Positions 1 to 64,000 of a stretch of DNA of 64,000 nt are shown here, piece by piece (within the stretch, counting starts at the first letter, position 1; every line of letters starts with the position of its first letter). The stretch comes from Acidobacteriota bacterium. Its GTDB lineage: Bacteria; Acidobacteriota; Vicinamibacteria; Vicinamibacterales; CAVVIG01. The translations under genes and the position numbers were made by a program. The stretch lies in the NCBI GenBank assembly GCA_028876655.1, contig JAGWRA010000280.1, positions 1,556 to 65,555 on the forward strand, written 5' to 3'. The notes below the pieces were generated by a model. That model had not been told where the DNA came from, made no database searches, and worked only from the letters and a program-made list of their open reading frames with translations.

Positions 1-87
1 GAGCGTTGAGTAGTTCGTGAAGTCGTACACGCCGTAGACGACCAGGCCCAGCAGCGCAAGCGCTGCCTGGAGCAGGAAAGCCTTCAT
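1..87 (-). CDS. hypothetical membrane/secreted protein, N-terminal 29 codons only (runs off left edge)
   Basis: ATG at 87..85 on the minus strand, 8 nt downstream of the MerR-like stop. Translates to MKAFLLQAALALLGLVVYGVYDFTNYSTL (hydrophobic N-terminus). Too short for a family call. Confidence 0.3.
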   Translation of the reverse strand, partial: MKAFLLQAALALLGLVVYGVYDFTNYSTL

Positions 88-95
88 GATGTCAG

Positions 96-1040
96 TCACC
101 GAAGAAGGGGTTGTCCGATCGTTCCCAGCCGGCCGAGCTGGCCGGCGTAGGCGTCCAGATCCGCGAACACCAGTCCGCGCGTGCTGAGCAGCCGGCTGTG
201 CGACTCGGCCGCCGGTCCCCCACTCCACAGTTCCACGCCCGCCGGGAGGTCGCGGACGATCGTCTCCAGTTCGCCTTCGAGGGCGGGGTTCTCCGACAGC
301 GTCACGCCCAGCACGAGAACGGAGGCGCCGGCTGCGCGCACGGCCTCGACAATCTGATCGGCGGGCAGGTCTGCGCCGACGTAGGACACCCCCAGCCCTC
401 TGCTGGCGGTCAGCATCGCGGCCGCCAGGATGCCGATTTCGTGACGGTCACCCGCAGGCGTCGCGAAGAGCAGGCGGACGGCCGCCTCGGGGGGCGCGTA
501 GAAGCGGAGGAACGATCCGAGCAGATGGCGCATGGCCGCCGACGTCATGTGCTCGTAGGCGATCCCCCCGCGTCGCCCGTTCCAGTCGGACCCGACCGCG
601 TGCAGGGTCGGCAGCAGGACATCGCACAGCAGATGGTCGGGCGCCATCACGCCGGCCAGCCGCGCGAGTTCCCGATCCACGGCGACGCTGTCGAATCTCG
701 CCAGGGCCGCAGTGAACGCGGCGTGATCCAGCGTGAGCATCGCCGGTGCGGGCGCAGCCGCCGCCGGCTGGGCGCCAGCCAGCTGCTGCAGCGCCGCGTC
801 GCTGAGCGACGCCAGACGTCCAATGCTGTGACCGGACGTGACAGCCCGCTGGAGCAGGCGAAGCCGTAGCACGTCGGCTTCGCTGTAGAGGCGGCCGCGC
901 TCGTCGCGCGACGGGGCGACCGCCCGATAGCGCCGCTCCCACGCGCGCAAGGTGTCGATGCTGACGCCAGTGAGCTTCGAGACGGCCCGGATGGGGTATT
1001 TCGGCTGCCGGTCGTCGTGTCCGTCCGCCATCGTGGGCAT
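96..1040 (-). CDS. MerR-family transcriptional regulator with C-terminal cobalamin (B12)-binding domain (CarH/LitR-like)
   Basis: N-terminal MerR HTH (YPIRAVSKLTGVSIDTLRAWERRY ... YSEADVLRLRLL). C-terminal B12-binding DxHxxG signature (GDRHEIGILAAAML ... VLVLGVT). Confidence 0.8.
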   Translation of the reverse strand: MPTMADGHDDRQPKYPIRAVSKLTGVSIDTLRAWERRYRAVAPSRDERGRLYSEADVLRLRLLQRAVTSGHSIGRLASLSDAALQQLAGAQPAAAAPAPAMLTLDHAAFTAALARFDSVAVDRELARLAGVMAPDHLLCDVLLPTLHAVGSDWNGRRGGIAYEHMTSAAMRHLLGSFLRFYAPPEAAVRLLFATPAGDRHEIGILAAAMLTASRGLGVSYVGADLPADQIVEAVRAAGASVLVLGVTLSENPALEGELETIVRDLPAGVELWSGGPAAESHSRLLSTRGLVFADLDAYAGQLGRLGTIGQPLLR

Positions 1041-1133
1041 GGCTCGACGATAGTGCAGCGGGGCCCAGATGTCAACTATTTGTCATGGACAATGGCTTGA
1101 CACAGGCGTCGTAATTCGGCTTTACTGGAAGCC

Positions 1134-2579
1134 ATGAGAGTCTTCCTGACCGGCGGCACAGGTTTCATCGGGCGGGCGCTCGTCCCGCTTCTTCAGCGCG
1201 AAGGCCACACGGTCGTCGTCTGGACCAGGTCCGTGGCACGGGCCCGCGCCCGGCTTGGCGCCGACATCGATGCGGTCGATGCCGCCTCCGGCGAGGCCGG
1301 ACTGACGGCAGCGATCGACGGCTGCGACGCCGTCATCAATCTCGCGGGGGAGCCGGTCCTGCCCGGCCGCTGGACCGCCGCCCGGCGCCGCGCCCTGCGC
1401 GACAGTCGCGTCGGCCTGACCGAAACGCTCGTGCGGGCGATCGCGGCGGCGCGACGACGGCCTCGCGTCCTCGTGTCGAGCAGCGCGGTCGGCTTCTATG
1501 GCGATCGGGGAGAGGAACTGCTGAACGAGGCGTCGGCGCCGGGCGCCGGCTTCCTGGCGCAGCTCTGCGAGCAGTGGGAGGCTGCCGCCTGTCAGGCCGA
1601 GCGTCACGGTGTCCGCGTGGTGCTCGTCCGGACCGGTGTCGTGCTCGGTCGCGACGGCGGAGCCCTCGCACGCATGCTGCCGCCCTTCCGGCTCGGCCTG
1701 GGCGGGCCGCTCGGCTCGGGCCGGCAGTACGTGCCGTGGATCCACCTCCACGATCTCGCGGCCATCTTCGTTGCGGCACTGACCGACGACCGGTTCCGCG
1801 GACCGATCAACGCAGTCGCGCCCGATGCCGTCACCAGTCGCGAGTTCGCCGGCGCGCTCGGGAAGGCCCTTGGAAGACCCGCCCTGTTGCCGGTGCCCGG
1901 GCTCGCGCTGCGCGCCCTTTTCGGCGAGGCCGCAGGTGTGCTGCTCGCCGGCCAGCGGGTCGAGCCAGCCGCGTTGCGCGCGCACGGCTTCGCGTTCGCC
2001 TTCCCGACCGTCGCACCGGCGGTGGCCGATCTCCTGAGCGGGACACCGATTGCGATCGGCCCGGTGTCGGCGCTCCCGGAATCTGGTGCGACCGGGCCCG
2101 GTCGCGACTATCTCCGGCGGCGCAGGCCGGCCTACGCGCTGCGCACGTCGATGATGGTGCGGGCGCCGATCGAGGAGGCCTTCTCGTTCTTCTCCAAGGC
2201 CGAGAACCTGGGGCTGCTGACGCCGTCCGGAATGGGCTTCTCCATCAGCGGTCGCGTTCCGGACATCCAGGAGGGAACGACGATCGACTACCGCTTGCGC
2301 GTCGGTGCCGTGCCGATCGTCTGGCGGTCGCGCATCGTGGACTGGCGGCCCGGCGAGCGCTTCGTCGACCAGCAGGAGCGCGGCCCGTACCGCTCCTGGT
2401 ATCACGAGCACTCGTTCCGCGCGGTCGGCTCGTCGACGCTGATGCAGGACTGCGTCTACTACGCGCCGCCGCTCAGTCTGCTCGGCCGTCTCGCTAACCG
2501 CCTGTTCATCGTCCCCACCCTGCAGCGGATCTTCCGGTATCGGGCCGACGTGATCCGGCTGCGGTTCGGAGCGGCGTAA
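1134..2579 (+). CDS. NAD-dependent epimerase/dehydratase (TIGR01777/YfcH-like) fused to an SRPBCC (cyclase/dehydrase-like) domain
   Basis: Rossmann N-terminus MRVFLTGGTGFIGRALV. C-terminal ~150 aa resembles SRPBCC (APIEEAFSFFSKAENLGLLTP ... WYHEHSF). The long antisense ORFs over it are shadows. Confidence 0.75.
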   Translation: MRVFLTGGTGFIGRALVPLLQREGHTVVVWTRSVARARARLGADIDAVDAASGEAGLTAAIDGCDAVINLAGEPVLPGRWTAARRRALRDSRVGLTETLVRAIAAARRRPRVLVSSSAVGFYGDRGEELLNEASAPGAGFLAQLCEQWEAAACQAERHGVRVVLVRTGVVLGRDGGALARMLPPFRLGLGGPLGSGRQYVPWIHLHDLAAIFVAALTDDRFRGPINAVAPDAVTSREFAGALGKALGRPALLPVPGLALRALFGEAAGVLLAGQRVEPAALRAHGFAFAFPTVAPAVADLLSGTPIAIGPVSALPESGATGPGRDYLRRRRPAYALRTSMMVRAPIEEAFSFFSKAENLGLLTPSGMGFSISGRVPDIQEGTTIDYRLRVGAVPIVWRSRIVDWRPGERFVDQQERGPYRSWYHEHSFRAVGSSTLMQDCVYYAPPLSLLGRLANRLFIVPTLQRIFRYRADVIRLRFGAA

Positions 2580-2580
2580 C

Positions 2581-3654
2581 GTGGCCGCCATGCCATCGCA
2601 GGTCGCGGGGCTGCAGAGCCGCTCCGGTTCCACACGGTTCGACGCCGTGCTGGTCGTGTCGTTCGGCGGGCCGCAGGGGCTCGCCGACATCCGCCCGTTC
2701 CTCGCCAACGTGCTGCGCGGCCGGCGCGTGTCGCCCGGCCGCGTCGAGGAGGTGGCCCGCCACTACGAGCACTTCGGCGGGGTCTCGCCCATCACGGAAT
2801 TGACCAGGCGCCAGGCCGAAGGGCTGCGCGAGCGGCTCGCGGCCGCCGGGCATCCGCTGCCGGTCTACGTCGGGATGCGCAACTGGCATCCGTTGCTCGT
2901 CGACACGCTGCGCGAGATGAGCGCGGCCGGGCACCGCCGTGCAATCGGGTTCATCACGGCGGCGCAGCACTCGTTCTCGAGCTGCGAGCAGTATCGAAGG
3001 AACGTGGCCGACGCGCGGGCGGTGCTGCGCGCGGAAGGACGGACCGACGTCGAGGTGACGTTCGTCGACAGCTGGTTCGACCACGACGGGTTCGTCGCCG
3101 TCAACGCCGCGCATGTCACGGAGGCGCTGGCGCGGCTGCCCGAGGCGTCACGCCGCCAGGCGCGCCTGATCTTCACGGCGCACAGCATTCCGCTGCCGAT
3201 GGCGGAGGCGGGCCGGTATCGCGAGCAGCTGCGGGTTGGTGCCGCGCTCGTGGCGGAGCGCGCCGGCGTGCGCGACTGGGCGCTGGTCTATCAGAGCCGC
3301 AGCGGCCGGCCCGAGGATCCCTGGCTCGGCCCCGACATCTGCGACTACCTGCGTGAGGAGCGGCCGAAGGGGCTGCGGGCGGCGGTGATCTGCCCAATCG
3401 GCTTCGTGTCGGATCACGTCGAGGTGCTGTGGGATCTCGATCGGGAGGCAGCGGCCGTCTGCCGCGAGGCCGGGATCGAGATGGCGCGCGCGGAGACGGC
3501 GAACGCCGATCCGCGCTTCATCGACATGATGGCCGACATGGTGCTGCGGACCATCCGCCGGCATGCCCGGAGCCGGGCGCTGCCGATCGTCGGGCTGCCG
3601 GGATCGACGCGGGGCGGTGACGGCCGGCCGCCTACGGGCGCAGCAGCGTCTTGA
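2581..3654 (+). CDS. hemH: ferrochelatase
   Basis: 357-aa ORF with ferrochelatase-like N-terminus ([23 protein letters not shown]) and core (FTAHSIPL ... [18 protein letters not shown]). Start is GTG 2581 or ATG 2590. Confidence 0.85.
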
Positions 3655-3673
3655 TGGCGCGGCGCTCGTCCGC

Positions 3674-4076
3674 TCATCTCCCTGCCTGGTACTGCCCGTC
3701 GCTGACGTGCTCGAGCCAGTCGACCACTCTTCCGTCCAGTCGCTCCTGGATGGCGATGTGGGTCATGGCCGTCGTGGGCGATGCGCCGTGCCAGTGCTTC
3801 TCGCCCGGCGCGAACCAGACGACGTCGCCCGGGCGAATCTCTTCGATCGCCCCACCCCACCGCTGCACCCGGCCGCAGCCGGCGGGTGACGATCAGCGTC
3901 TGGCCGAGCGGATGCGTGTGCCAGGCCGTGCGGGCGCCCGGCTCGAAGGTGACGTTCGCCCCGGCGACGCGCGCCGGATCCGGCGCCTGGAACAGCGGGT
4001 CCAACCGGACCGTCCCGGTGAACCAGTCGGCCGGCTCCTTCGCCGACGGCTGTGAGCCGACTCTCGTGATGTCCAT
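3674..4076 (-). pseudogene. cupin-domain protein interrupted by a 1-nt frameshift
   Basis: The N-terminal half ([26 protein letters not shown]...[14 protein letters not shown]) is in the frame of ORF 3414..4076. The C-terminal half ([34 protein letters not shown]...) continues in the frame of ORF 3674..3868. The two join if one G of GGG at 3884-3886 (+ strand) is removed. Confidence 0.7.
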
Positions 4077-4101
4077 CTCGTGTCCCTCTCTCAGCGGCCG
4101 C

Positions 4102-6086
<1,985 letters not shown>

Positions 6087-6223
6087 GCCGCGCACAGCAG
6101 ACGATGCGTGCTCTGCCGGCATTCTGGTGCTACGGTTATCCCCTGGGCTGACGCCCGGCGTGCCGGCGCGCGGAGGTCGCGTGCCGGAAGCCGCCGGTCG
6201 GGCCGGAGATGCATGGTGAACCG

Positions 6224-7288
6224 ATGAAGACGTTATGGATCCTGCTGGCGGCGGTCGGCCTGTCCGCCGGGCTGTCGGCTCAGAACAAGGCGCCCCTCAC
6301 ACTCGTGCAGACGTTCCCCCTGCCGGCGACCGTGAAGGGGCCGATCGGCCGGCTCGGCGTGGACGTCGCCGGCCATCGGCTCTTCCTCCCGGCTGAAGAT
6401 GCGCACGCGGTTCTGGTGCTCGATCTCCGCACGGGCGCGCTGCTGCACACCATCGGCGATCCCGGCGGGCCGCGCGCCGTTCTCTTCCGCGCCGACCTCG
6501 GCAGTCTCTACATCGTCGACGGGAGGACCGGCGAGGTGAAGGTCTACGATGCCGGCTCGTACCGCGAGGTGATGTCGACACGGCGGACCCTTGGGGCTGC
6601 GGTCCCTGTCATGCCGGATGCCCGTGACCTCGGCTACGACCCGCGAACGAAGCTGCTTTACGTCACGAGCGCCGGCGCCGAGTCCGATGCCAAGGGCAAG
6701 GCTGCCAGGGACAAGAAGAAGACGTCGCTCCTGAACATGGTCGATACCTCCACCGGCTACAAGGGCTCGGACCTGGAGATTGACGGTGACGCGCTGGGGG
6801 CGATGGCGCTCGAGACGAAGGGCCCGCTGCTCTACCTGAACAACCCCGCCAAACACGAGATTGACGTCATCGATCGCGTCAACATGGTCCTCAAGGCGAA
6901 ATGGCCGGTGACGATGGGCCAGGACAACCGGGCGATGGCGCTCGACGAGGCGTCACACCGGTTGTTCGTCGGCTGTGCCAGCGGAGCGGTCGTCGTCTTC
7001 GACACGAAGACCGGGACGGAGATCAAGGCGCTGCCGATTCCGGCGGGGATCGACGATCTGGCTTTCGATCCGCAGACCCGTCGGCTCTACGCGTGCTGCG
7101 GCGGCGACACGGGAACGATTGACGTGTATCAGGAGAAGGACGGCGATCAGTTCCAGTCGCTCGGCCGCGTGGCGTCCGGGCCGGACGCGGGATCCGCACT
7201 CCTCGTGCCCGAGCTGCACCGGTACTTCGTGTCAGTGCCGGCGCACGGGAACGAGCCGGGGAAGGTACTGGTGTATCAGGTGCCGTAG
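6224..7288 (+). CDS. secreted beta-propeller repeat protein (YncE/YVTN-like)
   Basis: Signal peptide MKTLWILLAAVGLSAGLSAQN. Repeated blade-like segments (LYIVDG, LLYVTSAG, LLYLNN, RLFVGC, RLYACC, VLVYQV). Confidence 0.7.
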   Translation: MKTLWILLAAVGLSAGLSAQNKAPLTLVQTFPLPATVKGPIGRLGVDVAGHRLFLPAEDAHAVLVLDLRTGALLHTIGDPGGPRAVLFRADLGSLYIVDGRTGEVKVYDAGSYREVMSTRRTLGAAVPVMPDARDLGYDPRTKLLYVTSAGAESDAKGKAARDKKKTSLLNMVDTSTGYKGSDLEIDGDALGAMALETKGPLLYLNNPAKHEIDVIDRVNMVLKAKWPVTMGQDNRAMALDEASHRLFVGCASGAVVVFDTKTGTEIKALPIPAGIDDLAFDPQTRRLYACCGGDTGTIDVYQEKDGDQFQSLGRVASGPDAGSALLVPELHRYFVSVPAHGNEPGKVLVYQVP

Positions 7289-7404
7289 GAAGGGAGAACC
7301 CGCCTTCGCGGCTGCACCGCTTCGGCGCGCAACCTTCTCAGGTGAGCGTGAGCGGGGGTTGGCTTGCCAACCGAAGCTCGCGCCGGTTACGCGCGAGCGA
7401 AGGT

Positions 7405-7427
7405 TGGCGGAGGGAGAGGGATTCGAA
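7405..7427. repeat. island-distal att direct repeat (copy of the tRNA-Ser 3' end)
   Basis: TGGCGGAGGGAGAGGGATTCGAA is identical to 32622-32644 in the same orientation. No tRNA body is adjacent. Confidence 0.85.
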
Positions 7428-8045
7428 GGCTGTTAACACACCTGTTTTCAATAATTTACAGAACTTTTAATAATCCAGACCGGCCGAAATCGCTCAAAAA
7501 TCGCGGGGCTGGGACGAAACTGGGACGGCAGAGAGACGGTGCGACAGAGCTCTACCGCATGGAGGTCGTCGTCTTGCGACCGTCGACAACTCCGCGACTC
7601 CCTCTCAAGGCGAGCGCTGGTGCGATTCGCGCCAACGCTCGGGTCCGCGCGATCGATAGCAAGCTGCAGACGAACTGTGGTGCTCGGCTGTTCGGTGATC
7701 TCAGCCAACCCGTCGGAGCCGGATGGACCGGCAACCTCTATGGCAGATTAAGTGAATCGGCCCACGTGCGGCCTGGACGCACATTGGGGGACACTTGGGA
7801 CAGCAACGGTCCATCTACGTCGGTGAGGCCGTTCGAGACCTTCACGAAATCTTCTTCGGAACCGTGTGCGCTGCGTGCGTTCTTGCTTATCTCGACCGCC
7901 GCTCTCTGAGGTTTCCAAAGGCCTTGGGTCGCTCTCTGGTCGCAACGGAGGTGTAGCCGACGGCAATCGAGTTGGTAGCACTATCCAAGGTCCGCTCAAC
8001 TAAGTTGGTCTTAGAGCGTTTCGAATGGTGTGCTAGACTCTGGAC

Positions 8046-8179
8046 GGACTCACCGGCAGATTTTGTGCCGCGTTTCGCGGCATTTGACGCCAACGCCACA
8101 CTCGCTGCTGCACATGTCGCAAGGCGATATGCGTGATATGTGCGCAGGCTGACTATCGCATAGGAGTGCCGGTGGGTCT
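8046..8179 (+). ncRNA. candidate retron msr/msd non-coding RNA
   Basis: 13-bp inverted repeat (8046-8058 GGACTCACCGGCA / 8167-8179 TGCCGGTGGGTCT; 11 WC + 2 GU pairs) as a1/a2. G at 8059 follows a1 directly. An msr-like hairpin lies at 8066-8082 and a longer hairpin at 8109-8144. The element ends 23 nt before the RT ATG. Prediction by eye only. Confidence 0.35.
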
Positions 8180-8202
8180 CTTCTCTATCCCCGCGTGCGC
8201 AG

Positions 8203-9990
8203 ATGTCCCGACTTGCCGCGCTCAAAGCCGCGAGCTCGCTGAACGCACTCGCCGATCTCCTAGACTTCAAACCCAAGGCTGTCTCATACATCCTTTATAA
8301 GATTCCGTCGAAGAGTAAGTACACGACCTTCGAGATTCCGAAGCGATCAGGCGGGCAGCGCACGATCAAGGCACCCACTGAGAAGCTGAGGAACCTTCAG
8401 CGTAAACTGGCCGATCTCCTTCAGGATTGCCAGTTGGAGATCGAGACGGCCCGACATCTCAACGATCGAACCGCGCACGGCTTCAAACGCGGGAAATCGA
8501 TCGTCACCAACGCCAGTCAGCATCGGGGCCGCCGTTGGGTTCTCAACCTTGACCTCCAGGATTTCTTTCCATCCATCAATTTCGGACGAGTCCGAGGATT
8601 TCTGATCAAGAACCGCGACTTTGCACTCAACGCGAAGGTCGCCACCGTGATCGCACAGATCGCCTGCCACGACAACACGTTGCCCCAGGGCAGCCCATGC
8701 TCGCCGGTGATCTCCAATCTGGTCGCTCACGTGCTCGATATGCGGCTTGTGATGCTGGCCGGCAAGTTCGGGTGCACGTACTCGCGCTACGCCGACGACC
8801 TGACGTTCTCCACGAGCAAGAGGGAGTTCCCGGCCGAGATCGCCAAACCCCTCGGAGCCGAGGCTCCGGAGACTCACCTCTGGGTTCCCGGGGAGGCCCT
8901 GCACGGCGTTCTCATCCGCAGCGGCTTTGCGATCAATGCAAAGAAGACGCGATTCATGTATCGACGCTCCCGCCAAGAGGTCACCGGTCTGACCGTGAAC
9001 AAAAAGATCGGCGTTCGATGGCGGTACCGCCACGATGTCCGGGCGATGGTTCACAAGCTGGTGACCAAAGGGCAGTTTGAGGTTCTCAGCACCGTGGTCA
9101 AAGATGGCGAGCCGACGCTGGAAAAACGGCCGGGCACGCGCCCGGAGTTGCACGGCATGCTCGGATTCATCGACAGCATTGACGTCTTCAACGCGAAGCT
9201 CGCTGCGGCCCTCAGAGGAGCAAAGCGCCCCTATCGAAGCGTCTCACCGAAGGCGCCAGAGCAAGAGTTCTCCTCAAGGGAGGCAGTCTATCGTCAATTC
9301 CTCATGTACACGACGTTCTATGCTCCGTTGAAGCCCGTGATTCTCTGCGAGGGCGACACCGATAACGTGTACCTGAGGCTCGCCATTCGCCGCCTTGCTG
9401 CTGACTTCCCTGAACTGGCGGAAATCACAAAACAGAAGATTGTCGTCCCGAAGGTGAGAATCTACAAGCACCCTAAGTCAAGTACCACACGCTTGCTCGA
9501 TCTCGGATCGGGTGGATACGCTCCGCTTGGCAACTTCATGTCAAGGTACAAGAAGGAGACTGCACATTTTGGCCCAGGGCTGACCGAGCCGGTGATCGTC
9601 GTCTACGACAACGACAGCGCCGGAGGCCAGCTGCGCAACAAAATAAAGGGGGAGTTCAAGGTCGCGTCGGACGGCACGGAGCCCTTCATCCATATTTTCA
9701 AGAACATCTACGCGGTGCCCATTCCGTTTGGACCAAATGCAGCGCCGACTGAGATTGAGGACTTGTTCGACGCAGCAACAAAGGCGACGAAGCTCAAGGG
9801 CAAGAGCTTTTGCTCCGAGAAGAACATCGACGAGGACACCCAATACAGCAAGAGCGCCTTCGCCAAGGAGGTCATTGCCGCGAACGCCGGCAAGGTCGAC
9901 TTCAACGGCTTCAGGCCGTTGCTCACCAATGTCGCGGCGGCAATCAGGGCGCACCAAAAAGCGGTCATCGAGCCGTCGCCGAAACCCTAG
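8203..9990 (+). CDS. retron-type reverse transcriptase fused to a C-terminal Toprim nuclease domain (Ec67/Retron-Eco2 family architecture)
   Basis: RT motifs IPKRSGGQRTIKAP, NLDLQDFFPSI, LPQGSPCSPVISNL, YSRYADDLTFS, VTGLTVN. The C-terminus has Toprim-like acidic motifs VILCEGDTDNVY and VVYDNDSAG. 595 aa. Confidence 0.85.
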   Translation: MSRLAALKAASSLNALADLLDFKPKAVSYILYKIPSKSKYTTFEIPKRSGGQRTIKAPTEKLRNLQRKLADLLQDCQLEIETARHLNDRTAHGFKRGKSIVTNASQHRGRRWVLNLDLQDFFPSINFGRVRGFLIKNRDFALNAKVATVIAQIACHDNTLPQGSPCSPVISNLVAHVLDMRLVMLAGKFGCTYSRYADDLTFSTSKREFPAEIAKPLGAEAPETHLWVPGEALHGVLIRSGFAINAKKTRFMYRRSRQEVTGLTVNKKIGVRWRYRHDVRAMVHKLVTKGQFEVLSTVVKDGEPTLEKRPGTRPELHGMLGFIDSIDVFNAKLAAALRGAKRPYRSVSPKAPEQEFSSREAVYRQFLMYTTFYAPLKPVILCEGDTDNVYLRLAIRRLAADFPELAEITKQKIVVPKVRIYKHPKSSTTRLLDLGSGGYAPLGNFMSRYKKETAHFGPGLTEPVIVVYDNDSAGGQLRNKIKGEFKVASDGTEPFIHIFKNIYAVPIPFGPNAAPTEIEDLFDAATKATKLKGKSFCSEKNIDEDTQYSKSAFAKEVIAANAGKVDFNGFRPLLTNVAAAIRAHQKAVIEPSPKP

Positions 9991-10223
9991 GGGGGCGAAG
10001 CGATTCCAAGTAATCCTCCCGTCCGGCTACACGGGCGGCCGATCTCCCGTCGGCGAAATTACTGCCGATCGCAGGTATCAGCTGAGGAATGGAGTTCGTC
10101 TTCCTTGCTGCCGTCGATTCAAGGGGCAAGTCCTCGGGCAGCACCGAGAGCGCGCGACATGGGACGGCAGACCACGCCGGGCATCAACTAGCATCGGCGA
10201 CGATTCGCAGTCCTCGCGTCACG

Positions 10224-11588
10224 TTAGTCGCCCATCTTGAAGATCTCGAGCAGGTCCCTCAGGGCGATCTCCGCCCGGACACACATTCGGTCGAAGGCTT
10301 CCTCTATCTCCGGATAGTCCTCTCGGTGCACAGCAGTGTTCATCGCGTCGATAGTCTCGATAGCAGAATCCAGCTCCGAAACCATCATGTCGCGGTAGTC
10401 CTTGTTCTTCAGCGACCGACAGAGCCACCGCACCTGTGCGGCGCGCGTCGGCTCCCCCTTGCTCGAGAGGTACTTCTTGTCCGGGCCGCCCGCGAGCACG
10501 CGATCCCTCGGCGCGATAGCATCCAAGGTCTCGATGAGCACATACCGCAGCGAGGAGGAGGCCTGCCGCACCCAGTCACTCTCGCGGCGCCTGACCGTCG
10601 CCAGACCGGCTCTCCACGACACCAGGAGCGCCGGGCGGATGCGCGGCAGCGTCGTCTCGATGATGCTGGTGGTCTCCTCTCGCACCTCGCTCCAGATCTC
10701 CACGACCGGCTCATCGCCGGTGTGAGTCGTAATAGCGCGCACAACGCGCGCGTGCGAGTACACCGCGAGCGCGGGCACCTTGGCCATGAATGGCGCATCG
10801 ATAACGGGCTCAGGCGCCAGGGCTGTGGCCTCAGCGTACCGGGCGTACGCCGTGTTCAGGCGAAACGATTCGAGCTGCAACGCCTCCGGATTCACGACGC
10901 CGATCCGATCTCCGAGCGACTCCCAACGCACCGTCGCCGCGACAAGCTCGGCGGCGCGTGAGACCGCCTCGATATGGCGGAAATTCTCGGCGAAGCGGGT
11001 GAGATCGATGGGCCGGAACATCTCCACAAGGCGACCGGCGCTCAAGCTCAAATCGATCGGTTTCAATTGCTCGGCGACATGCCGCACGACATCTGTAGCC
11101 GCCTGCGTGGTCGCGCAACATTCGGCGGCGAGCTTTTCCACGCCGGTTACGAACTCTGCAGAGAATATAGAATGCGCGAGCACGTTCCGTGCGAGCGCGA
11201 GGGACTCGCCCATCTCGCGCATCATCTTGTCCACGCGGTCCCGTTGCACCATGAACTCACGAACGGCCGACGAATCGAGCGCACGCTGCACGGCGTCCCG
11301 CTCCTCGAGGATCCTCTGAATGGCGGGACTGACCAGCGCTTCGATCTTCCGCGCTTCCATGGCCTCCCGCGCCATCGACGATCGCTCCAGAAGCACTCGC
11401 ACGGCCTCTTCTCCTTCACGGAATGCGAGGAGCGAGGCAGGGTCGATGATGTCGCGCAGCTTTTGCTGCTGTTCGCGGATCATCCGCTCGGTTTCAGGCT
11501 CGATCAGATGTCGCACCTCCTTGAGGTGCTGCTCCATCTCGCGTCTTGCGCGGAGGATGCGCTGCTTCTCCTCATCGGAGACGGTCAT
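10224..11588 (-). CDS. hypothetical protein: coiled-coil N-terminal region plus a conserved-looking helical C-terminal domain
   Basis: Start moved to ATG 11588 (MTVSDEEKQRIL), which is preceded by AAGGGG. The charged helical N-terminal half is rich in E/R/Q. The C-terminal ~120 aa (VRQASSSLRYVLIETLDAIAPRD...PTRAAQVRWL...DAMNTAVHRED...ALRDLL) recalls predicted nuclease domains from conflict systems; unverified. Confidence 0.6.
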   Translation of the reverse strand: MTVSDEEKQRILRARREMEQHLKEVRHLIEPETERMIREQQQKLRDIIDPASLLAFREGEEAVRVLLERSSMAREAMEARKIEALVSPAIQRILEERDAVQRALDSSAVREFMVQRDRVDKMMREMGESLALARNVLAHSIFSAEFVTGVEKLAAECCATTQAATDVVRHVAEQLKPIDLSLSAGRLVEMFRPIDLTRFAENFRHIEAVSRAAELVAATVRWESLGDRIGVVNPEALQLESFRLNTAYARYAEATALAPEPVIDAPFMAKVPALAVYSHARVVRAITTHTGDEPVVEIWSEVREETTSIIETTLPRIRPALLVSWRAGLATVRRRESDWVRQASSSLRYVLIETLDAIAPRDRVLAGGPDKKYLSSKGEPTRAAQVRWLCRSLKNKDYRDMMVSELDSAIETIDAMNTAVHREDYPEIEEAFDRMCVRAEIALRDLLEIFKMGD

Positions 11589-11629
11589 AACGAAGTACCC
11601 CTTGCCACCTAGCGCTCCCGTCTTGCCGA

Positions 11630-11890
11630 TCAGTCTACGAATACAACACGCCACGCGATCCCCGTCGACGAAAGGGCCCGCTCCCCACCCGGAAGTGGGC
11701 TCCAAGATTCGCGGGCGGCGGCGTTTCCTGCCGTTTGAGGGTCGCCTTCCGGAACGTCTGCTTCAGCCAGCGGCGGATACGCCGCGTCCCGAACGAGCCC
11801 TGCACGCAGATGGGGCAGGTTCACGTTGATTCGCCGCGGTTGGCACTCGAAAGCGGTCAGATAGAACCTCGGCACGAAGTGGTGCTTGTT
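11630..11890 (-). pseudogene. possible DUF4238-family gene remnant
   Basis: The minus-strand frame reads NKHHFVPRFYLTAFE directly after a TAA stop. HH(Y/F)VP(Q/R)FYL is the N-terminal signature I associate with DUF4238. There is no ATG, and similarity decays after ~35 codons. Confidence 0.3.
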
Positions 11891-12374
11891 TTAGGCATCT
11901 CCCCCGTAAGCTTCCCCGTCAAGCGGACAGTTCGAAAGGAGACTGCGCCGCCGATGAAGGCCAAGCATTTCTGTGAAGTTCGACACGAGAGGATCCCGTG
12001 CGGCGGCGGCGTCATACGCCTCGCCTCGCTGGAAAGGTCTGGAATATGTGGCCGCAATTATAGGCAGCGCAAAAGGATCGCGCAATTCTCAACTATGGCC
12101 ACCCGTGGGAGCGGCCGGTCCCTATGCTGCTGGCCGAGACTCTCACACAGACCGAGGGCGGCGCTCCAGGACGGGGGCGAGAGTCCTGAAGGCACGAGGT
12201 CCCTGAGGATTCACGGCAGGTTGAGAGCATTGTTCGCGCGAGAAGGGCCTGAAGACGGCGAGGAGGCGGCGGGCAAGGAGCGGACACAGGGTATAATTAA
12301 ACTGCTACAATCAACGCATAAAAGCGCTTGATGATGTGTAGTTGTACCCCCTATTGCCAGATCAAGGAGTTCAC

Positions 12375-13199
12375 GTGCCCGCCCGCGACAAAGCTGCAAT
12401 CGCCGCCCTCGCCAAGGCCTCAAGGACGGGGCTCATCACCGTCGAGGCTGCCGCCGGGGTCTTGGGGATTTCACCACCCGCGGCTTCGGCCCGCCTGGCC
12501 CGACTGGTCCGTTCAGGCTGGGCGGCCCGAGTCAGGCGGGGACTCTATCTGATCCTCCCGCTTGAAGCCCAACCGGGCCAGAAGGTGACGAGTGAGGATC
12601 CCTGGGTCCTCGCGCGCGAACTCTTCTCGCCCTGCTACGTCGGCGGCTGGAGCGCCGCCGAATACTGGGGGCTCACTGAACAGCTGTTCCGGACAACGCT
12701 CGTCGTCACCGCGGCGGCCGTCCGCCGCGGAAAGGCCTCCTTCCTGGGAAACGAGTTCCGCCTCTACCTCGTGGACCCAAACCGCTTGGCCGAGGGCGTT
12801 GTTGACGTCTGGCGCGGCAACGAGCGCGTGCCCGTTTCCAGCCGGGAGCGCACGCTCGTCGACTGCCTCGACGCGCCGGAGCTCTGCGGCGGCGTCCGCC
12901 ACCTCGCGCAACTACTCCGTGAGTACGCCGACGGCGGCAAGAAAAACATACCCTGCCTGCTCTCCGTTGCGGAGAAGTGCGCCTCCGGGGCCGGCTGGAA
13001 GCGCCTGGGTTTCCTCTCCGAACTACTCTGGCCGAAAGAGGCTGCCGTTCAGCCCGTTGCCCTGAAGCACATCTCCGCCGGCAACGCTCGCCTCGATCCT
13101 GCGGTCCACCAGCGAGGGCGGCTTCGCAAGCGTTGGCGGCTTTGGTTGAACGTCGACCTGCATGAATTCACTCCAGGCGAGGGCCAGACCACCACATGA
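12375..13199 (+). CDS. abiEi: type IV toxin-antitoxin system AbiEi-family antitoxin
   Basis: wHTH N-terminus (TGLITVEAAAGVLGISPPAASARLARLVRSGWAARVRRGLYLILP). GTG 12375 is preceded by AAGGAG (12364-12369). The stop overlaps the downstream ATG (ATGA at 13196-13199). Confidence 0.8.
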   Translation: MPARDKAAIAALAKASRTGLITVEAAAGVLGISPPAASARLARLVRSGWAARVRRGLYLILPLEAQPGQKVTSEDPWVLARELFSPCYVGGWSAAEYWGLTEQLFRTTLVVTAAAVRRGKASFLGNEFRLYLVDPNRLAEGVVDVWRGNERVPVSSRERTLVDCLDAPELCGGVRHLAQLLREYADGGKKNIPCLLSVAEKCASGAGWKRLGFLSELLWPKEAAVQPVALKHISAGNARLDPAVHQRGRLRKRWRLWLNVDLHEFTPGEGQTTT

Positions 13200-14614
13200 T
13201 TCGCAAGCAGGACATCCTCGACCGGGCGGCGGAGTGGCAGCTCAGGCCGGAAGTCGTCGAGAAGGACTACGTCCTCGGTTGGCTCCTCGCGGGTCTTGCC
13301 AGCCTGCCCCTTCGCGAGCATTGGATATTCAAGGGTGGGACGTCGATCAAGAAGTGCTACTTCGAGACGTACCGCTTTTCGGAAGACCTGGATTTTTCTC
13401 TCCTCCCGCAGGCGGAATACGGCGAGGAGGGCCTTCGGGCGAATCTGCACACACTCGGCGCGCGAACGAGCGAGCTCAGCGGCCTGGAATTTCCGCCGGA
13501 CGCCATCGTGCTCCGCGAACGCCGGAACCGTCAGGGCCAGCCGACCTTCGAGGGGCGCGTCGGCTACCGCGGTCCACTGGTCTATCCAGGTACGCCGAAG
13601 GTGCTCTTCGACCTCACGCAACACGAAGCAGTGGTGGAACCGCCAGCGGACCGCCCGATACTGCACCCCTATCCCGACGACTTGCCTGAAGGCGCGGCAG
13701 TCCGTGCGTACTCGTTCAACGAGTTGCTGGCCGAGAAGACGCGTGCTCTCTTCGAGCGCCGCCGCCCGCGCGACCTCTACGATGTCGTTCACCTCCTGGA
13801 AAACGCCCCCGGTTATCTCGACCTGGCGCGGGTCCGGGAACTCTTCAGGCGCAAGTGCGAGAACAAGGGATTGGTTCCGCCGACCGCAGCGCTCCTGGCG
13901 GCCGCGGTAGATGGCGACGCGGAGATGCGGTCCGAGTGGAGCAACATGCTCGCGCACCAGCTTCCCGCTCTGCCGGATCTCGACGCAATGCTGGGAAAGC
14001 TACCGGGGCTTATCGGCTGGCTGGACCTTGCAACGCCGATCGCCTTGCCGGAGTCGCGCCTCGCGGCGGCGCCGATTCCGGCGCGTGAGGCGCCGATCGT
14101 CGCACCCGGCATCAGATTTTGGGGTTCGGGGTCGCCGCTCGAAACGATCAGGTTCGCTGGCTCCAACCGACTTCTCCTGGAGTTCGACTATCACGGGCGG
14201 CACCGCGTCACCGAGCCATATTCCGTCCGCCAGGCAGCCACGACGGGGAACGTGTTGCTCTACGCCTGGGAAATGGCGGCGGCGCATGTCAAGGCCTTCA
14301 ACCTTGCGGACATGCAGAACGTCCGGGCCAACGGCGAGGTGTTCTCTCCTCGGTACCGCGTCGAGTTCTCAGAATCCGGACCAGTCCAGATCAATCCCAA
14401 CGCGACCAGAGCTCGGCCGGCATCCACCCTACCCCGGCTCGGCACGAGCCGACGCACACCAGCCCGATTCGGCCCTCGGTACGTTTTTGAATGCCCGTAT
14501 TGTCAGAAGAGATTCACGCACAGCACGAATGCCTCGTCACTTCGCAAACACAAGCGCGCGGATGGCTGGGGCGATTGCCCTGGCCGCCAGGGGTACCTCG
14601 TCGAAGTCCGATAG
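13196..14614 (+). CDS. abiEii: AbiEii/AbiGii-family nucleotidyltransferase toxin with a ~190-aa C-terminal extension (WYL-like + zinc-finger-like)
   Basis: NTase motifs FKGGTSIKKCY and RFSEDLDFS with the DUF1814-like core in residues 1-280. Residues ~316-391 are WYL-like (RVTEPYSV...GNVLLYAW...VKAFNLADMQNV). Residues 431-461 read FECPYCQKRFTHSTNASSLRKH...C. Confidence 0.85.
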   Translation: MIRKQDILDRAAEWQLRPEVVEKDYVLGWLLAGLASLPLREHWIFKGGTSIKKCYFETYRFSEDLDFSLLPQAEYGEEGLRANLHTLGARTSELSGLEFPPDAIVLRERRNRQGQPTFEGRVGYRGPLVYPGTPKVLFDLTQHEAVVEPPADRPILHPYPDDLPEGAAVRAYSFNELLAEKTRALFERRRPRDLYDVVHLLENAPGYLDLARVRELFRRKCENKGLVPPTAALLAAAVDGDAEMRSEWSNMLAHQLPALPDLDAMLGKLPGLIGWLDLATPIALPESRLAAAPIPAREAPIVAPGIRFWGSGSPLETIRFAGSNRLLLEFDYHGRHRVTEPYSVRQAATTGNVLLYAWEMAAAHVKAFNLADMQNVRANGEVFSPRYRVEFSESGPVQINPNATRARPASTLPRLGTSRRTPARFGPRYVFECPYCQKRFTHSTNASSLRKHKRADGWGDCPGRQGYLVEVR

Positions 14615-15082
14615 TGAGACCGGGTGAGCGACCGGCCGTGGTTTGATCTTCTTCGGGTTCACCGACGGAACCGTGTCACGACGTCTGTGGGCGACGAGAG
14701 CATCAACAAGCCGCTGTGGCAGGAGCAATTCAGAACAGTCACTGACGCTCACCGCAACGCCGCCCGAATTCCGCAGGACCGAACGCTGACACCGGAACGC
14801 CTTCGCGCAGCCTGCGCTCTTGGCCTCGAGGAGATCTTCGGACCTCACGCCGGCTGACAGCACCACGAGTCGCTGGCTGACGGGTCCGCTGCCATCGTGT
14901 AAGAGCGCCTGGAGGCTGCGCGGAGGCGCCGTCAAGGCCCGAAGGCCCGCGACAGCGGGTCGAAGCGCAGCGGAGAGCCTGGACGGCGCCGAGCCCAGCC
15001 CCACAATCACCGCGGCGATGGCAGCTCGCCAACTAGCCGCAAGCGGAATTGTTCTCTGGTAAGCGCGTGATCGCGCGACTGG

Positions 15083-15409
15083 CTACCCACGCTGGCCGGC
15101 GTGCGCAGGCCAGCCTCCAAGCGTCGCGGTGCGGTCGGATTCACCGCGAGTCTCGCCGTCTCCCGATGACGCGCGTTTACGGCTCGCTCGTCTGGCCAGC
15201 GACACGGACGCCTGCGGGTGTTCGGTTCGCCAGGTTTGGAACTCCCGGTCGCGCGCCAGGACGGTCTCGATGAGCGCGTTCACCACGTAGTGAGGATCCT
15301 CCCCAATGAACGCAGCGTAGGCACAGAGCGTGTCCTCGTTCTGGCAATCGAGGATGACGCGCTGGCGCACGAACCGGCGCCCGTGCGTCCGTGGTTTGAT
15401 GATTGGCAT
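15083..15409 (-). CDS. small hypothetical protein, possible ribbon-helix-helix fold
   Basis: ATG 15409 is preceded by GGGAGGG. MPIIKPRTHGRRFVRQRVILDCQNEDTLCAYAAFIGEDPHYVVNALIETVLARD has a strand-helix-helix pattern. The C-terminal tail looks disordered. Confidence 0.4.
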   Translation of the reverse strand: MPIIKPRTHGRRFVRQRVILDCQNEDTLCAYAAFIGEDPHYVVNALIETVLARDREFQTWRTEHPQASVSLARRASRKRASSGDGETRGESDRTATLGGWPAHAGQRG

Positions 15410-15523
15410 TTTGGCCCTCCCGTTGACTTGCGTCCCGCGCATTCATCGATACTGGCCGGCTCGTCGGCCGCACGAATCTCGCCGCCGCGTTGGCCGGAGT
15501 CTGGCCAAACTCTGGCCAACGTT

Positions 15524-15678
15524 GTGCCGCCCCGGAGCCCGGACAGCAGACACCGGCAGCGGGACGTGAGCGACCCCGGGCATCGCGCGGGACCGCCATC
15601 GCGAGGGGCACCCGGGGTCGCTCACGTCCCGTTACGGTCAAAATCTGCAACTGCCGGGGCGGCACAAAGCGCCGCCCC
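15524..15678. repeat. nested inverted repeats / structured non-coding element
   Basis: Perfect 20-bp IR (15561-15580 GGGACGTGAGCGACCCCGGG / 15611-15630) with a 30-nt spacer. It is nested in a 12-bp IR (15524-15535 GTGCCGCCCCGG / 15654-15665). An alternative hairpin lies at 15656-15678 (GGGGCGGC-ACAAAGC-GCCGCCCC). Direct repeats CTGGCCAA occur at 15501-15508 and 15512-15519. Confidence 0.6.
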
Positions 15679-15859
15679 TTGTCCTCCTGGCGCCTTTGCT
15701 GCTCGGTGCTAAGGCGCTGGCCAGCGAGTGGCTTAGCGGCCTGAAGGACGGCTGCAGCCAACGGCATTGACCTCCCCGGCAGCGGCAGCGACCACTGCAG
15801 CAGGGGGGACAATGCAACCCTGGGCCTCATCCCCTCCATCGTCCCCGCCGGCGCGAAAC

Positions 15860-16837
15860 TCAGGCAGTCCCTATGAGGCCCTCCAGCTGCGGGTACACGG
15901 GTGGCAGCATCAGTCGCCCGATTCGCCCGCCCCCCTCTGCGACAGCCCGCGCCAGCGTCGGCGACATGGCCGCTTCCAGCACTTGGTCCCCGCGGTCCAG
16001 CCAGTCGCGATACAGCACCCGGAAGTGAGCGGCACCAAACCCTCTGACCGCGCCGTCGAACCGCTCCTGCGCCTCGGGCCGGCGGTGCTGGCGCGCCGCG
16101 AAATACCAGCGGAGCTCCTGCGCGATCGTCGGGTGCAGCGGCTCTTGCACCTGCTCGCGGAAGGCCGCCTCGTACGAACCGAGCGCTGCGGCTCGGCACC
16201 GCGGCACGAGCAGCCGGATTTCCCAGCTCGGCAGAGCGCGCAGTAGCGCCGCATGTCGCTGCAAGAACTCCCGGAACTTCAGGGAGGTCGGTTCGACCAC
16301 AAGGAAGAGGAAGAGCACGGTTTCATGACCGTCGCCGACACCGATCGGCAGGACGTCCGGGAAGAACTGCCATACCGCTCCGCCCCGGGCGGTGCCTTTC
16401 ACAGCGGGTTGATCGGCTTCGGCGACTCCGTAGCGGGCGCCGAAGTACTGGACCTTCTCGTGCGCGGATCCGAGCCACGTCCGATCCGGCGCGGCGAGCA
16501 CACCGTCGAGCAGCATGAGGCGCTCAATGGCTCGGGGGAGCGACGGCCGGTGCCGGTGGCGATGCTCCGGCTCGTTCATCGCGCGATAGAGAGCCTTTGC
16601 GTGGATGTGGAAGAGGTGCGTACGACGCGTGCCGCATGGATGCCGCGTGGCGTAACCTCGGGTCACCAAGGTGCGGAAGAACCGCTGGCTGTTCTTGCCG
16701 TGTGCGATGCCGGCGAAGGTGCAGTACTGGCGTTCGAGGCAGACGCCGGCGTGCCGCATGACGGTGAGCACGAACCTGGCTTGTCGGGCCGTGAACCCAT
16801 ACGCAGCGACCGCGGCAACGGCCTGATCGAAGAGCAT
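15860..16837 (-). CDS. hypothetical protein, winged-helix-like N-terminus (island maintenance/replication-relaxation-like?)
   Basis: MLFDQAVAAVAAYGFTARQARFVLTVMRHAGVCLERQYCTFAGI...FFRTLVTRGYATRH. Start is uncertain (16837, 16909 or 16966). No motif that I can name securely. Confidence 0.5.
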   Translation of the reverse strand: MLFDQAVAAVAAYGFTARQARFVLTVMRHAGVCLERQYCTFAGIAHGKNSQRFFRTLVTRGYATRHPCGTRRTHLFHIHAKALYRAMNEPEHRHRHRPSLPRAIERLMLLDGVLAAPDRTWLGSAHEKVQYFGARYGVAEADQPAVKGTARGGAVWQFFPDVLPIGVGDGHETVLFLFLVVEPTSLKFREFLQRHAALLRALPSWEIRLLVPRCRAAALGSYEAAFREQVQEPLHPTIAQELRWYFAARQHRRPEAQERFDGAVRGFGAAHFRVLYRDWLDRGDQVLEAAMSPTLARAVAEGGGRIGRLMLPPVYPQLEGLIGTA

Positions 16838-17138
16838 CGGAGATCCAGTCAGTCGGCAGCGGGGCACGCTCAACCTGGACCGGAAGGTGGAACACGCCGC
16901 GCGCGTCATCTGAAGGAGCGGCCCGTCCGTGGCCGCGCGTCCGGATGACGGCCGTCCTCTCGGCACCGAGCCCCTGATCTGTAGAACGCTGTTTGCGACC
17001 GAAACCTCACAAAGAATTTTCAGAATTTCTCAAGCTCAGCTGGAGACCGCGGGCGCCTCCCGCGTGGTCACTTCTATGCCAACCCGCAAGCCGAACACAT
17101 CGTGTCTCGAAGGCTGTGACCAGGAGGGCGATTCCGAT

Positions 17139-17351
17139 ATGGCAGAGATGATTCTCAGACTTCCTGCGGTGAAGGCGCGAGTCGGTCTATCGCGCAGTTC
17201 GATCTACAAGATGGTCAGCGCCCGCGAGTTCCCTACACCGGTGCGGCTCGGGCCGCGCGCCGTCGGCTGGCTGGAGAGCGAGGTCGAGGCCTGGCTGGCA
17301 TCGCGCGTCCAACTGCGGGATTCCAAGGGAAGGGCGCCCCTGATGATGTGA
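17139..17351 (+). CDS. AlpA-family phage regulatory protein / excisionase-like HTH
   Basis: MAEMILRLPAVKARVGLSRSSIYKMVSAREFPTPVRLGPRAVGWLESEVEAWL is the AlpA/Xis-type pattern. AGGAGG lies 10 nt upstream of ATG 17139. Confidence 0.75.
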   Translation: MAEMILRLPAVKARVGLSRSSIYKMVSAREFPTPVRLGPRAVGWLESEVEAWLASRVQLRDSKGRAPLMM

Positions 17352-17454
17352 GACGGTGACCGAGGATCACCCGCCCGGGCGGCTGGTCCGAACCGAGGTT
17401 GGACTCGTCCGAACTAGGACGAACCTTCCGGGTGCCACGCCGAAGAGGCGCTGG

Positions 17455-18342
17455 CTACCCATGCAACTTCCTCGGTGGTGAGGCCTGGCGGCTCGACAGC
17501 ACGGATTGCAGGAAGATGCACGCCACCGGCAACATCAGGAGCAGCGGCAACAGGTGCAGTGGCCAAGGCCTGTGATGGTCCGCGAAGGCGCGAATGACCG
17601 GGCCTTGGGCCGTCGATGACCACCAGCCGTAGATCAGCGCCGATTCCACCCCCGGTGCTGTCAACCACGTGGCGGCTCCGACCGCGCCTGCGCAAAGCAA
17701 GGCGTGCGCGGGTGAGAGCGGATTCCCTTTCGGGGCTCTCATGGCCCCGAGACACATGGGCGGCAGCACCAAGGTGGCGCGGACGAGAGCGGGAAAGACC
17801 AGGCGGTAGAACGGTGACGCGAAGACAGCCCAGTTGCCGGAATTGGCCAGCCCGGAAGTGGTGCTATCGTAGGTGGCAACGAACAGGACGACGGTAAAAG
17901 CGCCGGCGGTGGCCCAGACCGCCCGGCGTGAGAGCGAGGCGAGGACGAAGCCGATCGTCCATGCCCAGCCGATCAGCGCCAGGCATCTGACGATGACGGT
18001 GCCGGAGTACCGGAGCAGATCCAGGCGAGCTCCCGGACTCTGCAGGTAGCCCCACGTCCAGTTGTTGACGTAGAACCAGGCGTAGATAGCGCTGTTGTTG
18101 GCCCACGCCCTGGAGGCGAAGCTGAGTGCCATCCCAAGCGGGAGCGCGAGCCCTAGCAACGCCAGCCAGGGCCTCCAGCCCTTCCAGGGCGCGAACTGTC
18201 GCCTCGTAGCCAGTCCCACGATTTCGCGGATGACCTGCGTCTGACTCGCACCCAGTTCAGCGAGATCGCCGAGCACCGCATCGCGTTCGTCGGCATCAAG
18301 AAGCCGCGCAAGGTGAGCGACTAGCCAGGAAGCGGGAGACAT
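17455..18342 (-). CDS. polytopic membrane protein translationally coupled to a PadR regulator
   Basis: The start ATG overlaps the PadR stop (TGATG at 18340-18344). Several hydrophobic spans (WLALLGLALPLGMALSF, TVIVRCLALIGWAWTIGFVLA, etc.). Confidence 0.6.
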   Translation of the reverse strand: MSPASWLVAHLARLLDADERDAVLGDLAELGASQTQVIREIVGLATRRQFAPWKGWRPWLALLGLALPLGMALSFASRAWANNSAIYAWFYVNNWTWGYLQSPGARLDLLRYSGTVIVRCLALIGWAWTIGFVLASLSRRAVWATAGAFTVVLFVATYDSTTSGLANSGNWAVFASPFYRLVFPALVRATLVLPPMCLGAMRAPKGNPLSPAHALLCAGAVGAATWLTAPGVESALIYGWWSSTAQGPVIRAFADHHRPWPLHLLPLLLMLPVACIFLQSVLSSRQASPPRKLHG

Positions 18343-18671
18343 CAGGCGCGGCTCCCGTGGCGTGCCGCCTTCCAAGGCGTCCCCTGGGTCACGCGGAGGA
18401 CGGCACGGTAAAACTGCTCGGCTTCCTGCCTTCCGCTTGTCGTGACGCGCACCATGCGCTTGGGCCGCCCGCCCCGCTGCGACGTCGGATCACCCATCCA
18501 GGTTTCCACCAACCCTTTGGCTTCGAGTCGGTCGAGCGTGGTGTAGAGCGCACCCACCGAACAGCGGGCTCCGGTCGCCTCTTCAACGGCTATCCGGATG
18601 GCTGCGCCGTAGGCCTCGTTGCCGAGCCTGGCTGTCGCCGAGAGCAGGAGATATTCGAACTCACCCAGCAT
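18342..18671 (-). CDS. PadR-family transcriptional regulator
   Basis: MLGEFEYLLLSATARLGNEAYGAAI...GALYTTLDRLEAKGLVETW...GGRPKRMVRVTTSGRQ is the PadR wHTH pattern. Confidence 0.85.
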   Translation of the reverse strand: MLGEFEYLLLSATARLGNEAYGAAIRIAVEEATGARCSVGALYTTLDRLEAKGLVETWMGDPTSQRGGRPKRMVRVTTSGRQEAEQFYRAVLRVTQGTPWKAARHGSRA

Positions 18672-18812
18672 TTGAACTACATTGTAGTAGTAATGAATCC
18701 GATGTCAAGCCCGTCCCCGAAACTTGGTGAAGTCTGCCCCCGAGTCGGCACAGGCTCTGGGTCTGCCAGCACATGTTGACGGACAACCTGTTGAGGTGTA
18801 GCCTGCCTACCT

Positions 18813-19148
18813 ATGCCAGACAAGGCTGACGTTCTGTACGGCACGCTGGCGCTGATGATTCTCAGGACGCTCGACGTGCTTGGCCCACTCCATGGGTACG
18901 CACTAGCGCGCCGGATTGAGCAGATCAGCCACGACCAGCTGTCTCTGAATCAGGGAACGCTCTATCCCGCGCTGACGAAACTGCAGCAACTGGGGTTGAT
19001 TGCGGGCAAGTGGGGCGAGTCCGAAACTGGGCGTCGTGCGAAGTTCTACACGATCACCCGTGCCGGTCGTAAGCAGCTGCAGGCCGAGCTCGAGAACTGG
19101 TCTCGTGCGTCCGGCATCGTGGCGCGATTCATCGAGGATCTCTCCTGA
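18813..19148 (+). CDS. PadR-family transcriptional regulator
   Basis: LYGTLALMILRTLDVLGPLHGYALARRIE...QGTLYPALTKLQQLGLIAGKWGESETGRRAKFYTITRAGRKQL. Confidence 0.9.
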   Translation: MPDKADVLYGTLALMILRTLDVLGPLHGYALARRIEQISHDQLSLNQGTLYPALTKLQQLGLIAGKWGESETGRRAKFYTITRAGRKQLQAELENWSRASGIVARFIEDLS

Positions 19149-21802
19149 TGACGCGGCTCCCTCTGGCCGCCCGCGTCCGTCGAACGATGGTGCGCGTAGG
19201 CGACATGCTTCTGCGACGCCGGAGAGATGCCGAACTGGACGAAGAGATCGCCGCGCACCTCGATCTGGCTGCTGCCGACCGGCAGGCCGATGGTATTTCC
19301 GCCGAGGAGGCGCGCCTGGCGGCTCGCCGGGCGTTCGGGAGTGTGCTCCAGACGAAGGAAGCGTGCCGCGAGAGGCGAGGGTTGCCCCTGTTCGATGTGC
19401 TGATGCTCGAGGCCAGATTCGGACTCCGCGGCCTCTGGAAGAGCCGGATCTTCGCAACCATCGCGATCCTCACACTGGCCCTCGCCATAGGCGCGAATGC
19501 CGCCATTTTCAGCGTCATCGATGCGGCCCTGATTCGGCCGTTGCCCTATCACGATGCGGGACGACTCGCGCTGGTTCAGAGTGAATATCGGTCGACGAAT
19601 GGCCGTGGAGGTTGGGGGTACGAGTTCCCTGCCTCGGTACTGGCAGAGCTGACCCAGAAGCTTCACACAGTCAAGAACCTTGCCTACTACACCACGACGG
19701 TGTACGCGCTGGCGGCGACGCCCGGAGCAGAGCTCGTTCATGCCAGCAATGTCTCTGGCAACTTCTTCTCGACCTTGGAAGGGAATCTGGTAGCCGGGCG
19801 ATTCTTGGGTCCGTCCGATCGCCTGCAGCCTGTCGTTGTGATCAGCACGAGGCTGGCTCGACGACTGTTCCGTACGCCTGCCGCAGCGGTTGGCGCTCAG
19901 CTGACCCTCACCTCACATCAGTACGTAGTGGCCGGCGTCGCCGCACAATCGTTCGCGTTCCCGTCCAGGGACATCGACATCTGGATGCCGGCAGCCTACG
20001 CAGACACCGTGCGAGTGCGTCCCGGCAGGAGCACCTTCCGGCCGATTGTGCGCCTTGAGGACGGTGTGCCACTCGAACGGGCGCGAGCCGATATTCGCGC
20101 GGCAGTGTCCGCAGTCGTGAGCGCGCATCCTGAAGCGTTTGGGTCGCGAGAGGTCGAGACTTCTGTTGTGGCACTGCGGGAGCGCCTGGATGGCCGCCTC
20201 CGCCCTTCATTGATGATCCTGTGGGCCACCGTGGGGTTGGTGCTGCTGATCGCCTGTGCGAACCTCGCCACCTTGCTCCTGGCGCGAAAGACCGCTCGAT
20301 CTCATGAAACGAGCGTCCGTGTGGCCCTCGGGGCGTCGTTGGGACGCCTGATGACCCGCGATTTCATCGAGGCGGGGTTCCTCTCGATCGCCGGCACGAC
20401 AATTGGGTTGGTGTGCGCGCAGTTGGCCATTCTTGTCTGCCGGCGCCTGGCGCCCGAGAACATGCCATGGCTGGGGCACCTGGCCCTGGATCGGCCGGTG
20501 ATCATATTCGCTGCGGGTCTCGGCCTGCTGACCATCATCGGCGTCGGGACGCTTCCAGCTCTCGAATCGTTCAGTGCGAACCCGAACCGTCATATTGCTG
20601 GAAACAGCACGCGAAGTGGTCGCCAAATGCGGCGCTTTCTCTGCGTGGCGGAATTCGCGGCAGCCGTCGTCCTACTGGTCGCGGCTTCGCTGCTCATGCG
20701 GAGCCTGGTGGGCCTACTCAGGACTGATATCGGTGTTCGGACGGAGAACGTTACGACAGCATCGTTGGACCTGGAGCTGACCCAACGGCCGTTCAACGCG
20801 CAGACGACCGAACTGGCTACCAACGTGCTGTCCAGGATTCGTGCAATTCCTGGAGTGCGGGCGGCAGGCGCAGGCAGCAGCCTGCCGCCTGACAGGAGTC
20901 ACATCAATATGGCGGTCGCCGGCAAAGAGGGAACCATCGGCTTTTCCGCGTCGGTGGTCGTCGCCACACCAGGCTACTTTCAGGCCCTTGGAATCCGGCT
21001 GCGAGAGGGGAGGCTGTTCTCGACGGACGATGACGCGCGTCATCCGATGGTCATGATCATGGGGTCGACGACGGCTCGTCGGTACTTCGGTCCTGGCAAT
21101 CCGATCGGCCGCGAGGCCTCCTTCCCGATGCCGCCGGTGCCCGGACGACCAAAGGGATACGTATCCATGAGGCTCGTCGGCATTGTGTCGGACGTGAAGT
21201 ACGCCGGGCTCGCCACATCACCACCGAACCAGATCTACCGTCCGTTGGCTCAGCAGCCGTGGCCCGCGCTGTTCCTGGCCGTCCGGACCGACCGGGCCTT
21301 GGGCGGCTTTTCTAGCACCCTTCGGCGCGCCGTGGCGTTTGTCGATCCGTCGCTGGTATTGTCTTCCATTACGCCTATGGACCGGATCATCTCGAGCGAC
21401 GTCAATCCGTACCGATTCAGGACCGTGTTCCTGGCGGCCTTTGCAGGCCTCGCACTGGCCATTGCGGCGATCGGCTTGTTCGGCATCATGGCGTTTTCGG
21501 TCGCGCAGCGGACGACGGAGATTGGGATTCGGATGGCGCTGGGCGCGCGAACGGCTGATGTGATGAGGATGGTCCTGCGCGAGGGGATCCTCGTTGGGAC
21601 TGGTGGGGCCGTTCTCGGACTCGCGGCCGCAGGCGCCATGTCTCGGCTGATCGGTTCATTGTTGTTCGGCGTCTCGCCAAACGACCCGCTCTCGTTCGTG
21701 GTTGCAGCCACGGTGCTGCTGGGCGTCGCCCTGGCGGCCAGCTACATTCCGGCCCGACGCGCTGCGCTCGTCGATCCGGTGGCGGCGCTCCGGTCCGAGT
21801 AG
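19148..21802 (+). CDS. ADOP-family duplicated FtsX-like ABC transporter permease
   Basis: 884 aa. Permease-prefix N-terminus (ELDEEIAAHLDLAAADRQADGISAEEARLAARRAFGSV). Two FtsX-like TM modules with MacB-like periplasmic cores. The start overlaps the PadR stop (TGATG). Confidence 0.85.
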   Translation: MTRLPLAARVRRTMVRVGDMLLRRRRDAELDEEIAAHLDLAAADRQADGISAEEARLAARRAFGSVLQTKEACRERRGLPLFDVLMLEARFGLRGLWKSRIFATIAILTLALAIGANAAIFSVIDAALIRPLPYHDAGRLALVQSEYRSTNGRGGWGYEFPASVLAELTQKLHTVKNLAYYTTTVYALAATPGAELVHASNVSGNFFSTLEGNLVAGRFLGPSDRLQPVVVISTRLARRLFRTPAAAVGAQLTLTSHQYVVAGVAAQSFAFPSRDIDIWMPAAYADTVRVRPGRSTFRPIVRLEDGVPLERARADIRAAVSAVVSAHPEAFGSREVETSVVALRERLDGRLRPSLMILWATVGLVLLIACANLATLLLARKTARSHETSVRVALGASLGRLMTRDFIEAGFLSIAGTTIGLVCAQLAILVCRRLAPENMPWLGHLALDRPVIIFAAGLGLLTIIGVGTLPALESFSANPNRHIAGNSTRSGRQMRRFLCVAEFAAAVVLLVAASLLMRSLVGLLRTDIGVRTENVTTASLDLELTQRPFNAQTTELATNVLSRIRAIPGVRAAGAGSSLPPDRSHINMAVAGKEGTIGFSASVVVATPGYFQALGIRLREGRLFSTDDDARHPMVMIMGSTTARRYFGPGNPIGREASFPMPPVPGRPKGYVSMRLVGIVSDVKYAGLATSPPNQIYRPLAQQPWPALFLAVRTDRALGGFSSTLRRAVAFVDPSLVLSSITPMDRIISSDVNPYRFRTVFLAAFAGLALAIAAIGLFGIMAFSVAQRTTEIGIRMALGARTADVMRMVLREGILVGTGGAVLGLAAAGAMSRLIGSLLFGVSPNDPLSFVVAATVLLGVALAASYIPARRAALVDPVAALRSE

Positions 21803-21900
21803 CCCTCATCGCCAGACCGCCGGTCATCCAGCGGTCATCCAGACGCATCAAACACCTTGAATGGTCTTACGGCTGTCTTGCTGTAAGTGGTTGATGATCT

Positions 21901-22009
21901 TGGTGCGGGAGGTGGAAATCGAACCGAGCCCAGACGGGCGATAAAGCCCACGGGAGTTTGAGTCCGTCTTTTCTTCAGGCAACTGATCTGACCAAGACGC
22001 GCCACCCGC
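21901..22009 (-). pseudogene. degenerate tRNA-Leu(CAA)-like element
   Basis: The minus strand reads GCGGGTGG...TTGGTCAGA...ACTCAAAC...GGTTCGATTTCCACCTCCCGCACCA. The acceptor ends can pair (one U-U mismatch), but the D, anticodon and T arms do not fold canonically. The 3' part is ~80% identical to the fragment at 28332-28390. Confidence 0.3.
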
Positions 22010-22061
22010 CTTGAGAGCATCAGGTGTCGAATTGCCAGGCCAGGAGCGACTCAGCGGGGGT

Positions 22062-24116
22062 TCAAAACAGCGGCGATAGAACGGTATGCCGGATGTGTAG
22101 GGCGTCGGCACCAGCGAACAAGAGGTAAGCAGCGGTCACCGCCCAGAAGACCATCGCGGCCCTACGAAATGCCCTTGAGTGTCCCTTGATAGCGACAGTG
22201 ACGAGTGCGAGCAGGACAAACAGTTCGAACGTTGTCCGCTCTGCGTTGCCGATGTAGACCCATACTGCTTGGTAGTTGAGTGAAACCGCGACCAACCCGT
22301 AGACGACGGCAGCGAAGGTTAATGCGCCTGGGGCGATGATCGCCGACCACATCGCGAGGAGGCTGCCGGCTATGAGGACAAGAGGATACCACGTGGCCGC
22401 TCTGGCAAAACTGGCGACGCCCGAGTAGTAACTGTGATGATAGACCGTTGTCCAGAGGACACGAATGCCAGCGAGTGGAGTGGCCAGATCGTTCGAGTCG
22501 AAGAAGAACGCATGGACTCCCCAAGTCGGCCAGAGCACCCAACCCACATACAGACGCCAGAGCGCGACTGGAAGGAGCGCGATAAGTGCCAGCCGCAACC
22601 CCTCGCGGCGGCCTTCCGTGAACAGCGTCGCGATGGCAAGTGCGAGCACGAGCACCGTGCCGGTTTCGCGTACGAGGAGCGAAGCTGCCAGCCAGAAGCC
22701 CGCCCATGCATACCGACGTTGTCGCCAGCACAAATAGCCACCCAGGAGAAAGGCTGCCGCAATCGGTTCAGGTAGGCTCACTTGGATTGACTGCCAGAAG
22801 CCGGGAACGATCGCAATGAGCAGCCCCCAGAGGGGGCTGGCATCGTTGAACTGGCTGAACGATGCGAGCACGAAGCCGGACAGTCCCAGGCCCGCCAACA
22901 CGAGCGCCATCATCACCGACGGGTACAGGCGCCAGCGATCAGCGGAGACCACCTTCGTCAGCAGCGTAAAGCCGATGCGGCCGTACCGATAGGGCGCCGC
23001 GTCGATGAACCGGTCGTAGACTGACGGCTGATTGCTGAATTGACGCAGAAATGGGTCGTACGCCTCCAGATACATGAACTGTGCGTCGTAGCCGCCCTTC
23101 GTGAACCTCAAGGTGTGGCGAATGTCGTTGCGTCCGTTGACTGTGGGGTCCGCATCATACCGAGATGAGCTCAGCTGAAGGAAGCCGCTGAAGTTGCCGG
23201 CATATCGTGTGTAAAGATCGTGATACACGAGGCGACCGTACGGCATTAGCATCAGCAGACTGACCAATGCGGGCATCGCCCAGGCTGGCCTCCGCTGCTT
23301 GTTCCACCACTGCACGACGGCCGCGCTCACTAGCCATAGACGTGAGAACACCAGGACCAGTACGCCCTCCGTATATCCCAGCCCCGAGAGAAGAACCTTG
23401 TACGGAGAGACCAGCGGCGAAAGGAATACGAGTAGATAGAAGATCGCCACCGGGATAACGGCGGTCCGATAAACTAGGCGAAGTCGGCTCGAGGTGATTT
23501 CGGCAGCTGGGGCCAGGAAGATCAGCAGAAGTGCAATCCCGATACAGGCGGTCAGGGCTCTTCCTGGTGGTGTGTACTGACGGGAGGCCGCAGGAAGGAT
23601 GACCAGATCGTAGGCCCGGGTCGCCCCGTGATGGGTAGCCAGCTCGAAGTAGTCCACGGACCAGGCACTGCTTGGACCATCGATCGCGATCTCGTGACGT
23701 CCTCCGCCCCACGGTCCGTCAACGGCGCAGTCAATCCGCCGAGGTCCGCCCGGGGACACGGTCCTGCGGCAGATCAAACGGCCGTCGATCTTGATCGTGA
23801 ATCCCCGCGGGCCCGTCGCCTGACTCTGGATACGCGCGATGAGCGCAAATGGCGGCTCTAGTACGCTTAGATGCGTGGCCGGGCTGGTTTGAATCTGGAC
23901 GTGTGTTCCGGTGGCGACGACCGGTCGGGTGACAATCTTGAAACGTGCGCCGTGGAATTGGACGTACACCCGCGTTGCGAAGAGCGCGCAGAGTCCGGCC
24001 GAAATCAGCACTGCCGCCAGAATGTGGCGCCAATAGGGTGCGCCGCGACCTCTAGAAGAACCTGACGCGCCGAGCGATGTACGGATCGCGACGTCAGAGG
24101 TTCTGGTGTCAGTCAT
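22062..24116 (-). CDS. large polytopic membrane protein (possible cell-surface glycopolymer formation / glycosyltransferase-C-like)
   Basis: 684 aa: one N-terminal TM segment, a ~170-aa soluble segment, then >10 hydrophobic spans. The start overlaps the stop of the upstream methyltransferase (ATGA at 24113-24116). Confidence 0.7.
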   Translation of the reverse strand: MTDTRTSDVAIRTSLGASGSSRGRGAPYWRHILAAVLISAGLCALFATRVYVQFHGARFKIVTRPVVATGTHVQIQTSPATHLSVLEPPFALIARIQSQATGPRGFTIKIDGRLICRRTVSPGGPRRIDCAVDGPWGGGRHEIAIDGPSSAWSVDYFELATHHGATRAYDLVILPAASRQYTPPGRALTACIGIALLLIFLAPAAEITSSRLRLVYRTAVIPVAIFYLLVFLSPLVSPYKVLLSGLGYTEGVLVLVFSRLWLVSAAVVQWWNKQRRPAWAMPALVSLLMLMPYGRLVYHDLYTRYAGNFSGFLQLSSSRYDADPTVNGRNDIRHTLRFTKGGYDAQFMYLEAYDPFLRQFSNQPSVYDRFIDAAPYRYGRIGFTLLTKVVSADRWRLYPSVMMALVLAGLGLSGFVLASFSQFNDASPLWGLLIAIVPGFWQSIQVSLPEPIAAAFLLGGYLCWRQRRYAWAGFWLAASLLVRETGTVLVLALAIATLFTEGRREGLRLALIALLPVALWRLYVGWVLWPTWGVHAFFFDSNDLATPLAGIRVLWTTVYHHSYYSGVASFARAATWYPLVLIAGSLLAMWSAIIAPGALTFAAVVYGLVAVSLNYQAVWVYIGNAERTTFELFVLLALVTVAIKGHSRAFRRAAMVFWAVTAAYLLFAGADALHIRHTVLSPLF

Positions 24117-24853
24117 CGCCGGGCGTGAAATACGGCACGATCCTGACGAAATGCAGCCCGGAGCCCGTTTCTTCCAGTTGCCCAGTGCTTGAGGGCGCGG
24201 CCAGCGCGGTACACGGGGCCGGGGACCGCGGTGGAGGTCCGGATATCCGCGAATCCGACGCTTCTCAGCAGCCCGTGCATCGCAGGAACATTAGGCGCCC
24301 ACCAGTTTGTCGGATCGTTGTTGAGTTCCGTGCTGGGATAAAACGCCGCGGCAGGCCGATGGATGCCCAACATATCCACTACGGTCTCGACGATGAGCAG
24401 ACCGCTCGTGACCGACGCGACTCGTTCGAGTGCCGCGAGCGGATCCCGGAGGTGGTACAGCACCCCGAGGAACAAAACGACGTCGAATGTGCCAACCCGC
24501 TCAGGGGACAACTCCATCACGTCGATGTCCATGTCTTCGACCCCGGACCGGAGGACACGTCTGGCCAGTTCAAATCCTTCCTTCGTACCCCAGCCCTCGC
24601 CGTGCCAGGAATACGAATCGGTGGCCAAGACCTTGGCTGCTCCGCGGCGCTCGGCCTCGAACGAGAAGAAGCCGTCCCACGCGCCGATGTCCAGGACCGT
24701 CAAGCCGGACAGGGACGCCGGAAGGCCCAAACGAGCAAGACGGTAGGGGCTATCCTCGATTCCCCGGGTCACGACGCCGTCACCCAGATCGATCGTGTGA
24801 AACCATCGAACTGCTTCGACGGCAGACTGGAGATCCGTGTCACTCGTTTCCAT
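24113..24853 (-). CDS. class I SAM-dependent methyltransferase (TIGR04290/DUF1698-like)
   Basis: VLDIGAWDGFFSFEAERRGAAKVLATD ... FDVVLFLGVLYHLRDPLAALERV. Start set at METSD (24853). Confidence 0.8.
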   Translation of the reverse strand: METSDTDLQSAVEAVRWFHTIDLGDGVVTRGIEDSPYRLARLGLPASLSGLTVLDIGAWDGFFSFEAERRGAAKVLATDSYSWHGEGWGTKEGFELARRVLRSGVEDMDIDVMELSPERVGTFDVVLFLGVLYHLRDPLAALERVASVTSGLLIVETVVDMLGIHRPAAAFYPSTELNNDPTNWWAPNVPAMHGLLRSVGFADIRTSTAVPGPVYRAGRALKHWATGRNGLRAAFRQDRAVFHARR

Positions 24854-24976
24854 TGGGCGTCCGCTTCGGCCTGTGGGCCCCAGTTCCGCTGACAGATGAG
24901 ACTCGAATAATAGCACCGTGTCTGGTCCGCGCAATGGCGGTCCACAGTTTCGAAGCTCGCACCCAGGTTGACCTGT

Positions 24977-26311
24977 CTACTCGACGTCGAGCACGATCTC
25001 CAGCGTGGAGGATCCGTACTCTGCGAACCAGGCGAGGCGTTCGACAACGAGGTCGAACACCGCAACGTATCGACCCGGATCGATGATCGCCGGCAGCGTG
25101 ACCGCGACGTCCGCCTGTTCGCCCGGAGCAACACTGGCAGACAAGTCAGCCCTGTGCCAATCGAAGTTCACCAAGGCTCGCGAGCCGGTCGCATCCTCCT
25201 TCAGAAGGTGGACACCGAGGCGAGTCCAGCCACGTCCGTCACGCGGCAACGCCAACCAGTTGGTGTCACCATCATTGGTGATGGAGACGGCGAGCGCAGC
25301 CGCCTCTCCGCTGCGAAGATGCAGGATGTGGTCAGGGCGTGGGGTGCTGATTGTCGCCTGCAGTCGTCCAGGACGCGTGGTATCGGGTGCGGTCCGTCGT
25401 TTGTAGAAGAGCAGGTAGTGGTGCCGCTCAAGCGCGCCCGAGAATCGCCTCCAGTACAGTGCAAAGTTCTTGCCCCCGCAGAAGGCCGCGAGGTCGAGGG
25501 CAGGGATTTCGAAGGGGTGTCTTGCGCCGGCGACGACCACATGAACGTGCGTGAAGCCGCATGCCAACGCGAGCGCAACCAAGTCCTCCAAGACCAACTC
25601 GTTCTCGAGTATGCCGGTCGAGGCCTCCATGCGGGATTGCTGATGTTCGCCGTGGCCCCGTCCAGGCTCGGACATACCGAGGACCCCGTCGGGCTTGAGC
25701 ACGCGGCAGATTTCGTGGAGTACCTCACCCTGATTGGGAATGTGGTGAAAGGCATCGCTAATGATGGCGCGATCGCAGGAGCCTGAGTCGATCGGTAGCG
25801 TGTGTCCATCGTAAGCGATAAATTGAGGCCGAAGGTCCCAATTAGTCGCAGGATCGCGTTGGAACAACTGCCGCCCGATTTCGAGGGCAGTCGGGGAGAC
25901 ATCAACCGAAATCGTGCGGCAGCCGTAGCGATTCAGCATCTGCGAGAGCCAGCAGCTGCCGGCACCAAGTTCGACGACTGTGTCGCCAGCTTGAAGGTTC
26001 AGCGCTTGCAGGAGCACGCCGGTGTCGATTAGGTGAAGCGCCGCGGTGGCCGACTCGCTGAACGGCTTTCGCAACAGAAAGTCCTTGTTCGCGAAGTCCG
26101 CATAGTAATCTTCCGCGGCCCTGTTGTATGCCTCCGTGCGTGCGACGAGTTCAGGCGCCTCGATCGGCGAGCCGGTGCGGGCCTTGAGTTTGAATGGCCA
26201 CAGCATCGTCCGGTACAGGGGATCCAGCAGAGCAAGCACGAGGCACTTGCTGGCCGGCCAGCGATGGAGGACCCGATGGCCGAGTTCATGTAGGTAACGT
26301 TGGGCTGGCAT
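24977..26311 (-). CDS. class I SAM-dependent methyltransferase with C-terminal beta-rich domain
   Basis: VVELGAGSCWLSQMLNRYGCRTISVDVSP ... DRAIISDAFHHIPNQGEVLHEICRVLKPDGVLGMSEP, followed by ~150 extra C-terminal residues. Confidence 0.8.
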   Translation of the reverse strand: MPAQRYLHELGHRVLHRWPASKCLVLALLDPLYRTMLWPFKLKARTGSPIEAPELVARTEAYNRAAEDYYADFANKDFLLRKPFSESATAALHLIDTGVLLQALNLQAGDTVVELGAGSCWLSQMLNRYGCRTISVDVSPTALEIGRQLFQRDPATNWDLRPQFIAYDGHTLPIDSGSCDRAIISDAFHHIPNQGEVLHEICRVLKPDGVLGMSEPGRGHGEHQQSRMEASTGILENELVLEDLVALALACGFTHVHVVVAGARHPFEIPALDLAAFCGGKNFALYWRRFSGALERHHYLLFYKRRTAPDTTRPGRLQATISTPRPDHILHLRSGEAAALAVSITNDGDTNWLALPRDGRGWTRLGVHLLKEDATGSRALVNFDWHRADLSASVAPGEQADVAVTLPAIIDPGRYVAVFDLVVERLAWFAEYGSSTLEIVLDVE

Positions 26312-26428
26312 GTGAACGCAGTATACTCGCCTGTGGGCGGGGTGGTCACCGAACCGGATCGTCCTGCGCCGGGCCGACGTTGATGCCGGTGCGAGGCCGC
26401 CCCGATAGCGGGCACAGGCGAAGAAGAC

Positions 26429-27280
26429 GTGTTCAACGCTACAAGAAAGCCCGCGCGCCCCATGTGGCGCCGAGTGGCCAGCCGCACTCGTCGGGCCGTC
26501 TACCGCCTGGCCACCCCACTGGACCGAGTGCTGCGCCGGTCGAAGGACCTGCTGCTACCGCCGGCGCATCTCCGCCTTTACTACTACAACAGCTTGGCCC
26601 CGGAGGCGTTTGCCCAAGCGTGCCGAAATACCCGGGCGGAATTGATGACTCGTGGTTTGCAGCCGCAGCATCGCGTTCTCGACATCGGATCCGGGATCGG
26701 GAATCTGGCCATCGGGTTGGTTGATTATCTGCAGGGCGGCTACGATGGCGTGGAGATCCACCCAGAGGCCGTGGCATGGTGCCAGCATCACATTACACCG
26801 CGCCACCGGGCGTTTCGCTTTCACCGAGCGGATGTCGAGAGCAGCGCCTACAATCCGAGTGGGCGTGGGTCGGCCACGATGTACCGCTTTCCATTCCCCG
26901 ATCGAGCTTTCGATTTCATCGTCCTCGCTTCAGTGTTCACGCACATGTTTCCTGAGCAGGTGGAGACATACCTTCAGGAGATTGCGAGGCTACTCGCGCC
27001 CGAGGGAAAGTGCCTGGCGAGCTTCTTTCTTCTGAACGATGAAACACGAGCCGGCGTCGAAGCGGGCCAGAGCTTTTTGTCGTTCCAAGTCAATCACGCT
27101 TCGGGATTGTGCCGACTGCACGATGCTGCGGTCCCAGAGGCCGCCGTCGCGATCGAAGAGCGGTTTGTGTTGGAATTGCTTGGCCGGACCGGTTTACGCA
27201 TTGCAGAGGCCCGCCGGGGTTCCTGGTGGCGTGGTACGGCGCACGACCAGGACCTGCTCACCATCGTGCTGAATTCCTGA
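26429..27280 (+). CDS. class I SAM-dependent methyltransferase
   Basis: RVLDIGSGIGNLAIGLVDYLQGGYDGVEIHPEAV ... FDFIVLASVFTHMFPEQVETYLQEIARLLAPEG. Confidence 0.8.
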   Translation: MFNATRKPARPMWRRVASRTRRAVYRLATPLDRVLRRSKDLLLPPAHLRLYYYNSLAPEAFAQACRNTRAELMTRGLQPQHRVLDIGSGIGNLAIGLVDYLQGGYDGVEIHPEAVAWCQHHITPRHRAFRFHRADVESSAYNPSGRGSATMYRFPFPDRAFDFIVLASVFTHMFPEQVETYLQEIARLLAPEGKCLASFFLLNDETRAGVEAGQSFLSFQVNHASGLCRLHDAAVPEAAVAIEERFVLELLGRTGLRIAEARRGSWWRGTAHDQDLLTIVLNS

Positions 27281-27391
27281 AGGGCGTGATTCTGAGCGGC
27301 ATGCGCCAATCGTGAGCTAGCTCATGGCGTTCGCTACGCAACGCTCGGCCTGCAAGACGGAAGTCACGCTGGCGTACGCTGGTGCTTGGGA

Positions 27392-28198
27392 CTACTCGCC
27401 GCCTGTTCCGTGCGACCGCGCCAACCGCACATCGCCGATGTCGTGCCACGGTTCTCTTTTGCTCGCTCGCCACACGGCGCAGTGATTCGAGAGCCGGATC
27501 GACTCGGTGAACGCGCAAACATCCGTGATCTCTGGTGGCACAGTTGGTCGGCTAGGCGGCGGAGCGAAATGCCAGAACGATCGCCACGGCAAAAAATAGC
27601 CCGGATCGATGTACACGAGCAAGTGCCGCTCTGCCGTGCCGGCGCCGCCGAGTTTGGCCCGGTTGTCAGACTTCATGCACTGTCGCCCTGCAGCTGCGAT
27701 CAGTAGGTTGGGTCCGCTGAGGCCACCTTCGCTCGGAACGGGCGCCATGCGAATGAAGCCGGGCTCTTTCCAGTGCGTCACGAAGCCGCTGTAGACGTGC
27801 AGGTCTTCGTAGACCACACGGACCGCCGAATGTGAATAGGCGTCGGTCGGACCAAAGAACTCGAAGATGCGGTCTCGCTCCAACGCCGCGAGTGCCTTGG
27901 CGATGCGACGACGGATGTCCTTTATGTTCGCGCTGATATCCGGATGAATCAGCCAATCCCGCTTGCACTCTCCGATCCTGATAGCGCGCCCGCCCTTCTT
28001 GAGATCTTCAATCGCCGCACTGATATCGCGTTCAGCCCTGTCAATGGCGGCGGTCACTTCGGCGGCGACGAGCACGCCCGTGGGCAGGTGAAGGTCAAAG
28101 TCCGCCACGCTGCGGCTCTGGTCTGAACGATAGACCATCCGCGCACCGGGAACCGCCGCTTCAACGACCATCTGTGCGAGGGTTTCCGAGTGGTTCAT
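27392..28198 (-). CDS. hypothetical protein (possible PD-(D/E)xK-like N-terminus)
   Basis: 268-aa ORF with no overlapping better frame. The N-terminus SVADFDLHLPTGVLVAAEVTAAIDR loosely resembles a D...E-x-K nuclease core, but K is replaced by T. No secure family. Confidence 0.5.
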   Translation of the reverse strand: MNHSETLAQMVVEAAVPGARMVYRSDQSRSVADFDLHLPTGVLVAAEVTAAIDRAERDISAAIEDLKKGGRAIRIGECKRDWLIHPDISANIKDIRRRIAKALAALERDRIFEFFGPTDAYSHSAVRVVYEDLHVYSGFVTHWKEPGFIRMAPVPSEGGLSGPNLLIAAAGRQCMKSDNRAKLGGAGTAERHLLVYIDPGYFLPWRSFWHFAPPPSRPTVPPEITDVCAFTESIRLSNHCAVWRASKREPWHDIGDVRLARSHGTGGE

Positions 28199-28331
28199 GG
28201 GACAGGTGCGGAATGACGCGTCGCGGAATCTGCTCGGAAGGGGGCGAAAGTGGTTGTCGATTACAAAGGTCTGTTACAAAACTCTGTACACGAGGCATTG
28301 TCGTACTCAAAAGTCCAAATTTGCTAGCACA

Positions 28332-28390
28332 TGGTGCGGAGGTGGGAATCGAACCCACACGGGCGGTAAAGCCGACGGGATCTTGAGGCC
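28332..28390 (-). pseudogene. tRNA-Leu(CAA)-like 3' fragment (anticodon loop to CCA)
   Basis: The minus strand reads CTCAAGATCCCGTCGGCTTTACCGCCCGTGTGGGTTCGATTCCCACCTCCGCACCA, with a good T arm (GTGGG-TTCGATT-CCCAC). No matching 5' acceptor, D arm or anticodon-stem 5' strand is present upstream. Confidence 0.45.
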
Positions 28391-28856
28391 TCTACTTGAA
28401 GGTGCGCAATACGGGCTGTTGTGGCCCTTGAAGGCTTGCAAGGCGGACGGGTAGCAGGCGCTTTCGCCTTTCCGGACAAGCTCATCAGCAAGAGAATTCT
28501 GAGGCCGCTAGCCACACGCGCGGTGCGCGGAACTTGACCCCTCCTCCGCGGGGGCGCTATCCTGCGAACAGCCCGTCGGCACCGGACGGTGCCTCCTCCG
28601 TGATCAGTCATCCGATCACGGACCGCTGCAAGCCGACGCTGCCGCAGCTCGACTTCCTGCTCCCCCACTGAACTCAGACCCGAGACGACCGCTCGCCCTC
28701 AGGCGTGCGCCCGTCGGGCATTCGCGATCGAAGGCTCCGGCGCTACCGCCCTGTGCCTGCGAACTCGCCAATGCGTCGTCGCTGCGCACCCAGCCGCTGC
28801 ACAGCGTCGCCACGCCGGCGCCGGCCCGTTCCTACTGGCGTCGGGGATGAAAGGTC

Positions 28857-29075
28857 ATGGCTGTCGAATCTGCGGAGCCGGTCCTTGAGAAGCACTACTC
28901 AGTCGAGGATCTGGCGGAAGCGTGGAGCCTGAGCAAGGACTTCGTGCGTCGACTATTCCTGCGTGAACCTGGCGTCGTCGTCTTCTGGAGGCAGCGACCC
29001 GGGCGCCGCGTGTATCGGACGCTGCGAATACCGGCATCGGTCGCCGAGCGGGTCCATCGTCGTATGACAACATGA
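28857..29075 (+). CDS. small HTH DNA-binding protein (excisionase-family-like)
   Basis: YSVEDLAEAWSLSKDFVRRLFLREPGVVVF...RTLRIPASVAERVHRRM. GGATGAAAGG lies upstream of ATG 28857. Confidence 0.5.
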   Translation: MAVESAEPVLEKHYSVEDLAEAWSLSKDFVRRLFLREPGVVVFWRQRPGRRVYRTLRIPASVAERVHRRMTT

Positions 29076-29281
29076 AGTGATCGTAAATGCTCCGCTTGGC
29101 CCTGCTCGTCGCGAGACAGTCTTTGGGGTAAACGCGATCGCAATTTGACCGGCACGATGCTGGGCACCGTTGGGCACGTGGGGACCTCACCAGCCAGCCG
29201 CACCGCAGCGCCTACGCCTTGCGTGCCGAGTGCATGCCGGAACGGCTGTTCAGCGCGCCGGTTCCGAACGGAAACGGGTGC

Positions 29282-30793
29282 TTAGTTGTCTGGGCGCTGA
29301 CTGCCGTTCATCGGCCTGTCGGGCTCCTGTTCCATCGCGGTCACGGCCTGATCGATTAGAGCAACGGCTTCACGCTCACGTTGCAGATACGAGTAGGGCG
29401 AGAGTCGGATCCGTGGCGTTGCTGAACCGCGAGTCCACTCCACCGCGGCACGTTCCGCGCCGCTTCCCCGTCGCCGATTGAGAGGAAGACCGCTGCTCAG
29501 TCGCATGGAAAATAGGTCAAAATAGCGCCTTGCCGCAATCCCTACGAATGGGTTGAACTGCACCTTCTCGCACGCCTGAGGATTGTCAACCGCTATGCTG
29601 TCGTCGTGAAGTTCAAGGGCCCGACTCTTCGGATACGGTTCGACGTAAACCACTCTTGTGATTCCTGCTGCGACAATGTGCTTGGCGCAGTTGTGGCAGG
29701 GAAACGTCGTTGTGAACAGCGTCCCGTCTTTGACGCGGGTTCCCGAACGAGCACACGAAAGCAGGGCTTCCATTTCCGCATGAACTGAGCGCCCGAACTC
29801 GGTGAGGTCAGCGATTCTACTGTCAACAAGACACGCGCGTGCGTCCTCCGCTGTTCCTTCGGCCAAGCAGCCTGAAATTCTGGTGACGACATCCTCGATC
29901 ATTTCCGAGACGACTCTGTCGTTGGCATCAAATCCCCGAACGTGATCCCGCTGGTCGTTAGGGCCCGGCCAGTACAGGCCGCCACGGAATTTGGGGACGT
30001 CGTTCGCACCGGTCGCGATGACCTCGCCGTCTGCGGAAACCACAACTGCACCGACCTGTCGCGCCAGCTGAGCAGACCTGAGCGAGGCTGCATAGGCCAG
30101 GAACATCGAGTGCTCATCTTGGGTCGGCGTATAGAAGGGATTGCCGAATACGAGGTCAATGAATCGTGAGAGCTCGTCGTCTTTGCCTTCAGTTACAAAC
30201 ACGTCCGCCAAAGTGAAGGTGTCTCGGGTGTGCTGGCCGAGGGCGTCGTCAGCTTCGTCCTGGTCGCGCTCGAGGAGCTTCTTCGCTTGCTCCTCGCTAA
30301 CGCCCTTTCGTTGCATCAGGTAAGCAAGACGCTTGCTCGCTGGAGAGTAGACGCCTATGAGGAAGAAGCCGGTGCCGTAGACCCTGCGCAGAGTCTCAAC
30401 TTCTTCTGGGTGTTTGAGGCTGCGGAGCAGGTGGACGACACGCTCTTGTGGCGCGACGTCTTCACCACGTCGCTCGCTGATGGCCGATATCGCGTGGAGC
30501 GCGAGGATGTCGCCGCGCCCGGCTTGGTTTCTGAGTTTGTTGCCGAGACTCATCCTTGAATTGACGCGTTCGAACTCAGTGGCGCTGTTGATGACGACGC
30601 CGAGTTGTTCTGTGTGGAGCCGCTCCGCCAAACCGCTCAACTTGATGACGTTTGTGTCGTAGCCAAACTGTTTCAGGAAATCTGTGACCGTGGCTTGAAC
30701 CCGGTCGAAATCCGTGCCGGTCGGCGCGACCAACGCAAAGATGAGCTCGCCCTGAGGCAGCGTGACGACCTCGGCGAGCGTTCTCCCGGACAT
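29282..30793 (-). CDS. anti-phage dCTP/deoxycytidylate deaminase, AvcD-like (N-terminal NTPase/kinase-like + C-terminal CDA domain)
   Basis: C-terminal zinc-deaminase motifs HAEMEAL ... FPCHNCAKHIVAAGITRVVYVEPYPKS. The N-terminal ~200 aa (ELIFALVAPTGTDFDRV...) occupies the place of the P-loop-like domain. 503 aa from ATG 30793. Confidence 0.8.
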   Translation of the reverse strand: MSGRTLAEVVTLPQGELIFALVAPTGTDFDRVQATVTDFLKQFGYDTNVIKLSGLAERLHTEQLGVVINSATEFERVNSRMSLGNKLRNQAGRGDILALHAISAISERRGEDVAPQERVVHLLRSLKHPEEVETLRRVYGTGFFLIGVYSPASKRLAYLMQRKGVSEEQAKKLLERDQDEADDALGQHTRDTFTLADVFVTEGKDDELSRFIDLVFGNPFYTPTQDEHSMFLAYAASLRSAQLARQVGAVVVSADGEVIATGANDVPKFRGGLYWPGPNDQRDHVRGFDANDRVVSEMIEDVVTRISGCLAEGTAEDARACLVDSRIADLTEFGRSVHAEMEALLSCARSGTRVKDGTLFTTTFPCHNCAKHIVAAGITRVVYVEPYPKSRALELHDDSIAVDNPQACEKVQFNPFVGIAARRYFDLFSMRLSSGLPLNRRRGSGAERAAVEWTRGSATPRIRLSPYSYLQREREAVALIDQAVTAMEQEPDRPMNGSQRPDN

Positions 30794-30823
30794 GGCAGAA
30801 ATTGTAGGGATCCTCTTCGTTGG

Positions 30824-30872
30824 TTGACACACATTTCTGCGTCAGATATCATCAGATATCATTCGATATCTA
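30824..30872 (+). promoter_or_regulatory. sigma70-like promoter overlapped by three tandem 10-bp repeats with GATATC cores (candidate RHH operator)
   Basis: TTGACA (30824-30829), a 17-nt spacer, then TATCAT (30847-30852). Repeats are CAGATATCAT (30843-30852), CAGATATCAT (30853-30862) and TCGATATCTA (30863-30872). An AGGAGA RBS follows. Confidence 0.5.
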
Positions 30873-30891
30873 GCAGGAGAAGTTCCCGTAA

Positions 30892-31164
30892 GTGCCTGCA
30901 GGAACTGCACGATCCACGAAGCCGTCGCGCAAAGCGTTGCCGCTGAAACTGCCCGGCGACGTAGCACTCGATTTGCAGGCTTTCTGCGAAGCGCACTACG
31001 GGGCTCCACAGAATCGGGTAATCACCAGAGCGATTCGGGAGTTCATCGCAGCTGAACTGGAGAACGACCCTGCTGCCTCTGACCGATTCCAAGCGGCCAA
31101 GAATCGACTCCTTGAGGATCCGGTCCGAGGACCGCTGAGGCTCGTCGATCCACCGCGGTCCTGA
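30892..31164 (+). CDS. ribbon-helix-helix (CopG/Arc-like) DNA-binding protein
   Basis: GTG start with an AGGAGA RBS. LPLKLPGDVALDLQAFCEAHYGAPQNRVITRAIREFI fits a strand-helix-helix pattern. Divergent from the deaminase gene. Confidence 0.65.
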   Translation: MPAGTARSTKPSRKALPLKLPGDVALDLQAFCEAHYGAPQNRVITRAIREFIAAELENDPAASDRFQAAKNRLLEDPVRGPLRLVDPPRS

Positions 31165-31237
31165 ACTGCGACAACAGACTTGATTTCACCCGTTCGAACG
31201 GGATACGTTTCACGCCTTCCCATTGAGCGAGGCTCCG

Positions 31238-31414
31238 ATGTCCCTGAAGAATCGTGATACAGATGAAGGACGACGGTACTGGGAGTTCGTTGAACGAACT
31301 GCCCGCGAAGTCGTCGAGAACCGACCGGGGTGGGCACTTTCCGGCCAGGAACGGGACAGGCCGGAGCGTCCGGCTCCCACACCCGCTGTAGAGAAGAGAA
31401 CCGAGAGTCGTTGA
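31238..31414 (+). CDS. small hypothetical protein
   Basis: MSLKNRDTDEGRRYWEFVERTAREVVENRPGW..., followed by a strong hairpin terminator. No family call. Confidence 0.35.
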   Translation: MSLKNRDTDEGRRYWEFVERTAREVVENRPGWALSGQERDRPERPAPTPAVEKRTESR

Positions 31415-31445
31415 CTCCTGGACGAATTCTCCCCAGCTTCTCATT

Positions 31446-31469
31446 AGGGCCACCTCGTGCGGTGGCCCT
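31446..31469 (+). terminator. rho-independent terminator hairpin
   Basis: AGGGCCACC-TCGTGC-GGTGGCCCT (9-bp stem) followed by TTTTCATTT. It sits between the small ORF and the convergent integrase stop. Confidence 0.55.
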
Positions 31470-31471
31470 TT

Positions 31472-32536
31472 TCATTTGCCCCTCCAGGTCTTCCTAACCG
31501 CAGCGTCAAGCTGCCGTTGCCGTTCCTTCACCCACGGCGAGTAGTGCTTGAGCACGATCGCCGGCGTGTTGCCAAGAAGAACCGCGACGTTCTCGACTGA
31601 GACGCCCCGCACGAGCAGGGACACAGCAAACGAGTCGCGGAACCGGTGGAAGTGCGCGTGCTCGACCTCGGCGAGCTTCGCGAGCAGGCCGAAGCTGCGA
31701 CGGACGTCCTCGATGGCGGATTTCGGCTTGGCATCGCCCGACCAGAACAAGTGGGGCTTGCCCGGCAGCTTCCGCAGCGCGGTCGTGACCTTCTTCGGCA
31801 ACGGCACGGAGACTGGGACGCCCGTCTTCTGGGTGTACAGAAATACCTTGTCGCCGACCAGGCGATCCCTGGTCAGAGCCACGGCGTCGGAAATGCGCAG
31901 GCCGGAGTGCCGCAGGAGCAGGACCAGCGCATAGAGACGGTCGCCGTTGCCTTTGAAGCGCTTGCAGGCGTCGAGGAGCCTCTTGATCTCGGCCTCGGAG
32001 AACGGCAGGGTCGGCTTGGGGGCCAGCCTGGGCGGCTTCAGGGCTCTGGCTGGATTCGAGACGATCCAGCCGGCGTCGGCGGCGAACCGGAAGAAAGCGC
32101 GCAAGGCCTCGAGCGTCTTGGCCTTCGTGGTCGGCGCATACGTCCAGGACTCGCGGAATTCGCGCAGCGCCTGCACGTCGAGCTGCCTCAACCGCCGCCG
32201 GCCGGTCTTCTCGCACCACGGCAGCAGCTGCCCGCGCAGGAACAGGCGGTACTTCTTGAGCGACGGCTCCTTCAGATCACGCGCTTCGCAGTCGGCTAGG
32301 TAGCGGTCGATCGCCTCGGGCAGCGTCGGGGCTTGAGCACGAATGACGCCGATTTCACCGGAGGCCTCCCAGCCCCGGACGATGTCCTGGGCTGCGTCCC
32401 AGGAGCGGAGTCCGAGCGATTTCTTGACCCACTCGCCCCGGAGTGTCCCCTGGACCCACAGCGGACAGTTGCAGCGGCGGTAGCGGCGGGATCGGTGCGT
32501 GCAGGGCGGGTAATGCCTCCGGTAGATCTGGAGCAT
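31472..32536 (-). CDS. tyrosine-type site-specific integrase
   Basis: SAM-like N-terminal domain and a catalytic C-terminus (LLLRHSGLRISDAV ... HRFRDSFAVSLL ... LLGNTPAIVLKHYSPW). Immediately adjacent to the tRNA-Ser 3' end. Confidence 0.9.
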   Translation of the reverse strand: MLQIYRRHYPPCTHRSRRYRRCNCPLWVQGTLRGEWVKKSLGLRSWDAAQDIVRGWEASGEIGVIRAQAPTLPEAIDRYLADCEARDLKEPSLKKYRLFLRGQLLPWCEKTGRRRLRQLDVQALREFRESWTYAPTTKAKTLEALRAFFRFAADAGWIVSNPARALKPPRLAPKPTLPFSEAEIKRLLDACKRFKGNGDRLYALVLLLRHSGLRISDAVALTRDRLVGDKVFLYTQKTGVPVSVPLPKKVTTALRKLPGKPHLFWSGDAKPKSAIEDVRRSFGLLAKLAEVEHAHFHRFRDSFAVSLLVRGVSVENVAVLLGNTPAIVLKHYSPWVKERQRQLDAAVRKTWRGK

Positions 32537-32621
32537 GCTCCATCGTCTCACCAGAGGGACGAAATTGGAACGATTGACTATTGATGAGCAGAAATAGTCA
32601 ATTAAATCAGGGCTGAATTAG

Positions 32622-32711
<90 letters not shown>

Positions 32712-32815
32712 GCGTGGTAATCGTGATCCCCATTGCTGATTGCCCGTTGCCCACTGCAATAGGCTGCTGTCCGTATCGAGCCCGTAGCCTGCAGCCCGGA
32801 GCCCGAAGCCGTCAC

Positions 32816-34105
32816 CTACCGCGGCGGCTCGATCGCCTCCATCCCGCCCATGAACGGCCGCAGCGCCGTCGGGATCACGACTGAGCCGTCCTGCTGCTGG
32901 TAGTTCTCCAGGATGGCGATCAGCGTCCGCCCCACGGCCAGGCCCGAGCCGTTCAGCGTGTGCACGAGCTCGGCCTTGCCGGTGCCCTCTGGCCGGAACT
33001 TGATGCTCGACCGGCGCGCCTGGAACGCCTCGGTGTTGCTGCACGACGAAATCTCGCGATACGTCTCCTGGCTCGGCAGCCACACCTCGAGGTCGTACGT
33101 CTTCGCCGAGGCGAACCCCATGTCCCCCGTGCACAGCGCCATCGTTCGATACGGCAGTTCGAGGCGCTTGAGCACCTCCTCGGCGCAGCCGGTCAGCCGC
33201 TCGAGCTCGTCGAACGACCGGTCGGGCGTCGTGAAGGACATCAGCTCGACCTTGTCGAACTGGTGCTGCCGGATGAGGCCCCGCACGTCCTGCCCGTAGC
33301 TGCCGGCCTCGCTGCGGAAGCAGGGCGTGTAGGCCGTGTAGCGCAGCGGCAGCCGCCGGCCGTCGAGGATCTCGCCGCGGTGCAGGTTGGTCAGCGGCAC
33401 CTCGGCCGTCGGCACGAGGAAGAGATCCCAGTCGCCGGCGATCCTGAAGAGATCCGCCTCGAACTTCGGCAGGTTGCCTGTACCCGTGAGCGCCGCCCGG
33501 TTCACCAGGAACGGCGGCTCGACCTCGGTGTAGCCGTGCTCGCGCGTGTGCAGGTCGAGCATGAAGTTGATGAGCGCCCGCTCCAGCTTCGCGCCCGCCC
33601 CCATCAGCACGGAGAAGCGCGCGCCGGACATGCGCGTCGCCCGCTCGAAGTCGAGGATCCCCAGCGCCGGCCCGAGATCCCAGTGGGGCTGCGGCGTGAA
33701 GGTGAACCGCCGGGGCTCGCCATGGCGCCGCACCTCGACGTTGTCGGCGGCGCTCTTCCCCACCGGCACGCTCGCGTGCGGCAGGTTCGGCACCATCAGC
33801 AGCGCGTCAAGCCGCTGCGCCTCGATGGCGTCGAGATCGGCCTGCAGTTGCTTGATCTGCTGCGCCCGGGCCTTGTTGGCCTCGAGCAGCGCCGAGACGT
33901 CACCGCCCTCGCGCTTGGCGCGGGCCACCTGCTCGCCGGCGCTGTTCTGCTCGCGCTTCAGCCCCTCGACCTCGGGGATGATCTGCCGCCGCCGGGCCTC
34001 GAGCGCACCCAGGGCCTGAAGGGTGGCCTCGGGGTCGAGGCCGCGGTTGCGCAGCCCCGCCCGGACCTCGTCGGGATGATCGCGGACGAATGCGGGATCC
34101 AGCAT
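32816..34105 (-). CDS. serS: serine--tRNA ligase
   Basis: [22 protein letters not shown]..., coiled-coil arm, class II core ([25 protein letters not shown] ... [21 protein letters not shown]). Start at ATG 34105. Confidence 0.95.
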
Positions 34106-34173
34106 GAAATTCGCCTGCCCGTATTCTACATGGTGCCCGTGCCAAATCCGGTATCCTGCGATAGGATGGCCCC

Positions 34174-35076
34174 GTGACCACACGAGTGCGCAAAGCCGTC
34201 TTTCCCGCCGCAGGCCTCGGCACACGGTTCCTGCCCGCCACGAAGGCGCAGCCCAAGGAAATGCTCCCCCTCGTCGACAAGCCGATCATCCAGTATGGCG
34301 TCGAAGAGGCGGTCGCCTCGGGGATCGACAACATCCTGCTGGTGACCGGCCGCGGCAAGAACGCGATCGAAGATCATTTCGACGTCTCGATCGAACTCGA
34401 AACGTTCCTGGAGGCGCGCGGCAAGACGGATCTGCTGGAGCAGGTGCGCGAGATCTCGAACATGATCCACTTCGCCTACGTGCGCCAGGGCGAACCGCTG
34501 GGCCTCGGCCACGCGGTGCTGGTCACGCGGGAGCTGGTCGGCGACGAACCGTTCGCCGTCATCCTCGGCGACGATGTGATCGACGCGGCACCGCCCGCCA
34601 TCCAGCAGATGATCGACGTGTTCGACCGCGTCGGCGGACCCGTCCTCGCCGTCGAACGCGTCCCGACGGACCAGATCTCCAGCTACGGCGTCGTCGCGGT
34701 CGAGCCAGATCGGACCTACGGCGAGCGCGTCTACAAGGTGCGGGATCTCGTCGAGAAGCCGGCGCGCCAGGACGCGCCGTCGGACCTGGCCATCATCGGC
34801 CGCTACATCCTCACGCCCGACATCTTCCCGGCGCTCGAAGCCACGGCGTCGGATCGCACCGGCGAGATCCAGCTCACCAACGGCTTGCGCCGGCTGCTGC
34901 GCGATCGGCCGATCTACGCCTGCGAGGTCGAGGGCGTCCGCCACGACACCGGCAACAAACTCGGCTTCCTCAAGGCCGTCGTCTACTTCGCCCTGCGCCG
35001 CCCCGATCTGGCCGAGCCCTTCCGCCAGTACCTCGAGTCACTCGACCTGCACCGCCTGCCCGCGGGAAAGCAGTAA
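34174..35076 (+). CDS. galU: UTP--glucose-1-phosphate uridylyltransferase
   Basis: [42 protein letters not shown]... GTG start. Confidence 0.9.
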
Positions 35077-35119
35077 ATACCCGGCAGCCCGGCAGGATTG
35101 CGCCGCGCCTGCGGCCACA

Positions 35120-35200
35120 CCGAGCCGAGGACAGGCAAATCCGAGGCGAGGTGTCGGCGTCAGCTCGCGCCGGGGGTGGGGCCCCGGCGCCAGTGAAGAA
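35120..35200 (+). repeat. intergenic repeat element, copy 1 (full length)
   Basis: CCGAGCCGAGGAC..AAATCCGAGGCGAGG.GTCGGCGTCAG..GCGCCGGGGGTGGGGCCCCGGCGC..TGAAGAA. Closely matches 63177-63257. Contains a GC-rich hairpin. Confidence 0.7.
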
Positions 35201-35265
35201 TGCCGTACATGCGGGAGCCCTCCTCCGCAGAGCGGAAGAGGGCTGCAAGCGGTGTATGTATGAGG

Positions 35266-35577
35266 TTAGGAATCCTTGGATGCGGGGGCCGCCGACGAGG
35301 ACGCCGACGAGCCCGAAGTTGAGGAATCTGCTGCTGGCGAGCCCTTGCCCGACTCCGGTGCCTGGCCGCCGCCACCGTCGCCCGCGGGCGTCCCGCTCCG
35401 CTTGGCGTAATCAGTGACGTACCAGCCGGTCCCCTTGAACTGGATCGCGGGCGACGAAATCAGCTTCGTCACCGCGCCTCCACACTTGGGACACGTCTCC
35501 ACCGGCGGGTCGGAGAACTTCTGGATAATCTCGAACTGGTGACCGCAGGCGTCACACCGGTATTCGTAGAGAGGCAT
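35266..35577 (-). CDS. FmdB-family zinc-ribbon protein
   Basis: [34 protein letters not shown] is the canonical FmdB/CxxC-x-CxxC N-terminus. Confidence 0.85.
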
Positions 35578-35600
35578 CTCAGTCCAGACAACCCGTTATC

Positions 35601-37304
35601 TTACAGCAGGATCGAGGTGCCGTCAATCCAGCCGCCGCGGCGTCGCTCCAGAAGCGCCCCCTCGGCCCCCTCGCCGAGCAGCAGCTGGCGGTGGGCCCAG
35701 AACGGCGCCGTCCCCTGTCCGAGCAGGGTGTCGTGGAACGTCCGCAGCGAGAAGGCCTTCCCCTGCTGCTGCTTGTACTCGGCCCGCAGCTTCAGCAGCA
35801 TCAGCTTTCCCACCGAGTACACCAGGTACGTCGGGTCGAAGGTGCCGCGCTCGGCCTCGCGCCGCGCATTCCCCTCTTCGAGGAACGCCTCCTCGCGGAA
35901 GAAGCGGACGCCCTGCTCCACCGAGTAGTCCTCGGCGTGCAGCCGGATGCAGACGACGAAGCGGGCCAGCCGGACGAGGGCTTCGGCGAGCTGGCCGAGG
36001 CGGACGAGGGGGTTGGCGTCGCCGAAGCCGGCCTCCACCATCATCTGCTCGCAGTAGTGCGCCCACCCCTCGACGAACGACATCGGCGCGAACATCGTCG
36101 ACTTGCGGACCTTCGACGTCACGCCGCGCAGGTGCTCGTAGTGGAGGAAGTGGCCCGGATAGACCTCGTGGATCGAGATGGCCCAGAGCGTCGCTTCGTT
36201 GAAGTCGCGCAGGTGTTCTTCCTGCCGCTCGGGCGACCAGCCGCGCTCGACGTCGGTGAGGTAGTAGTACGCGGGGACCGGCCGCGTCTCGAACGGGCCC
36301 GGCGTCCACATGCTGGCCGACGTCCAGCGGAAGAAGTCCGGCGTCGGGGCCACCGTCACCGTCCGGCCCGTGGGGATCGTGACGAGCGCGCGCCGCTCGA
36401 GGAACTGCACGAGCTCGGCGAGCTGATCGCGGGCCGCCTGCACGAGCTTCCCGGGTTCGGGGTGGCGCGTCTTGCTGCGGCGCCAGGCGTCCATCGGGTC
36501 GCCGTGCTCCAGCCGGGCGGCCGCGCGCCGGAACTCCTCCTGCGTCGCCTGCAGCTCGCGCAGCGCGATCGCCAGCAGACGGTCGCTGTCGAGCGACAGC
36601 CCCTCGTCCAGCTGCAGCTTGCGCTCGAACTTCTCGCGTCCGAGACGGAACGAGGCGCGGGCCTTCGGCGCCTGGTCGCGCTCGAGGTAGTCGATGTACT
36701 CGCCGAGGGCCTGCACCGCCTCCGTCTGTGCGTCGGCGAGATCGCCGAGCAGGTGCAGGTCGTCCACGTCGGCGAAGGCGCGCGGCAGATCGCGCTCGAC
36801 GAAGGTCCGCGCGCCGCGGAACGCCTCGAGGCCGACCTTCACGAAGATGCCGGGCGGCTCCTTCACGTTGTCGCGCGCCGCCTGGAGCAGCCGCGGCACC
36901 TGCCGCAGCTTCGAGAGCGTTCGCCTGGCCCGCTCGGCGGCGGGCGCGTAGGCGAAGAGCGCCTGCCCCGCCAGGCTCGTGGCGAGCAGGTCGGCGTAGG
37001 TCTGCGGGTTCCGCTCCCAGGTGCGGACCTCCTCGAGCTCGAAGGCCCGGGCCCGGACGTTCGCCGCCAGGATCCGGTGCTCGATCCGCTCGACCGGTGT
37101 CAGCTCCCCGACCTTCATCTCGTCGAGCCGCCGCCGGAAGCCGGCCAGAGCGCGCACCTGGGCGTCGATGGCCGGACGGCCCAGGTCCTCGAGGAGATCG
37201 TCGTGCGCGTGGACGCCATCGAGCGTCGCGCCGGTCGGATGGGTCTCGTGCAGGTAGCCGAGGTAGTCGTCGACGTAGTGGGCGAGGGGTTCTGATGGGT
37301 GCAT
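35601..37304 (-). CDS. DUF885-family protein
   Basis: 567 aa with IHEVYPGHFLHYEHL and overall DUF885-like layout. The two other >500-aa ORFs over this interval are frame shadows. Confidence 0.8.
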   Translation of the reverse strand: MHPSEPLAHYVDDYLGYLHETHPTGATLDGVHAHDDLLEDLGRPAIDAQVRALAGFRRRLDEMKVGELTPVERIEHRILAANVRARAFELEEVRTWERNPQTYADLLATSLAGQALFAYAPAAERARRTLSKLRQVPRLLQAARDNVKEPPGIFVKVGLEAFRGARTFVERDLPRAFADVDDLHLLGDLADAQTEAVQALGEYIDYLERDQAPKARASFRLGREKFERKLQLDEGLSLDSDRLLAIALRELQATQEEFRRAAARLEHGDPMDAWRRSKTRHPEPGKLVQAARDQLAELVQFLERRALVTIPTGRTVTVAPTPDFFRWTSASMWTPGPFETRPVPAYYYLTDVERGWSPERQEEHLRDFNEATLWAISIHEVYPGHFLHYEHLRGVTSKVRKSTMFAPMSFVEGWAHYCEQMMVEAGFGDANPLVRLGQLAEALVRLARFVVCIRLHAEDYSVEQGVRFFREEAFLEEGNARREAERGTFDPTYLVYSVGKLMLLKLRAEYKQQQGKAFSLRTFHDTLLGQGTAPFWAHRQLLLGEGAEGALLERRRGGWIDGTSILL

Positions 37305-37361
37305 AGGACCGCGGCCGGCAGCCCGCCGGATCCTTCAATGGTACAATAAACGTCCGGTCGC

Positions 37362-38207
37362 ATGCCCGGCATCCTCTACGTCGTTGCCACGCCGATCGGG
37401 AACCTCGAGGACGTCACGCTGCGCGCGCTGCGCGTGCTGCGCGAGGTCGCCCTGATCGCGGCCGAAGACACGCGGCGGACGGCGAAGCTGCTCGCCCGCC
37501 ACGCCATCCCGACGCCCACCACCAGCCTGCACGAGCACAACGAAGCGAAAAAGGCGCCGGCGCTCCTCGCCCGGCTCGCCGCAGGCGAGGACATCGCCGT
37601 CGTGTCGGACGCAGGGACCCCTGGTGTGTCCGACCCCGGGCTGAAGCTGGTCCAGGCCGCCATCGCCGCCGGCATCCAAGTGGTCCCCGTGCCGGGTCCC
37701 AGCGCCGTCCTGACCGCGTTGGTCGGATCAGGGCTTCCGTTCAACGATTTCACGTTTGTCGGCTTCGCCCCGTCGAAGGCCAGGGCGAGGCGGGAGTGGC
37801 TGTTAGGTCTAAAGACAGAAAACAGGCCGGTCGTGGCCTTCGAAGCGCCTCATCGCGTCCGGGCCTTCCTCGCCGACGCCCTTGATATATTGGGCAATCG
37901 ACAGATAATTGTCGGGCGCGAGCTGACGAAGGTGCACGAGGAATGGTTGCGCGGGTCGGTGGAACAGGTGCTTGCCCGGTTGGTCGAGCCCCAGGGCGAG
38001 TTCACTGTCGTGCTGGCGCCCGCTGCTCCGGCAGAATCGAGTCTCGCTGAACCGGTCACGGCTGAGCGGCTCTACGCTGAATTCTGTGAAATGACCGAAA
38101 ATGTCGGTTGTTCAAGACGCGCCGCGGTCTCCGCCCTCGCCGGTCGCCATTCACTGAGCGCCAGGGAGGTCTATCAGGCCATTGAAGCTCACAAAAAATT
38201 GGTCTAA
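37362..38207 (+). CDS. rsmI: 16S rRNA (cytidine1402-2'-O)-methyltransferase
   Basis: MPGILYVVATPIGNLEDVTLRALRVLREVALIAAEDTRRTAKLL... Confidence 0.9.
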   Translation: MPGILYVVATPIGNLEDVTLRALRVLREVALIAAEDTRRTAKLLARHAIPTPTTSLHEHNEAKKAPALLARLAAGEDIAVVSDAGTPGVSDPGLKLVQAAIAAGIQVVPVPGPSAVLTALVGSGLPFNDFTFVGFAPSKARARREWLLGLKTENRPVVAFEAPHRVRAFLADALDILGNRQIIVGRELTKVHEEWLRGSVEQVLARLVEPQGEFTVVLAPAAPAESSLAEPVTAERLYAEFCEMTENVGCSRRAAVSALAGRHSLSAREVYQAIEAHKKLV

Positions 38208-38358
38208 CGACAGAAAATGGTGCGGCGCCGACACCTCCGGGGCCAAACTTGACCGTTCGCCTCTGGTTTTGCTAACGTTTACGGCGCTCGCCGTTCATTT
38301 TCAGAATTGGGGATCGTCTTCCGCTCCCCGGATCCCCCGAACGCTGCCTGGAGGCCGC

Positions 38359-39009
38359 ATGGCGAAGCAGCGGCGGGATCGTCCCGCACCCGCTACCAGA
38401 CCGCAGGGTCGAAAGTCCGCCTCCAACCCATCGGCCGGGCGTCCGCCCGCGGTCGTCGACGAAGTCGACGTCCGCCGCCGCGAGACCTTTCTGGCTGCCG
38501 TCGCGCTCTACGAGCAGGGGATGCAGGCGCTGCAGGCACGCGACTTCGGCCGCGCCGCGGCCCTCCTCTCTTCGGTTCTCGATCGGTACCCCGAGGAACT
38601 CGACCTCCACGAGCGCGTCCGTCTCTATCTGAAGATCTGCGAACGTCAGGCGACTGCGGCACCGCCGGTGCCGCAGTCGGCGCAGGAGCGGCTGTACGCC
38701 GCCACGCTGGCCCTCAATCGCGGGCGGCCGGACGATGCGCTGCGGCAGCTCGAATCGGTGCTGGCCGCCGATCCCCACAACGATCATGCGCACTACATGC
38801 TGGCCCTCGTGCGCGTGCATCGCAACGAGCTGGACCAGGCGGCCCGGGCGCTTCACCAGGCGATTGCGTTGAATCCCGACAACCGCCTGCAGGCCCGGCA
38901 GGACCCCGACCTCGAGTCGCTGCGCCAGTTGCCTGACGTCCGCGCGCTGCTCGACGCCCCACCCACGCCAGATCACCGGCGGGTCGCCCGGAGCCGCCCG
39001 TCACACTAG
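38359..39009 (+). CDS. TPR-repeat protein
   Basis: Start moved to [11 protein letters not shown] (38359). TPR-like helices ([30 protein letters not shown]; [33 protein letters not shown]). Confidence 0.6.
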
Positions 39010-39042
39010 CCGGCTGCCGCCGGTCCGGGCGGCGGGCATTTC

Positions 39043-40431
39043 ATGATGGACACGCATATCGTCATTCTCGCCGCCGGCAAGGGGACGCGCATGCGCTCCT
39101 CCCAGCCGAAGGTCCTGCACCGCCTGGCGGGCCTGCCGCTCATCGCCCACGTCCTGCGCGCCGCCGCTCCGCTGGCGCCGCGCTCGACGACGATCGTCAT
39201 CGGCCATGGCGGCGATCGGGTGCGCGAGGCACTGGCGGCCTGGCCCGGACTCCAGTACGCTGTGCAGGAGGAGCAGCTCGGCACGGCGCACGCGCTGCAG
39301 CAGGCCGAGTCGCGGCTGGCAGGCGCAACCGGAGCGCTGCTGGTCTTGTCGGGCGACGTGCCGCGGCTCTCGGCGGCGTCGCTCACGCGCCTGGTCGGGC
39401 ATCACGTCGCATCGGGCGCGGCGGTGACGGTGCTGACGGCGGTGGTCGATCGCCCGTACGGCTACGGCCGGATCGTCCGCATCGACGGCCGGCTGGCGCG
39501 CATCGTCGAGGAGCGCGACGCCGCGCCGGCCGAGCGGGCGATCCGGGAGATCAACAGCGGGATCTACGTCTTCAGCCTCGATTCGGTGTTCGATGCGCTG
39601 CGGGCGATCGACGCGCACAACGCGCAGGGCGAGCACTACCTGACCGACATCGTCGCGGTGTACCGCCATCGTGGCGCGCGGGTCGAGACGGTGGTCGTCG
39701 AGGATGCCGGCCAGATTCAGGGCATCAACAGCCGGAGCGAACTGGCGGAAGCAGGTACGCTGGTGAGACAGCAGAAGAACGAAGAGCTGATGGCGGCCGG
39801 GGTCACGATCGAGGATCCGGCCACGACGTACGTCGACCAGGACGTCGAGGTCGGGCCCGACACGGTGCTGCACCCGTTCGTCATCCTCGAGGGCCGGACG
39901 ACGATCGGACGCGCCTGCGAGATCCACGCCGGTACGCGCATCGTGAACTCCACGCTCGCCGACGGGGTCACGGTGCTGAATCACTGCCTGATCGTGGATT
40001 CGCGGGTCGAGACGGGGGCCAGCGTCGGCCCGTTCGCCCATCTGCGCGGGGAGAGCACCCTCGCGGCCGGCGCCCGGGTCGGCAACTTCGTCGAGCTGAA
40101 GAAGACGGTGCTCGGCCCGGGGTCCAAGGCGATGCACCACGCCTACCTGGGCGATGCGACCATCGGCGCGAAGGTGAACGTCGGCGCCGGCACGATCACC
40201 TGCAACTACGACGGCGAGCGGAAGCATCCGACCGTCATCGAGGACCACGCCTTCATCGGCAGCGATTCCCAGCTCATCGCACCGGTCACCGTCGGCCAGG
40301 GGGCGTACGTCGCCGCCGGCTCGTCGATTACCGACGATGTGCCTGCCGGCGCGCTCGCGATTGCGCGCGGCCGCCAGGTGAACAAGCCGGACTGGGCCGC
40401 GAAGAAGGCGTCGGGATCGAAGAAGGAATAG
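39043..40431 (+). CDS. glmU: bifunctional UDP-N-acetylglucosamine diphosphorylase / glucosamine-1-phosphate N-acetyltransferase
   Basis: [24 protein letters not shown]..., with C-terminal left-handed beta-helix hexapeptide repeats. Confidence 0.95.
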
Positions 40432-40442
40432 ACGGCATCGAC

Positions 40443-42287
40443 ATGTGCGGGATCATTGGATACCTCGGCGACCAGCCGGTCCTTCCGGTGCTGATCGACG
40501 GTTTGCGGCGGCTCGAGTATCGCGGGTACGACTCGGCGGGCGTGGCGCTGGTGCGTGACGGGCAGGTGCTGATCCGGCGCAGTGCCGGCAAGCTCTCGCG
40601 CCTGGAGGACGCCATCGCGGCGGCGCCGGTCGACGGCGTGTACGGCATCGGGCACACGCGCTGGGCGACGCACGGCCGGCCCACGGAGGAGAACGCCCAT
40701 CCGCACCGCGACTGTACCGGCCGCATCGTCGTCATCCACAACGGCATCATCGAGAACTACCTCGACCTGAAACGCGAGCTGGCGGCCGAGCACCACAAGT
40801 TCGTCACCGAGACCGACACGGAGATCGTCGCCCACCTCGTCGAGCGCGAGATGCGCGACGACGGTCTCGAGATGGCGGTGCGGCGGGCGCTGAAGCGGCT
40901 GCGCGGCCAGTTCGCGCTGGTGCTCATCTCGGCCGACGATCCCGAGAAGATCGTCGCGGTGCGCAACGGCCCGCCGCTCGTCATCGGACTCGGCGACGGC
41001 GAGTACTTCGTCGCCTCCGACACGCCGGCCATCCTGAGCCACACGCGCGAGATGGTCTTCCTCGACGACCCCGAGATGGCCGTCGTCACCCGGCAGGGGG
41101 TCGTCTTCAGCGATTTCGAGGGGCACCCGCGCGCGCACGAGCCGCAGCACATCACGTGGGACCCGATCATGGCCGAGAAGGCCGGCTACAAGCACTTCAT
41201 GCTCAAGGAGATCTTCGAGCAGCCGGCCGCGGTGCGCGAGACGATCCTCGGGCGGGTGTCGCTCGAGAAGGGCCACGTGTTCCTCGATGAAATGGCGATC
41301 ACCGAGGACCAGTTCCGCCGCGTCGAGCGGCTGTCGATTCTCGCGTGCGGGACGTCGTGGCACGCCGGCCTGATCGGGAAGTACCTCATCGAGTCGCTCG
41401 CGCAGCTGCCGGTCGAGGTCGACTACGGGTCGGAATACCGGTACCGCGATCCGATTGCCGGGCCGGACGTCCTGGCGGTCGTCATCACGCAGTCGGGCGA
41501 AACGGCGGACACGCTGGCGGCGCTGCGCGAGGCGAAGCGCAAGGGCGCCCTGACGCTCGCCATCTGCAACGTCGTCGGCAGCATGGCGACGCGCGAGAGC
41601 CACGGCACGCTGTACACCCATGCCGGGCCCGAGATCGGCGTGGCCTCCACCAAGGCCTTCACGTCGCAGCTCGTCGCGCTCTACCTGCTGGCGCTCTATC
41701 TCGGCCAGATCCGCGGCACGCTCCCGCCGGCGGCCCTCCGGCCGCACCTCGAGGCCCTGCTGCGGCTGCCCGCCTTCATCGAGCAGGCGCTCAAGGAAGC
41801 CCCGGCCATCGAGGAGATCGCCGGGCGGTTCCACAACCGGAGCGATTTCCTGTACCTCGGGCGCGGCATCAACTATCCGATCGCCCTCGAAGGCGCGCTG
41901 AAGCTGAAGGAGATTTCGTACATCCACGCCGAGGGCTATCCCGCCGGCGAGATGAAGCACGGCCCGATCGCGCTCATCGACGAGGACATGCCGGTCGTGG
42001 CGCTCGCGCCACGCGATGCGGTCTTCGAGAAGATGCTCGGCAACATCCAGGAGGCCAAGGCGCGCGGCGGGACGGTGATTGCCGTCGCCACCGGCGAGGA
42101 CGAAGACGTGCGCAGCCTCCTCGATCCGGCCGCCGACGTCCTGCTCAGCGTGCCGGAGGTGCCGGCGCTGCTGATGCCGATCGTGCTGGTGATTCCGCTG
42201 CAGCTGCTGGCGTACGACATCGCCGTCCGCCGGGGGTGCGACGTGGATCAGCCGCGCAACCTCGCCAAGAGCGTCACGGTGGAATAG
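40443..42287 (+). CDS. glmS: glutamine--fructose-6-phosphate aminotransferase
   Basis: [10 protein letters not shown]-terminal nucleophile, two SIS domains, C-terminal ...[11 protein letters not shown]. Confidence 0.95.
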
Positions 42288-42328
42288 CGCCGGGCCGCCG
42301 TCGGCATCCCCGGTTCGCGGTCGCAGTC

Positions 42329-44611
42329 ATGGATTTCCTCGAGTCCCTCAATCCCGAACAGCGCGAGGCCGCCGCCCACGTCGACGGCCCGCTGCTCATC
42401 CTCGCCGGCGCCGGCTCGGGCAAGACCCGCGTCATCGCGCATCGCATCGCGTACCTCGTCGCCGGCGGCCATGCCGGCCCCGACGAGGTGCTGGCCGTCA
42501 CCTTCACGAACAAGGCCGCGGGCGAGATGCGCGGCCGCGTCGAGGCGCTGCTCGACCGCGACTGCGGCCGGATGTGGATCTCCACGTTCCACTCCCTCTG
42601 CGCCCGGCTGCTGCGCCGCGAGGCGCCGGCCATCGGCCTCTCCCGCGACTTCGTCATCTACGACTCGACCGACCAGCTCGCCGTCGTCAAGCAGGCCCTC
42701 AAGAGCCTGAACATCGACGATGCGTTCATCCAGCCGCGGGCCGCCCTCTCGCGGATCAGCCACGCGAAGAACCGCATGGTCGATCCCGACGAGCTCGAGT
42801 CCACCGGCTGGAACCGGCGCGACGAGCAGATGGCGAAGGTCTACGCCTTCTACCGGCAGGCGCTGCGCGACAGCAACGCCCTCGACTTCGACGACCTCCT
42901 GCTCTCCAGCGTCCAGCTGTTCGAGGAGGCCGAGCAGGTGCGGCGGCGCTATGCGGGGCAGTTCCGGTTCATCATGGTCGACGAGTACCAGGACACGAAC
43001 CGGCCGCAGTACCTCCTGATCCGGCGGCTCGCCGAGACCCACCGCAACGTCTGCGTGGTCGGCGACCCGGATCAGTCGATCTACAAGTGGCGCGGCGCGG
43101 ACCTGCGGAACATCCTGGACTTCGAGGAAGACTTCCCCGAAACCACGGTCGTCCGGCTGGAACGGAACTACCGATCCACCCAGATCATCCTGGACGCCGC
43201 CTCGGCGGTGATCAGCCGGAACCGGAACCGGAAGGACAAGCGGCTCTGGACGGATCGCCGGGGCGGCGCGAAGATCACCTGCTTCCGCGGCACCGACGAG
43301 CTGGCCGAGGCCGACTACATCGTCCGGACGGCTGCCGGGGCGCTGGCCGACGATCGCGGCACCACACTGGCCGTGCTCTATCGCACCAACGCCCAGTCCC
43401 GCGCGATCGAAGATGCGCTGATGCGCGAGGGGATCGCCTACCGCATCGTCGGGGGCGTCCGCTTCTACGAGCGGAAGGAGATCAAGGACGCCCTGGCCTA
43501 TCTCAAGCTCATCATCAATCCCCACGACGACGTGAGCCTGCGCCGCGTGATCAACGTGCCGGCCCGCGGCATCGGCAAGGGCGTCATGGACGCGCTGGAG
43601 AACGCCGAGCCGGCGGGCGCGGCGCCGGCCGACATGCCGCCCCTGCTCGCCGCCGGGCTGCAGCCGTCGCCCAACGCCTCCTCGCTCTGGTCGCGGCTGG
43701 TCTACGGCCTCGAGAGCCAGGCGTTCGCGAACCGGGCCCGGGCGTCGCTGACGGTCTTCCGGGACCTCATCGTCGCCCTGTCGGACGTGGCCCGGCGCGA
43801 GCCGGTATCGACCGCGCTCGAGCGGCTGCTCGACCAGAGCGGCTACGTGCAGGACCTGCGCGACGACCGGACGGAGGATGCGGACGAGCGGATCGGCAAC
43901 CTGATGGAGCTCGTCTCGGCCGCTCGCGAGTACGAGGCACGCGAGCCGGAGGCGTCGATCGGGGGCTTCGTGGACCGCCTGTCGCTCCTGTCGGAAGCGG
44001 ACGAGGAGTCAGGGACGAAGGACGCGCACGTCTGGCTGATGACGCTCCACAGCGCCAAGGGGCTCGAGTTCCCGGTTGTCATCATGACCGGCCTCGAGGA
44101 GCGCCTGTTCCCGCACGCGCGCGCGGCGGACGACGACGCCGAGCTGGAGGAGGAACGCCGCCTCTGCTACGTCGGCATGACACGCGCCCGGAACCGGCTC
44201 ATTCTGACGAGCGCCGCCCGGCGGCGCATCTTCGGCGAGTACCAGAACACGGAGCCGTCGCGCTTCATCGGCGAGGTGCCGGCCGAGCTGGTCGACTTCA
44301 TCGAGGCCTCGTGGGGCGGTGGCTACCAGAGCAGCCTGTCGACCTGGGGCGGCGCCCGCGAGCGCGGCTTCCGCACCGATCGCCCGGGGCGCGAGGCGGT
44401 CGAGACGCAGGCGCCGGCGTTCGCCGCCGAGGACGAGGATCAGTCCGTGCCGGCGCTCCGTCCCGGCTCGCAGGTCCGCCATCCGCAGTTCGGCGTCGGC
44501 AGCGTGATCAGCGTCGAGCCGCTCGAGGGGGACGCGAAGGTCGTCGTCCGCTTCAACACGGTCGGACGGAAGACGCTGCGGGCGAAGTACGCGAAGCTCG
44601 AACTGGCCTGA
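42329..44611 (+). CDS. uvrD: ATP-dependent DNA helicase UvrD/PcrA
   Basis: MDFLESLNPEQREAAAHVDGPLLILAGAGSGKTRV..., VDEYQDTN, YRSTQ. Start set at ATG 42329; the upstream 328 codons of ORF 41345..44611 overlap glmS and are not coding. Confidence 0.9.
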   Translation: MDFLESLNPEQREAAAHVDGPLLILAGAGSGKTRVIAHRIAYLVAGGHAGPDEVLAVTFTNKAAGEMRGRVEALLDRDCGRMWISTFHSLCARLLRREAPAIGLSRDFVIYDSTDQLAVVKQALKSLNIDDAFIQPRAALSRISHAKNRMVDPDELESTGWNRRDEQMAKVYAFYRQALRDSNALDFDDLLLSSVQLFEEAEQVRRRYAGQFRFIMVDEYQDTNRPQYLLIRRLAETHRNVCVVGDPDQSIYKWRGADLRNILDFEEDFPETTVVRLERNYRSTQIILDAASAVISRNRNRKDKRLWTDRRGGAKITCFRGTDELAEADYIVRTAAGALADDRGTTLAVLYRTNAQSRAIEDALMREGIAYRIVGGVRFYERKEIKDALAYLKLIINPHDDVSLRRVINVPARGIGKGVMDALENAEPAGAAPADMPPLLAAGLQPSPNASSLWSRLVYGLESQAFANRARASLTVFRDLIVALSDVARREPVSTALERLLDQSGYVQDLRDDRTEDADERIGNLMELVSAAREYEAREPEASIGGFVDRLSLLSEADEESGTKDAHVWLMTLHSAKGLEFPVVIMTGLEERLFPHARAADDDAELEEERRLCYVGMTRARNRLILTSAARRRIFGEYQNTEPSRFIGEVPAELVDFIEASWGGGYQSSLSTWGGARERGFRTDRPGREAVETQAPAFAAEDEDQSVPALRPGSQVRHPQFGVGSVISVEPLEGDAKVVVRFNTVGRKTLRAKYAKLELA

Positions 44612-44677
44612 GGATTCGACGCGGGAAGGGATCCGACCCGGACGAGGGGCCTGGAGGCTGCAGAGCGCGGGATGCGG

Positions 44678-44702
44678 GCCGGGGCCCCGGCGCCTGACGC
44701 CC
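44678..44702 (-). repeat. intergenic repeat element, partial inverted copy
   Basis: GCCGGGGCCCCGGCGCCTGACGCC matches the reverse complement of the hairpin + GTCAG part of the 35120/63177 element. Confidence 0.4.
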
Positions 44703-44737
44703 GGAGCCCCCACCCTCGCATTCAGAAAGGCCGGACG

Positions 44738-45466
44738 CTAGCCCACCTTGACGTTCGTGATCACCCACCGGCCTTCGATCGGCTTGCCGTCGGCGCCGGT
44801 GAAGGTGGCCTTCTTCATCGTGACGACGATGTTCGTCTTCGCGGTTCCACCGCCGTTGGGCTTGGTCAGATTGGCCGAGACGGTCACGTCCTTCGACAGC
44901 ACCTGGCCGTTGAACTGGTTGATGTCGATCGGGTTCGGGCGGGCGCCGTTGATGCTGAGCTGGGCCACGCCGCTGGCATCGGTCAGCGCCTGCTGCGCGT
45001 CGGAGACCTTCTTGGTCGAGTCCTCGGTCTCCTTCCGCCACTGATCCCAATCCGTCTTCACCTGCTCGTCGCGCTTCTCCACCTTGCCGTTGCCCGCCTC
45101 GGCCTTCAGGACGCGCTCGATGGCCTCCATGTGGTCGTTCTGGTAGGCGAGCTTCTTCTTGGTGAAGGCATCGTCGGCCGCCTTGGCCGCGGCGAGCTTT
45201 GCCGAGAGATCCTTGAGCAGCAGGGGCTGGCTCTGTTCGGGCGTGACGTTGGTGATCGAGAACGACATCACCGATCCCTGCGTCGTCGGATCGAGCGAGA
45301 CGGCCGCGAAGTTCGCGAGCGTCTGGTTGTCCCGCAGCCGCGAGGCCGTGAAGAACTGCTGCAGGATTGGCTGTTCGGGTTGGCTCGAGCAGGCGGTCAG
45401 AAGCAGACCGGTCGCCATGAGCGCAGGGGCGAGTAGAGCAAGTCCCGTGAACCTCGGCCGATGCAT
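44738..45466 (-). CDS. hypothetical lipoprotein
   Basis: MHRPRFTGLALLAPALMATGLLLTAC has a lipobox (LLTAC). No family call. Confidence 0.6.
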   Translation of the reverse strand: MHRPRFTGLALLAPALMATGLLLTACSSQPEQPILQQFFTASRLRDNQTLANFAAVSLDPTTQGSVMSFSITNVTPEQSQPLLLKDLSAKLAAAKAADDAFTKKKLAYQNDHMEAIERVLKAEAGNGKVEKRDEQVKTDWDQWRKETEDSTKKVSDAQQALTDASGVAQLSINGARPNPIDINQFNGQVLSKDVTVSANLTKPNGGGTAKTNIVVTMKKATFTGADGKPIEGRWVITNVKVG

Positions 45467-45479
45467 ACCAGCCCTCCTT

Positions 45480-47963
<2,484 letters not shown>

Positions 47964-47979
47964 GGGTGAACTGGGTCGG

Positions 47980-48007
47980 CTACGAGCTACGGACTACAGG
48001 CTACGGG
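47980..48007. repeat. 4 x 7-nt tandem repeat CTACRRG
   Basis: CTACGAG CTACGGA CTACAGG CTACGGG in the gyrB-gyrA intergenic region. Confidence 0.5.
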
Positions 48008-48068
48008 GTTGCCGGGTGCGGGGCGCAGCGCGGGGCTCCGGAGCCTGAAGCCCGGAGCCTGTCGCCCG

Positions 48069-52057
<3,989 letters not shown>

Positions 52058-52058
<1 letters not shown>

Positions 52059-53416
52059 CACCGGAAAGCCTCCAGGAACGTCGCGATCTGGGTGTTGAAA
52101 TCTCCGTCCGACCGGCGCAGCTCCTCCACCTTCCGGATGGAATGGATGACCGTCGAATGGTGCTTGCCGCCGAAGCTGCGGCCGATCTCCGGCAGTGACG
52201 CCCGCGTGAGCATCTTGCAGAGGTACATCGCAATCTGCCGCGGCATGGCCACCGACTTCGAGTTGTTGCGCGACTTCAGGTCGGCCAGCTTCAGCTGGTA
52301 GTAGTCGGCCACGTATTTCTGGATGATCTCGATCGTGACGGCGCGCTCGTCGTGGTCCAGGATGTTCTTCAGGACCTCCTGGGCGAGCGGCAGCGACAAC
52401 TCGCGCCCCGTGAGCGAGGCGTACGCCACCAGGCGGATGAGCGAGCCCTCGAGCTCGCGGATGTTCGACTTGATCTTCCCGGCGATGTAGATCGCGACGT
52501 TGTCGGGGAGCGGGACGGCCTCCGCCTCGGCCTTTTTCTTGAGGATGGCGACCTTCGTCTCGAGATCCGGCGGCTGGATGTCGGCAATCAGGCCCCATTC
52601 GAAGCGCGATCGCAGGCGCTCCTCGAGCGAAGGGATCTCGTGCGGCGGGCAGTCGCTGCTGAGGACGATCTGCTTCTGCGCCTCGTGCAGGGCGTTGAAC
52701 GTGTGGAAGAACTCGGTCTGCGTCCCTTCCTTGCCGGCCAGGAACTGGATGTCGTCCACGAGCAACACGTCCACGGTGCGATAGCGCTCGCGGAAGTCGA
52801 TGATGTGGTCGTACCGCAGTGCGTTGATCATCTCGTTCATGAAGCGCTCGGACGAGATGTACGTGAGCTTCAGGTGCGGGTCGTGCTCGAGCACGTAGTG
52901 GCCGACGGCGTGCATCAGGTGCGTCTTGCCGAGCCCCACACCGCCGTAGATGAACAGCGGGTTGTAGGAGCGGGACGGCGCCTCGGCAACCGCACGGCAT
53001 GCGGCGTGCGCGAACTGGTTCGACGACCCGACGATGAAGGTGTCGAAGGTGTAGCGGGGGTTGAGGCCCCCGAGACCCGACCCGCCGGCCGCCGCCGGCA
53101 GCGGATCCAGCGGGGGAGGCTCGGGTGCCGGCTGGGGATCCTGCAATTCGACGGGTGCCGGCACCGGCGTCGCGGCACCCCCGGTGACGAACACCACCGT
53201 GACGCCCGTGCGACGGACGTCACCCAGCGCCTCGTTGATGACCGCGGAGTAGTGCTTGGTGAGCCAGTCCTTGAACAGCGGGTTCGGCACGCGCACCGTG
53301 AGCGTGTCGCCGGTCTCTCCGACGAAGCTGGTCGGCTTGAACCAGGTGTAGAAGCTGTGCCGGTTCACCTTACTCTCGATCCGCGCGAGCACGTCGTCCC
53401 AGATGTTTCCCGTCAT
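52058..53416 (-). CDS. dnaA: chromosomal replication initiator protein DnaA
   Basis: MTGNIWDDVLARIESKVNRHSFYTWFKPT..., AAA+ core (NPLFIYGGVGLGKTHLMHAVG), C-terminal DNA-binding domain (GGKHHSTVIHSIRKV). Start at ATG 53416; the upstream ORF extension is rejected. Confidence 0.95.
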
Positions 53417-53641
53417 AGCGCCTGCGCCCGATCCATCCGCGCCGCACCCGGCAGAACGAGGCCGAAATCCGGATGAAAAATGCCTGTTACACGACTTTCG
53501 CCCATGAACGGTCTCATAAGCCCGGGAAACTCGCGGGTGAGCCGTCGGGAAGCGTTCAGTGATGGGCATTCCGGACTTTCGCCCGCGCTCAAATCCTTGG
53601 TTTTCGGCCCTCTTGGCTGATGCGTGGCTGAAGAAGCCCGA

Positions 53642-53673
53642 ATTTCCACAGTTTTTTCCACAGGTGTGGAAAA
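53642..53673. promoter_or_regulatory. cluster of three DnaA boxes
   Basis: ATTTCCACA (53642-53650), TTTTCCACA (53654-53662) and inverted TGTGGAAAA (53665-53673). They match TTWTNCACA with 1, 0 and 0 mismatches. Confidence 0.65.
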
Positions 53674-53921
53674 CTCTGGGAAGAGACCGAATATTGTGTC
53701 CATATGCGGGATGGCCGGGGAGGCGGAAGAGGGCGAATGTAGCACAGAGCTGCCCGGGACTGCCAGAGCCTTCAACTGTCTGGTGCAGCGGGCGGATATT
53801 TGCACCCGGATCGATTGACAGTCCCCAGAGGGCTCCGCTACCATTGATGGTTCTTGACTTTGCGATGGCTCCAGACGGCGCCGAGAAGCGCCCGGAACAC
53901 AAGCGTTCATAAGGGTTTCCG

Positions 53922-54074
53922 ATGAAGGGTAAGCGCACATATCAGCCCAACAACCGCCGTCGCCATCGGGCTCACGGCTTCCTGGTCCGGATGCAGACGA
54001 AGAACGGCCGTCTGGTGCTGAAGCGGCGCCGGGCCAAGGGCCGCAAGCGTCTGACCGTCAGCGACGAGGGCTGA
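53922..54074 (+). CDS. rpmH: 50S ribosomal protein L34
   Basis: Not in the ORF track (<60 aa). ATG 53922 translates to [50 protein letters not shown], with stop at 54072-54074. Confidence 0.9.
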
Positions 54075-54138
54075 AGCGGTCGCCCCAGAGCCGGGCTCGA
54101 GGGCGGCCGGGCCGGACGCGTGCCGCAGGGGGCAGATC

Positions 54139-54489
54139 ATGGCCGAACCCAGGGCCGCGACCCGTATCCGTCGTCGCGCTGAATTCCAGCGCGTCTACGA
54201 GAGCGGCACCCGGAGTCACGGGCGGTTCAGCACCGTCTTCTTCCTGCCGAACACCCTCGGCGTCACGCGTCTCGGCATCGCCGCCACGCGCAAGCTGGGC
54301 GGGGCAGTGCAGCGCAACCGGGCCAAGCGGCTGGTGCGCGAGCTCTTCAGGCGTCATCCGGCCACGGCGGGCTTCGATATCGTGGTCATTCCCAGGCTCG
54401 AGCTGCTGAAGGCGAGTTTTGCCAGCCTTGAAGCCGACTACCGATCCCACCTCGACCGCGCCCTCCGCCGCCGGCGGGCCGCCCGCTGA
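54139..54489 (+). CDS. rnpA: ribonuclease P protein component
   Basis: [30 protein letters not shown] ... [23 protein letters not shown]. Confidence 0.9.
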
Positions 54490-54760
54490 TCCCGGGCTGC
54501 CGGCGCGTCTCGTGCTGGTTGCGCTCAGAGGCTACAAGATCCTGATTTCTCCGTTGTTTACGGGTTCCTGCCGGTACGTGCCTTCCTGCTCGACCTATAC
54601 GGCAGAGGCGGTCCGGCGGTACGGCGCCCTCCGGGGAGGGTGGCTGGGGCTGAAACGGCTCAGTCGTTGTCATCCGTTCGGTGCGTCCGGCTACGACCCG
54701 GTGCCGGAACCCGACGTTATCCGGTCGACAGCGACCACCACCACCACCCGCACGGTCTGA
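54419..54760 (+). CDS. yidD: membrane protein insertion efficiency factor YidD
   Basis: [64 protein letters not shown]. There is no in-frame ATG; the true start is probably internal (e.g. GTG 54512) rather than 54419. Confidence 0.75.
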
Positions 54761-54769
54761 TCGCGCCCC

Positions 54770-56539
54770 ATGGAGAAGAGAGTCCTCCTCGCCATCTTCT
54801 TGTCGTTCCTGGTCTTGTACGCCTTTCAGGGTTTGTTCGAGACCCCGAAACCGAAGCCGAAGACCACTCCAGCGGCGGCCGGAAAGGCCGTGCCGGGGAA
54901 GACGGCCGTTACTGGCATCCCCGCGGCGCAGGCTGGGAAAACTGCCGGGTCTACGGCGCGGGAGGCCGCGCAGCAGGCCCCGGCGGCCGGGTCCACCGCG
55001 TTGGTCTCGGCCAGTCAGGCCGAAGACATCCGGGTGGAAACCGATGCGGTCGAGGCGGTCTTCACGAACAAGGGCGGCGAACTGAAGAGCTGGAAGCTCA
55101 AGCACTACAAGGACCGCGAGGGCAAGCCGCTCGAGCTGGTCGTCACGCAGGTGATGGACCGCTATCCGTATCCCTTCTCACTGAAGGTGGCCGATCCCGC
55201 CGTTACCGCCCAGTTGAACGAGGCGCTCTACGCCGTGCAGGGCGGATCGGCCGGGACGGTCATCGACGGCCGCACCCATCCGGTCACCGTGTCCTTCGAA
55301 TACCGGGACGCGAGCGGTCTCAGCGTCCGGAAGCAGTTCACCCTGCAGCCGAACTCTTACGTGGTGGGCTTCCAGGCGACCGTCAGCCGCGCCGGACAGG
55401 TGATGAACCCGGCCGTCGAGTGGGGGCCGGGCCTCGGGGACATGTGGAACAGCGAGACCAGCCGCTACGTGCAGAAGCCGGAGGGGATCCTGTTCCACGC
55501 CGGCACCGAGAAGGTGGAGCGGCTCTCGGCGAAGGATCTCTCGAAGCAGGCCGGCTACGAGGGGACCTACGGCTACGCCGGGGTGGACGACAACTACTTC
55601 ATGTCGGCGCTGCTGTTCCCCGGCCGCATCCAGGTGCAGTACGAACCGCTGGCGATTCCCGAGTCGTCGGCGCCGAAGGCCCCGGTGCAGGACCTGGTGG
55701 CCTATCAGGTGCAGCCCGAGCAGCCCGATCAGGCGCTGAAGGTGTTCTTCGGTCCGAAGGACTTCGACGTGCTGGCGGGCATCGACCGCAACCTGGTCCG
55801 GGCGATCAACTTCGGCTGGTTCTCGTTCCTGGTGGTGCCGCTGCTGCGCGCCCTGAAGTGGCTGAACGGCTACATCCACAACTACGGCTGGTCGATCATC
55901 GCGCTGACCGTGCTCATCAACCTGGCGATCTTCCCGCTGCGCCACAAGAGCGTGGTGTCGATGCGGAAGATGCAGGAGATCCAGCCCGAGATCAAGGCGA
56001 TCCAGGCGCGCTACGCGAAGTTCAAGGCCACCGACCCCGCCCGGCAGAAGATGAACGTGGAGATGATGGATCTCTACCGGCAGAAGGGGGTCAACCCGGC
56101 CAGCGGCTGCCTGCCGATGATCCTGACGCTGCCGGTGCTCTACGCGATCTACTCTCTGCTCGAGACGGCGATCGAGATCCGCGGGGCGCCGTTCATCTTC
56201 TGGATCAAGGATCTCTCGCTGCACGACCCGCTGTACATCACGCCGATCCTGATGGGGATCTCCATGATGGTGCAGCAGAAGATGACGCCGAGCACGGCCG
56301 ACCCGACGCAGCAGAAGATCATGCTGGTCATGCCGATCGTGTTCACGGTGATGTTCCTCTGGGCACCGAGCGGGCTGGTGCTGTACTGGCTGGTCAGCAA
56401 CGTGTGGGCGATCGGGCAGCAGTACGTCACAAACTCTCTCATCGGCCCCCCGGTGGTGAAGGCGGTGCGGCCGCCGGCCGAGCGCCGCGTGAAGAAGGTG
56501 GGCTCGGGCAAGACGGACGCCGCGGCGGGCGGGAACTAG
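54770..56539 (+). CDS. yidC: membrane protein insertase YidC
   Basis: 589 aa with a periplasmic N-terminal domain and the conserved C-terminal core (GWSIIALTVLINLAIFPL...MQEIQPEIKAIQARY...GCLPMILTLPVLYAIY). Confidence 0.95.
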   Translation: MEKRVLLAIFLSFLVLYAFQGLFETPKPKPKTTPAAAGKAVPGKTAVTGIPAAQAGKTAGSTAREAAQQAPAAGSTALVSASQAEDIRVETDAVEAVFTNKGGELKSWKLKHYKDREGKPLELVVTQVMDRYPYPFSLKVADPAVTAQLNEALYAVQGGSAGTVIDGRTHPVTVSFEYRDASGLSVRKQFTLQPNSYVVGFQATVSRAGQVMNPAVEWGPGLGDMWNSETSRYVQKPEGILFHAGTEKVERLSAKDLSKQAGYEGTYGYAGVDDNYFMSALLFPGRIQVQYEPLAIPESSAPKAPVQDLVAYQVQPEQPDQALKVFFGPKDFDVLAGIDRNLVRAINFGWFSFLVVPLLRALKWLNGYIHNYGWSIIALTVLINLAIFPLRHKSVVSMRKMQEIQPEIKAIQARYAKFKATDPARQKMNVEMMDLYRQKGVNPASGCLPMILTLPVLYAIYSLLETAIEIRGAPFIFWIKDLSLHDPLYITPILMGISMMVQQKMTPSTADPTQQKIMLVMPIVFTVMFLWAPSGLVLYWLVSNVWAIGQQYVTNSLIGPPVVKAVRPPAERRVKKVGSGKTDAAAGGN

Positions 56540-56571
56540 ACGGCTGCGACTCGAGGCCCCCGGAGTGATGA

Positions 56572-57024
56572 ATGACGACCGAAGCGACAGACGAGATCGT
56601 CGAGTTCCTGACCCGGGTCACGACGGCGATGGGACTGTCGGCGACGACGACCATCGAGGCGACGGAGACCGGGCCGCGCATCAACATCGGGGGTGAAGGT
56701 GCCGAGCTGCTGCTGTGGCACCGCGGGGAAGCCCTGCGCGCGCTGCAGCACATGGTCGACATGGTGTTCGGCCGTCAACTGGCCGACGACGAGCGCGTCT
56801 TCCTCGACTGCCTGGAGTACCGCAAGGGGAAGGATCTCGAACTGAAGCAGATGGCGAGGTTCCTGGCGCAGAAGGCGAAGGACACCGGCCTCGATCAGGA
56901 GCTCGGGCCCCTGAACCCGTACGAACGCCGCCTGGTGCACATGTCAGCCGCCGAAGTGCCCGGCGTGACGACCGAGAGCGTCGGCGACGCGCACCTGAAG
57001 AAGGTCATCATTTCGGGGAAGTAG
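56572..57024 (+). CDS. jag: Jag/KhpB-like RNA-binding protein (KH + R3H domains)
   Basis: Position after yidC, plus an R3H-like LNPYERRLVHMSAAEVPGVTTESVGD. Confidence 0.8.
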   Translation: MTTEATDEIVEFLTRVTTAMGLSATTTIEATETGPRINIGGEGAELLLWHRGEALRALQHMVDMVFGRQLADDERVFLDCLEYRKGKDLELKQMARFLAQKAKDTGLDQELGPLNPYERRLVHMSAAEVPGVTTESVGDAHLKKVIISGK

Positions 57025-57138
57025 GGCGGCCCGGCACGGGTCGACGGCGAAGGCCGCTGTCCGAGGTCGCGCGCTCTTCTTGCCCAGGAACGCGGCAACA
57101 CCGCCCGTCGCAGGATCCGGAGCGTAAGCGACTGGCGA

Positions 57139-57166
57139 GCGCGGGGTGGGGCCCCGCGCCGTTGAA
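57139..57166 (+). repeat. intergenic repeat element, partial copy (hairpin part)
   Basis: GCGCGGGGTGGGGCCCCGCGCCGTTGAAG matches the hairpin + TGAAG part of the 35120/63177 element. Ends 3 nt before the mnmE ATG. Confidence 0.5.
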
Positions 57167-57168
57167 GC

Positions 57169-58599
57169 ATGTTCTCCACGGCCGACACGATCGTGGCGAT
57201 TGCGACGCCGGCGGGGCGAGGCGGCCTCGGCGTGGTGCGCATCAGCGGCGCCGCGGCGCAGGCGATCGCGCAGTCGCTGCTCGGGCGTTCGGCGCCGCTC
57301 CAGCCCCGCCGGGCGAGCTTCGGGCGGGTCCGCGCAGCCGTTCCGCCAGGAATCGCCTCCGCGTCCGCTGCCTCTCCGGATTCCCCTTCCACCGGCACCT
57401 GCGCAATCGATCAGGTCGTCGCCACCTTCTTCCCGGCCCCGCGCTCGTACACCGGCGAGGACACGGTCGAGATCGCGGCACACGGCAGCCCCGTGGTGCT
57501 GGACGCGATCGTCGATGCGGCGATGACCGCGGGCGGACGCCTCGCGGAGCCCGGCGAGTTCACGCTGCGGGCGTTCCTCAACGGCCGGATCGATCTGGTG
57601 CAGGCGGAGGCCGTGGCAGACCTGATCGACGCCGTGACACCGCTGCAGGCACGGGCCGCGTGCGACCAGCTCGACGGGACGCTGACCGGAGCGATTGTGG
57701 AGATCGAGCGCGGGCTCTTCGAGCTGATCGCGCGGCTCGAGGCCTCGATCGACTTCCCCGAGGAGGGCTATCACTTCATCGAGGCGGCGCAGGTGCGGAT
57801 GGAGACGACCGCGATTGCTGCGCGGATCGGTGCGCTGCTGGCGGGCGGCCGCGGCGGGCGGCTGCTGCGCGAGGGGGCGCGGGTCGCGATCGTGGGAAAG
57901 CCGAACGTGGGGAAGTCCAGCCTGTTCAATTTCCTGGTGGGAACGGGACGGGCCATCGTGGCGGCGGAGCCGGGGACGACACGGGATCTGGTCAGCGAGA
58001 CAGTCGACCTCGGCGGGCTGAAGGTGACCCTGGTGGACACGGCGGGCGTGCGTGAAACGAGCGATGCAGTGGAGGCGGAGGGCGTCGGCCGCGCGCGCGA
58101 GGCGGCCGCGGCGGCGGACCTGCAGCTGGTCGTGCTGGATCGGTCGCGGACGCTGGATGTGGATGATGCACGGGTGATGGAGGGGGCGACGGTCGGGCGG
58201 ACGCTGTTGGTGGTCAACAAGACAGACGCGGCCGACGCATGGACGGGGCAGGGATCGGACAGGCTGTGTGCGGGAGCGCCACGGCTCGACGTTTCGCTGA
58301 AGAGCGGCGCCGGGTGCGGGCAGCTCGCCTCGGCGGTGATCGAGGCGCTCGGGGTGGAACTGACGCCGCGCGACAGCGCCGCCATCACGAACCGGCGGCA
58401 GATCGGGCTGCTGGAGAATGCGGCCGTGGCACTGCAGCGGGCCGTCGACGGACTGGATGGCGCAGGCGGGCCGGTGCCCGAAGAGTTCGTGCTGCAGGAT
58501 CTGCACGCGGCGCGTGAGGCGCTCGAAGAGGTCAGGGGACGCCGGGCTCCGGACGAGGTGCTGCAGGAGATCTTCAGGCGCTTCTGCATCGGAAAGTAG
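57169..58599 (+). CDS. mnmE: tRNA uridine-5-carboxymethylaminomethyl(34) synthesis GTPase MnmE
   Basis: DTIVAIATPAGRGGLGVVRISG, G domain (IVGKPNVGKSSLFN ... DTAGVRE ... NKTD), C-terminal FCIGK. Confidence 0.95.
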   Translation: MFSTADTIVAIATPAGRGGLGVVRISGAAAQAIAQSLLGRSAPLQPRRASFGRVRAAVPPGIASASAASPDSPSTGTCAIDQVVATFFPAPRSYTGEDTVEIAAHGSPVVLDAIVDAAMTAGGRLAEPGEFTLRAFLNGRIDLVQAEAVADLIDAVTPLQARAACDQLDGTLTGAIVEIERGLFELIARLEASIDFPEEGYHFIEAAQVRMETTAIAARIGALLAGGRGGRLLREGARVAIVGKPNVGKSSLFNFLVGTGRAIVAAEPGTTRDLVSETVDLGGLKVTLVDTAGVRETSDAVEAEGVGRAREAAAAADLQLVVLDRSRTLDVDDARVMEGATVGRTLLVVNKTDAADAWTGQGSDRLCAGAPRLDVSLKSGAGCGQLASAVIEALGVELTPRDSAAITNRRQIGLLENAAVALQRAVDGLDGAGGPVPEEFVLQDLHAAREALEEVRGRRAPDEVLQEIFRRFCIGK

Positions 58600-58608
58600 G
58601 CGAAGAGG

Positions 58609-60482
58609 ATGGAACAGGACGCCGACGTGATCGTGATTGGGGCGGGCCATGCCGGGTGCGAGGCGGCGTGGAGTGCCGCGCGCATGGGGTGCCGGGTGGC
58701 GCTGTGCACGCTGGCGCCCGACACGGTCGCGCACATGCCGTGCAATCCGGCGATCGGCGGGACCGCCAAGGGACATCTGGTGCGCGAGATCGACGCCCTG
58801 GGCGGCCTCATGGGTGAAGCGATCGACGGCACGGGAATCCAGTTCAAGCTGCTCAACCGGAGCCGCGGCCCGGCAGTCTGGTCACCGCGCGCGCAGGCCG
58901 ACAAGCGGACGTACGGACAGTGGGTGCGCAGCCGGCTCGAGAGCGAGGCGAATATCCGCTGGGTCTTTGGGACGGCCGAGCGGTTGATGGTGGAGGGCGG
59001 GCAAGTAACCGGCATAGAGCTTTTTGATGGGCAACAACTGAAGGCGCCGGCGGTGGTCGTGACGACGGGGACCTTTCTGAATGGGTTGATTCACATCGGG
59101 CAGGAGCGGCGGCCGGCTGGCCGTGTTGGCGAGCCGCCGTCGGTGGGGCTGGCGCTATCGTTGAAGTCGTTCGGCTTCCGGTGGGGGCGGTTGAAGACAG
59201 GGACGCCGCCGCGGCTTGCCAAGCGGAGCATCGATTTCGCACGGGCCGTGCGGATGGGGCTCTTTGTCGAGGAGCGGGGAGACAGCGAACCGGTCGCCTT
59301 CTCGTTCCGGTCCGACAGGATCAACCGGCCTCAGATCGACTGCCACCTGCTTTATACCAACGAGCGGGTGGCCAGGCTGGTGCGGGAGAACGTGTCGGCG
59401 TCACCGCTGTTCAACGGGCAGATTCAGGGGATTGGGCCGCGTTACTGCCCGTCGCTGGAAGACAAGATCGTCCGGTTTCCGGATCGGGAGCGCCACCAGG
59501 TCTTCCTCGAGCCGGAAGGGATCGAGAGCGAGGAGATCTACGTCAACGGCTGCTCGATGAGCCTGCCGCGCGGTCTGCAGGAGGAGATCATCAGGAGCCT
59601 GCCGGGCCTCGAGGACGCGGAGATGCTCCGGCCGGGTTATGCGGTCGAGTACGACTTCATCCAACCGACCGAGTTGCGGCGGACGCTCGAGACTCGGCGG
59701 GTCGAAGGACTGTTCCTGGCGGGCCAGGTGAACGGGACCTCGGGTTACGAGGAGGCGGCGGCGCAGGGTCTCGTCGCTGGGATGAACGCAGCCTTGAAGG
59801 TGAGCGGTGGGGGGACGTTCATCCTGGGGCGGCACGAGGCCTACATCGGAATCCTGGTCGACGACCTCGTTACCAAGGGATGTCTGGAGCCGTACCGCAT
59901 GTTCACCTCGCGCGCAGAACATCGTCTCCTCCTGCGGATCGACAATGCCGACCTTCGGCTGACGCCGCGAGGCCGTGAGGCCGGACTCGTGGACGACGAG
60001 CGCTGGGAACGGTTTGAGGCGAGGCGTGGGCGCTTCGAAAGAAACCGGAAGGCCATAGCCGAGACGACGGTTGCGGTATCGACCGGGGAGCGGATGCCGG
60101 CGGCCAGGCTCTGAGGCAGCCCGAGGTGAAGTTGGCCGAGCTGCATCGAAACAGCCAAGTGCTGCTCGAGCTTGGCTGTGGGATGGAGGCACTCGATATC
60201 GCCAGCGTTGAAACCGAGATCAAGTACGAGGGGTATCTGCGGCGTCAGATGGCGACTGTCGAGCGGCTCCAGCGCGACGAGAGGCGGGAGATCCCGGAGG
60301 ATTTTGTCTTTGAGGGTGTACCCGGACTGTCACGGGAGGCGGTGCAGCGGCTCAGCGAGGCGCGGCCGGAGACGCTCGGTCAGGCGCTGCGGATTCCGGG
60401 ACTGACGCCGGCGGCGGTAGCGCTCATCGGTGCGAGGCTGAGACGGCCGGCGGCCGCCGGCGGGCCGACGGCTGCCGGGTAA
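58609..60482 (+). pseudogene. mnmG: tRNA uridine 5-carboxymethylaminomethyl modification enzyme MnmG, split by an apparent 1-nt deletion
   Basis: Residues 1-501 ([22 protein letters not shown]...) end at TGA 60112-60114. The conserved C-terminal domain ([12 protein letters not shown]...EIKYEGYLRRQ...GQALRIPGLTPAAV) continues in the -1 frame (ORF 60126..60482). Restoring one C after GCC (60103-60105) gives ...[15 protein letters not shown]... Confidence 0.85.
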
Positions 60483-60488
60483 CGGCTG

Positions 60489-61148
60489 ATGACCTCACGA
60501 GAATTCCGGACGCGGCTCCTCAAACGGGCAGGCAAGGTCGAGCTCGCCGTGACAGACGTCGTCATCGAGGGGCTCGAGGCGTACTACCGGCTGCTCGCCA
60601 GGTGGAATCAGAAGATCAACCTGACATCTCTGCCGTTGGCGGAACTCTCGGACGAGACGGTGGATCGGTTACTGATCGAGCCACTGGCTGCGGCGCGGCA
60701 TGTCCGTCCGGAGGCTCGTTCCGTCATCGACATCGGCTCCGGAGGTGGTTCACCGGCGCTTCCGCTGAAGGTGGCGCTGCCGTCTCTGAGGCTCTCGATG
60801 GTTGAGGTGAAGGTGCGGAAATGCGCCTTCCTTCGAGAGGCGGTGCGGACGCTGGCTCTGGAAGGGGCAGAGGTGGAGAATGCCCGTTTCGAGGAGTTGC
60901 TGACCCGGCCGGAATTGCACGAGGCGTTCGACCTCCAGACCATGCGAGCCGTCCGGGTCGAGGGGCGCACGCTGAGAACCGTTCAGGCGTTCGTTCGTCC
61001 TGGAGGGCAAGTCTTTCTTTTCCGCGGACCGTCCGGTGAACTGCCTGAGCCGCTCGCACCCCTGGTCTGGCGAAGCACCGAACCCCTCGTTCCGTCCCTT
61101 CGGAGCCGTCTCGTCATCCTCGAAAAGGCGTCCGTTCCAGGTCGTTAA
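60489..61148 (+). CDS. rsmG: 16S rRNA (guanine527-N7)-methyltransferase RsmG
   Basis: YYRLLARWNQKINLTSL ... VIDIGSGGGSPALPLKV. Confidence 0.9.
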   Translation: MTSREFRTRLLKRAGKVELAVTDVVIEGLEAYYRLLARWNQKINLTSLPLAELSDETVDRLLIEPLAAARHVRPEARSVIDIGSGGGSPALPLKVALPSLRLSMVEVKVRKCAFLREAVRTLALEGAEVENARFEELLTRPELHEAFDLQTMRAVRVEGRTLRTVQAFVRPGGQVFLFRGPSGELPEPLAPLVWRSTEPLVPSLRSRLVILEKASVPGR

Positions 61149-61178
61149 GTGCTGCCAGGCGACCTGCCCTCCTAGGTT

Positions 61179-61194
61179 TGTTCCACGTGGAACA
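61179..61194. promoter_or_regulatory. parS site (perfect 16-bp palindrome)
   Basis: TGTTCCACGTGGAACA, versus the canonical parS TGTTNCACGTGAAACA. Confidence 0.8.
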
Positions 61195-61316
61195 CTGTGC
61201 ATACCCGAAGCCTCGCCGTCTCTACCTCCGTGCGACCTCAGCCAGGTGATAGCCGCGATGCGTCGGCAAGATGCTAAGTCTTAATTTTCAAAGGCTTACA
61301 ATCAGAGCAGCTGCTG

Positions 61317-61332
61317 TGTTCCACGTGGAACG
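61317..61332. promoter_or_regulatory. parS site (15/16 palindrome)
   Basis: TGTTCCACGTGGAACG, 116 nt upstream of parA. Confidence 0.75.
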
Positions 61333-61447
61333 ACTAGCCTAGCCTGAGGCCCAAGAAAGGCCGCGTGAATAGGGACGGTCTCGGTTACAATGTGCCAGAC
61401 AAGTCAAATAGACCCAGGCAGACATTGTTTCTGTCGAAAGACCTAAA

Positions 61448-62242
61448 ATGGGCCGCATCATCGCGATCGCCAACCAGAAAGGCGGGGTCGGCAAGACGAC
61501 CACGGCCATCAACCTGCCAGCCGCCCTCGCGCTCGCCGGCCTGCGGGTGCTGATGGTCGACATGGACCCGCAGGCGAACCTCACCAGCGGCGTCGGTTTG
61601 AAGAACCAGGCGACCGCGAGCGGCACCATCTACAGCGCCCTCACGACACCCGAGCCGCTCACCGATCTCGAGCCCTTCATCCTCACGACCCGGATCGACA
61701 ACCTGCACCTCGTGCCGGCCGATGCGCATCTGACGGGCGCCGAGATCGAACTGGTCACGCTGCCGCAGCGCGAGGAACGGCTGCGCCTGCTCCTGCACCC
61801 GCTGCGCGATCGCTACGACCGCATCTTCATCGACTGTCCGCCCTCGCTCGGGCTGCTCACGTTGAACGGTCTCGTGGCGGCCGATGCCGTGCTCATTCCG
61901 CTCCCGTGCGAGTACTTCGCGCTCGAGGGGCTCGCCGATCTCGTGAGCACGATGCGCCGCGTGCGCGGGGCCCTCAATGCCGGGCTCGACATCGAAGGCG
62001 TGCTGCTGACGATGTACGACGAGCGGACGAACCTGGGCCAGCAGGTCGCGCGGGACGTGCGGGCGTTCTTCGAAGGCAAGGTGTTCGAGACGGTGATCCC
62101 GCGGAACGTCCGGCTCGGGGAAGCCCCCAGCCACGGCCTGCCCATCGTCCTCTACGATCAGAAGTCGCGCGGCGCGGCCGCCTACATGTCGCTCGCGCGC
62201 GAGCTGCTCACGCGCGACGGCCAGGCGTCCGTTCCGGCGTGA
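61448..62242 (+). CDS. parA: chromosome partitioning ATPase ParA/Soj
   Basis: [23 protein letters not shown] (deviant Walker A) and overall ParA pattern. Confidence 0.95.
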
Positions 62243-62273
62243 TCGGCGACCGATTCGACGGAGAACCGCAGCC

Positions 62274-63137
62274 ATGGACAAACGCCCAGCCCTCGGCAAG
62301 GGCCTGAGCGCGCTCATTCCCGACGCGCCGGCCCCGACACCCGGACCGATTGAGGTCGACATCGACCTGCTCTCGCCCAATCGCTACCAGCCGCGCGCGC
62401 GCGTCGACGAAACGGCGCTCGCCGAGCTCGCCGAATCGATCAAGGCGAACGGCATCATCCAGCCGATCGTGGTCCGCCGCGCCGGGCAGCGATACGAGAT
62501 CATCGCCGGCGAGCGCCGGTGGCGGGCCGCCCAACGCGCCGGCCTCCATCGGGTGCCGGTGGCGATCCGCCAGGTCGCCGACGGCGAAGAACGCTCGCTG
62601 CTCGAGATGGCGCTCGTCGAGAACGTGCAGCGCGCCGACTTGAATCCCATTGAGGAGGCAGAGGCGTACCGCCGGATGACCGATGAGTTCCACCGCACGC
62701 AGGAGGAAGTGGCGGCGGCCGTCGGGAAGGATCGCGCGTCGGTCGCCAACTACCTGCGCCTGCTGAAGCTGCCCGAGGAGCTGCGCGCCGAAATCGCGGG
62801 CGGGCGGCTGTCCATGGGCCACGCCCGGGCGCTGCTCGGCCTGGCGGACGCGGCCGCACAGCGGAACCTGTCGCGCGACGTCCTTGCGCGCGGCCTGTCG
62901 GTGCGCGACACGGAAGCCCTGGTCCGGAAACTCGCCGGTGGCGGGAAGCCGCCGGCGCCGGCCCCGAAGAAGACCGACGTGCACACGCGCGCGGCCGAAG
63001 AGCAGCTGCGCCTGACTCTCGGCACGGCGGTGCGGATCGTCCGCCGGGGAAAGAAGGGCCGGATCGAGATCGATTTCGGATCGGAAGACGAGCTGATCCG
63101 GATCTACGATCAGTTGACGGACGGAACCTCGCGTTGA
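62274..63137 (+). CDS. parB: chromosome partitioning protein ParB/Spo0J
   Basis: LGKGLSALI ... QPIVVRRAGQRYEIIAGERRWRAAQRAGL ... LNPIEEAEAYRRM. Confidence 0.95.
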   Translation: MDKRPALGKGLSALIPDAPAPTPGPIEVDIDLLSPNRYQPRARVDETALAELAESIKANGIIQPIVVRRAGQRYEIIAGERRWRAAQRAGLHRVPVAIRQVADGEERSLLEMALVENVQRADLNPIEEAEAYRRMTDEFHRTQEEVAAAVGKDRASVANYLRLLKLPEELRAEIAGGRLSMGHARALLGLADAAAQRNLSRDVLARGLSVRDTEALVRKLAGGGKPPAPAPKKTDVHTRAAEEQLRLTLGTAVRIVRRGKKGRIEIDFGSEDELIRIYDQLTDGTSR

Positions 63138-63176
63138 GGTCGCGAGCGATCGAAGAGAGCTTCGCCGAAGGCCCTG

Positions 63177-63257
63177 CCGAGCCGAGGACCTGTGAATCCG
63201 AGGCGAGGCATCGGCGTCAGGTCCGCGCGGGGGTGGGGCCCCGCGCGAATTGAAGAA
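63177..63257 (+). repeat. intergenic repeat element, copy 2 (full length)
   Basis: CCGAGCCGAGGACCTGTGAATCCGAGGCGAGGCATCGGCGTCAGGTCCGCGCGGGGGTGGGGCCCCGCGCGAATTGAAGAA. Contains a 9-bp-stem hairpin CGCGCGGGG/CCCCGCGCG. Confidence 0.7.
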
Positions 63258-63270
63258 ACACGAGATCGAC

Positions 63271-64000
63271 ATGCAGAAGCGCCTGACCGAAATGGTCGCC
63301 TGCGCCGGTTGAGCGAGCAAACTCGCCGCTGGCGAGCTCGCTCAGGTTCTGAGCGACATCCCCGTGCAGTCCGACCCGCGGATCCTGATCGACTTCAGGA
63401 CCCACGACGATGCGGGTGTGTACGCCTGGGAGGCCGGCCCGGCGCTCGTGCAGACCGTCGATTTCTTCACCCCGATCGTCGACGACCCCTACCAGTACGG
63501 CCAGATCGCCGCGGCCAACGCCCTCAGCGACGTCTACGCGATGGGCGGCCGACCGGTTACAGCCCTGGCGATTGCCGGCTTCCCGGACGGGGGGCTCGAC
63601 GAGCCGACCATCAAGGCGATCTTCCGTGGCGGCTTCGACAAACTGCGCGAGGCGGGCGCCGTCCTGCTCGGAGGCCACACAGTCCGGGACCGGGAGATCA
63701 AGTTCGGCTACGCCGTCACCGGCGCGGTCGATCCGGCACGGATGCTGTCGAACGCCGGCGCCCGGCCCGGCGACCGGCTGTTCCTGACCAAGCCGATCGG
63801 CACCGGCATCATCGGCACGGCGATCAAGTTCGACCGGGCCCCGGACATCCTGGTGCGCCAGGCGGTGGCGTCGATGTGCACCCTGAACCGGGCGGCGGGC
63901 GAGGTGGCGGCGGCGGCCGCCGGCACCGCGGTGCGGGCGTGCACCGATGTCACCGGCTTCGGCCTGGCGGGACATGCGACCGAGCTGGCGGTGGCGAGCC
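63271..64000 (+). CDS. selD: selenide, water dikinase SelD with in-frame UGA (selenocysteine) at codon 14; 3' end beyond the window
   Basis: ATG 63271 gives MQKRLTEMVACAG-TGA-ASKLAAGELAQVLSDIP...VDFFTPIVDDPYQYGQIAAANALSDVYAMGGRP... U-A-S-K aligns with C-G-C-K of the E. coli SelD active site. The ORF track misses the gene because of the TGA at 63310-63312. Confidence 0.85.
63311..63343 (+). promoter_or_regulatory. candidate bacterial SECIS stem-loop
   Basis: Directly after and overlapping the UGA. Outer stem GAGCGAG (63311-63317) / CTCGCTC (63337-63343), 4-nt bulge CAAA, inner stem CTCGCC (63322-63327) / GGCGAG (63331-63336), loop GCT. Confidence 0.45.

Follow-up and report, generated by a model that had tools for sequence, protein, structure and literature searches.

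Does the DNA directly upstream of a reverse transcriptase (RT) gene in an Acidobacteriota genome encode the noncoding RNA (ncRNA) of a retron, and if so, where exactly and of which kind? A preliminary description of the window, by which we mean the whole 64,000-nucleotide stretch analysed, had predicted a retron msr/msd RNA upstream of the RT and had allowed for other placements of it within 7428–8202. We found the prediction supported by homology to the Ec67 ncRNA, by covariation and by a covariance model (R1) built from related loci, and the question of placement is answered by the model, which has a single match at exactly 8046–8179. It is thus very probable that this segment is the msr-msd ncRNA gene of a type I-C (Ec67/Eco2-family) retron, with a single RT–Toprim protein encoded 23 nt downstream. 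The two genes of the predicted retron are:

8046–8179, plus strand: complete retron ncRNA gene (msr-msd), a1 through a2, as predicted from the sole R1 match in the window and a full-length alignment with the Ec67 ncRNA.
8203–9990, plus strand: retron type I-C RT fused to a Toprim nuclease, 595 aa, identified with PADLOC, Pfam, PDB and Ec67 BLASTP comparisons.

The ncRNA precedes the RT on the same strand and there is a single protein gene, the next family-supported ORF (pP_pnuc_1, 10224–11705) lying beyond the RT on the opposite strand. The PADLOC model RT-Toprim_I-C matches the protein over its full length (E 7.9e-214), Pfam RVT_1 is present (E 1.6e-24), and the Ec67 chains 9i2f and 9lm3 of the PDB match at E 2e-132. 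In a full-length BLASTP alignment the protein is 42% identical to the Ec67 RT as translated from an E. coli genome, and NCBI lists an identical protein, from an Acidobacteriota MAG, under the name 'retron Ec67 family RNA-directed DNA polymerase/endonuclease'. Alignment with the Ec67 RT locates the YADD motif (196–199) and the retron-specific NAXXH (103–107, N103-A-S-Q-H107) and VTG (260–262) motifs, all named in PMC12405507. The C-terminal Toprim domain contains motif IV, EGxxD, as E383-G-D-T-D387 and motif V, DxD, as D469-N-D471. Residues E383, D387, D469, and D471 align with Eco2 E374, D378, D460, and D462, the positions changed in the Eco2 variant with a catalytically dead Toprim (PMC12916289), and F43, R53, and H284 correspond to F46, R56, and H281, the residues of Eco2 that contact RNA (PMC12405507). 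The EGxxD and DxD motifs are consistent with subtype I-C1 or I-C3 as defined by Mestre et al. (PMC7736814). The next-best PADLOC matches, retron types XI and XII (RT-protease and RT-TIR fusions), cover the RT part only (residues ~6–340, E 1e-99 to 5e-104), whereas the C-terminal effector here is a Toprim domain and only the I-C models match at full length.

The terminal inverted repeat of the preliminary description was recovered both by direct reading and by an independent repeat search. Its arms, a1 and a2, form 13 base pairs (11 Watson–Crick and two G–U) around 108 nt, the right arm ends 23 nt before the RT start codon (ATG at 8203), and the spacing is near that of Ec67, as had been suggested, with 105 nt between the Ec67 arms. 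An inverted repeat of equal quality, at a spacing of 60–220 nt, was found in 18 of 300 dinucleotide shuffles of 7428–8202 (p ~0.06). Since 6% of shuffles hold its equal, the repeat taken alone is only suggestive, and the retron assignment was decided by comparative evidence.

For this comparison the Ec67 ncRNA sequence was verified at 100% in 14 complete E. coli genomes, where it lies directly upstream of the Ec67 RT. Positions 8046–8179 of the window align along their whole length with this experimentally defined RNA. A metagenome scan with the RT gave 80 loci of 38–84% identity, and in the closest relatives the conservation upstream of the RT begins sharply at a -10-like element and runs through a2, with none further upstream. 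A GATTT motif lies ~120–165 nt before the RT start in 50 loci; the 13 nt that precede it can pair with a 13-mer 100–133 nt downstream, and that 13-mer always directly follows the motif GC..A.GAG, so that a2 is anchored independently of the search for complementarity. The ncRNAs were assembled into an alignment of 42 sequences (A3), with the window and Ec67 included, and R1 was built from 40 sequences, the window and its closest relative (L001) being left out.

Searched against all 64 kb on both strands, R1 gave one match, at 8046–8179 on the plus strand (90.2 bits, E 5.8e-23, model positions 1–134 of 134). Just upstream of the RT and on the same strand, R1 also matches at 74 of the 80 metagenome loci and at 77 of 80 named-genome loci, which were found separately and none of which was used to build the model (151/160 together). 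Titled records among the named genomes come from Acidobacteriota, Nitrospira, Gammaproteobacteria, Alphaproteobacteria, Bacteroidota, Gemmatimonadota, and Patescibacteria, and the recovered ncRNAs as a whole span many phyla (Acidobacteriota, Nitrospirota, Proteobacteria, Bacteroidota, Patescibacteria, and others). Five of the six metagenome loci that R1 misses come without upstream DNA. The sixth, L045 (Ga0255055_10002970, 1–205), is the only metagenome locus that has enough upstream DNA (205 nt) and yet no R1 match at E up to 0.001; its RT–Toprim homologue is 43% identical. Rfam at gathering scores over the whole window gave no retron family match, and at E up to 10 over 7250–8300 it gave no retron match either, the one hit being a chance-level sucA at 7327–7409.

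Assigned by homology with Eco2 (PMC12405507), the predicted anatomy of the ncRNA and of the element just before it is as follows:

8031–8039, plus strand: extended -10-like element TGcTAGACT (TAGACT at 8034–8039), at the conserved start in relatives and a recurrent motif.
8046–8058, plus strand: a1, left arm of the terminal inverted repeat, GGACTCACCGGCA / GGACUCACCGGCA, pairing with 8167–8179 with compensatory changes.
8059, plus strand: predicted branching guanosine, whose 2'-OH would prime the msDNA; column invariant in 42/42 ncRNAs, Ec67 G15.
8060–8064, plus strand: single-stranded AUUUU linker, AUUU being invariant in A3; equivalent to Eco2 ssRa (A16–U19), an element named in PMC12405507.
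8066–8082, plus strand: msr stem-loop with a 7-bp stem (8066–8072 with 8076–8082) and a UUU loop; equivalent to Eco2 RSL, G20–U42 (PMC12405507).
8083–8094, plus strand: single-stranded msr 3' tail, placed by the Ec67 alignment; equivalent to Eco2 ssRb (G43–U51).
8095–8165, plus strand: predicted msd template, read leftwards from A8165 to ~G8095 (Ec67 A118 and G52) and containing the hairpin 8105–8147.
8166, plus strand: unpaired G between template and a2, opposite the branching G; column invariant in A3, Eco2 G119.
8167–8179, plus strand: a2, right arm of the terminal inverted repeat, TGCCGGTGGGTCT / UGCCGGUGGGUCU, pairing with a1 with covariation; the Eco2 a2 arm is positions 120–132.

The columns that are invariant in A3 fall at the places of most consequence for this assignment: the A that ends a1 (in Eco2 the arm ends at A14; PMC12405507), the G of the Ec67 G15 column, the AUUU that follows, and, at the template start and first base of a2, GC..A.GAG-U, a motif (GC..A.GAG|U) that precedes a2 in 42/42 sequences. 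G8059, proposed earlier as the branch position from its place directly after a1, is therefore confirmed in position by an invariant column and by its alignment with Ec67 G15, which immediately follows a1 in that RNA and has been established by experiment as the 2'-5' branch point (PMC12916289, PMC12405507). We predict by this alignment that the 2'-5' branch would form at G8059.

Covariation supports both helices. Across the 20 pairs of a1/a2 and the msr hairpin, 97.5% of cells in A3 pair and 17/20 pairs show compensatory changes, values reached in 0/500 shuffles; when the 3' partners are slid by 1–3 columns as a control, pairing drops to 25–40%, and RNAalifold recovers the same two helices unaided. 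In the independent set (77 loci, 76 sequences in alignment A5) 96.4% of cells pair and again 17/20 pairs are compensatory, this alignment having been fitted to R1, which favours the structure somewhat. Compensatory changes affect 11/13 a1/a2 pairs in A3 and 12/13 in A5, the outermost pair, 8046–8179, being the least conserved. For the msr hairpin they affect 6/7 pairs in A3, with 99.7% of cells paired, and 5/7 in the independent set; its closing G–C pair and last loop U are invariant. The comparison by covariance with Ec67-family ncRNAs that had been suggested as a check thus finds a1/a2 and the msr hairpin conserved in two sets of loci. A second msr hairpin (CAUUUG/CAAAUG), seen in close relatives, was considered as a family feature and rejected, there being no such complementarity in other clades or in Ec67.

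Folding of the single sequence, also suggested as a check, gave a divided answer. The isolated 134 nt fold at -63.8 kcal/mol (z = -3.94), which 0/200 shuffles equal, and the minimum free energy (MFE) structure contains the a1/a2 stem and the msd hairpin. The long imperfect hairpin described earlier at 8109–8144 appears there as a hairpin at 8105–8147 with a core at 8110–8143. For the tight hairpin TGCCGCG-TTT-CGCGGCA at 8066–8082, the coordinates and the covariation hold, but the hairpin is absent from the MFE structure: its pair probabilities are ~0.18, and a structure that contains it lies 2.8 kcal/mol above the MFE. With longer flanks the fold z-score falls to -1.25.

Reading the msd by the same homology, in which templating in Ec67 begins at A118 and ends at G52 (PMC12916289, PMC12405507), we predict an msDNA of ~71 nt with dT1 from A8165 and an end at ~G8095. 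Its 5' end, the complement of A8165, would read TCCTATGCG..., and the whole is predicted as 5'-TCCTATGCGATAGTC...GTGTGGC-3', the ends of the 71-nt form being 5'-TCCTATGCGATAGTCAGCC...GAGTGTGGC-3'. The 3' boundary is the least certain coordinate in this report, because the window and L001 deviate from the consensus immediately 3' to the predicted termination point. Directly following the aligned termination G, both carry a C in place of the G of at least 90% of sequences, and neither forms the short proximal hairpin seen at this place in Ec67 and most relatives. In the preceding msr 3' tail (8083–8094) the window has GACGCCAAC against a family consensus of GAAACAAAT. Across the family this proximal hairpin (columns 53–59 with 65–71) is 61% paired, barely above slid controls, in an alignment that is out of structural register, and it is absent in the window. 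The msd part of the RNA has a z-score of -1.98 in the window, where the family mean is -1.0, the region not being alignable for covariation. Folded as DNA, the predicted msDNA is no better than shuffles (z = -0.52), which agrees with the G–U pairs of the RNA hairpin 8105–8147, as these become A–C mismatches in the cDNA.

These deviations raise a further idea, that the window and L001 represent a sub-lineage in which the segment 3' of the termination point has been replaced, so that a shifted RT stop or altered caging would give an msDNA architecture unlike that of Eco2. Both have lost the short proximal hairpin as well as the G of 'AGG', which is otherwise nearly invariant, and have one long G–U-rich msd hairpin instead. 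We regard the idea as speculative and rather unlikely; if true, with a shifted stop or altered strand joining, the msDNA architecture of the sub-lineage, and perhaps its trigger specificity, would differ from that of Eco2.

The same deviations bear on a reading in which the locus is a genuine Ec67-family retron by descent that is now non-functional, decaying cargo of an island, making no msDNA or giving no defence. The window differs from the family consensus in the segment that follows the msr hairpin, the DNA hairpin of the predicted msDNA is weak, and the source is a metagenome-assembled genome. However, the RT–Toprim reading frame is uninterrupted over its full length, all catalytic and RNA-contact residues that were checked are in place, and the ncRNA keeps all invariant columns and scores 90 bits, within the 56–120 bits of the other loci. 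Moreover, the ncRNA variant is shared by L001, the nearest relative (84% identical in protein), which argues for selection. We consider decay improbable, and an intact type I-C retron remains our preferred reading.

Upstream of the predicted type I-C ncRNA, the -10-like TAGACT noted earlier is indeed at 8034–8039, with a gap to a1 of 6 nt. As part of the longer TGcTAGACT it belongs to a pattern, TGnTAnnnT, that ends 4–6 nt before a1 in 24/42 related loci, Ec67 included. A generic sigma-70 scan did not report TGcTAGACT at 8031–8039, since there is no good -35. We infer from the conserved motif that 8031–8039 would act as a promoter with transcription starting at ~8045–8047; with a start at ~8046, G8059 would be RNA residue 14 or 15, as in Ec67.

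Another reading takes the inverted repeat and hairpins as a 5' leader (an attenuator, RNA thermometer, or translational operator) that regulates the RT only, with no reverse transcription. The element lies in the 5' untranslated region, ending 23 nt from the start codon, and no obvious Shine–Dalgarno sequence precedes the ATG, both of which would suit such a leader. Regulation alone would hardly explain the invariant G and the template-start motif, and reverse transcription from G15 has been demonstrated for the Ec67 RNA (PMC12916289), to which the element corresponds by base-for-base homology. We therefore judge a leader without reverse transcription extremely improbable beside an msr-msd gene. 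In the 23 nt at 8180–8202 no Shine–Dalgarno-like sequence was seen; the conserved AGGAG at 8162–8166 belongs to the msd template start and, lying 36 nt upstream of the ATG, is too far away to suit a ribosome-binding site.

The wider interval 7428–8202 had been described as having no credible ORF, and this holds as tested: five mechanical ORFs are present, none with a Pfam match at or above the curated cut-off, and small ORFs across 7364–8291 likewise have no Pfam support. The ~600 nt from the end of the island described below to the retron promoter (7428–8030) contain no family-supported ORF and have no similarity to the region upstream of the L001 retron; a near-perfect palindrome lies at 7611–7641. 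Just outside the island end, after the ORF 6209–7288, there is a G+C-rich and highly self-complementary element at 7300–7420. It gave an Rfam sucA motif match of 20.5 bits (gathering score 40, E 0.45); the element is probably a terminator or REP-like, and the sucA match is probably by chance.

An exact 23-nt direct repeat of the 3' end of tRNA-Ser(UGA) occurs at 7405–7427 and at 32622–32644 (minus strand). The fragment at 7405–7427 was not called by ARAGORN and was identified by exact repeat search. The repeats bracket ~25.2 kb (~7428–32621) of lower G+C content, 0.58–0.65 against ~0.70 outside, which contains:

10224–11705, minus strand: 'pPIWI-associating nuclease' domain protein (pP_pnuc_1), E 3e-10.
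12342–14614, plus strand: AbiEi and AbiEii, PADLOC E 4e-70 and 7e-114.
24977–26311, minus strand, and 26429–27280, plus strand: two methyltransferase-like ORFs, PADLOC model mad2.
29282–30832, minus strand: dCTP-deaminase-type defence gene, PADLOC E 5e-164.
31472–32551, minus strand: tyrosine integrase, adjoining the tRNA.

This ~25-kb segment looks like an integrative island at tRNA-Ser with the retron at its far end, and the tRNA-Ser repeats, the integrase, and the AbiE and dCTP-deaminase genes suggest that the retron is cargo of an integrative defence island. The possibility that the inverted repeat arose by chance, or marks the ends of a small MITE-like mobile element, with no relation to the RT, is in keeping with this position at the island edge, with the frequency of equal repeats in shuffles and with other 12-nt repeats of 92% complementarity within the same 860 nt, but it is refuted by the single R1 placement in the window, by the independent covariation and by the conservation of sequence and covarying structure only beside RT–Toprim genes, at 151/160 loci in many phyla, and we give it practically no weight.

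How would the predicted type I-C retron work? In Eco2, the 2'-OH of the branching G is the primer from which the RT copies the msd, and the resulting msDNA joins three RT–Toprim subunits and cages the Toprim nuclease; once the phage nuclease DenB or A1 has degraded this DNA, the Toprim domain is released and halts translation by nicking RNAs, tRNA acceptor stems among them (PMC12916289, PMC12405507). An Eco2-like mechanism is the most likely one here, since the catalytic and RNA-contact residues and the RNA elements are conserved. The extended -10 promoter at 8031–8039 would start a transcript at ~8046 that carries both the ncRNA and the RT mRNA. In this transcript a1 would pair with a2, as the covariation supports, and so place G8059 beside the first template base, A8165, while the RT would bind the msr stem-loop at 8066–8082 together with the conserved single-stranded AUUU and GAG motifs. 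Priming from the 2'-OH of G8059, the RT would then copy the msd leftwards to ~G8095, giving a branched, RNA-linked msDNA of ~71 nt. As in Eco2, the msDNA would hold three RT–Toprim subunits as a trimer and cage the Toprim nuclease, until phage DNA nucleases of the DenB/A1 type destroy it and the freed Toprim nicks tRNAs and other RNAs, so that translation stops. The locus may accordingly be read as one of anti-phage defence through an msDNA-caged Toprim RNase, a role we infer by analogy and for which the defence-island context is the sole support at this locus.

Among characterized systems the closest is Retron-Eco2 (Ec67) of E. coli, type I-C1, which shares the order of ncRNA then RT–Toprim on one strand with one protein gene. 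The likeness extends to the 13-bp a1/a2, the A-G-AUUU after a1, the branching G in the same column, the GAG before a2, the single msr stem-loop with the same closing G–C pair and loop U, and the extended -10 just upstream of a1. The proteins share the RT motifs YADD, NAXXH, and VTG and the Toprim motifs EGxxD and DxD, although their identity is only 42%. The a1/a2 and stem sequences are entirely different, though compensated, and neither the segment that follows the msr hairpin nor the msd sequence is related. The window forms a single long msd hairpin, without the short proximal hairpin of GGAGG/CCUCC type found in Ec67, and its predicted msDNA is ~71 nt against 67 nt in Ec67. The carriers also differ, an island at tRNA-Ser in an Acidobacteriota MAG here and a P2-like prophage in E. 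coli for Ec67. With Retron-Eco1 (Ec86), type II-A, the general mechanism is shared: Eco1 too has a1/a2, a branching G that immediately follows a1, and an msr loop of comparable form that a thumb histidine contacts (PMC12405507). Its RT domain is related (E 3e-31), but its effector is a protein of its own in place of a Toprim fusion, and its msr contains an additional stem-loop.

A single consensus msr-msd structure for type I-C retrons has already been reported: for RT clade 8, Mestre et al. (2020) described terminal inverted repeats, a short msr hairpin, and a long msd stem-loop (PMC7736814). The window fits that consensus by its description, the model comparison here resting on our own R1. 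The predicted ncRNA at 8046–8179 is thus an ordinary addition to a well-studied family of one-protein anti-phage retrons, and knowledge of how retrons work is unchanged by it. Its main value is for annotation, as the protein is already 'retron Ec67 family' at NCBI while the ncRNA is missed by Rfam; new for this genome are the exact ncRNA coordinates, the predicted branching G, and the predicted 71-nt msDNA. R1 and the invariant nucleotides that it lists, which match RNA elements resolved in Eco2 cryo-EM structures, could seed a curated RNA family, and diverse type I-C retrons could be supplied for msDNA-based genome editing.

The comparison also bears on the annotation of Ec67 itself. In one E. 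coli genome (L081, NZ_CP045712.1, 2490–4430), the RefSeq CDS of the Ec67 RT starts at 2490 and runs across the whole ncRNA at 2501–2632, while the start of the 586-aa protein, which agrees with the solved structure, is at 2670. The RefSeq start therefore appears to be over-extended into the msr-msd gene.

Follow-up and report, generated by a model that had tools for sequence, protein, structure and literature searches.

The window analysed here, a 64-kb stretch of DNA (64,000 nucleotides) from an Acidobacteriota bacterium, contains a gene for a reverse transcriptase (RT)-Toprim fusion protein on the plus strand at positions 8203-9990. A 134-nt msr-msd non-coding RNA (ncRNA) gene lies just upstream on the same strand (8046-8179), preceded in turn by a candidate extended -10 promoter element (8031-8039). 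The fusion gene begins with ATG and encodes 595 amino acids; this open reading frame (ORF) was found exactly as a preliminary description of the DNA had claimed, and its identification rests on the ORF listing together with profile and structure matches. All of the RT and Toprim motifs named in that description are present in the translation, i.e., IPKRSGGQRTIKAP, NLDLQDFFPSI, LPQGSPCSPVISNL, YSRYADDLTFS, VTGLTVN, VILCEGDTDNVY, and VVYDNDSAG. The RT domain occupies approximately residues 1-340, with the YADD motif at 196-199, and the Toprim nuclease domain approximately residues 375-590, with E383, G384, D387, D469, D471, E519, and K550.

Profile searches assigned the protein to the retron Ec67 (Retron-Eco2) family. 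The NCBIfam model NF038237 (retron_Ec67_fus; full name “retron Ec67 family RNA-directed DNA polymerase/endonuclease”) scored 672.6 bits against a curated cutoff of 450, aligning residues 5-582 of the protein to positions 2-570 of the 572 in the profile. The PADLOC RT-Toprim_I-C models matched residues 1-589 (E = 7.9e-214); the two best models, PDLC02966 and PDLC02963, are common to Ec67 and the window protein, which scored 720 and 718 bits and 709 and 705 bits, respectively. In Pfam, RVT_1 matched residues 45-265 (E = 1.6e-24) and OLD-like_TOPRIM gave a weak, sub-threshold match to residues 379-400 (14.2 versus 23.2 bits). A phmmer search of the PDB returned the Ec67 chains 9I2F, 9I2G, 9S1F, and 9LM3 as best matches (E = 2.4e-132, residues 2-589).

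Classification against other RTs, a check that the preliminary description had proposed, left the competing classes far behind. Every best PADLOC match was to a retron RT model. The group II intron RT/maturase model TIGR04416 reached 60.1 bits against a cutoff of 300 and matched the RT core only, while an Rfam scan of positions 6500-11000 gave no group II intron match. Scores were similarly far below the cutoffs for Drt2 (33.8 versus 390 bits) and Drt3a (26.5 versus 200 bits), and the best structure of a diversity-generating retroelement (DGR) RT in a Foldseek search, 8ub7, was non-significant (E = 0.69). The type XII RT-TIR model NF042941 (Retron_TIR) scored 310 bits against a cutoff of 600, over residues 13-327 only.

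Alignment with the 586-residue E. coli Ec67 protein, taken from a fetched E. coli Ec67 locus, gave 43.7% identity over 570 columns and paired the active-site residues of the two proteins. Y196-D199 (YADD), E383, G384, and D387 correspond to Ec67 Y199-D202, E374, G375, and D378, and the pairwise alignment matched D469, D471, and E519 with D460, D462, and E515. All of these positions are invariant among 34 relatives, as is K550, which pairs with Ec67 K546. Mutants of Ec67 E374, D378, D460, and D462 show that its activity needs all four residues (PMC12916289, PMC12405507), and E515 is likewise needed (PMC12405507). The metal-B ligand S513 of Ec67 (PMC12405507) is replaced by E517 in the window protein; this position varies freely across the family, and we dropped the substitution as a meaningful active-site change. 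We also make no claim about the residue K562 named as the catalytic lysine of Eco2 (PMC12405507), as residue 562 is aspartate in the Ec67 sequence that we extracted. The Toprim motifs of the window protein, EGDTD (383-387) and DND (469-471), conform to the EGxxD (motif IV) and DxD (motif V) signature of types I-C1 and I-C3, as opposed to the DxE of I-C2 (PMC7736814); this pattern does not separate I-C1 from I-C3.

The 34-sequence alignment was used to build an AlphaFold2 model, whose mean pLDDT was 72.8, rising to approximately 90 in the C-terminal domain (residues ~360-590). When this model was compared with the PDB using Foldseek, the top five matches were Eco2 structures (9lm3, 9i2f, 9s1f; E = 1e-38 to 1e-35) with TM scores of 0.58-0.60 over approximately 600 columns, and other retron RTs followed far behind. 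The structure prediction that had been suggested as a check of the C-terminal region was thus of high confidence, and the domain superposes on the Eco2 structure. On the strength of these profile, PDB, and Foldseek matches, we group the RT with those of retrons and identify the C-terminal domain as an Eco2-type Toprim. The earlier proposal of an Ec67/Eco2-type RT-Toprim fusion is therefore upheld by the NF038237 score above its cutoff, by PADLOC models common to Ec67, and by end-to-end alignment with Ec67 structures.

The conservation of the surrounding genes was also compared. The next credible gene is located on the minus strand (10224-11705) and is convergent with the RT-Toprim gene, in agreement with the preliminary description. 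We clustered ORFs of at least 80 amino acids within 3 kb either side of the retron at approximately 79 loci, and no cluster was common to more than two of them; the neighbours of the window retron have no homologues beside the retrons of 80 relatives. Since no flanking ORF is conserved across relatives, we conclude that the system has a single-protein layout consisting of a promoter, an ncRNA, and an RT-Toprim protein, which is the layout of type I-C (PMC12916289). The convergent neighbour itself, a protein of 493 amino acids with a pP_pnuc_1 nuclease domain, was considered as an accessory gene and rejected, given its presence at none of the 80 relatives' loci and the lack of a PADLOC match.

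The ncRNA gene, which the preliminary description had missed, was delimited by a covariance model, covariation, and folding. A repeat search detected a 12-nt inverted repeat (8047-8058 and 8167-8178) followed by a G, and a 146-nt region folded with the a1/a2 stem closing it (RNA fold z-score of -4.15). From 5' to 3' on the plus strand, the gene comprises the a2 arm (GGACTCACCGGCA, 8046-8058), the predicted branching guanosine whose 2'-OH would prime the msDNA (8059), a msr hairpin with a 7-bp stem (TGCCGCG-TTT-CGCGGCA, 8067-8083), the predicted msd template (8095-8165), and the a1 arm (TGCCGGTGGGTCT, 8167-8179), which pairs with a2 and stops 23 nt short of the RT start codon. Scanning positions 6500-11000 against Rfam (release 15, E ≤ 10) yielded no retron msr family, only sub-threshold chance matches to sucA (E = 1.9), Ms_AS-4, and raiA-hairpin.

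We fetched the 80 loci encoding the best genomic relatives of the protein from GTDB species representatives. In nearly all of them, an inverted repeat of 10-15 nt is present at about -150 and -20 from the start codon, spanning 125-145 nt, with CA at the end of the 5' arm and GAT(T) after it. An alignment of 66 such regions, including that of the window, displays a common order. The a2 arm comes first, followed by an invariant A-G-A, a linker rich in U, and the 7-bp hairpin; a conserved UGAAA..AAUG segment then precedes a variable region, after which come the invariant motif GC.UA.GAGU and the a1 arm. The A-G-A directly after a2 is kept in 66 of 66 aligned relatives, and GAGT, the motif found where the template starts, does not vary in the alignment.

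Covariation among these regions supports both helices. RNAalifold recovered two helices with compensatory changes in 17 of 20 pairs, and scoring of the explicit structure on the 65 distinct sequences found 96.2% of cells paired and double compensatory changes in 18 of the 20 pairs. For the 13-bp a1/a2 helix, 94.4% of cells were paired and 12 pairs had compensatory double changes, values that are inflated by the arms having been picked partly for complementarity. The msr hairpin (99.6% paired; compensatory changes in 6 of 7 pairs) and the invariant flanking motifs played no part in sequence selection. None of 500 shuffles reached any of the observed pairing measures, and pairing was only 30-38% when the partner was slid by one to three columns as a control.

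A covariance model (R1) was built from the 66-row alignment with Ec67 left out. In the 64-kb window, it gave a single match at 8046-8179 (97.3 bits, E = 6e-26), to a sequence that is among its training rows and scores near the top of those searched. The model also matched all 11 held-out relatives, each just upstream of the RT gene, and the held-out, validated E. coli Ec67 msr-msd at positions 4002-4132 of its locus (L081; 65.2 bits, E = 1.3e-16). The latter ncRNA sequence is 100% identical in 14 E. coli genomes, where it adjoins or overlaps the annotated Ec67 RT gene.

Alignment to the covariance model also provides a prediction of the msDNA. In Eco2, the branching nucleotide is G15, and reverse transcription terminates at the G52:dC67 pair with U51 flipped (PMC12916289). 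The model aligns G8059 with Ec67 G15, A8165 with A118, and G8095 with G52, which places the start of the msd template at A8165 and its stop at G8095; applied to Ec67 itself (template A118 to G52), this mapping reproduces the known 67-nt msDNA as well as the published G15, U51, and G52 numbering. By analogy, the window RT would prime from the 2'-OH of G8059 and produce an msDNA of approximately 71 nt, 5'-TCCTATGCGATAGTCAGCCTGCGCACATATCACGCATATCGCCTTGCGACATGTGCAGCAGCGAGTGTGGC-3', with its length and 3' end set by homology. Its predicted ends are 5'-TCCTATGCGATAG...GTGTGGC-3', and it begins with TCCT, as does the msDNA of Ec67. The msd region is not alignable with that of Ec67, so the length given for the msDNA is a prediction, as is any three-way junction.

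Upstream of the ncRNA, comparison across loci revealed the candidate extended -10 element TGCTAGACT (TGnTAnnnT) on the plus strand, 6 nt before the a2 arm. Close relatives carry TGnTAnnnT 5-10 nt before a2, and the motif was found within 25 nt upstream of a2 at 48 of 67 loci, one of which is E. coli Ec67, compared with 2 of 67 in a control window 100 nt further upstream. We infer from this conservation that 8031-8039 is an extended -10 promoter, from which transcription would start near the 5' end of the ncRNA. The element was visible only through cross-locus comparison: a generic sigma-70 scan requiring both hexamers made no call upstream of the ncRNA, and its matches were no more numerous than those in shuffles.

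The retron is carried by a 25.2-kb island inserted in a tRNA-Ser gene. The island is delimited by two 23-nt direct repeats, one at 7405-7427 (TGGCGGAGGGAGAGGGATTCGAA), which duplicates the final 23 nt of the tRNA, and its partner at 32622-32644, which forms the 3' end of the tRNA-Ser gene itself (32622-32711, minus strand); the 22-nt repeat core had no match in 100 shuffles. A tyrosine integrase gene (31472-32551, minus strand) adjoins the tRNA, and the retron is located at the opposite, integrase-distal end, 619 nt inside the repeat at 7405-7427. This 619-nt stretch contains no credible gene. One ORF (7364-7909) was considered and rejected; it spans the att repeat, lacks a Pfam match, and has flat GC content over all three codon positions. 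The preliminary description had placed the retron inside attL: the island boundary is confirmed by the 23-nt repeats, but under the usual convention the name should be attR, because the integrase and intact tRNA lie at the other end and the retron end is “left” only by window coordinates.

The remaining island cargo includes AbiEi/AbiEii (12342-14614), a dCTP deaminase defence gene (29282-30832; PADLOC E = 5e-164), three methyltransferases, a pair comprising PadR and a MacB-like permease, and several ORFs without a family match. Phage structural genes were not seen among the island proteins scanned. With AbiE and the dCTP deaminase on board, the island looks like a defence island. The GC content is approximately 0.69-0.72 beyond the island ends and drops to 0.575-0.585 across the retron (58% for the fusion gene). 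An identical protein in NCBI nr is filed under Acidobacteriota bacterium, in agreement with the Acidobacteriota-like genome suggested in the preliminary description.

The family is widespread beyond the enterobacteria. That identical nr protein already bears the Ec67-family name, and nr contains 6544 homologues at E ≤ 1e-20, many of them 60-84% identical. Counted from the record titles, approximately 37 of the 80 best genomic loci belong to Acidobacteriota lineages, and the others include Nitrospirota, Latescibacterota, Binatia, Proteobacteria, Bacteroidota, and Patescibacteria. Type I-C accounts for approximately 11% of retrons (PMC12916289). Acidobacteriota and other soil phyla harbour the family in abundance, so its presence in this host is unsurprising; the preliminary description had implied otherwise, and on this point it does not hold.

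Altogether, we interpret the locus as very probably a complete type I-C (I-C1-like) retron of the Ec67/Retron-Eco2 family, comprising the msr-msd at 8046-8179 and the RT-Toprim gene at 8203-9990, carried as cargo of a tRNA-Ser island and working in an Eco2-like manner. Nothing in the sequence speaks against membership of the Ec67 family. The anatomy and homology can be read directly from this copy, and the steps of its working are transferred from Eco2, in which an msDNA-scaffolded trimer cages the Toprim domain until a nuclease triggers its RNase activity (PMC12916289, PMC12405507). For Eco2, DenB degrades the msDNA directly in experiments, and A1 has been implicated as a trigger through escaper mutations (PMC12916289). 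By analogy, the extended -10 element would drive one transcript covering the ncRNA and the RT gene, and the a2 and a1 arms of this transcript would pair and present G8059. The RT would then prime at the 2'-OH of this nucleotide and copy the template leftwards from A8165 to approximately G8095, generating a branched RNA-DNA hybrid with an msDNA of ~71 nt. As in Eco2, this msDNA would hold the RT-Toprim protein in an oligomer, a trimer in the Eco2 case, with the Toprim active site caged. Degradation of the msDNA by a phage DNA nuclease would uncage the Toprim RNase, and the freed enzyme would cut tRNAs at their acceptor stems, along with other RNAs, leading to a stop in translation and aborted infection. 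DenB and A1 come from T-even and T5-like coliphages, and the trigger in an Acidobacteriota host must therefore differ.

Some of our observations would also fit a retron of another I-C subtype, either I-C3 or an unnamed soil clade, in which the msDNA architecture, the oligomer, or the RNA target could differ and the Eco2 mechanism would apply in outline only. Identity to Ec67 is only 44%, the EGxxD/DxD signature is common to I-C1 and I-C3, and the loop that makes the trimer contacts in Eco2 (Ec67 residues 325-347) is gapped in the alignment, with low pLDDT at residues 336-354 of the model. The msd differs in sequence and in predicted product length (71 versus 67 nt), and the present I-C classification is itself imperfect (PMC12916289). 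Against this, Ec67 and the window protein have identical best PADLOC models with near-equal scores, the ncRNA model of the relatives detects the Ec67 ncRNA, and the active-site residues are all conserved. We therefore consider a different subtype unlikely, and favour the I-C1-like assignment.

It is less probable still that the main role of this Ec67-family retron is to maintain the tRNA-Ser island, as an addiction or stabilisation module in which the caged RNase is the toxin and the msDNA acts as the antitoxin instead of sensing phage. The unfused Eco2 Toprim is toxic whereas the msDNA-bound full-length protein is not (PMC12405507), and the retron occupies the extreme end of a mobile island, next to the toxin-antitoxin-like defence pair AbiEi/AbiEii; both points fit this reading. 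However, Eco2 provides broad phage defence in E. coli (PMC12916289) and the dCTP deaminase lends the island the look of a defence island; moreover, addiction and defence roles can coexist. That the copy is decaying and non-functional, as might be supposed of a foreign, lower-GC gene at an island edge with 619 nt devoid of a credible gene between retron and att repeat, is highly improbable, given the uninterrupted ORF of typical family length with all catalytic residues present, the intact promoter motif, a1/a2 stem, branching G, msr hairpin, and template-start motif, and the near-top covariance-model score of 97.3 bits.

The retron is thus well supported as an ordinary and apparently intact representative of a known family whose mechanism has been solved. 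Its architecture, structure, and mechanism are, like the family itself, already published, and the locus carries little weight as a discovery. What is gained is the delimitation of the ncRNA of a large soil clade, a working covariance model for type I-C msr-msd genes that Rfam release 15 does not detect, and a concrete, testable prediction of the msDNA. I-C retrons are also documented as common cargo of Acidobacteriota defence islands, in this case together with AbiE and a dCTP deaminase. More speculatively, the relatives with 60-84% identity may constitute a soil clade centred on Acidobacteriota, Nitrospirota, and Latescibacterota from which Ec67 is a distant offshoot, and members such as this one would have a longer msDNA (~71 nt) of unrelated sequence and a trigger other than DenB or A1. 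We put this forward tentatively and consider it somewhat doubtful in full; if true, the clade would offer a second, phylogenetically distant model for the tuning of caging and triggering through the sequence and length of the msDNA.

Among known systems, the closest counterpart is the type I-C1 Retron-Eco2 (Ec67) of E. coli. The two proteins have the same domain order and similar lengths (595 amino acids in the window and 586 in Ec67), with the YADD motif and the Toprim E, G, D, and DxD residues kept and the 43.7% identity extending from end to end. In both cases, the ncRNA lies directly upstream and includes an extended -10 element, a 13-nt a2 arm ending in GGCA, a branching G followed by ATTT, a 7-bp msr hairpin, AGGAG before a1, and an a1 arm 20-40 nt before the ATG. 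Both retrons lack an accessory gene and reside on a mobile element, but the carrier is a tRNA-Ser integrative defence island in the window and a P2-like prophage for Ec67 in E. coli. They differ further in host and composition (Acidobacteriota, with a gene of 58% GC, versus E. coli), in the msd, with its unrelated sequence and predicted msDNA of ~71 rather than 67 nt, in S513 of Ec67 versus E517 of the window protein, and in the region of the trimer-contact loop.

Two further groups resemble one half of the protein each. The RT domain is closely related to those of the RT clade 8 single-protein fusions, i.e., types XII (RT-TIR) and XI (RT-protease), whose PADLOC models scored 347 and 332 bits over residues 6-350; these matches stop at the end of the RT, and the C-terminus of the window protein is a Toprim rather than a TIR or protease domain. 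The C-terminal half has the Toprim core glutamate and DxD in common with OLD-family Toprim nucleases such as those of retron I-B Eco8, Gabija GajA, and PARIS AriB, to which Eco2 is structurally similar (PMC12405507). In contrast to these nucleases, the window protein has no ATPase domain and its Toprim is fused to an RT; the I-C Toprims form a lineage of their own (PMC7736814).

The island that bears the retron (the msr-msd ncRNA and RT-Toprim fusion gene of the Ec67/Eco2 family) also carries other defence genes. Near the integrase, a gene on the minus strand (29282-30832) has a 516-aa product that contains a cytidine/dCMP deaminase domain and matches the PADLOC 'dCTPase' (dCTP deaminase anti-phage) model (E = 5e-164); this gene is a second defence gene of the island. 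An AbiE pair is located 2.3 kb downstream of the retron on the plus strand, with one half being the antitoxin AbiEi (12342-13199) and the other the nucleotidyltransferase toxin AbiEii (13196-14614). These ORFs overlap by 4 nt and form a type IV toxin-antitoxin or abortive infection pair.

The gene convergent with the retron gene (10224-11705, minus strand) encodes a 493-aa protein, the C-terminus of which matches the Pfam family pP_pnuc_1, 'predicted pPIWI-associating nuclease' (E = 3e-10). The protein had no PADLOC match, the ORFs scanned in its vicinity included no pPIWI gene, and no homologue adjoining the retrons was found in the loci of 80 relatives, i.e., related retron RT-Toprim genes from GTDB species representatives. 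The protein may be an orphan defence nuclease. Four further island ORFs, all on the minus strand (15860-16966, 17455-18375, 22062-24116, and 27392-28198), encode proteins of 268-684 aa and have coding-like GC3, and none was matched in Pfam or PADLOC searches; these are possible uncharacterized defence-island cargo.

The integration site of the island is a tRNA-Ser(TGA) gene (32622-32711, minus strand), and a seryl-tRNA synthetase gene (32816-34225, minus strand) lies approximately 100 nt from it. Directly outside the island end, a GC-rich region (7319-7410, plus strand) adjoins the att repeat and contains nested and alternative inverted repeats, with 18-nt arms at 7346-7363, 7366-7383, and 7391-7408. 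The Rfam sucA-motif scored below threshold in this region (20.5 bits vs. 40; E = 1.9). A terminator or a repeat element 3' of the gene at 6209-7288 is the probable identity of this region. Elsewhere in the window, GC skew is strongly positive (0.14-0.22) across approximately 3 kb at 58001-61000, far exceeding that of all other parts, and flips to -0.09 at 61001-62000.

Two points concern the E. coli Ec67 (Retron-Eco2) locus fetched for comparison (L081, from NZ_CP045712). RefSeq places the start of the Ec67 RT CDS at L081 3990, giving a 646-aa product (L081 3990-5930), such that the msr-msd gene (L081 4001-4132) falls wholly inside the annotated CDS; the protein used in experiments is 586 aa and starts at L081 4170. 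The RefSeq start in NZ_CP045712 seems to lie too far upstream, so that the CDS is over-extended through the ncRNA. In PMC12405507, the catalytic lysine of the Toprim domain of Eco2 is given as K562, but residue 562 is Asp in the Ec67 sequence extracted from L081 4170-5930. This numbering may have been carried over from a class 2 OLD nuclease; the family-invariant lysine is K550 of the window protein, which aligns with K546 of Ec67.

Follow-up and report, generated by a model that had tools for sequence, protein, structure and literature searches.

A predicted selenocysteine-type selD gene with two adjacent, selected hairpins downstream of its in-frame UGA codon in a Vicinamibacterales-like acidobacterium

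The window analysed here (the whole stretch of DNA, 64,000 nucleotides) ends within a selD gene that carries an in-frame UGA at codon 14. Our reading, to which we assign a probability of roughly 0.88, is that the gene codes for a Sec-type SelD whose UGA is read as selenocysteine (Sec), that the recoding signal consists of two neighbouring hairpins, H1 and H2, and that H2 is the one bound by SelB. A Sec-type selD is a well-known kind of bacterial selenoprotein gene, and finding one here is no surprise biologically, as SelD ranks second among prokaryotic selenoprotein families in how widespread it is (PMC13188914). As of 2006, four selenoproteins belonging to three selenoprotein families were counted for the Acidobacteria (PMC1794560). 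The coordinates of the features discussed below are collected in Table 1.

Table 1. Features of the selD locus at the end of the window; hairpin positions in parentheses are numbered with the U of the UGA as +1.
Feature	Position	Strand	Basis
selD (selenide, water dikinase / selenophosphate synthetase), 5' part	63271..64000	+	TIGR00476, Pfam and PDB matches; synteny
In-frame UGA at codon 14, predicted to encode Sec at the catalytic Sec/Cys position	63310..63312	+	Alignment to Cys17 of E. coli SelD; 161 loci
Lys17 codon (AAA), matching Lys20 of the N-terminal catalytic loop of E. coli SelD	63319..63321	+	Alignment to 3u0o and 2yye
5' arm of the proposed outer stem, UGAGCGAG, pairing with 63337-63344	63310..63317	+	Thermodynamically possible; encloses H1, sequesters the UGA, excludes H2
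Hairpin H1, CUCGCC-GCU-GGCGAG, 6 bp, 3-nt loop	63322..63336 (+13..+27)	+	Pairing in 37 sequences; frozen third positions
Hairpin H2, UCGCUCAG-GUU-CUGAGCGA, 8 bp, apical G-GUN-C	63338..63356 (+29..+47)	+	Covariation; link to Sec; bSECIS criteria

The selD frame opens at an ATG (63271-63273), reads MQKRLTEMVACAG*ASKLAAGELAQVL... with the TGA (63310-63312) at the asterisk, continues on through VDFFTPIVDDPYQYGQIAAANALSDVYAMGG and stays open as far as position 64000, where the window end cuts the gene after ~243 of its ~345 codons (~70% of the gene). The nearest in-frame stop on the 5' side ends at 63195, and in-frame starts ahead of the TGA are found at 63250 (TTG), 63271 (ATG) and 63292 (ATG). 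The first in-frame start past the TGA is a GTG at codon 32, and a protein begun there would have lost the catalytic loop of SelD. Translated with C in place of the U, the product reaches 299.2 bits against the NCBIfam equivalog model TIGR00476 (cutoff, 125 bits) over residues 4-243, a match that spans the TGA and bears out the claim, made earlier from the letters and their translations, that a SelD with an in-frame UGA at codon 14 lies here. Two other SelD equivalog models, NF002098 and NF010705, give scores under their cutoffs, as expected for a truncated sequence. No plus-strand ORF is listed at selD, since the frame is broken by the TGA and the gene continues past the window end; the sequence-only reading had likewise held the UGA responsible for hiding the gene.

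Both AIRS (PF00586) and AIRS_C (PF02769) domains were found in the product by Pfam, and its best PDB matches are the SelD enzymes of Aquifex aeolicus (2yye/2zod, 6e-56) and E. coli (3u0o, 1e-50). Residue 14 aligns with Cys17 of the E. coli enzyme, within AGCGCK, and with the Cys of the A. aeolicus enzyme, within SGCAAK. Three residues further on, K17 aligns with E. coli Lys20, and this lysine is invariant in the clade of the window gene. These alignments agree with the earlier proposal that U-A-S-K corresponds to the C-G-C-K loop of E. coli SelD. We take the residues that match E. coli Cys17 and Lys20 to be the catalytic ones.

Known SelD proteins of both types resemble the window product closely. 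Cys-type SelD, as in E. coli (3u0o), has the same fold, the same AIRS and AIRS_C domains and the same loop, with Cys17/Lys20 in the places of U14/K17; it differs in having TGC or TGT for the TGA and in lacking a SECIS, and the three Cys-type genes of the clade are without H2. Sec-type SelD/SPS2, as in A. aeolicus and Desulfomonile tiedjei, belongs to the same family, TIGR00476, with a UGA at the same catalytic position, and likewise combines an N-terminal glycine-rich loop, a Lys three residues on, and a SECIS within the coding sequence just 3' of the UGA; gene callers truncate or miss these genes as well. The A. aeolicus structures (2yye/2zod) were solved with Cys at the Sec position. In D. 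tiedjei selD the opal codon is codon 15 (PMC5389517).

UGA ends 23 of the 48 called genes in the window and is the commonest stop codon there, so the genetic code is standard and reassignment of UGA (code 4 or 25) is ruled out. A scan for in-frame TGA codons with coding-like flanks returned one further candidate, at ~55017 and antisense to yidC, which was judged spurious.

The Sec position was then compared across 161 homologous selD loci drawn from genome and metagenome collections. The codon homologous to codon 14 is TGA at 116 loci, TGC at 37 and TGT at 8. The TGA-type loci are independent assemblies from several phyla, and TGA alternates only with Cys codons; an alignment of Sec- and Cys-type orthologs, which the sequence-only reading had suggested as a check, thus divides the loci into 116 with TGA and 45 with TGC or TGT. 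That reading had also named orthologs with their true start downstream of the TGA as evidence that would count against it. The peptide 5' of codon 14, RLTEMV(A/S)C(A/S)G, is instead conserved in frame with variable third positions, and the 10-13 codons ahead of the TGA show this same combination of protein-level conservation and third-position variation. The peptide on the 3' side (ASKLAAGELAQVL) is likewise conserved, with synonymous variation. Database proteins of the relatives are mostly 318-323 aa long and start with MLSDIP 3' of the TGA; they are truncated gene calls without the catalytic loop.

The Gly codon immediately before the UGA (63307-63309) was also followed in alignment A1, an ungapped alignment of the 37 Sec-type sequences of the clade. 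It is GGU in 37 of 37 sequences (columns 7-9) and varies among GGN in other Sec-type clades. The invariant GGU may point to an influence of codon context on the recoding of UGA or on termination efficiency.

The closest relatives of the selD locus are two metagenome contigs (L001 and L002) that are 86-87% identical and carry TGA at the homologous codon, and the nearest named genomes are Vicinamibacterales/Acidobacteriota MAGs. Relatives that share the parB-selD-atp arrangement are 85-87% identical. In the window as in both contigs, the genes are ordered rpmH-rnpA-yidC-jag-mnmE-mnmG-rsmG-parA-parB-selD-atp operon, so that in these closest relatives, too, selD comes straight after parB and is followed by the ATP synthase operon. 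The gene lies in the chromosomal replication-origin region (window 45480-63137), where dnaA (52058-53938), dnaN, gyrB and gyrA on the minus strand face the plus-strand genes rnpA-yidC-jag-mnmE-mnmG-rsmG-parA-parB-selD, and where the GC skew rises sharply after ~56 kb. Within this region mnmG (gidA; 58609-60482, plus strand) is represented by two ORFs of 501 aa and 118 aa in different frames, with the break near 60112-60123. A tblastn comparison with the intact 606-aa orthologue of L002 places one frameshift at the junction, caused either by an indel in the assembly or by a genuine lesion. L001 and L002 show split genes of their own (mnmE, atpA and parB), which suggests long-read indel errors of that data type.

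Two hairpins lie side by side downstream of the UGA, H1 with its helix formed by +13..+18 and +22..+27 and H2 with its helix formed by +29..+36 and +40..+47. Across the 37 sequences of alignment A1, 97.3% of H1 cells are paired and the only changes are from G-C to G.U; H1 and H2 taken together are 97.1% paired. A hairpin at the H1 position is present in all Sec-type clades. The most informative single pair is +33/+43 of H2, which is U-A in 22 of the 37 sequences, C-G in 15 and broken in none. On a neighbour-joining tree built from the remainder of the selD gene, the switch between U-A and C-G represents at least three independent events among Sec-type genes. The switch ties a synonymous site in an Ala codon (GCU/GCC) to a Ser/Gly replacement (AGC/GGC) four codons on, a coupling that only an RNA pairing constraint, and not a protein constraint, explains.

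Selection on the two helices is also visible in codon usage. The third positions that fall in the stems of H1 and H2 have a mean entropy of 0.44 bits, as compared with 1.09 bits in comparable control codons further 3' (36 clade genes; Mann-Whitney p = 0.002). Leu +4 is CUC in 36 of 36 clade genes and Leu +9 in 35 of 36, whereas Leu codons elsewhere in these genes are divided almost equally between CUG (62) and CUC (54). The GAG codon of the H1 stem is fixed in all 36. The codons used for Gly +7 are confined to GGC and GGU, whose third bases can each pair with G16; in the rest of the genes, A or G is the last base of 28% of Gly codons. The most variable third positions are loop sites, namely +21 in H1 (1.86 bits) and +39 in H2 (1.57 bits). 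Because stem third positions are frozen while loop sites are free, both hairpins are selected as RNA.

The folding energy of H2 lies between -11.0 and -11.7 kcal/mol, varying with the end context. A single-sequence fold has a z-score of -1.74, with a minimum free energy (MFE) structure that mixes competing helices, and RNAalifold run on the clade recovers H2 and replaces H1 with a different, non-covarying 5' helix. Rfam has no match in the selD region at gathering thresholds, and a permissive Rfam scan of 63150-63500 gave chance-level matches only (E > 4).

The presence of H2 is linked to that of the Sec codon. The three Cys-type members of the clade (L012, L103 and L107), which have TGC in place of TGA, have only 3-4 of the 8 H2 pairs left. 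Two of these (L103 and L107) retain H1 (UUCGCC..GGCGAG) and have lost H2. These patterns are consistent with recent Sec-to-Cys conversions, with the distal hairpin decaying first. In the full comparison set, an H2-type hairpin occurs at 44 of the 116 Sec-type loci and at 1 of the 45 Cys-type loci.

Published rules for bacterial SECIS elements (bSECIS) call for an apical loop of 3-9 nt, an upper stem of 4-16 bp and a UGA-to-loop distance of 16-37 nt, with a G in the first two loop positions and a loop that mostly reads N1-G-[G/U]-N-N2, N1 and N2 being paired (PMC13188914). H2 agrees with all of these: its loop is 3 nt (5 nt with the closing G-C pair open), its stem 8 bp and its spacing 33 nt, and the loop G36-G37-U38-N39-C40 follows N1-G-U-N-N2, with G36:C40 paired in 33 of the 37 sequences. 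Like the elements behind the consensus (Zhang and Gladyshev, via PMC13188914), it is a stem-loop in the coding region 3' of the UGA. The window gene departs from that consensus in having two adjacent selected hairpins and not one extended stem-loop, and in placing the consensus-type loop, that of H2, close to the maximum spacing allowed. The loop size and 6-bp stem of H1 also fit the rules, but its GCN loop does so only loosely and its spacing of 15 nt is just outside the 16-37 nt range. From these sequence comparisons, the best-supported assignment is that H2 is the predicted SelB-binding SECIS core and that H1 is probably an accessory or spacer helix. Against H2 as the sole candidate core, H1 matches it in conservation and its loop opens with a G. 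H1 also occupies the place of the E. coli minimal SECIS, starting as that does 12 nt after the UGA. The conservation of H1 may come partly from the amino-acid sequence and codon bias, because H1 persists in two Cys-type relatives.

A gene of this type would depend on the Sec-decoding machinery. No tRNA-Sec (selC) was found by ARAGORN in the 64-kb window or in the flanks of 36 related loci, and neither selA nor selB was found in the 64-kb window (41 ORFs by Pfam, and the eight rnpA-parB genes by synteny with L001 and L002). It is reasonable to place selA, selB and selC elsewhere in the genome, since the UGA and its SECIS have been maintained long-term in dozens of lineages. The sole tRNA in the window, a tRNA-Ser with anticodon UGA (32622-32711), was considered as selC and rejected, as it is an ordinary serine tRNA.

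This tRNA-Ser gene lies at the end of an island (7300-32711) with 58-63% GC, as compared with 67-71% in its flanks, and resembles a mobile or defence island that has integrated. It contains a tyrosine integrase (31472-32551, minus strand), AlpA (16929-17351), two PadR regulators with a MacB/FtsX permease (18342-21802), three methyltransferases (24113-27280), an AbiEi/AbiEii toxin-antitoxin pair (12342-14614, plus strand) and several ORFs without a Pfam match, such as a 684-aa ORF at 22062-24116 (minus strand). A 595-aa reverse transcriptase (8203-9990, plus strand) matches the PADLOC model 'RT-Toprim_I-C' (single-gene retron type I-C) over its full length with 709 bits, and its neighbour (10224-11705, minus strand) has a pPIWI-associated-nuclease-like domain (PF18165). 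A 516-aa protein (29282-30832, minus strand) has a cytidine/dCMP deaminase domain and scores 546 bits against the PADLOC dCTP deaminase model PDLC02373.

The principal alternative concerns which structure serves as the SECIS. The sequence-only reading had proposed a two-part hairpin (63311-63343) that starts at the UGA. Such a hairpin exists in the sequence, with its start placed one base off, as the TGA begins at 63310: the arm at 63310-63317 can pair with CUCGCUCA (63337-63344) around H1, joining +1..+8 to +28..+35. If this single long hairpin (63310-63344) were the functional SECIS, the H1 loop would bind SelB and H2 would be incidental, an arrangement that we consider unlikely. In its favour, it is the MFE fold of the free window RNA, at -21.8 kcal/mol (free MFE -22.6) as compared with -21.0 kcal/mol for H1 plus H2, the two being nearly equal in stability; it resembles E. 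coli fdhF, in which the UGA is located in the lower SECIS stem, and the UGA of the window selD can enter a lower helix in free mRNA as it does there. The 12-nt distance from the UGA to H1, as in the E. coli minimal element, and the G that comes first in the H1 loop point the same way. The comparative data, however, do not support the outer stem. Its A(+3)/N(+33) pair is an A.C mismatch in 15 of the 37 clade sequences and is never compensated, its covariation scores equal those of shuffled controls, and in the C-G variants H1 plus H2 is favoured over it by 3-6 kcal/mol. When nucleotides 1-12 are blocked, modelling a ribosome with the UGA in its A site, H1 plus H2 becomes the MFE fold, its pairs having probabilities of 0.97-0.99. 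H1 has a GCN loop and not G[G/U], at 15 nt it falls short of the published spacing, and the covariation of H2, its frozen synonymous sites and its loss in Cys-type genes would all be left unexplained. By these energies the long hairpin may form in the free mRNA of U-A variants, the window's included; we infer that it must be melted once the UGA is in the ribosomal A site, and so cannot be the structure present at decoding. Of the earlier proposal the inner helix, H1, stands as a conserved element and the outer stem does not, and a pair of adjacent hairpins at 63322-63356 describes the recoding signal better.

Two other explanations give the UGA a different meaning. That it really terminates translation, or stems from a sequencing error or a pseudogene lesion, any functional product starting on its 3' side (MLSDIP..., 318-323 aa), strikes us as extremely improbable. 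UGA is the commonest stop of the window, automatic gene calls on the relatives do begin past the TGA, and the assembly has at least one frameshift (mnmG). Nonetheless, 116 independent assemblies, drawn from several phyla, have TGA at precisely this codon, and it alternates only with Cys; the 10-13 codons upstream are conserved as protein while their third positions vary; the TIGR00476 match begins at residue 4, ahead of the TGA; and a start at the GTG of codon 32 would drop the loop with the Cys17/Lys20 equivalents. We trust the TGA despite base errors in the assembly because dozens of independent assemblies confirm it. It is also very unlikely, in our estimate, that the UGA is recoded not, or not only, as Sec, with a UCA-anticodon suppressor tRNA inserting Cys or Ser and SelD being (partly) active. 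Candidates for such a suppressor would be a tRNA-Sec-mimicking tRNA-Cys or the acidobacterial 'allo-tRNAs'. The Cys-type SelD of E. coli is an active enzyme, and decoding by a suppressor would ease the need of a Sec-containing SelD for making Sec. Mukai et al. reported that a tRNA-Cys mimicking tRNA-Sec can decode the D. tiedjei selD opal codon, at the homologous place, as Cys, and that possible nonsense-suppressor allo-tRNAs occur in Acidobacteria (PMC5389517). The window, however, has no suppressor tRNA, its only tRNA being the normal tRNA-Ser(UGA). A TGC codon would be the simpler way to a Cys product, and the relatives that use Cys have lost H2. The strongly selected SECIS-like element, moreover, is a requirement of SelB-dependent decoding.

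Under the preferred reading, in which the UGA is decoded as Sec, the window would hold the 5' two-thirds of a Sec-type selD from an acidobacterium nearest to Vicinamibacterales MAGs. Translation would begin at the ATG at 63271, and the UGA at 63310 would not be taken as a stop: SelB carrying Sec-tRNA(Sec) would be recruited by the mRNA structure just 3' of it, and Sec would be placed at the catalytic position of the N-terminal loop, where U14-x-x-K17 corresponds to Cys17/Lys20 of E. coli. The predicted recoding signal would comprise the adjacent H1 (+13..+27) and H2 (+29..+47). The apical G-GUN-C loop of H2, which matches the consensus SelB-binding loop, would make H2 the SelB-binding core, and H1 would act as a compact spacer or accessory helix that holds H2 near the mRNA entry channel. 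While the mRNA is free, the H2 5' arm may pair with the UGA region instead, giving the long hairpin.

The position of the consensus loop distinguishes this Vicinamibacterales-like lineage of Acidobacteriota from most of the other Sec-type selD genes compared, in that the loop is distal (+29..+47), behind a proximal hairpin. Among 80 distant Sec-type genes, 69 have the consensus GG/GU loop in the proximal hairpin (CGGGU, GGA, GGU, GUUUG and others) without H2, 9 have H2 without a proximal GG/GU loop, 2 have neither and 0 have both. The nine carriers of H2 are found in Bacilli (L024, L044, L066 and L134), Clostridia (L063 and L064) and Planctomycetota (L080), together with L068 and L120. The mutual exclusion is strong by Fisher's test (p = 2e-10, a value not corrected for phylogeny) and suggests that the SelB-recognised loop may sit on either the proximal or the distal hairpin across SelD genes.

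A more tentative extension, possible but in our view doubtful as a whole, is that the SelD family has two interchangeable positions for the SelB loop and that the element is in addition a two-state one that tunes selD translation. Most lineages would then carry the GG/GU loop proximally (+13..+30), and this clade would carry it on the distal 'AQVL' hairpin (+29..+47), a location that would also apply to Sec-type Bacilli, Clostridia, a Planctomycetota MAG and others. Where the loop is distal, the proximal hairpin would stay as a folded spacer and bring the loop, in effect, closer to the ribosome. In U-A variants, that of the window among them, the distal 5' arm would be able to pair with the UGA and might thereby tune selD translation and the supply of Sec.

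A two-hairpin or distal SECIS in bacterial selD is not described in the papers searched, much of the relevant literature lying outside them, and the arrangement may perhaps be new to the literature. It could improve SECIS-based prediction of selenoproteins by adding a two-hairpin form with a distal consensus loop, and H2 offers a clean natural case of covariation for how SelB spacing rules differ among bacteria. Standard gene callers would miss or truncate selD here, as they have left the database entries of the relatives without the catalytic loop. Read correctly, the gene identifies a selenium-using organism in which UGA is very probably decoded as Sec.
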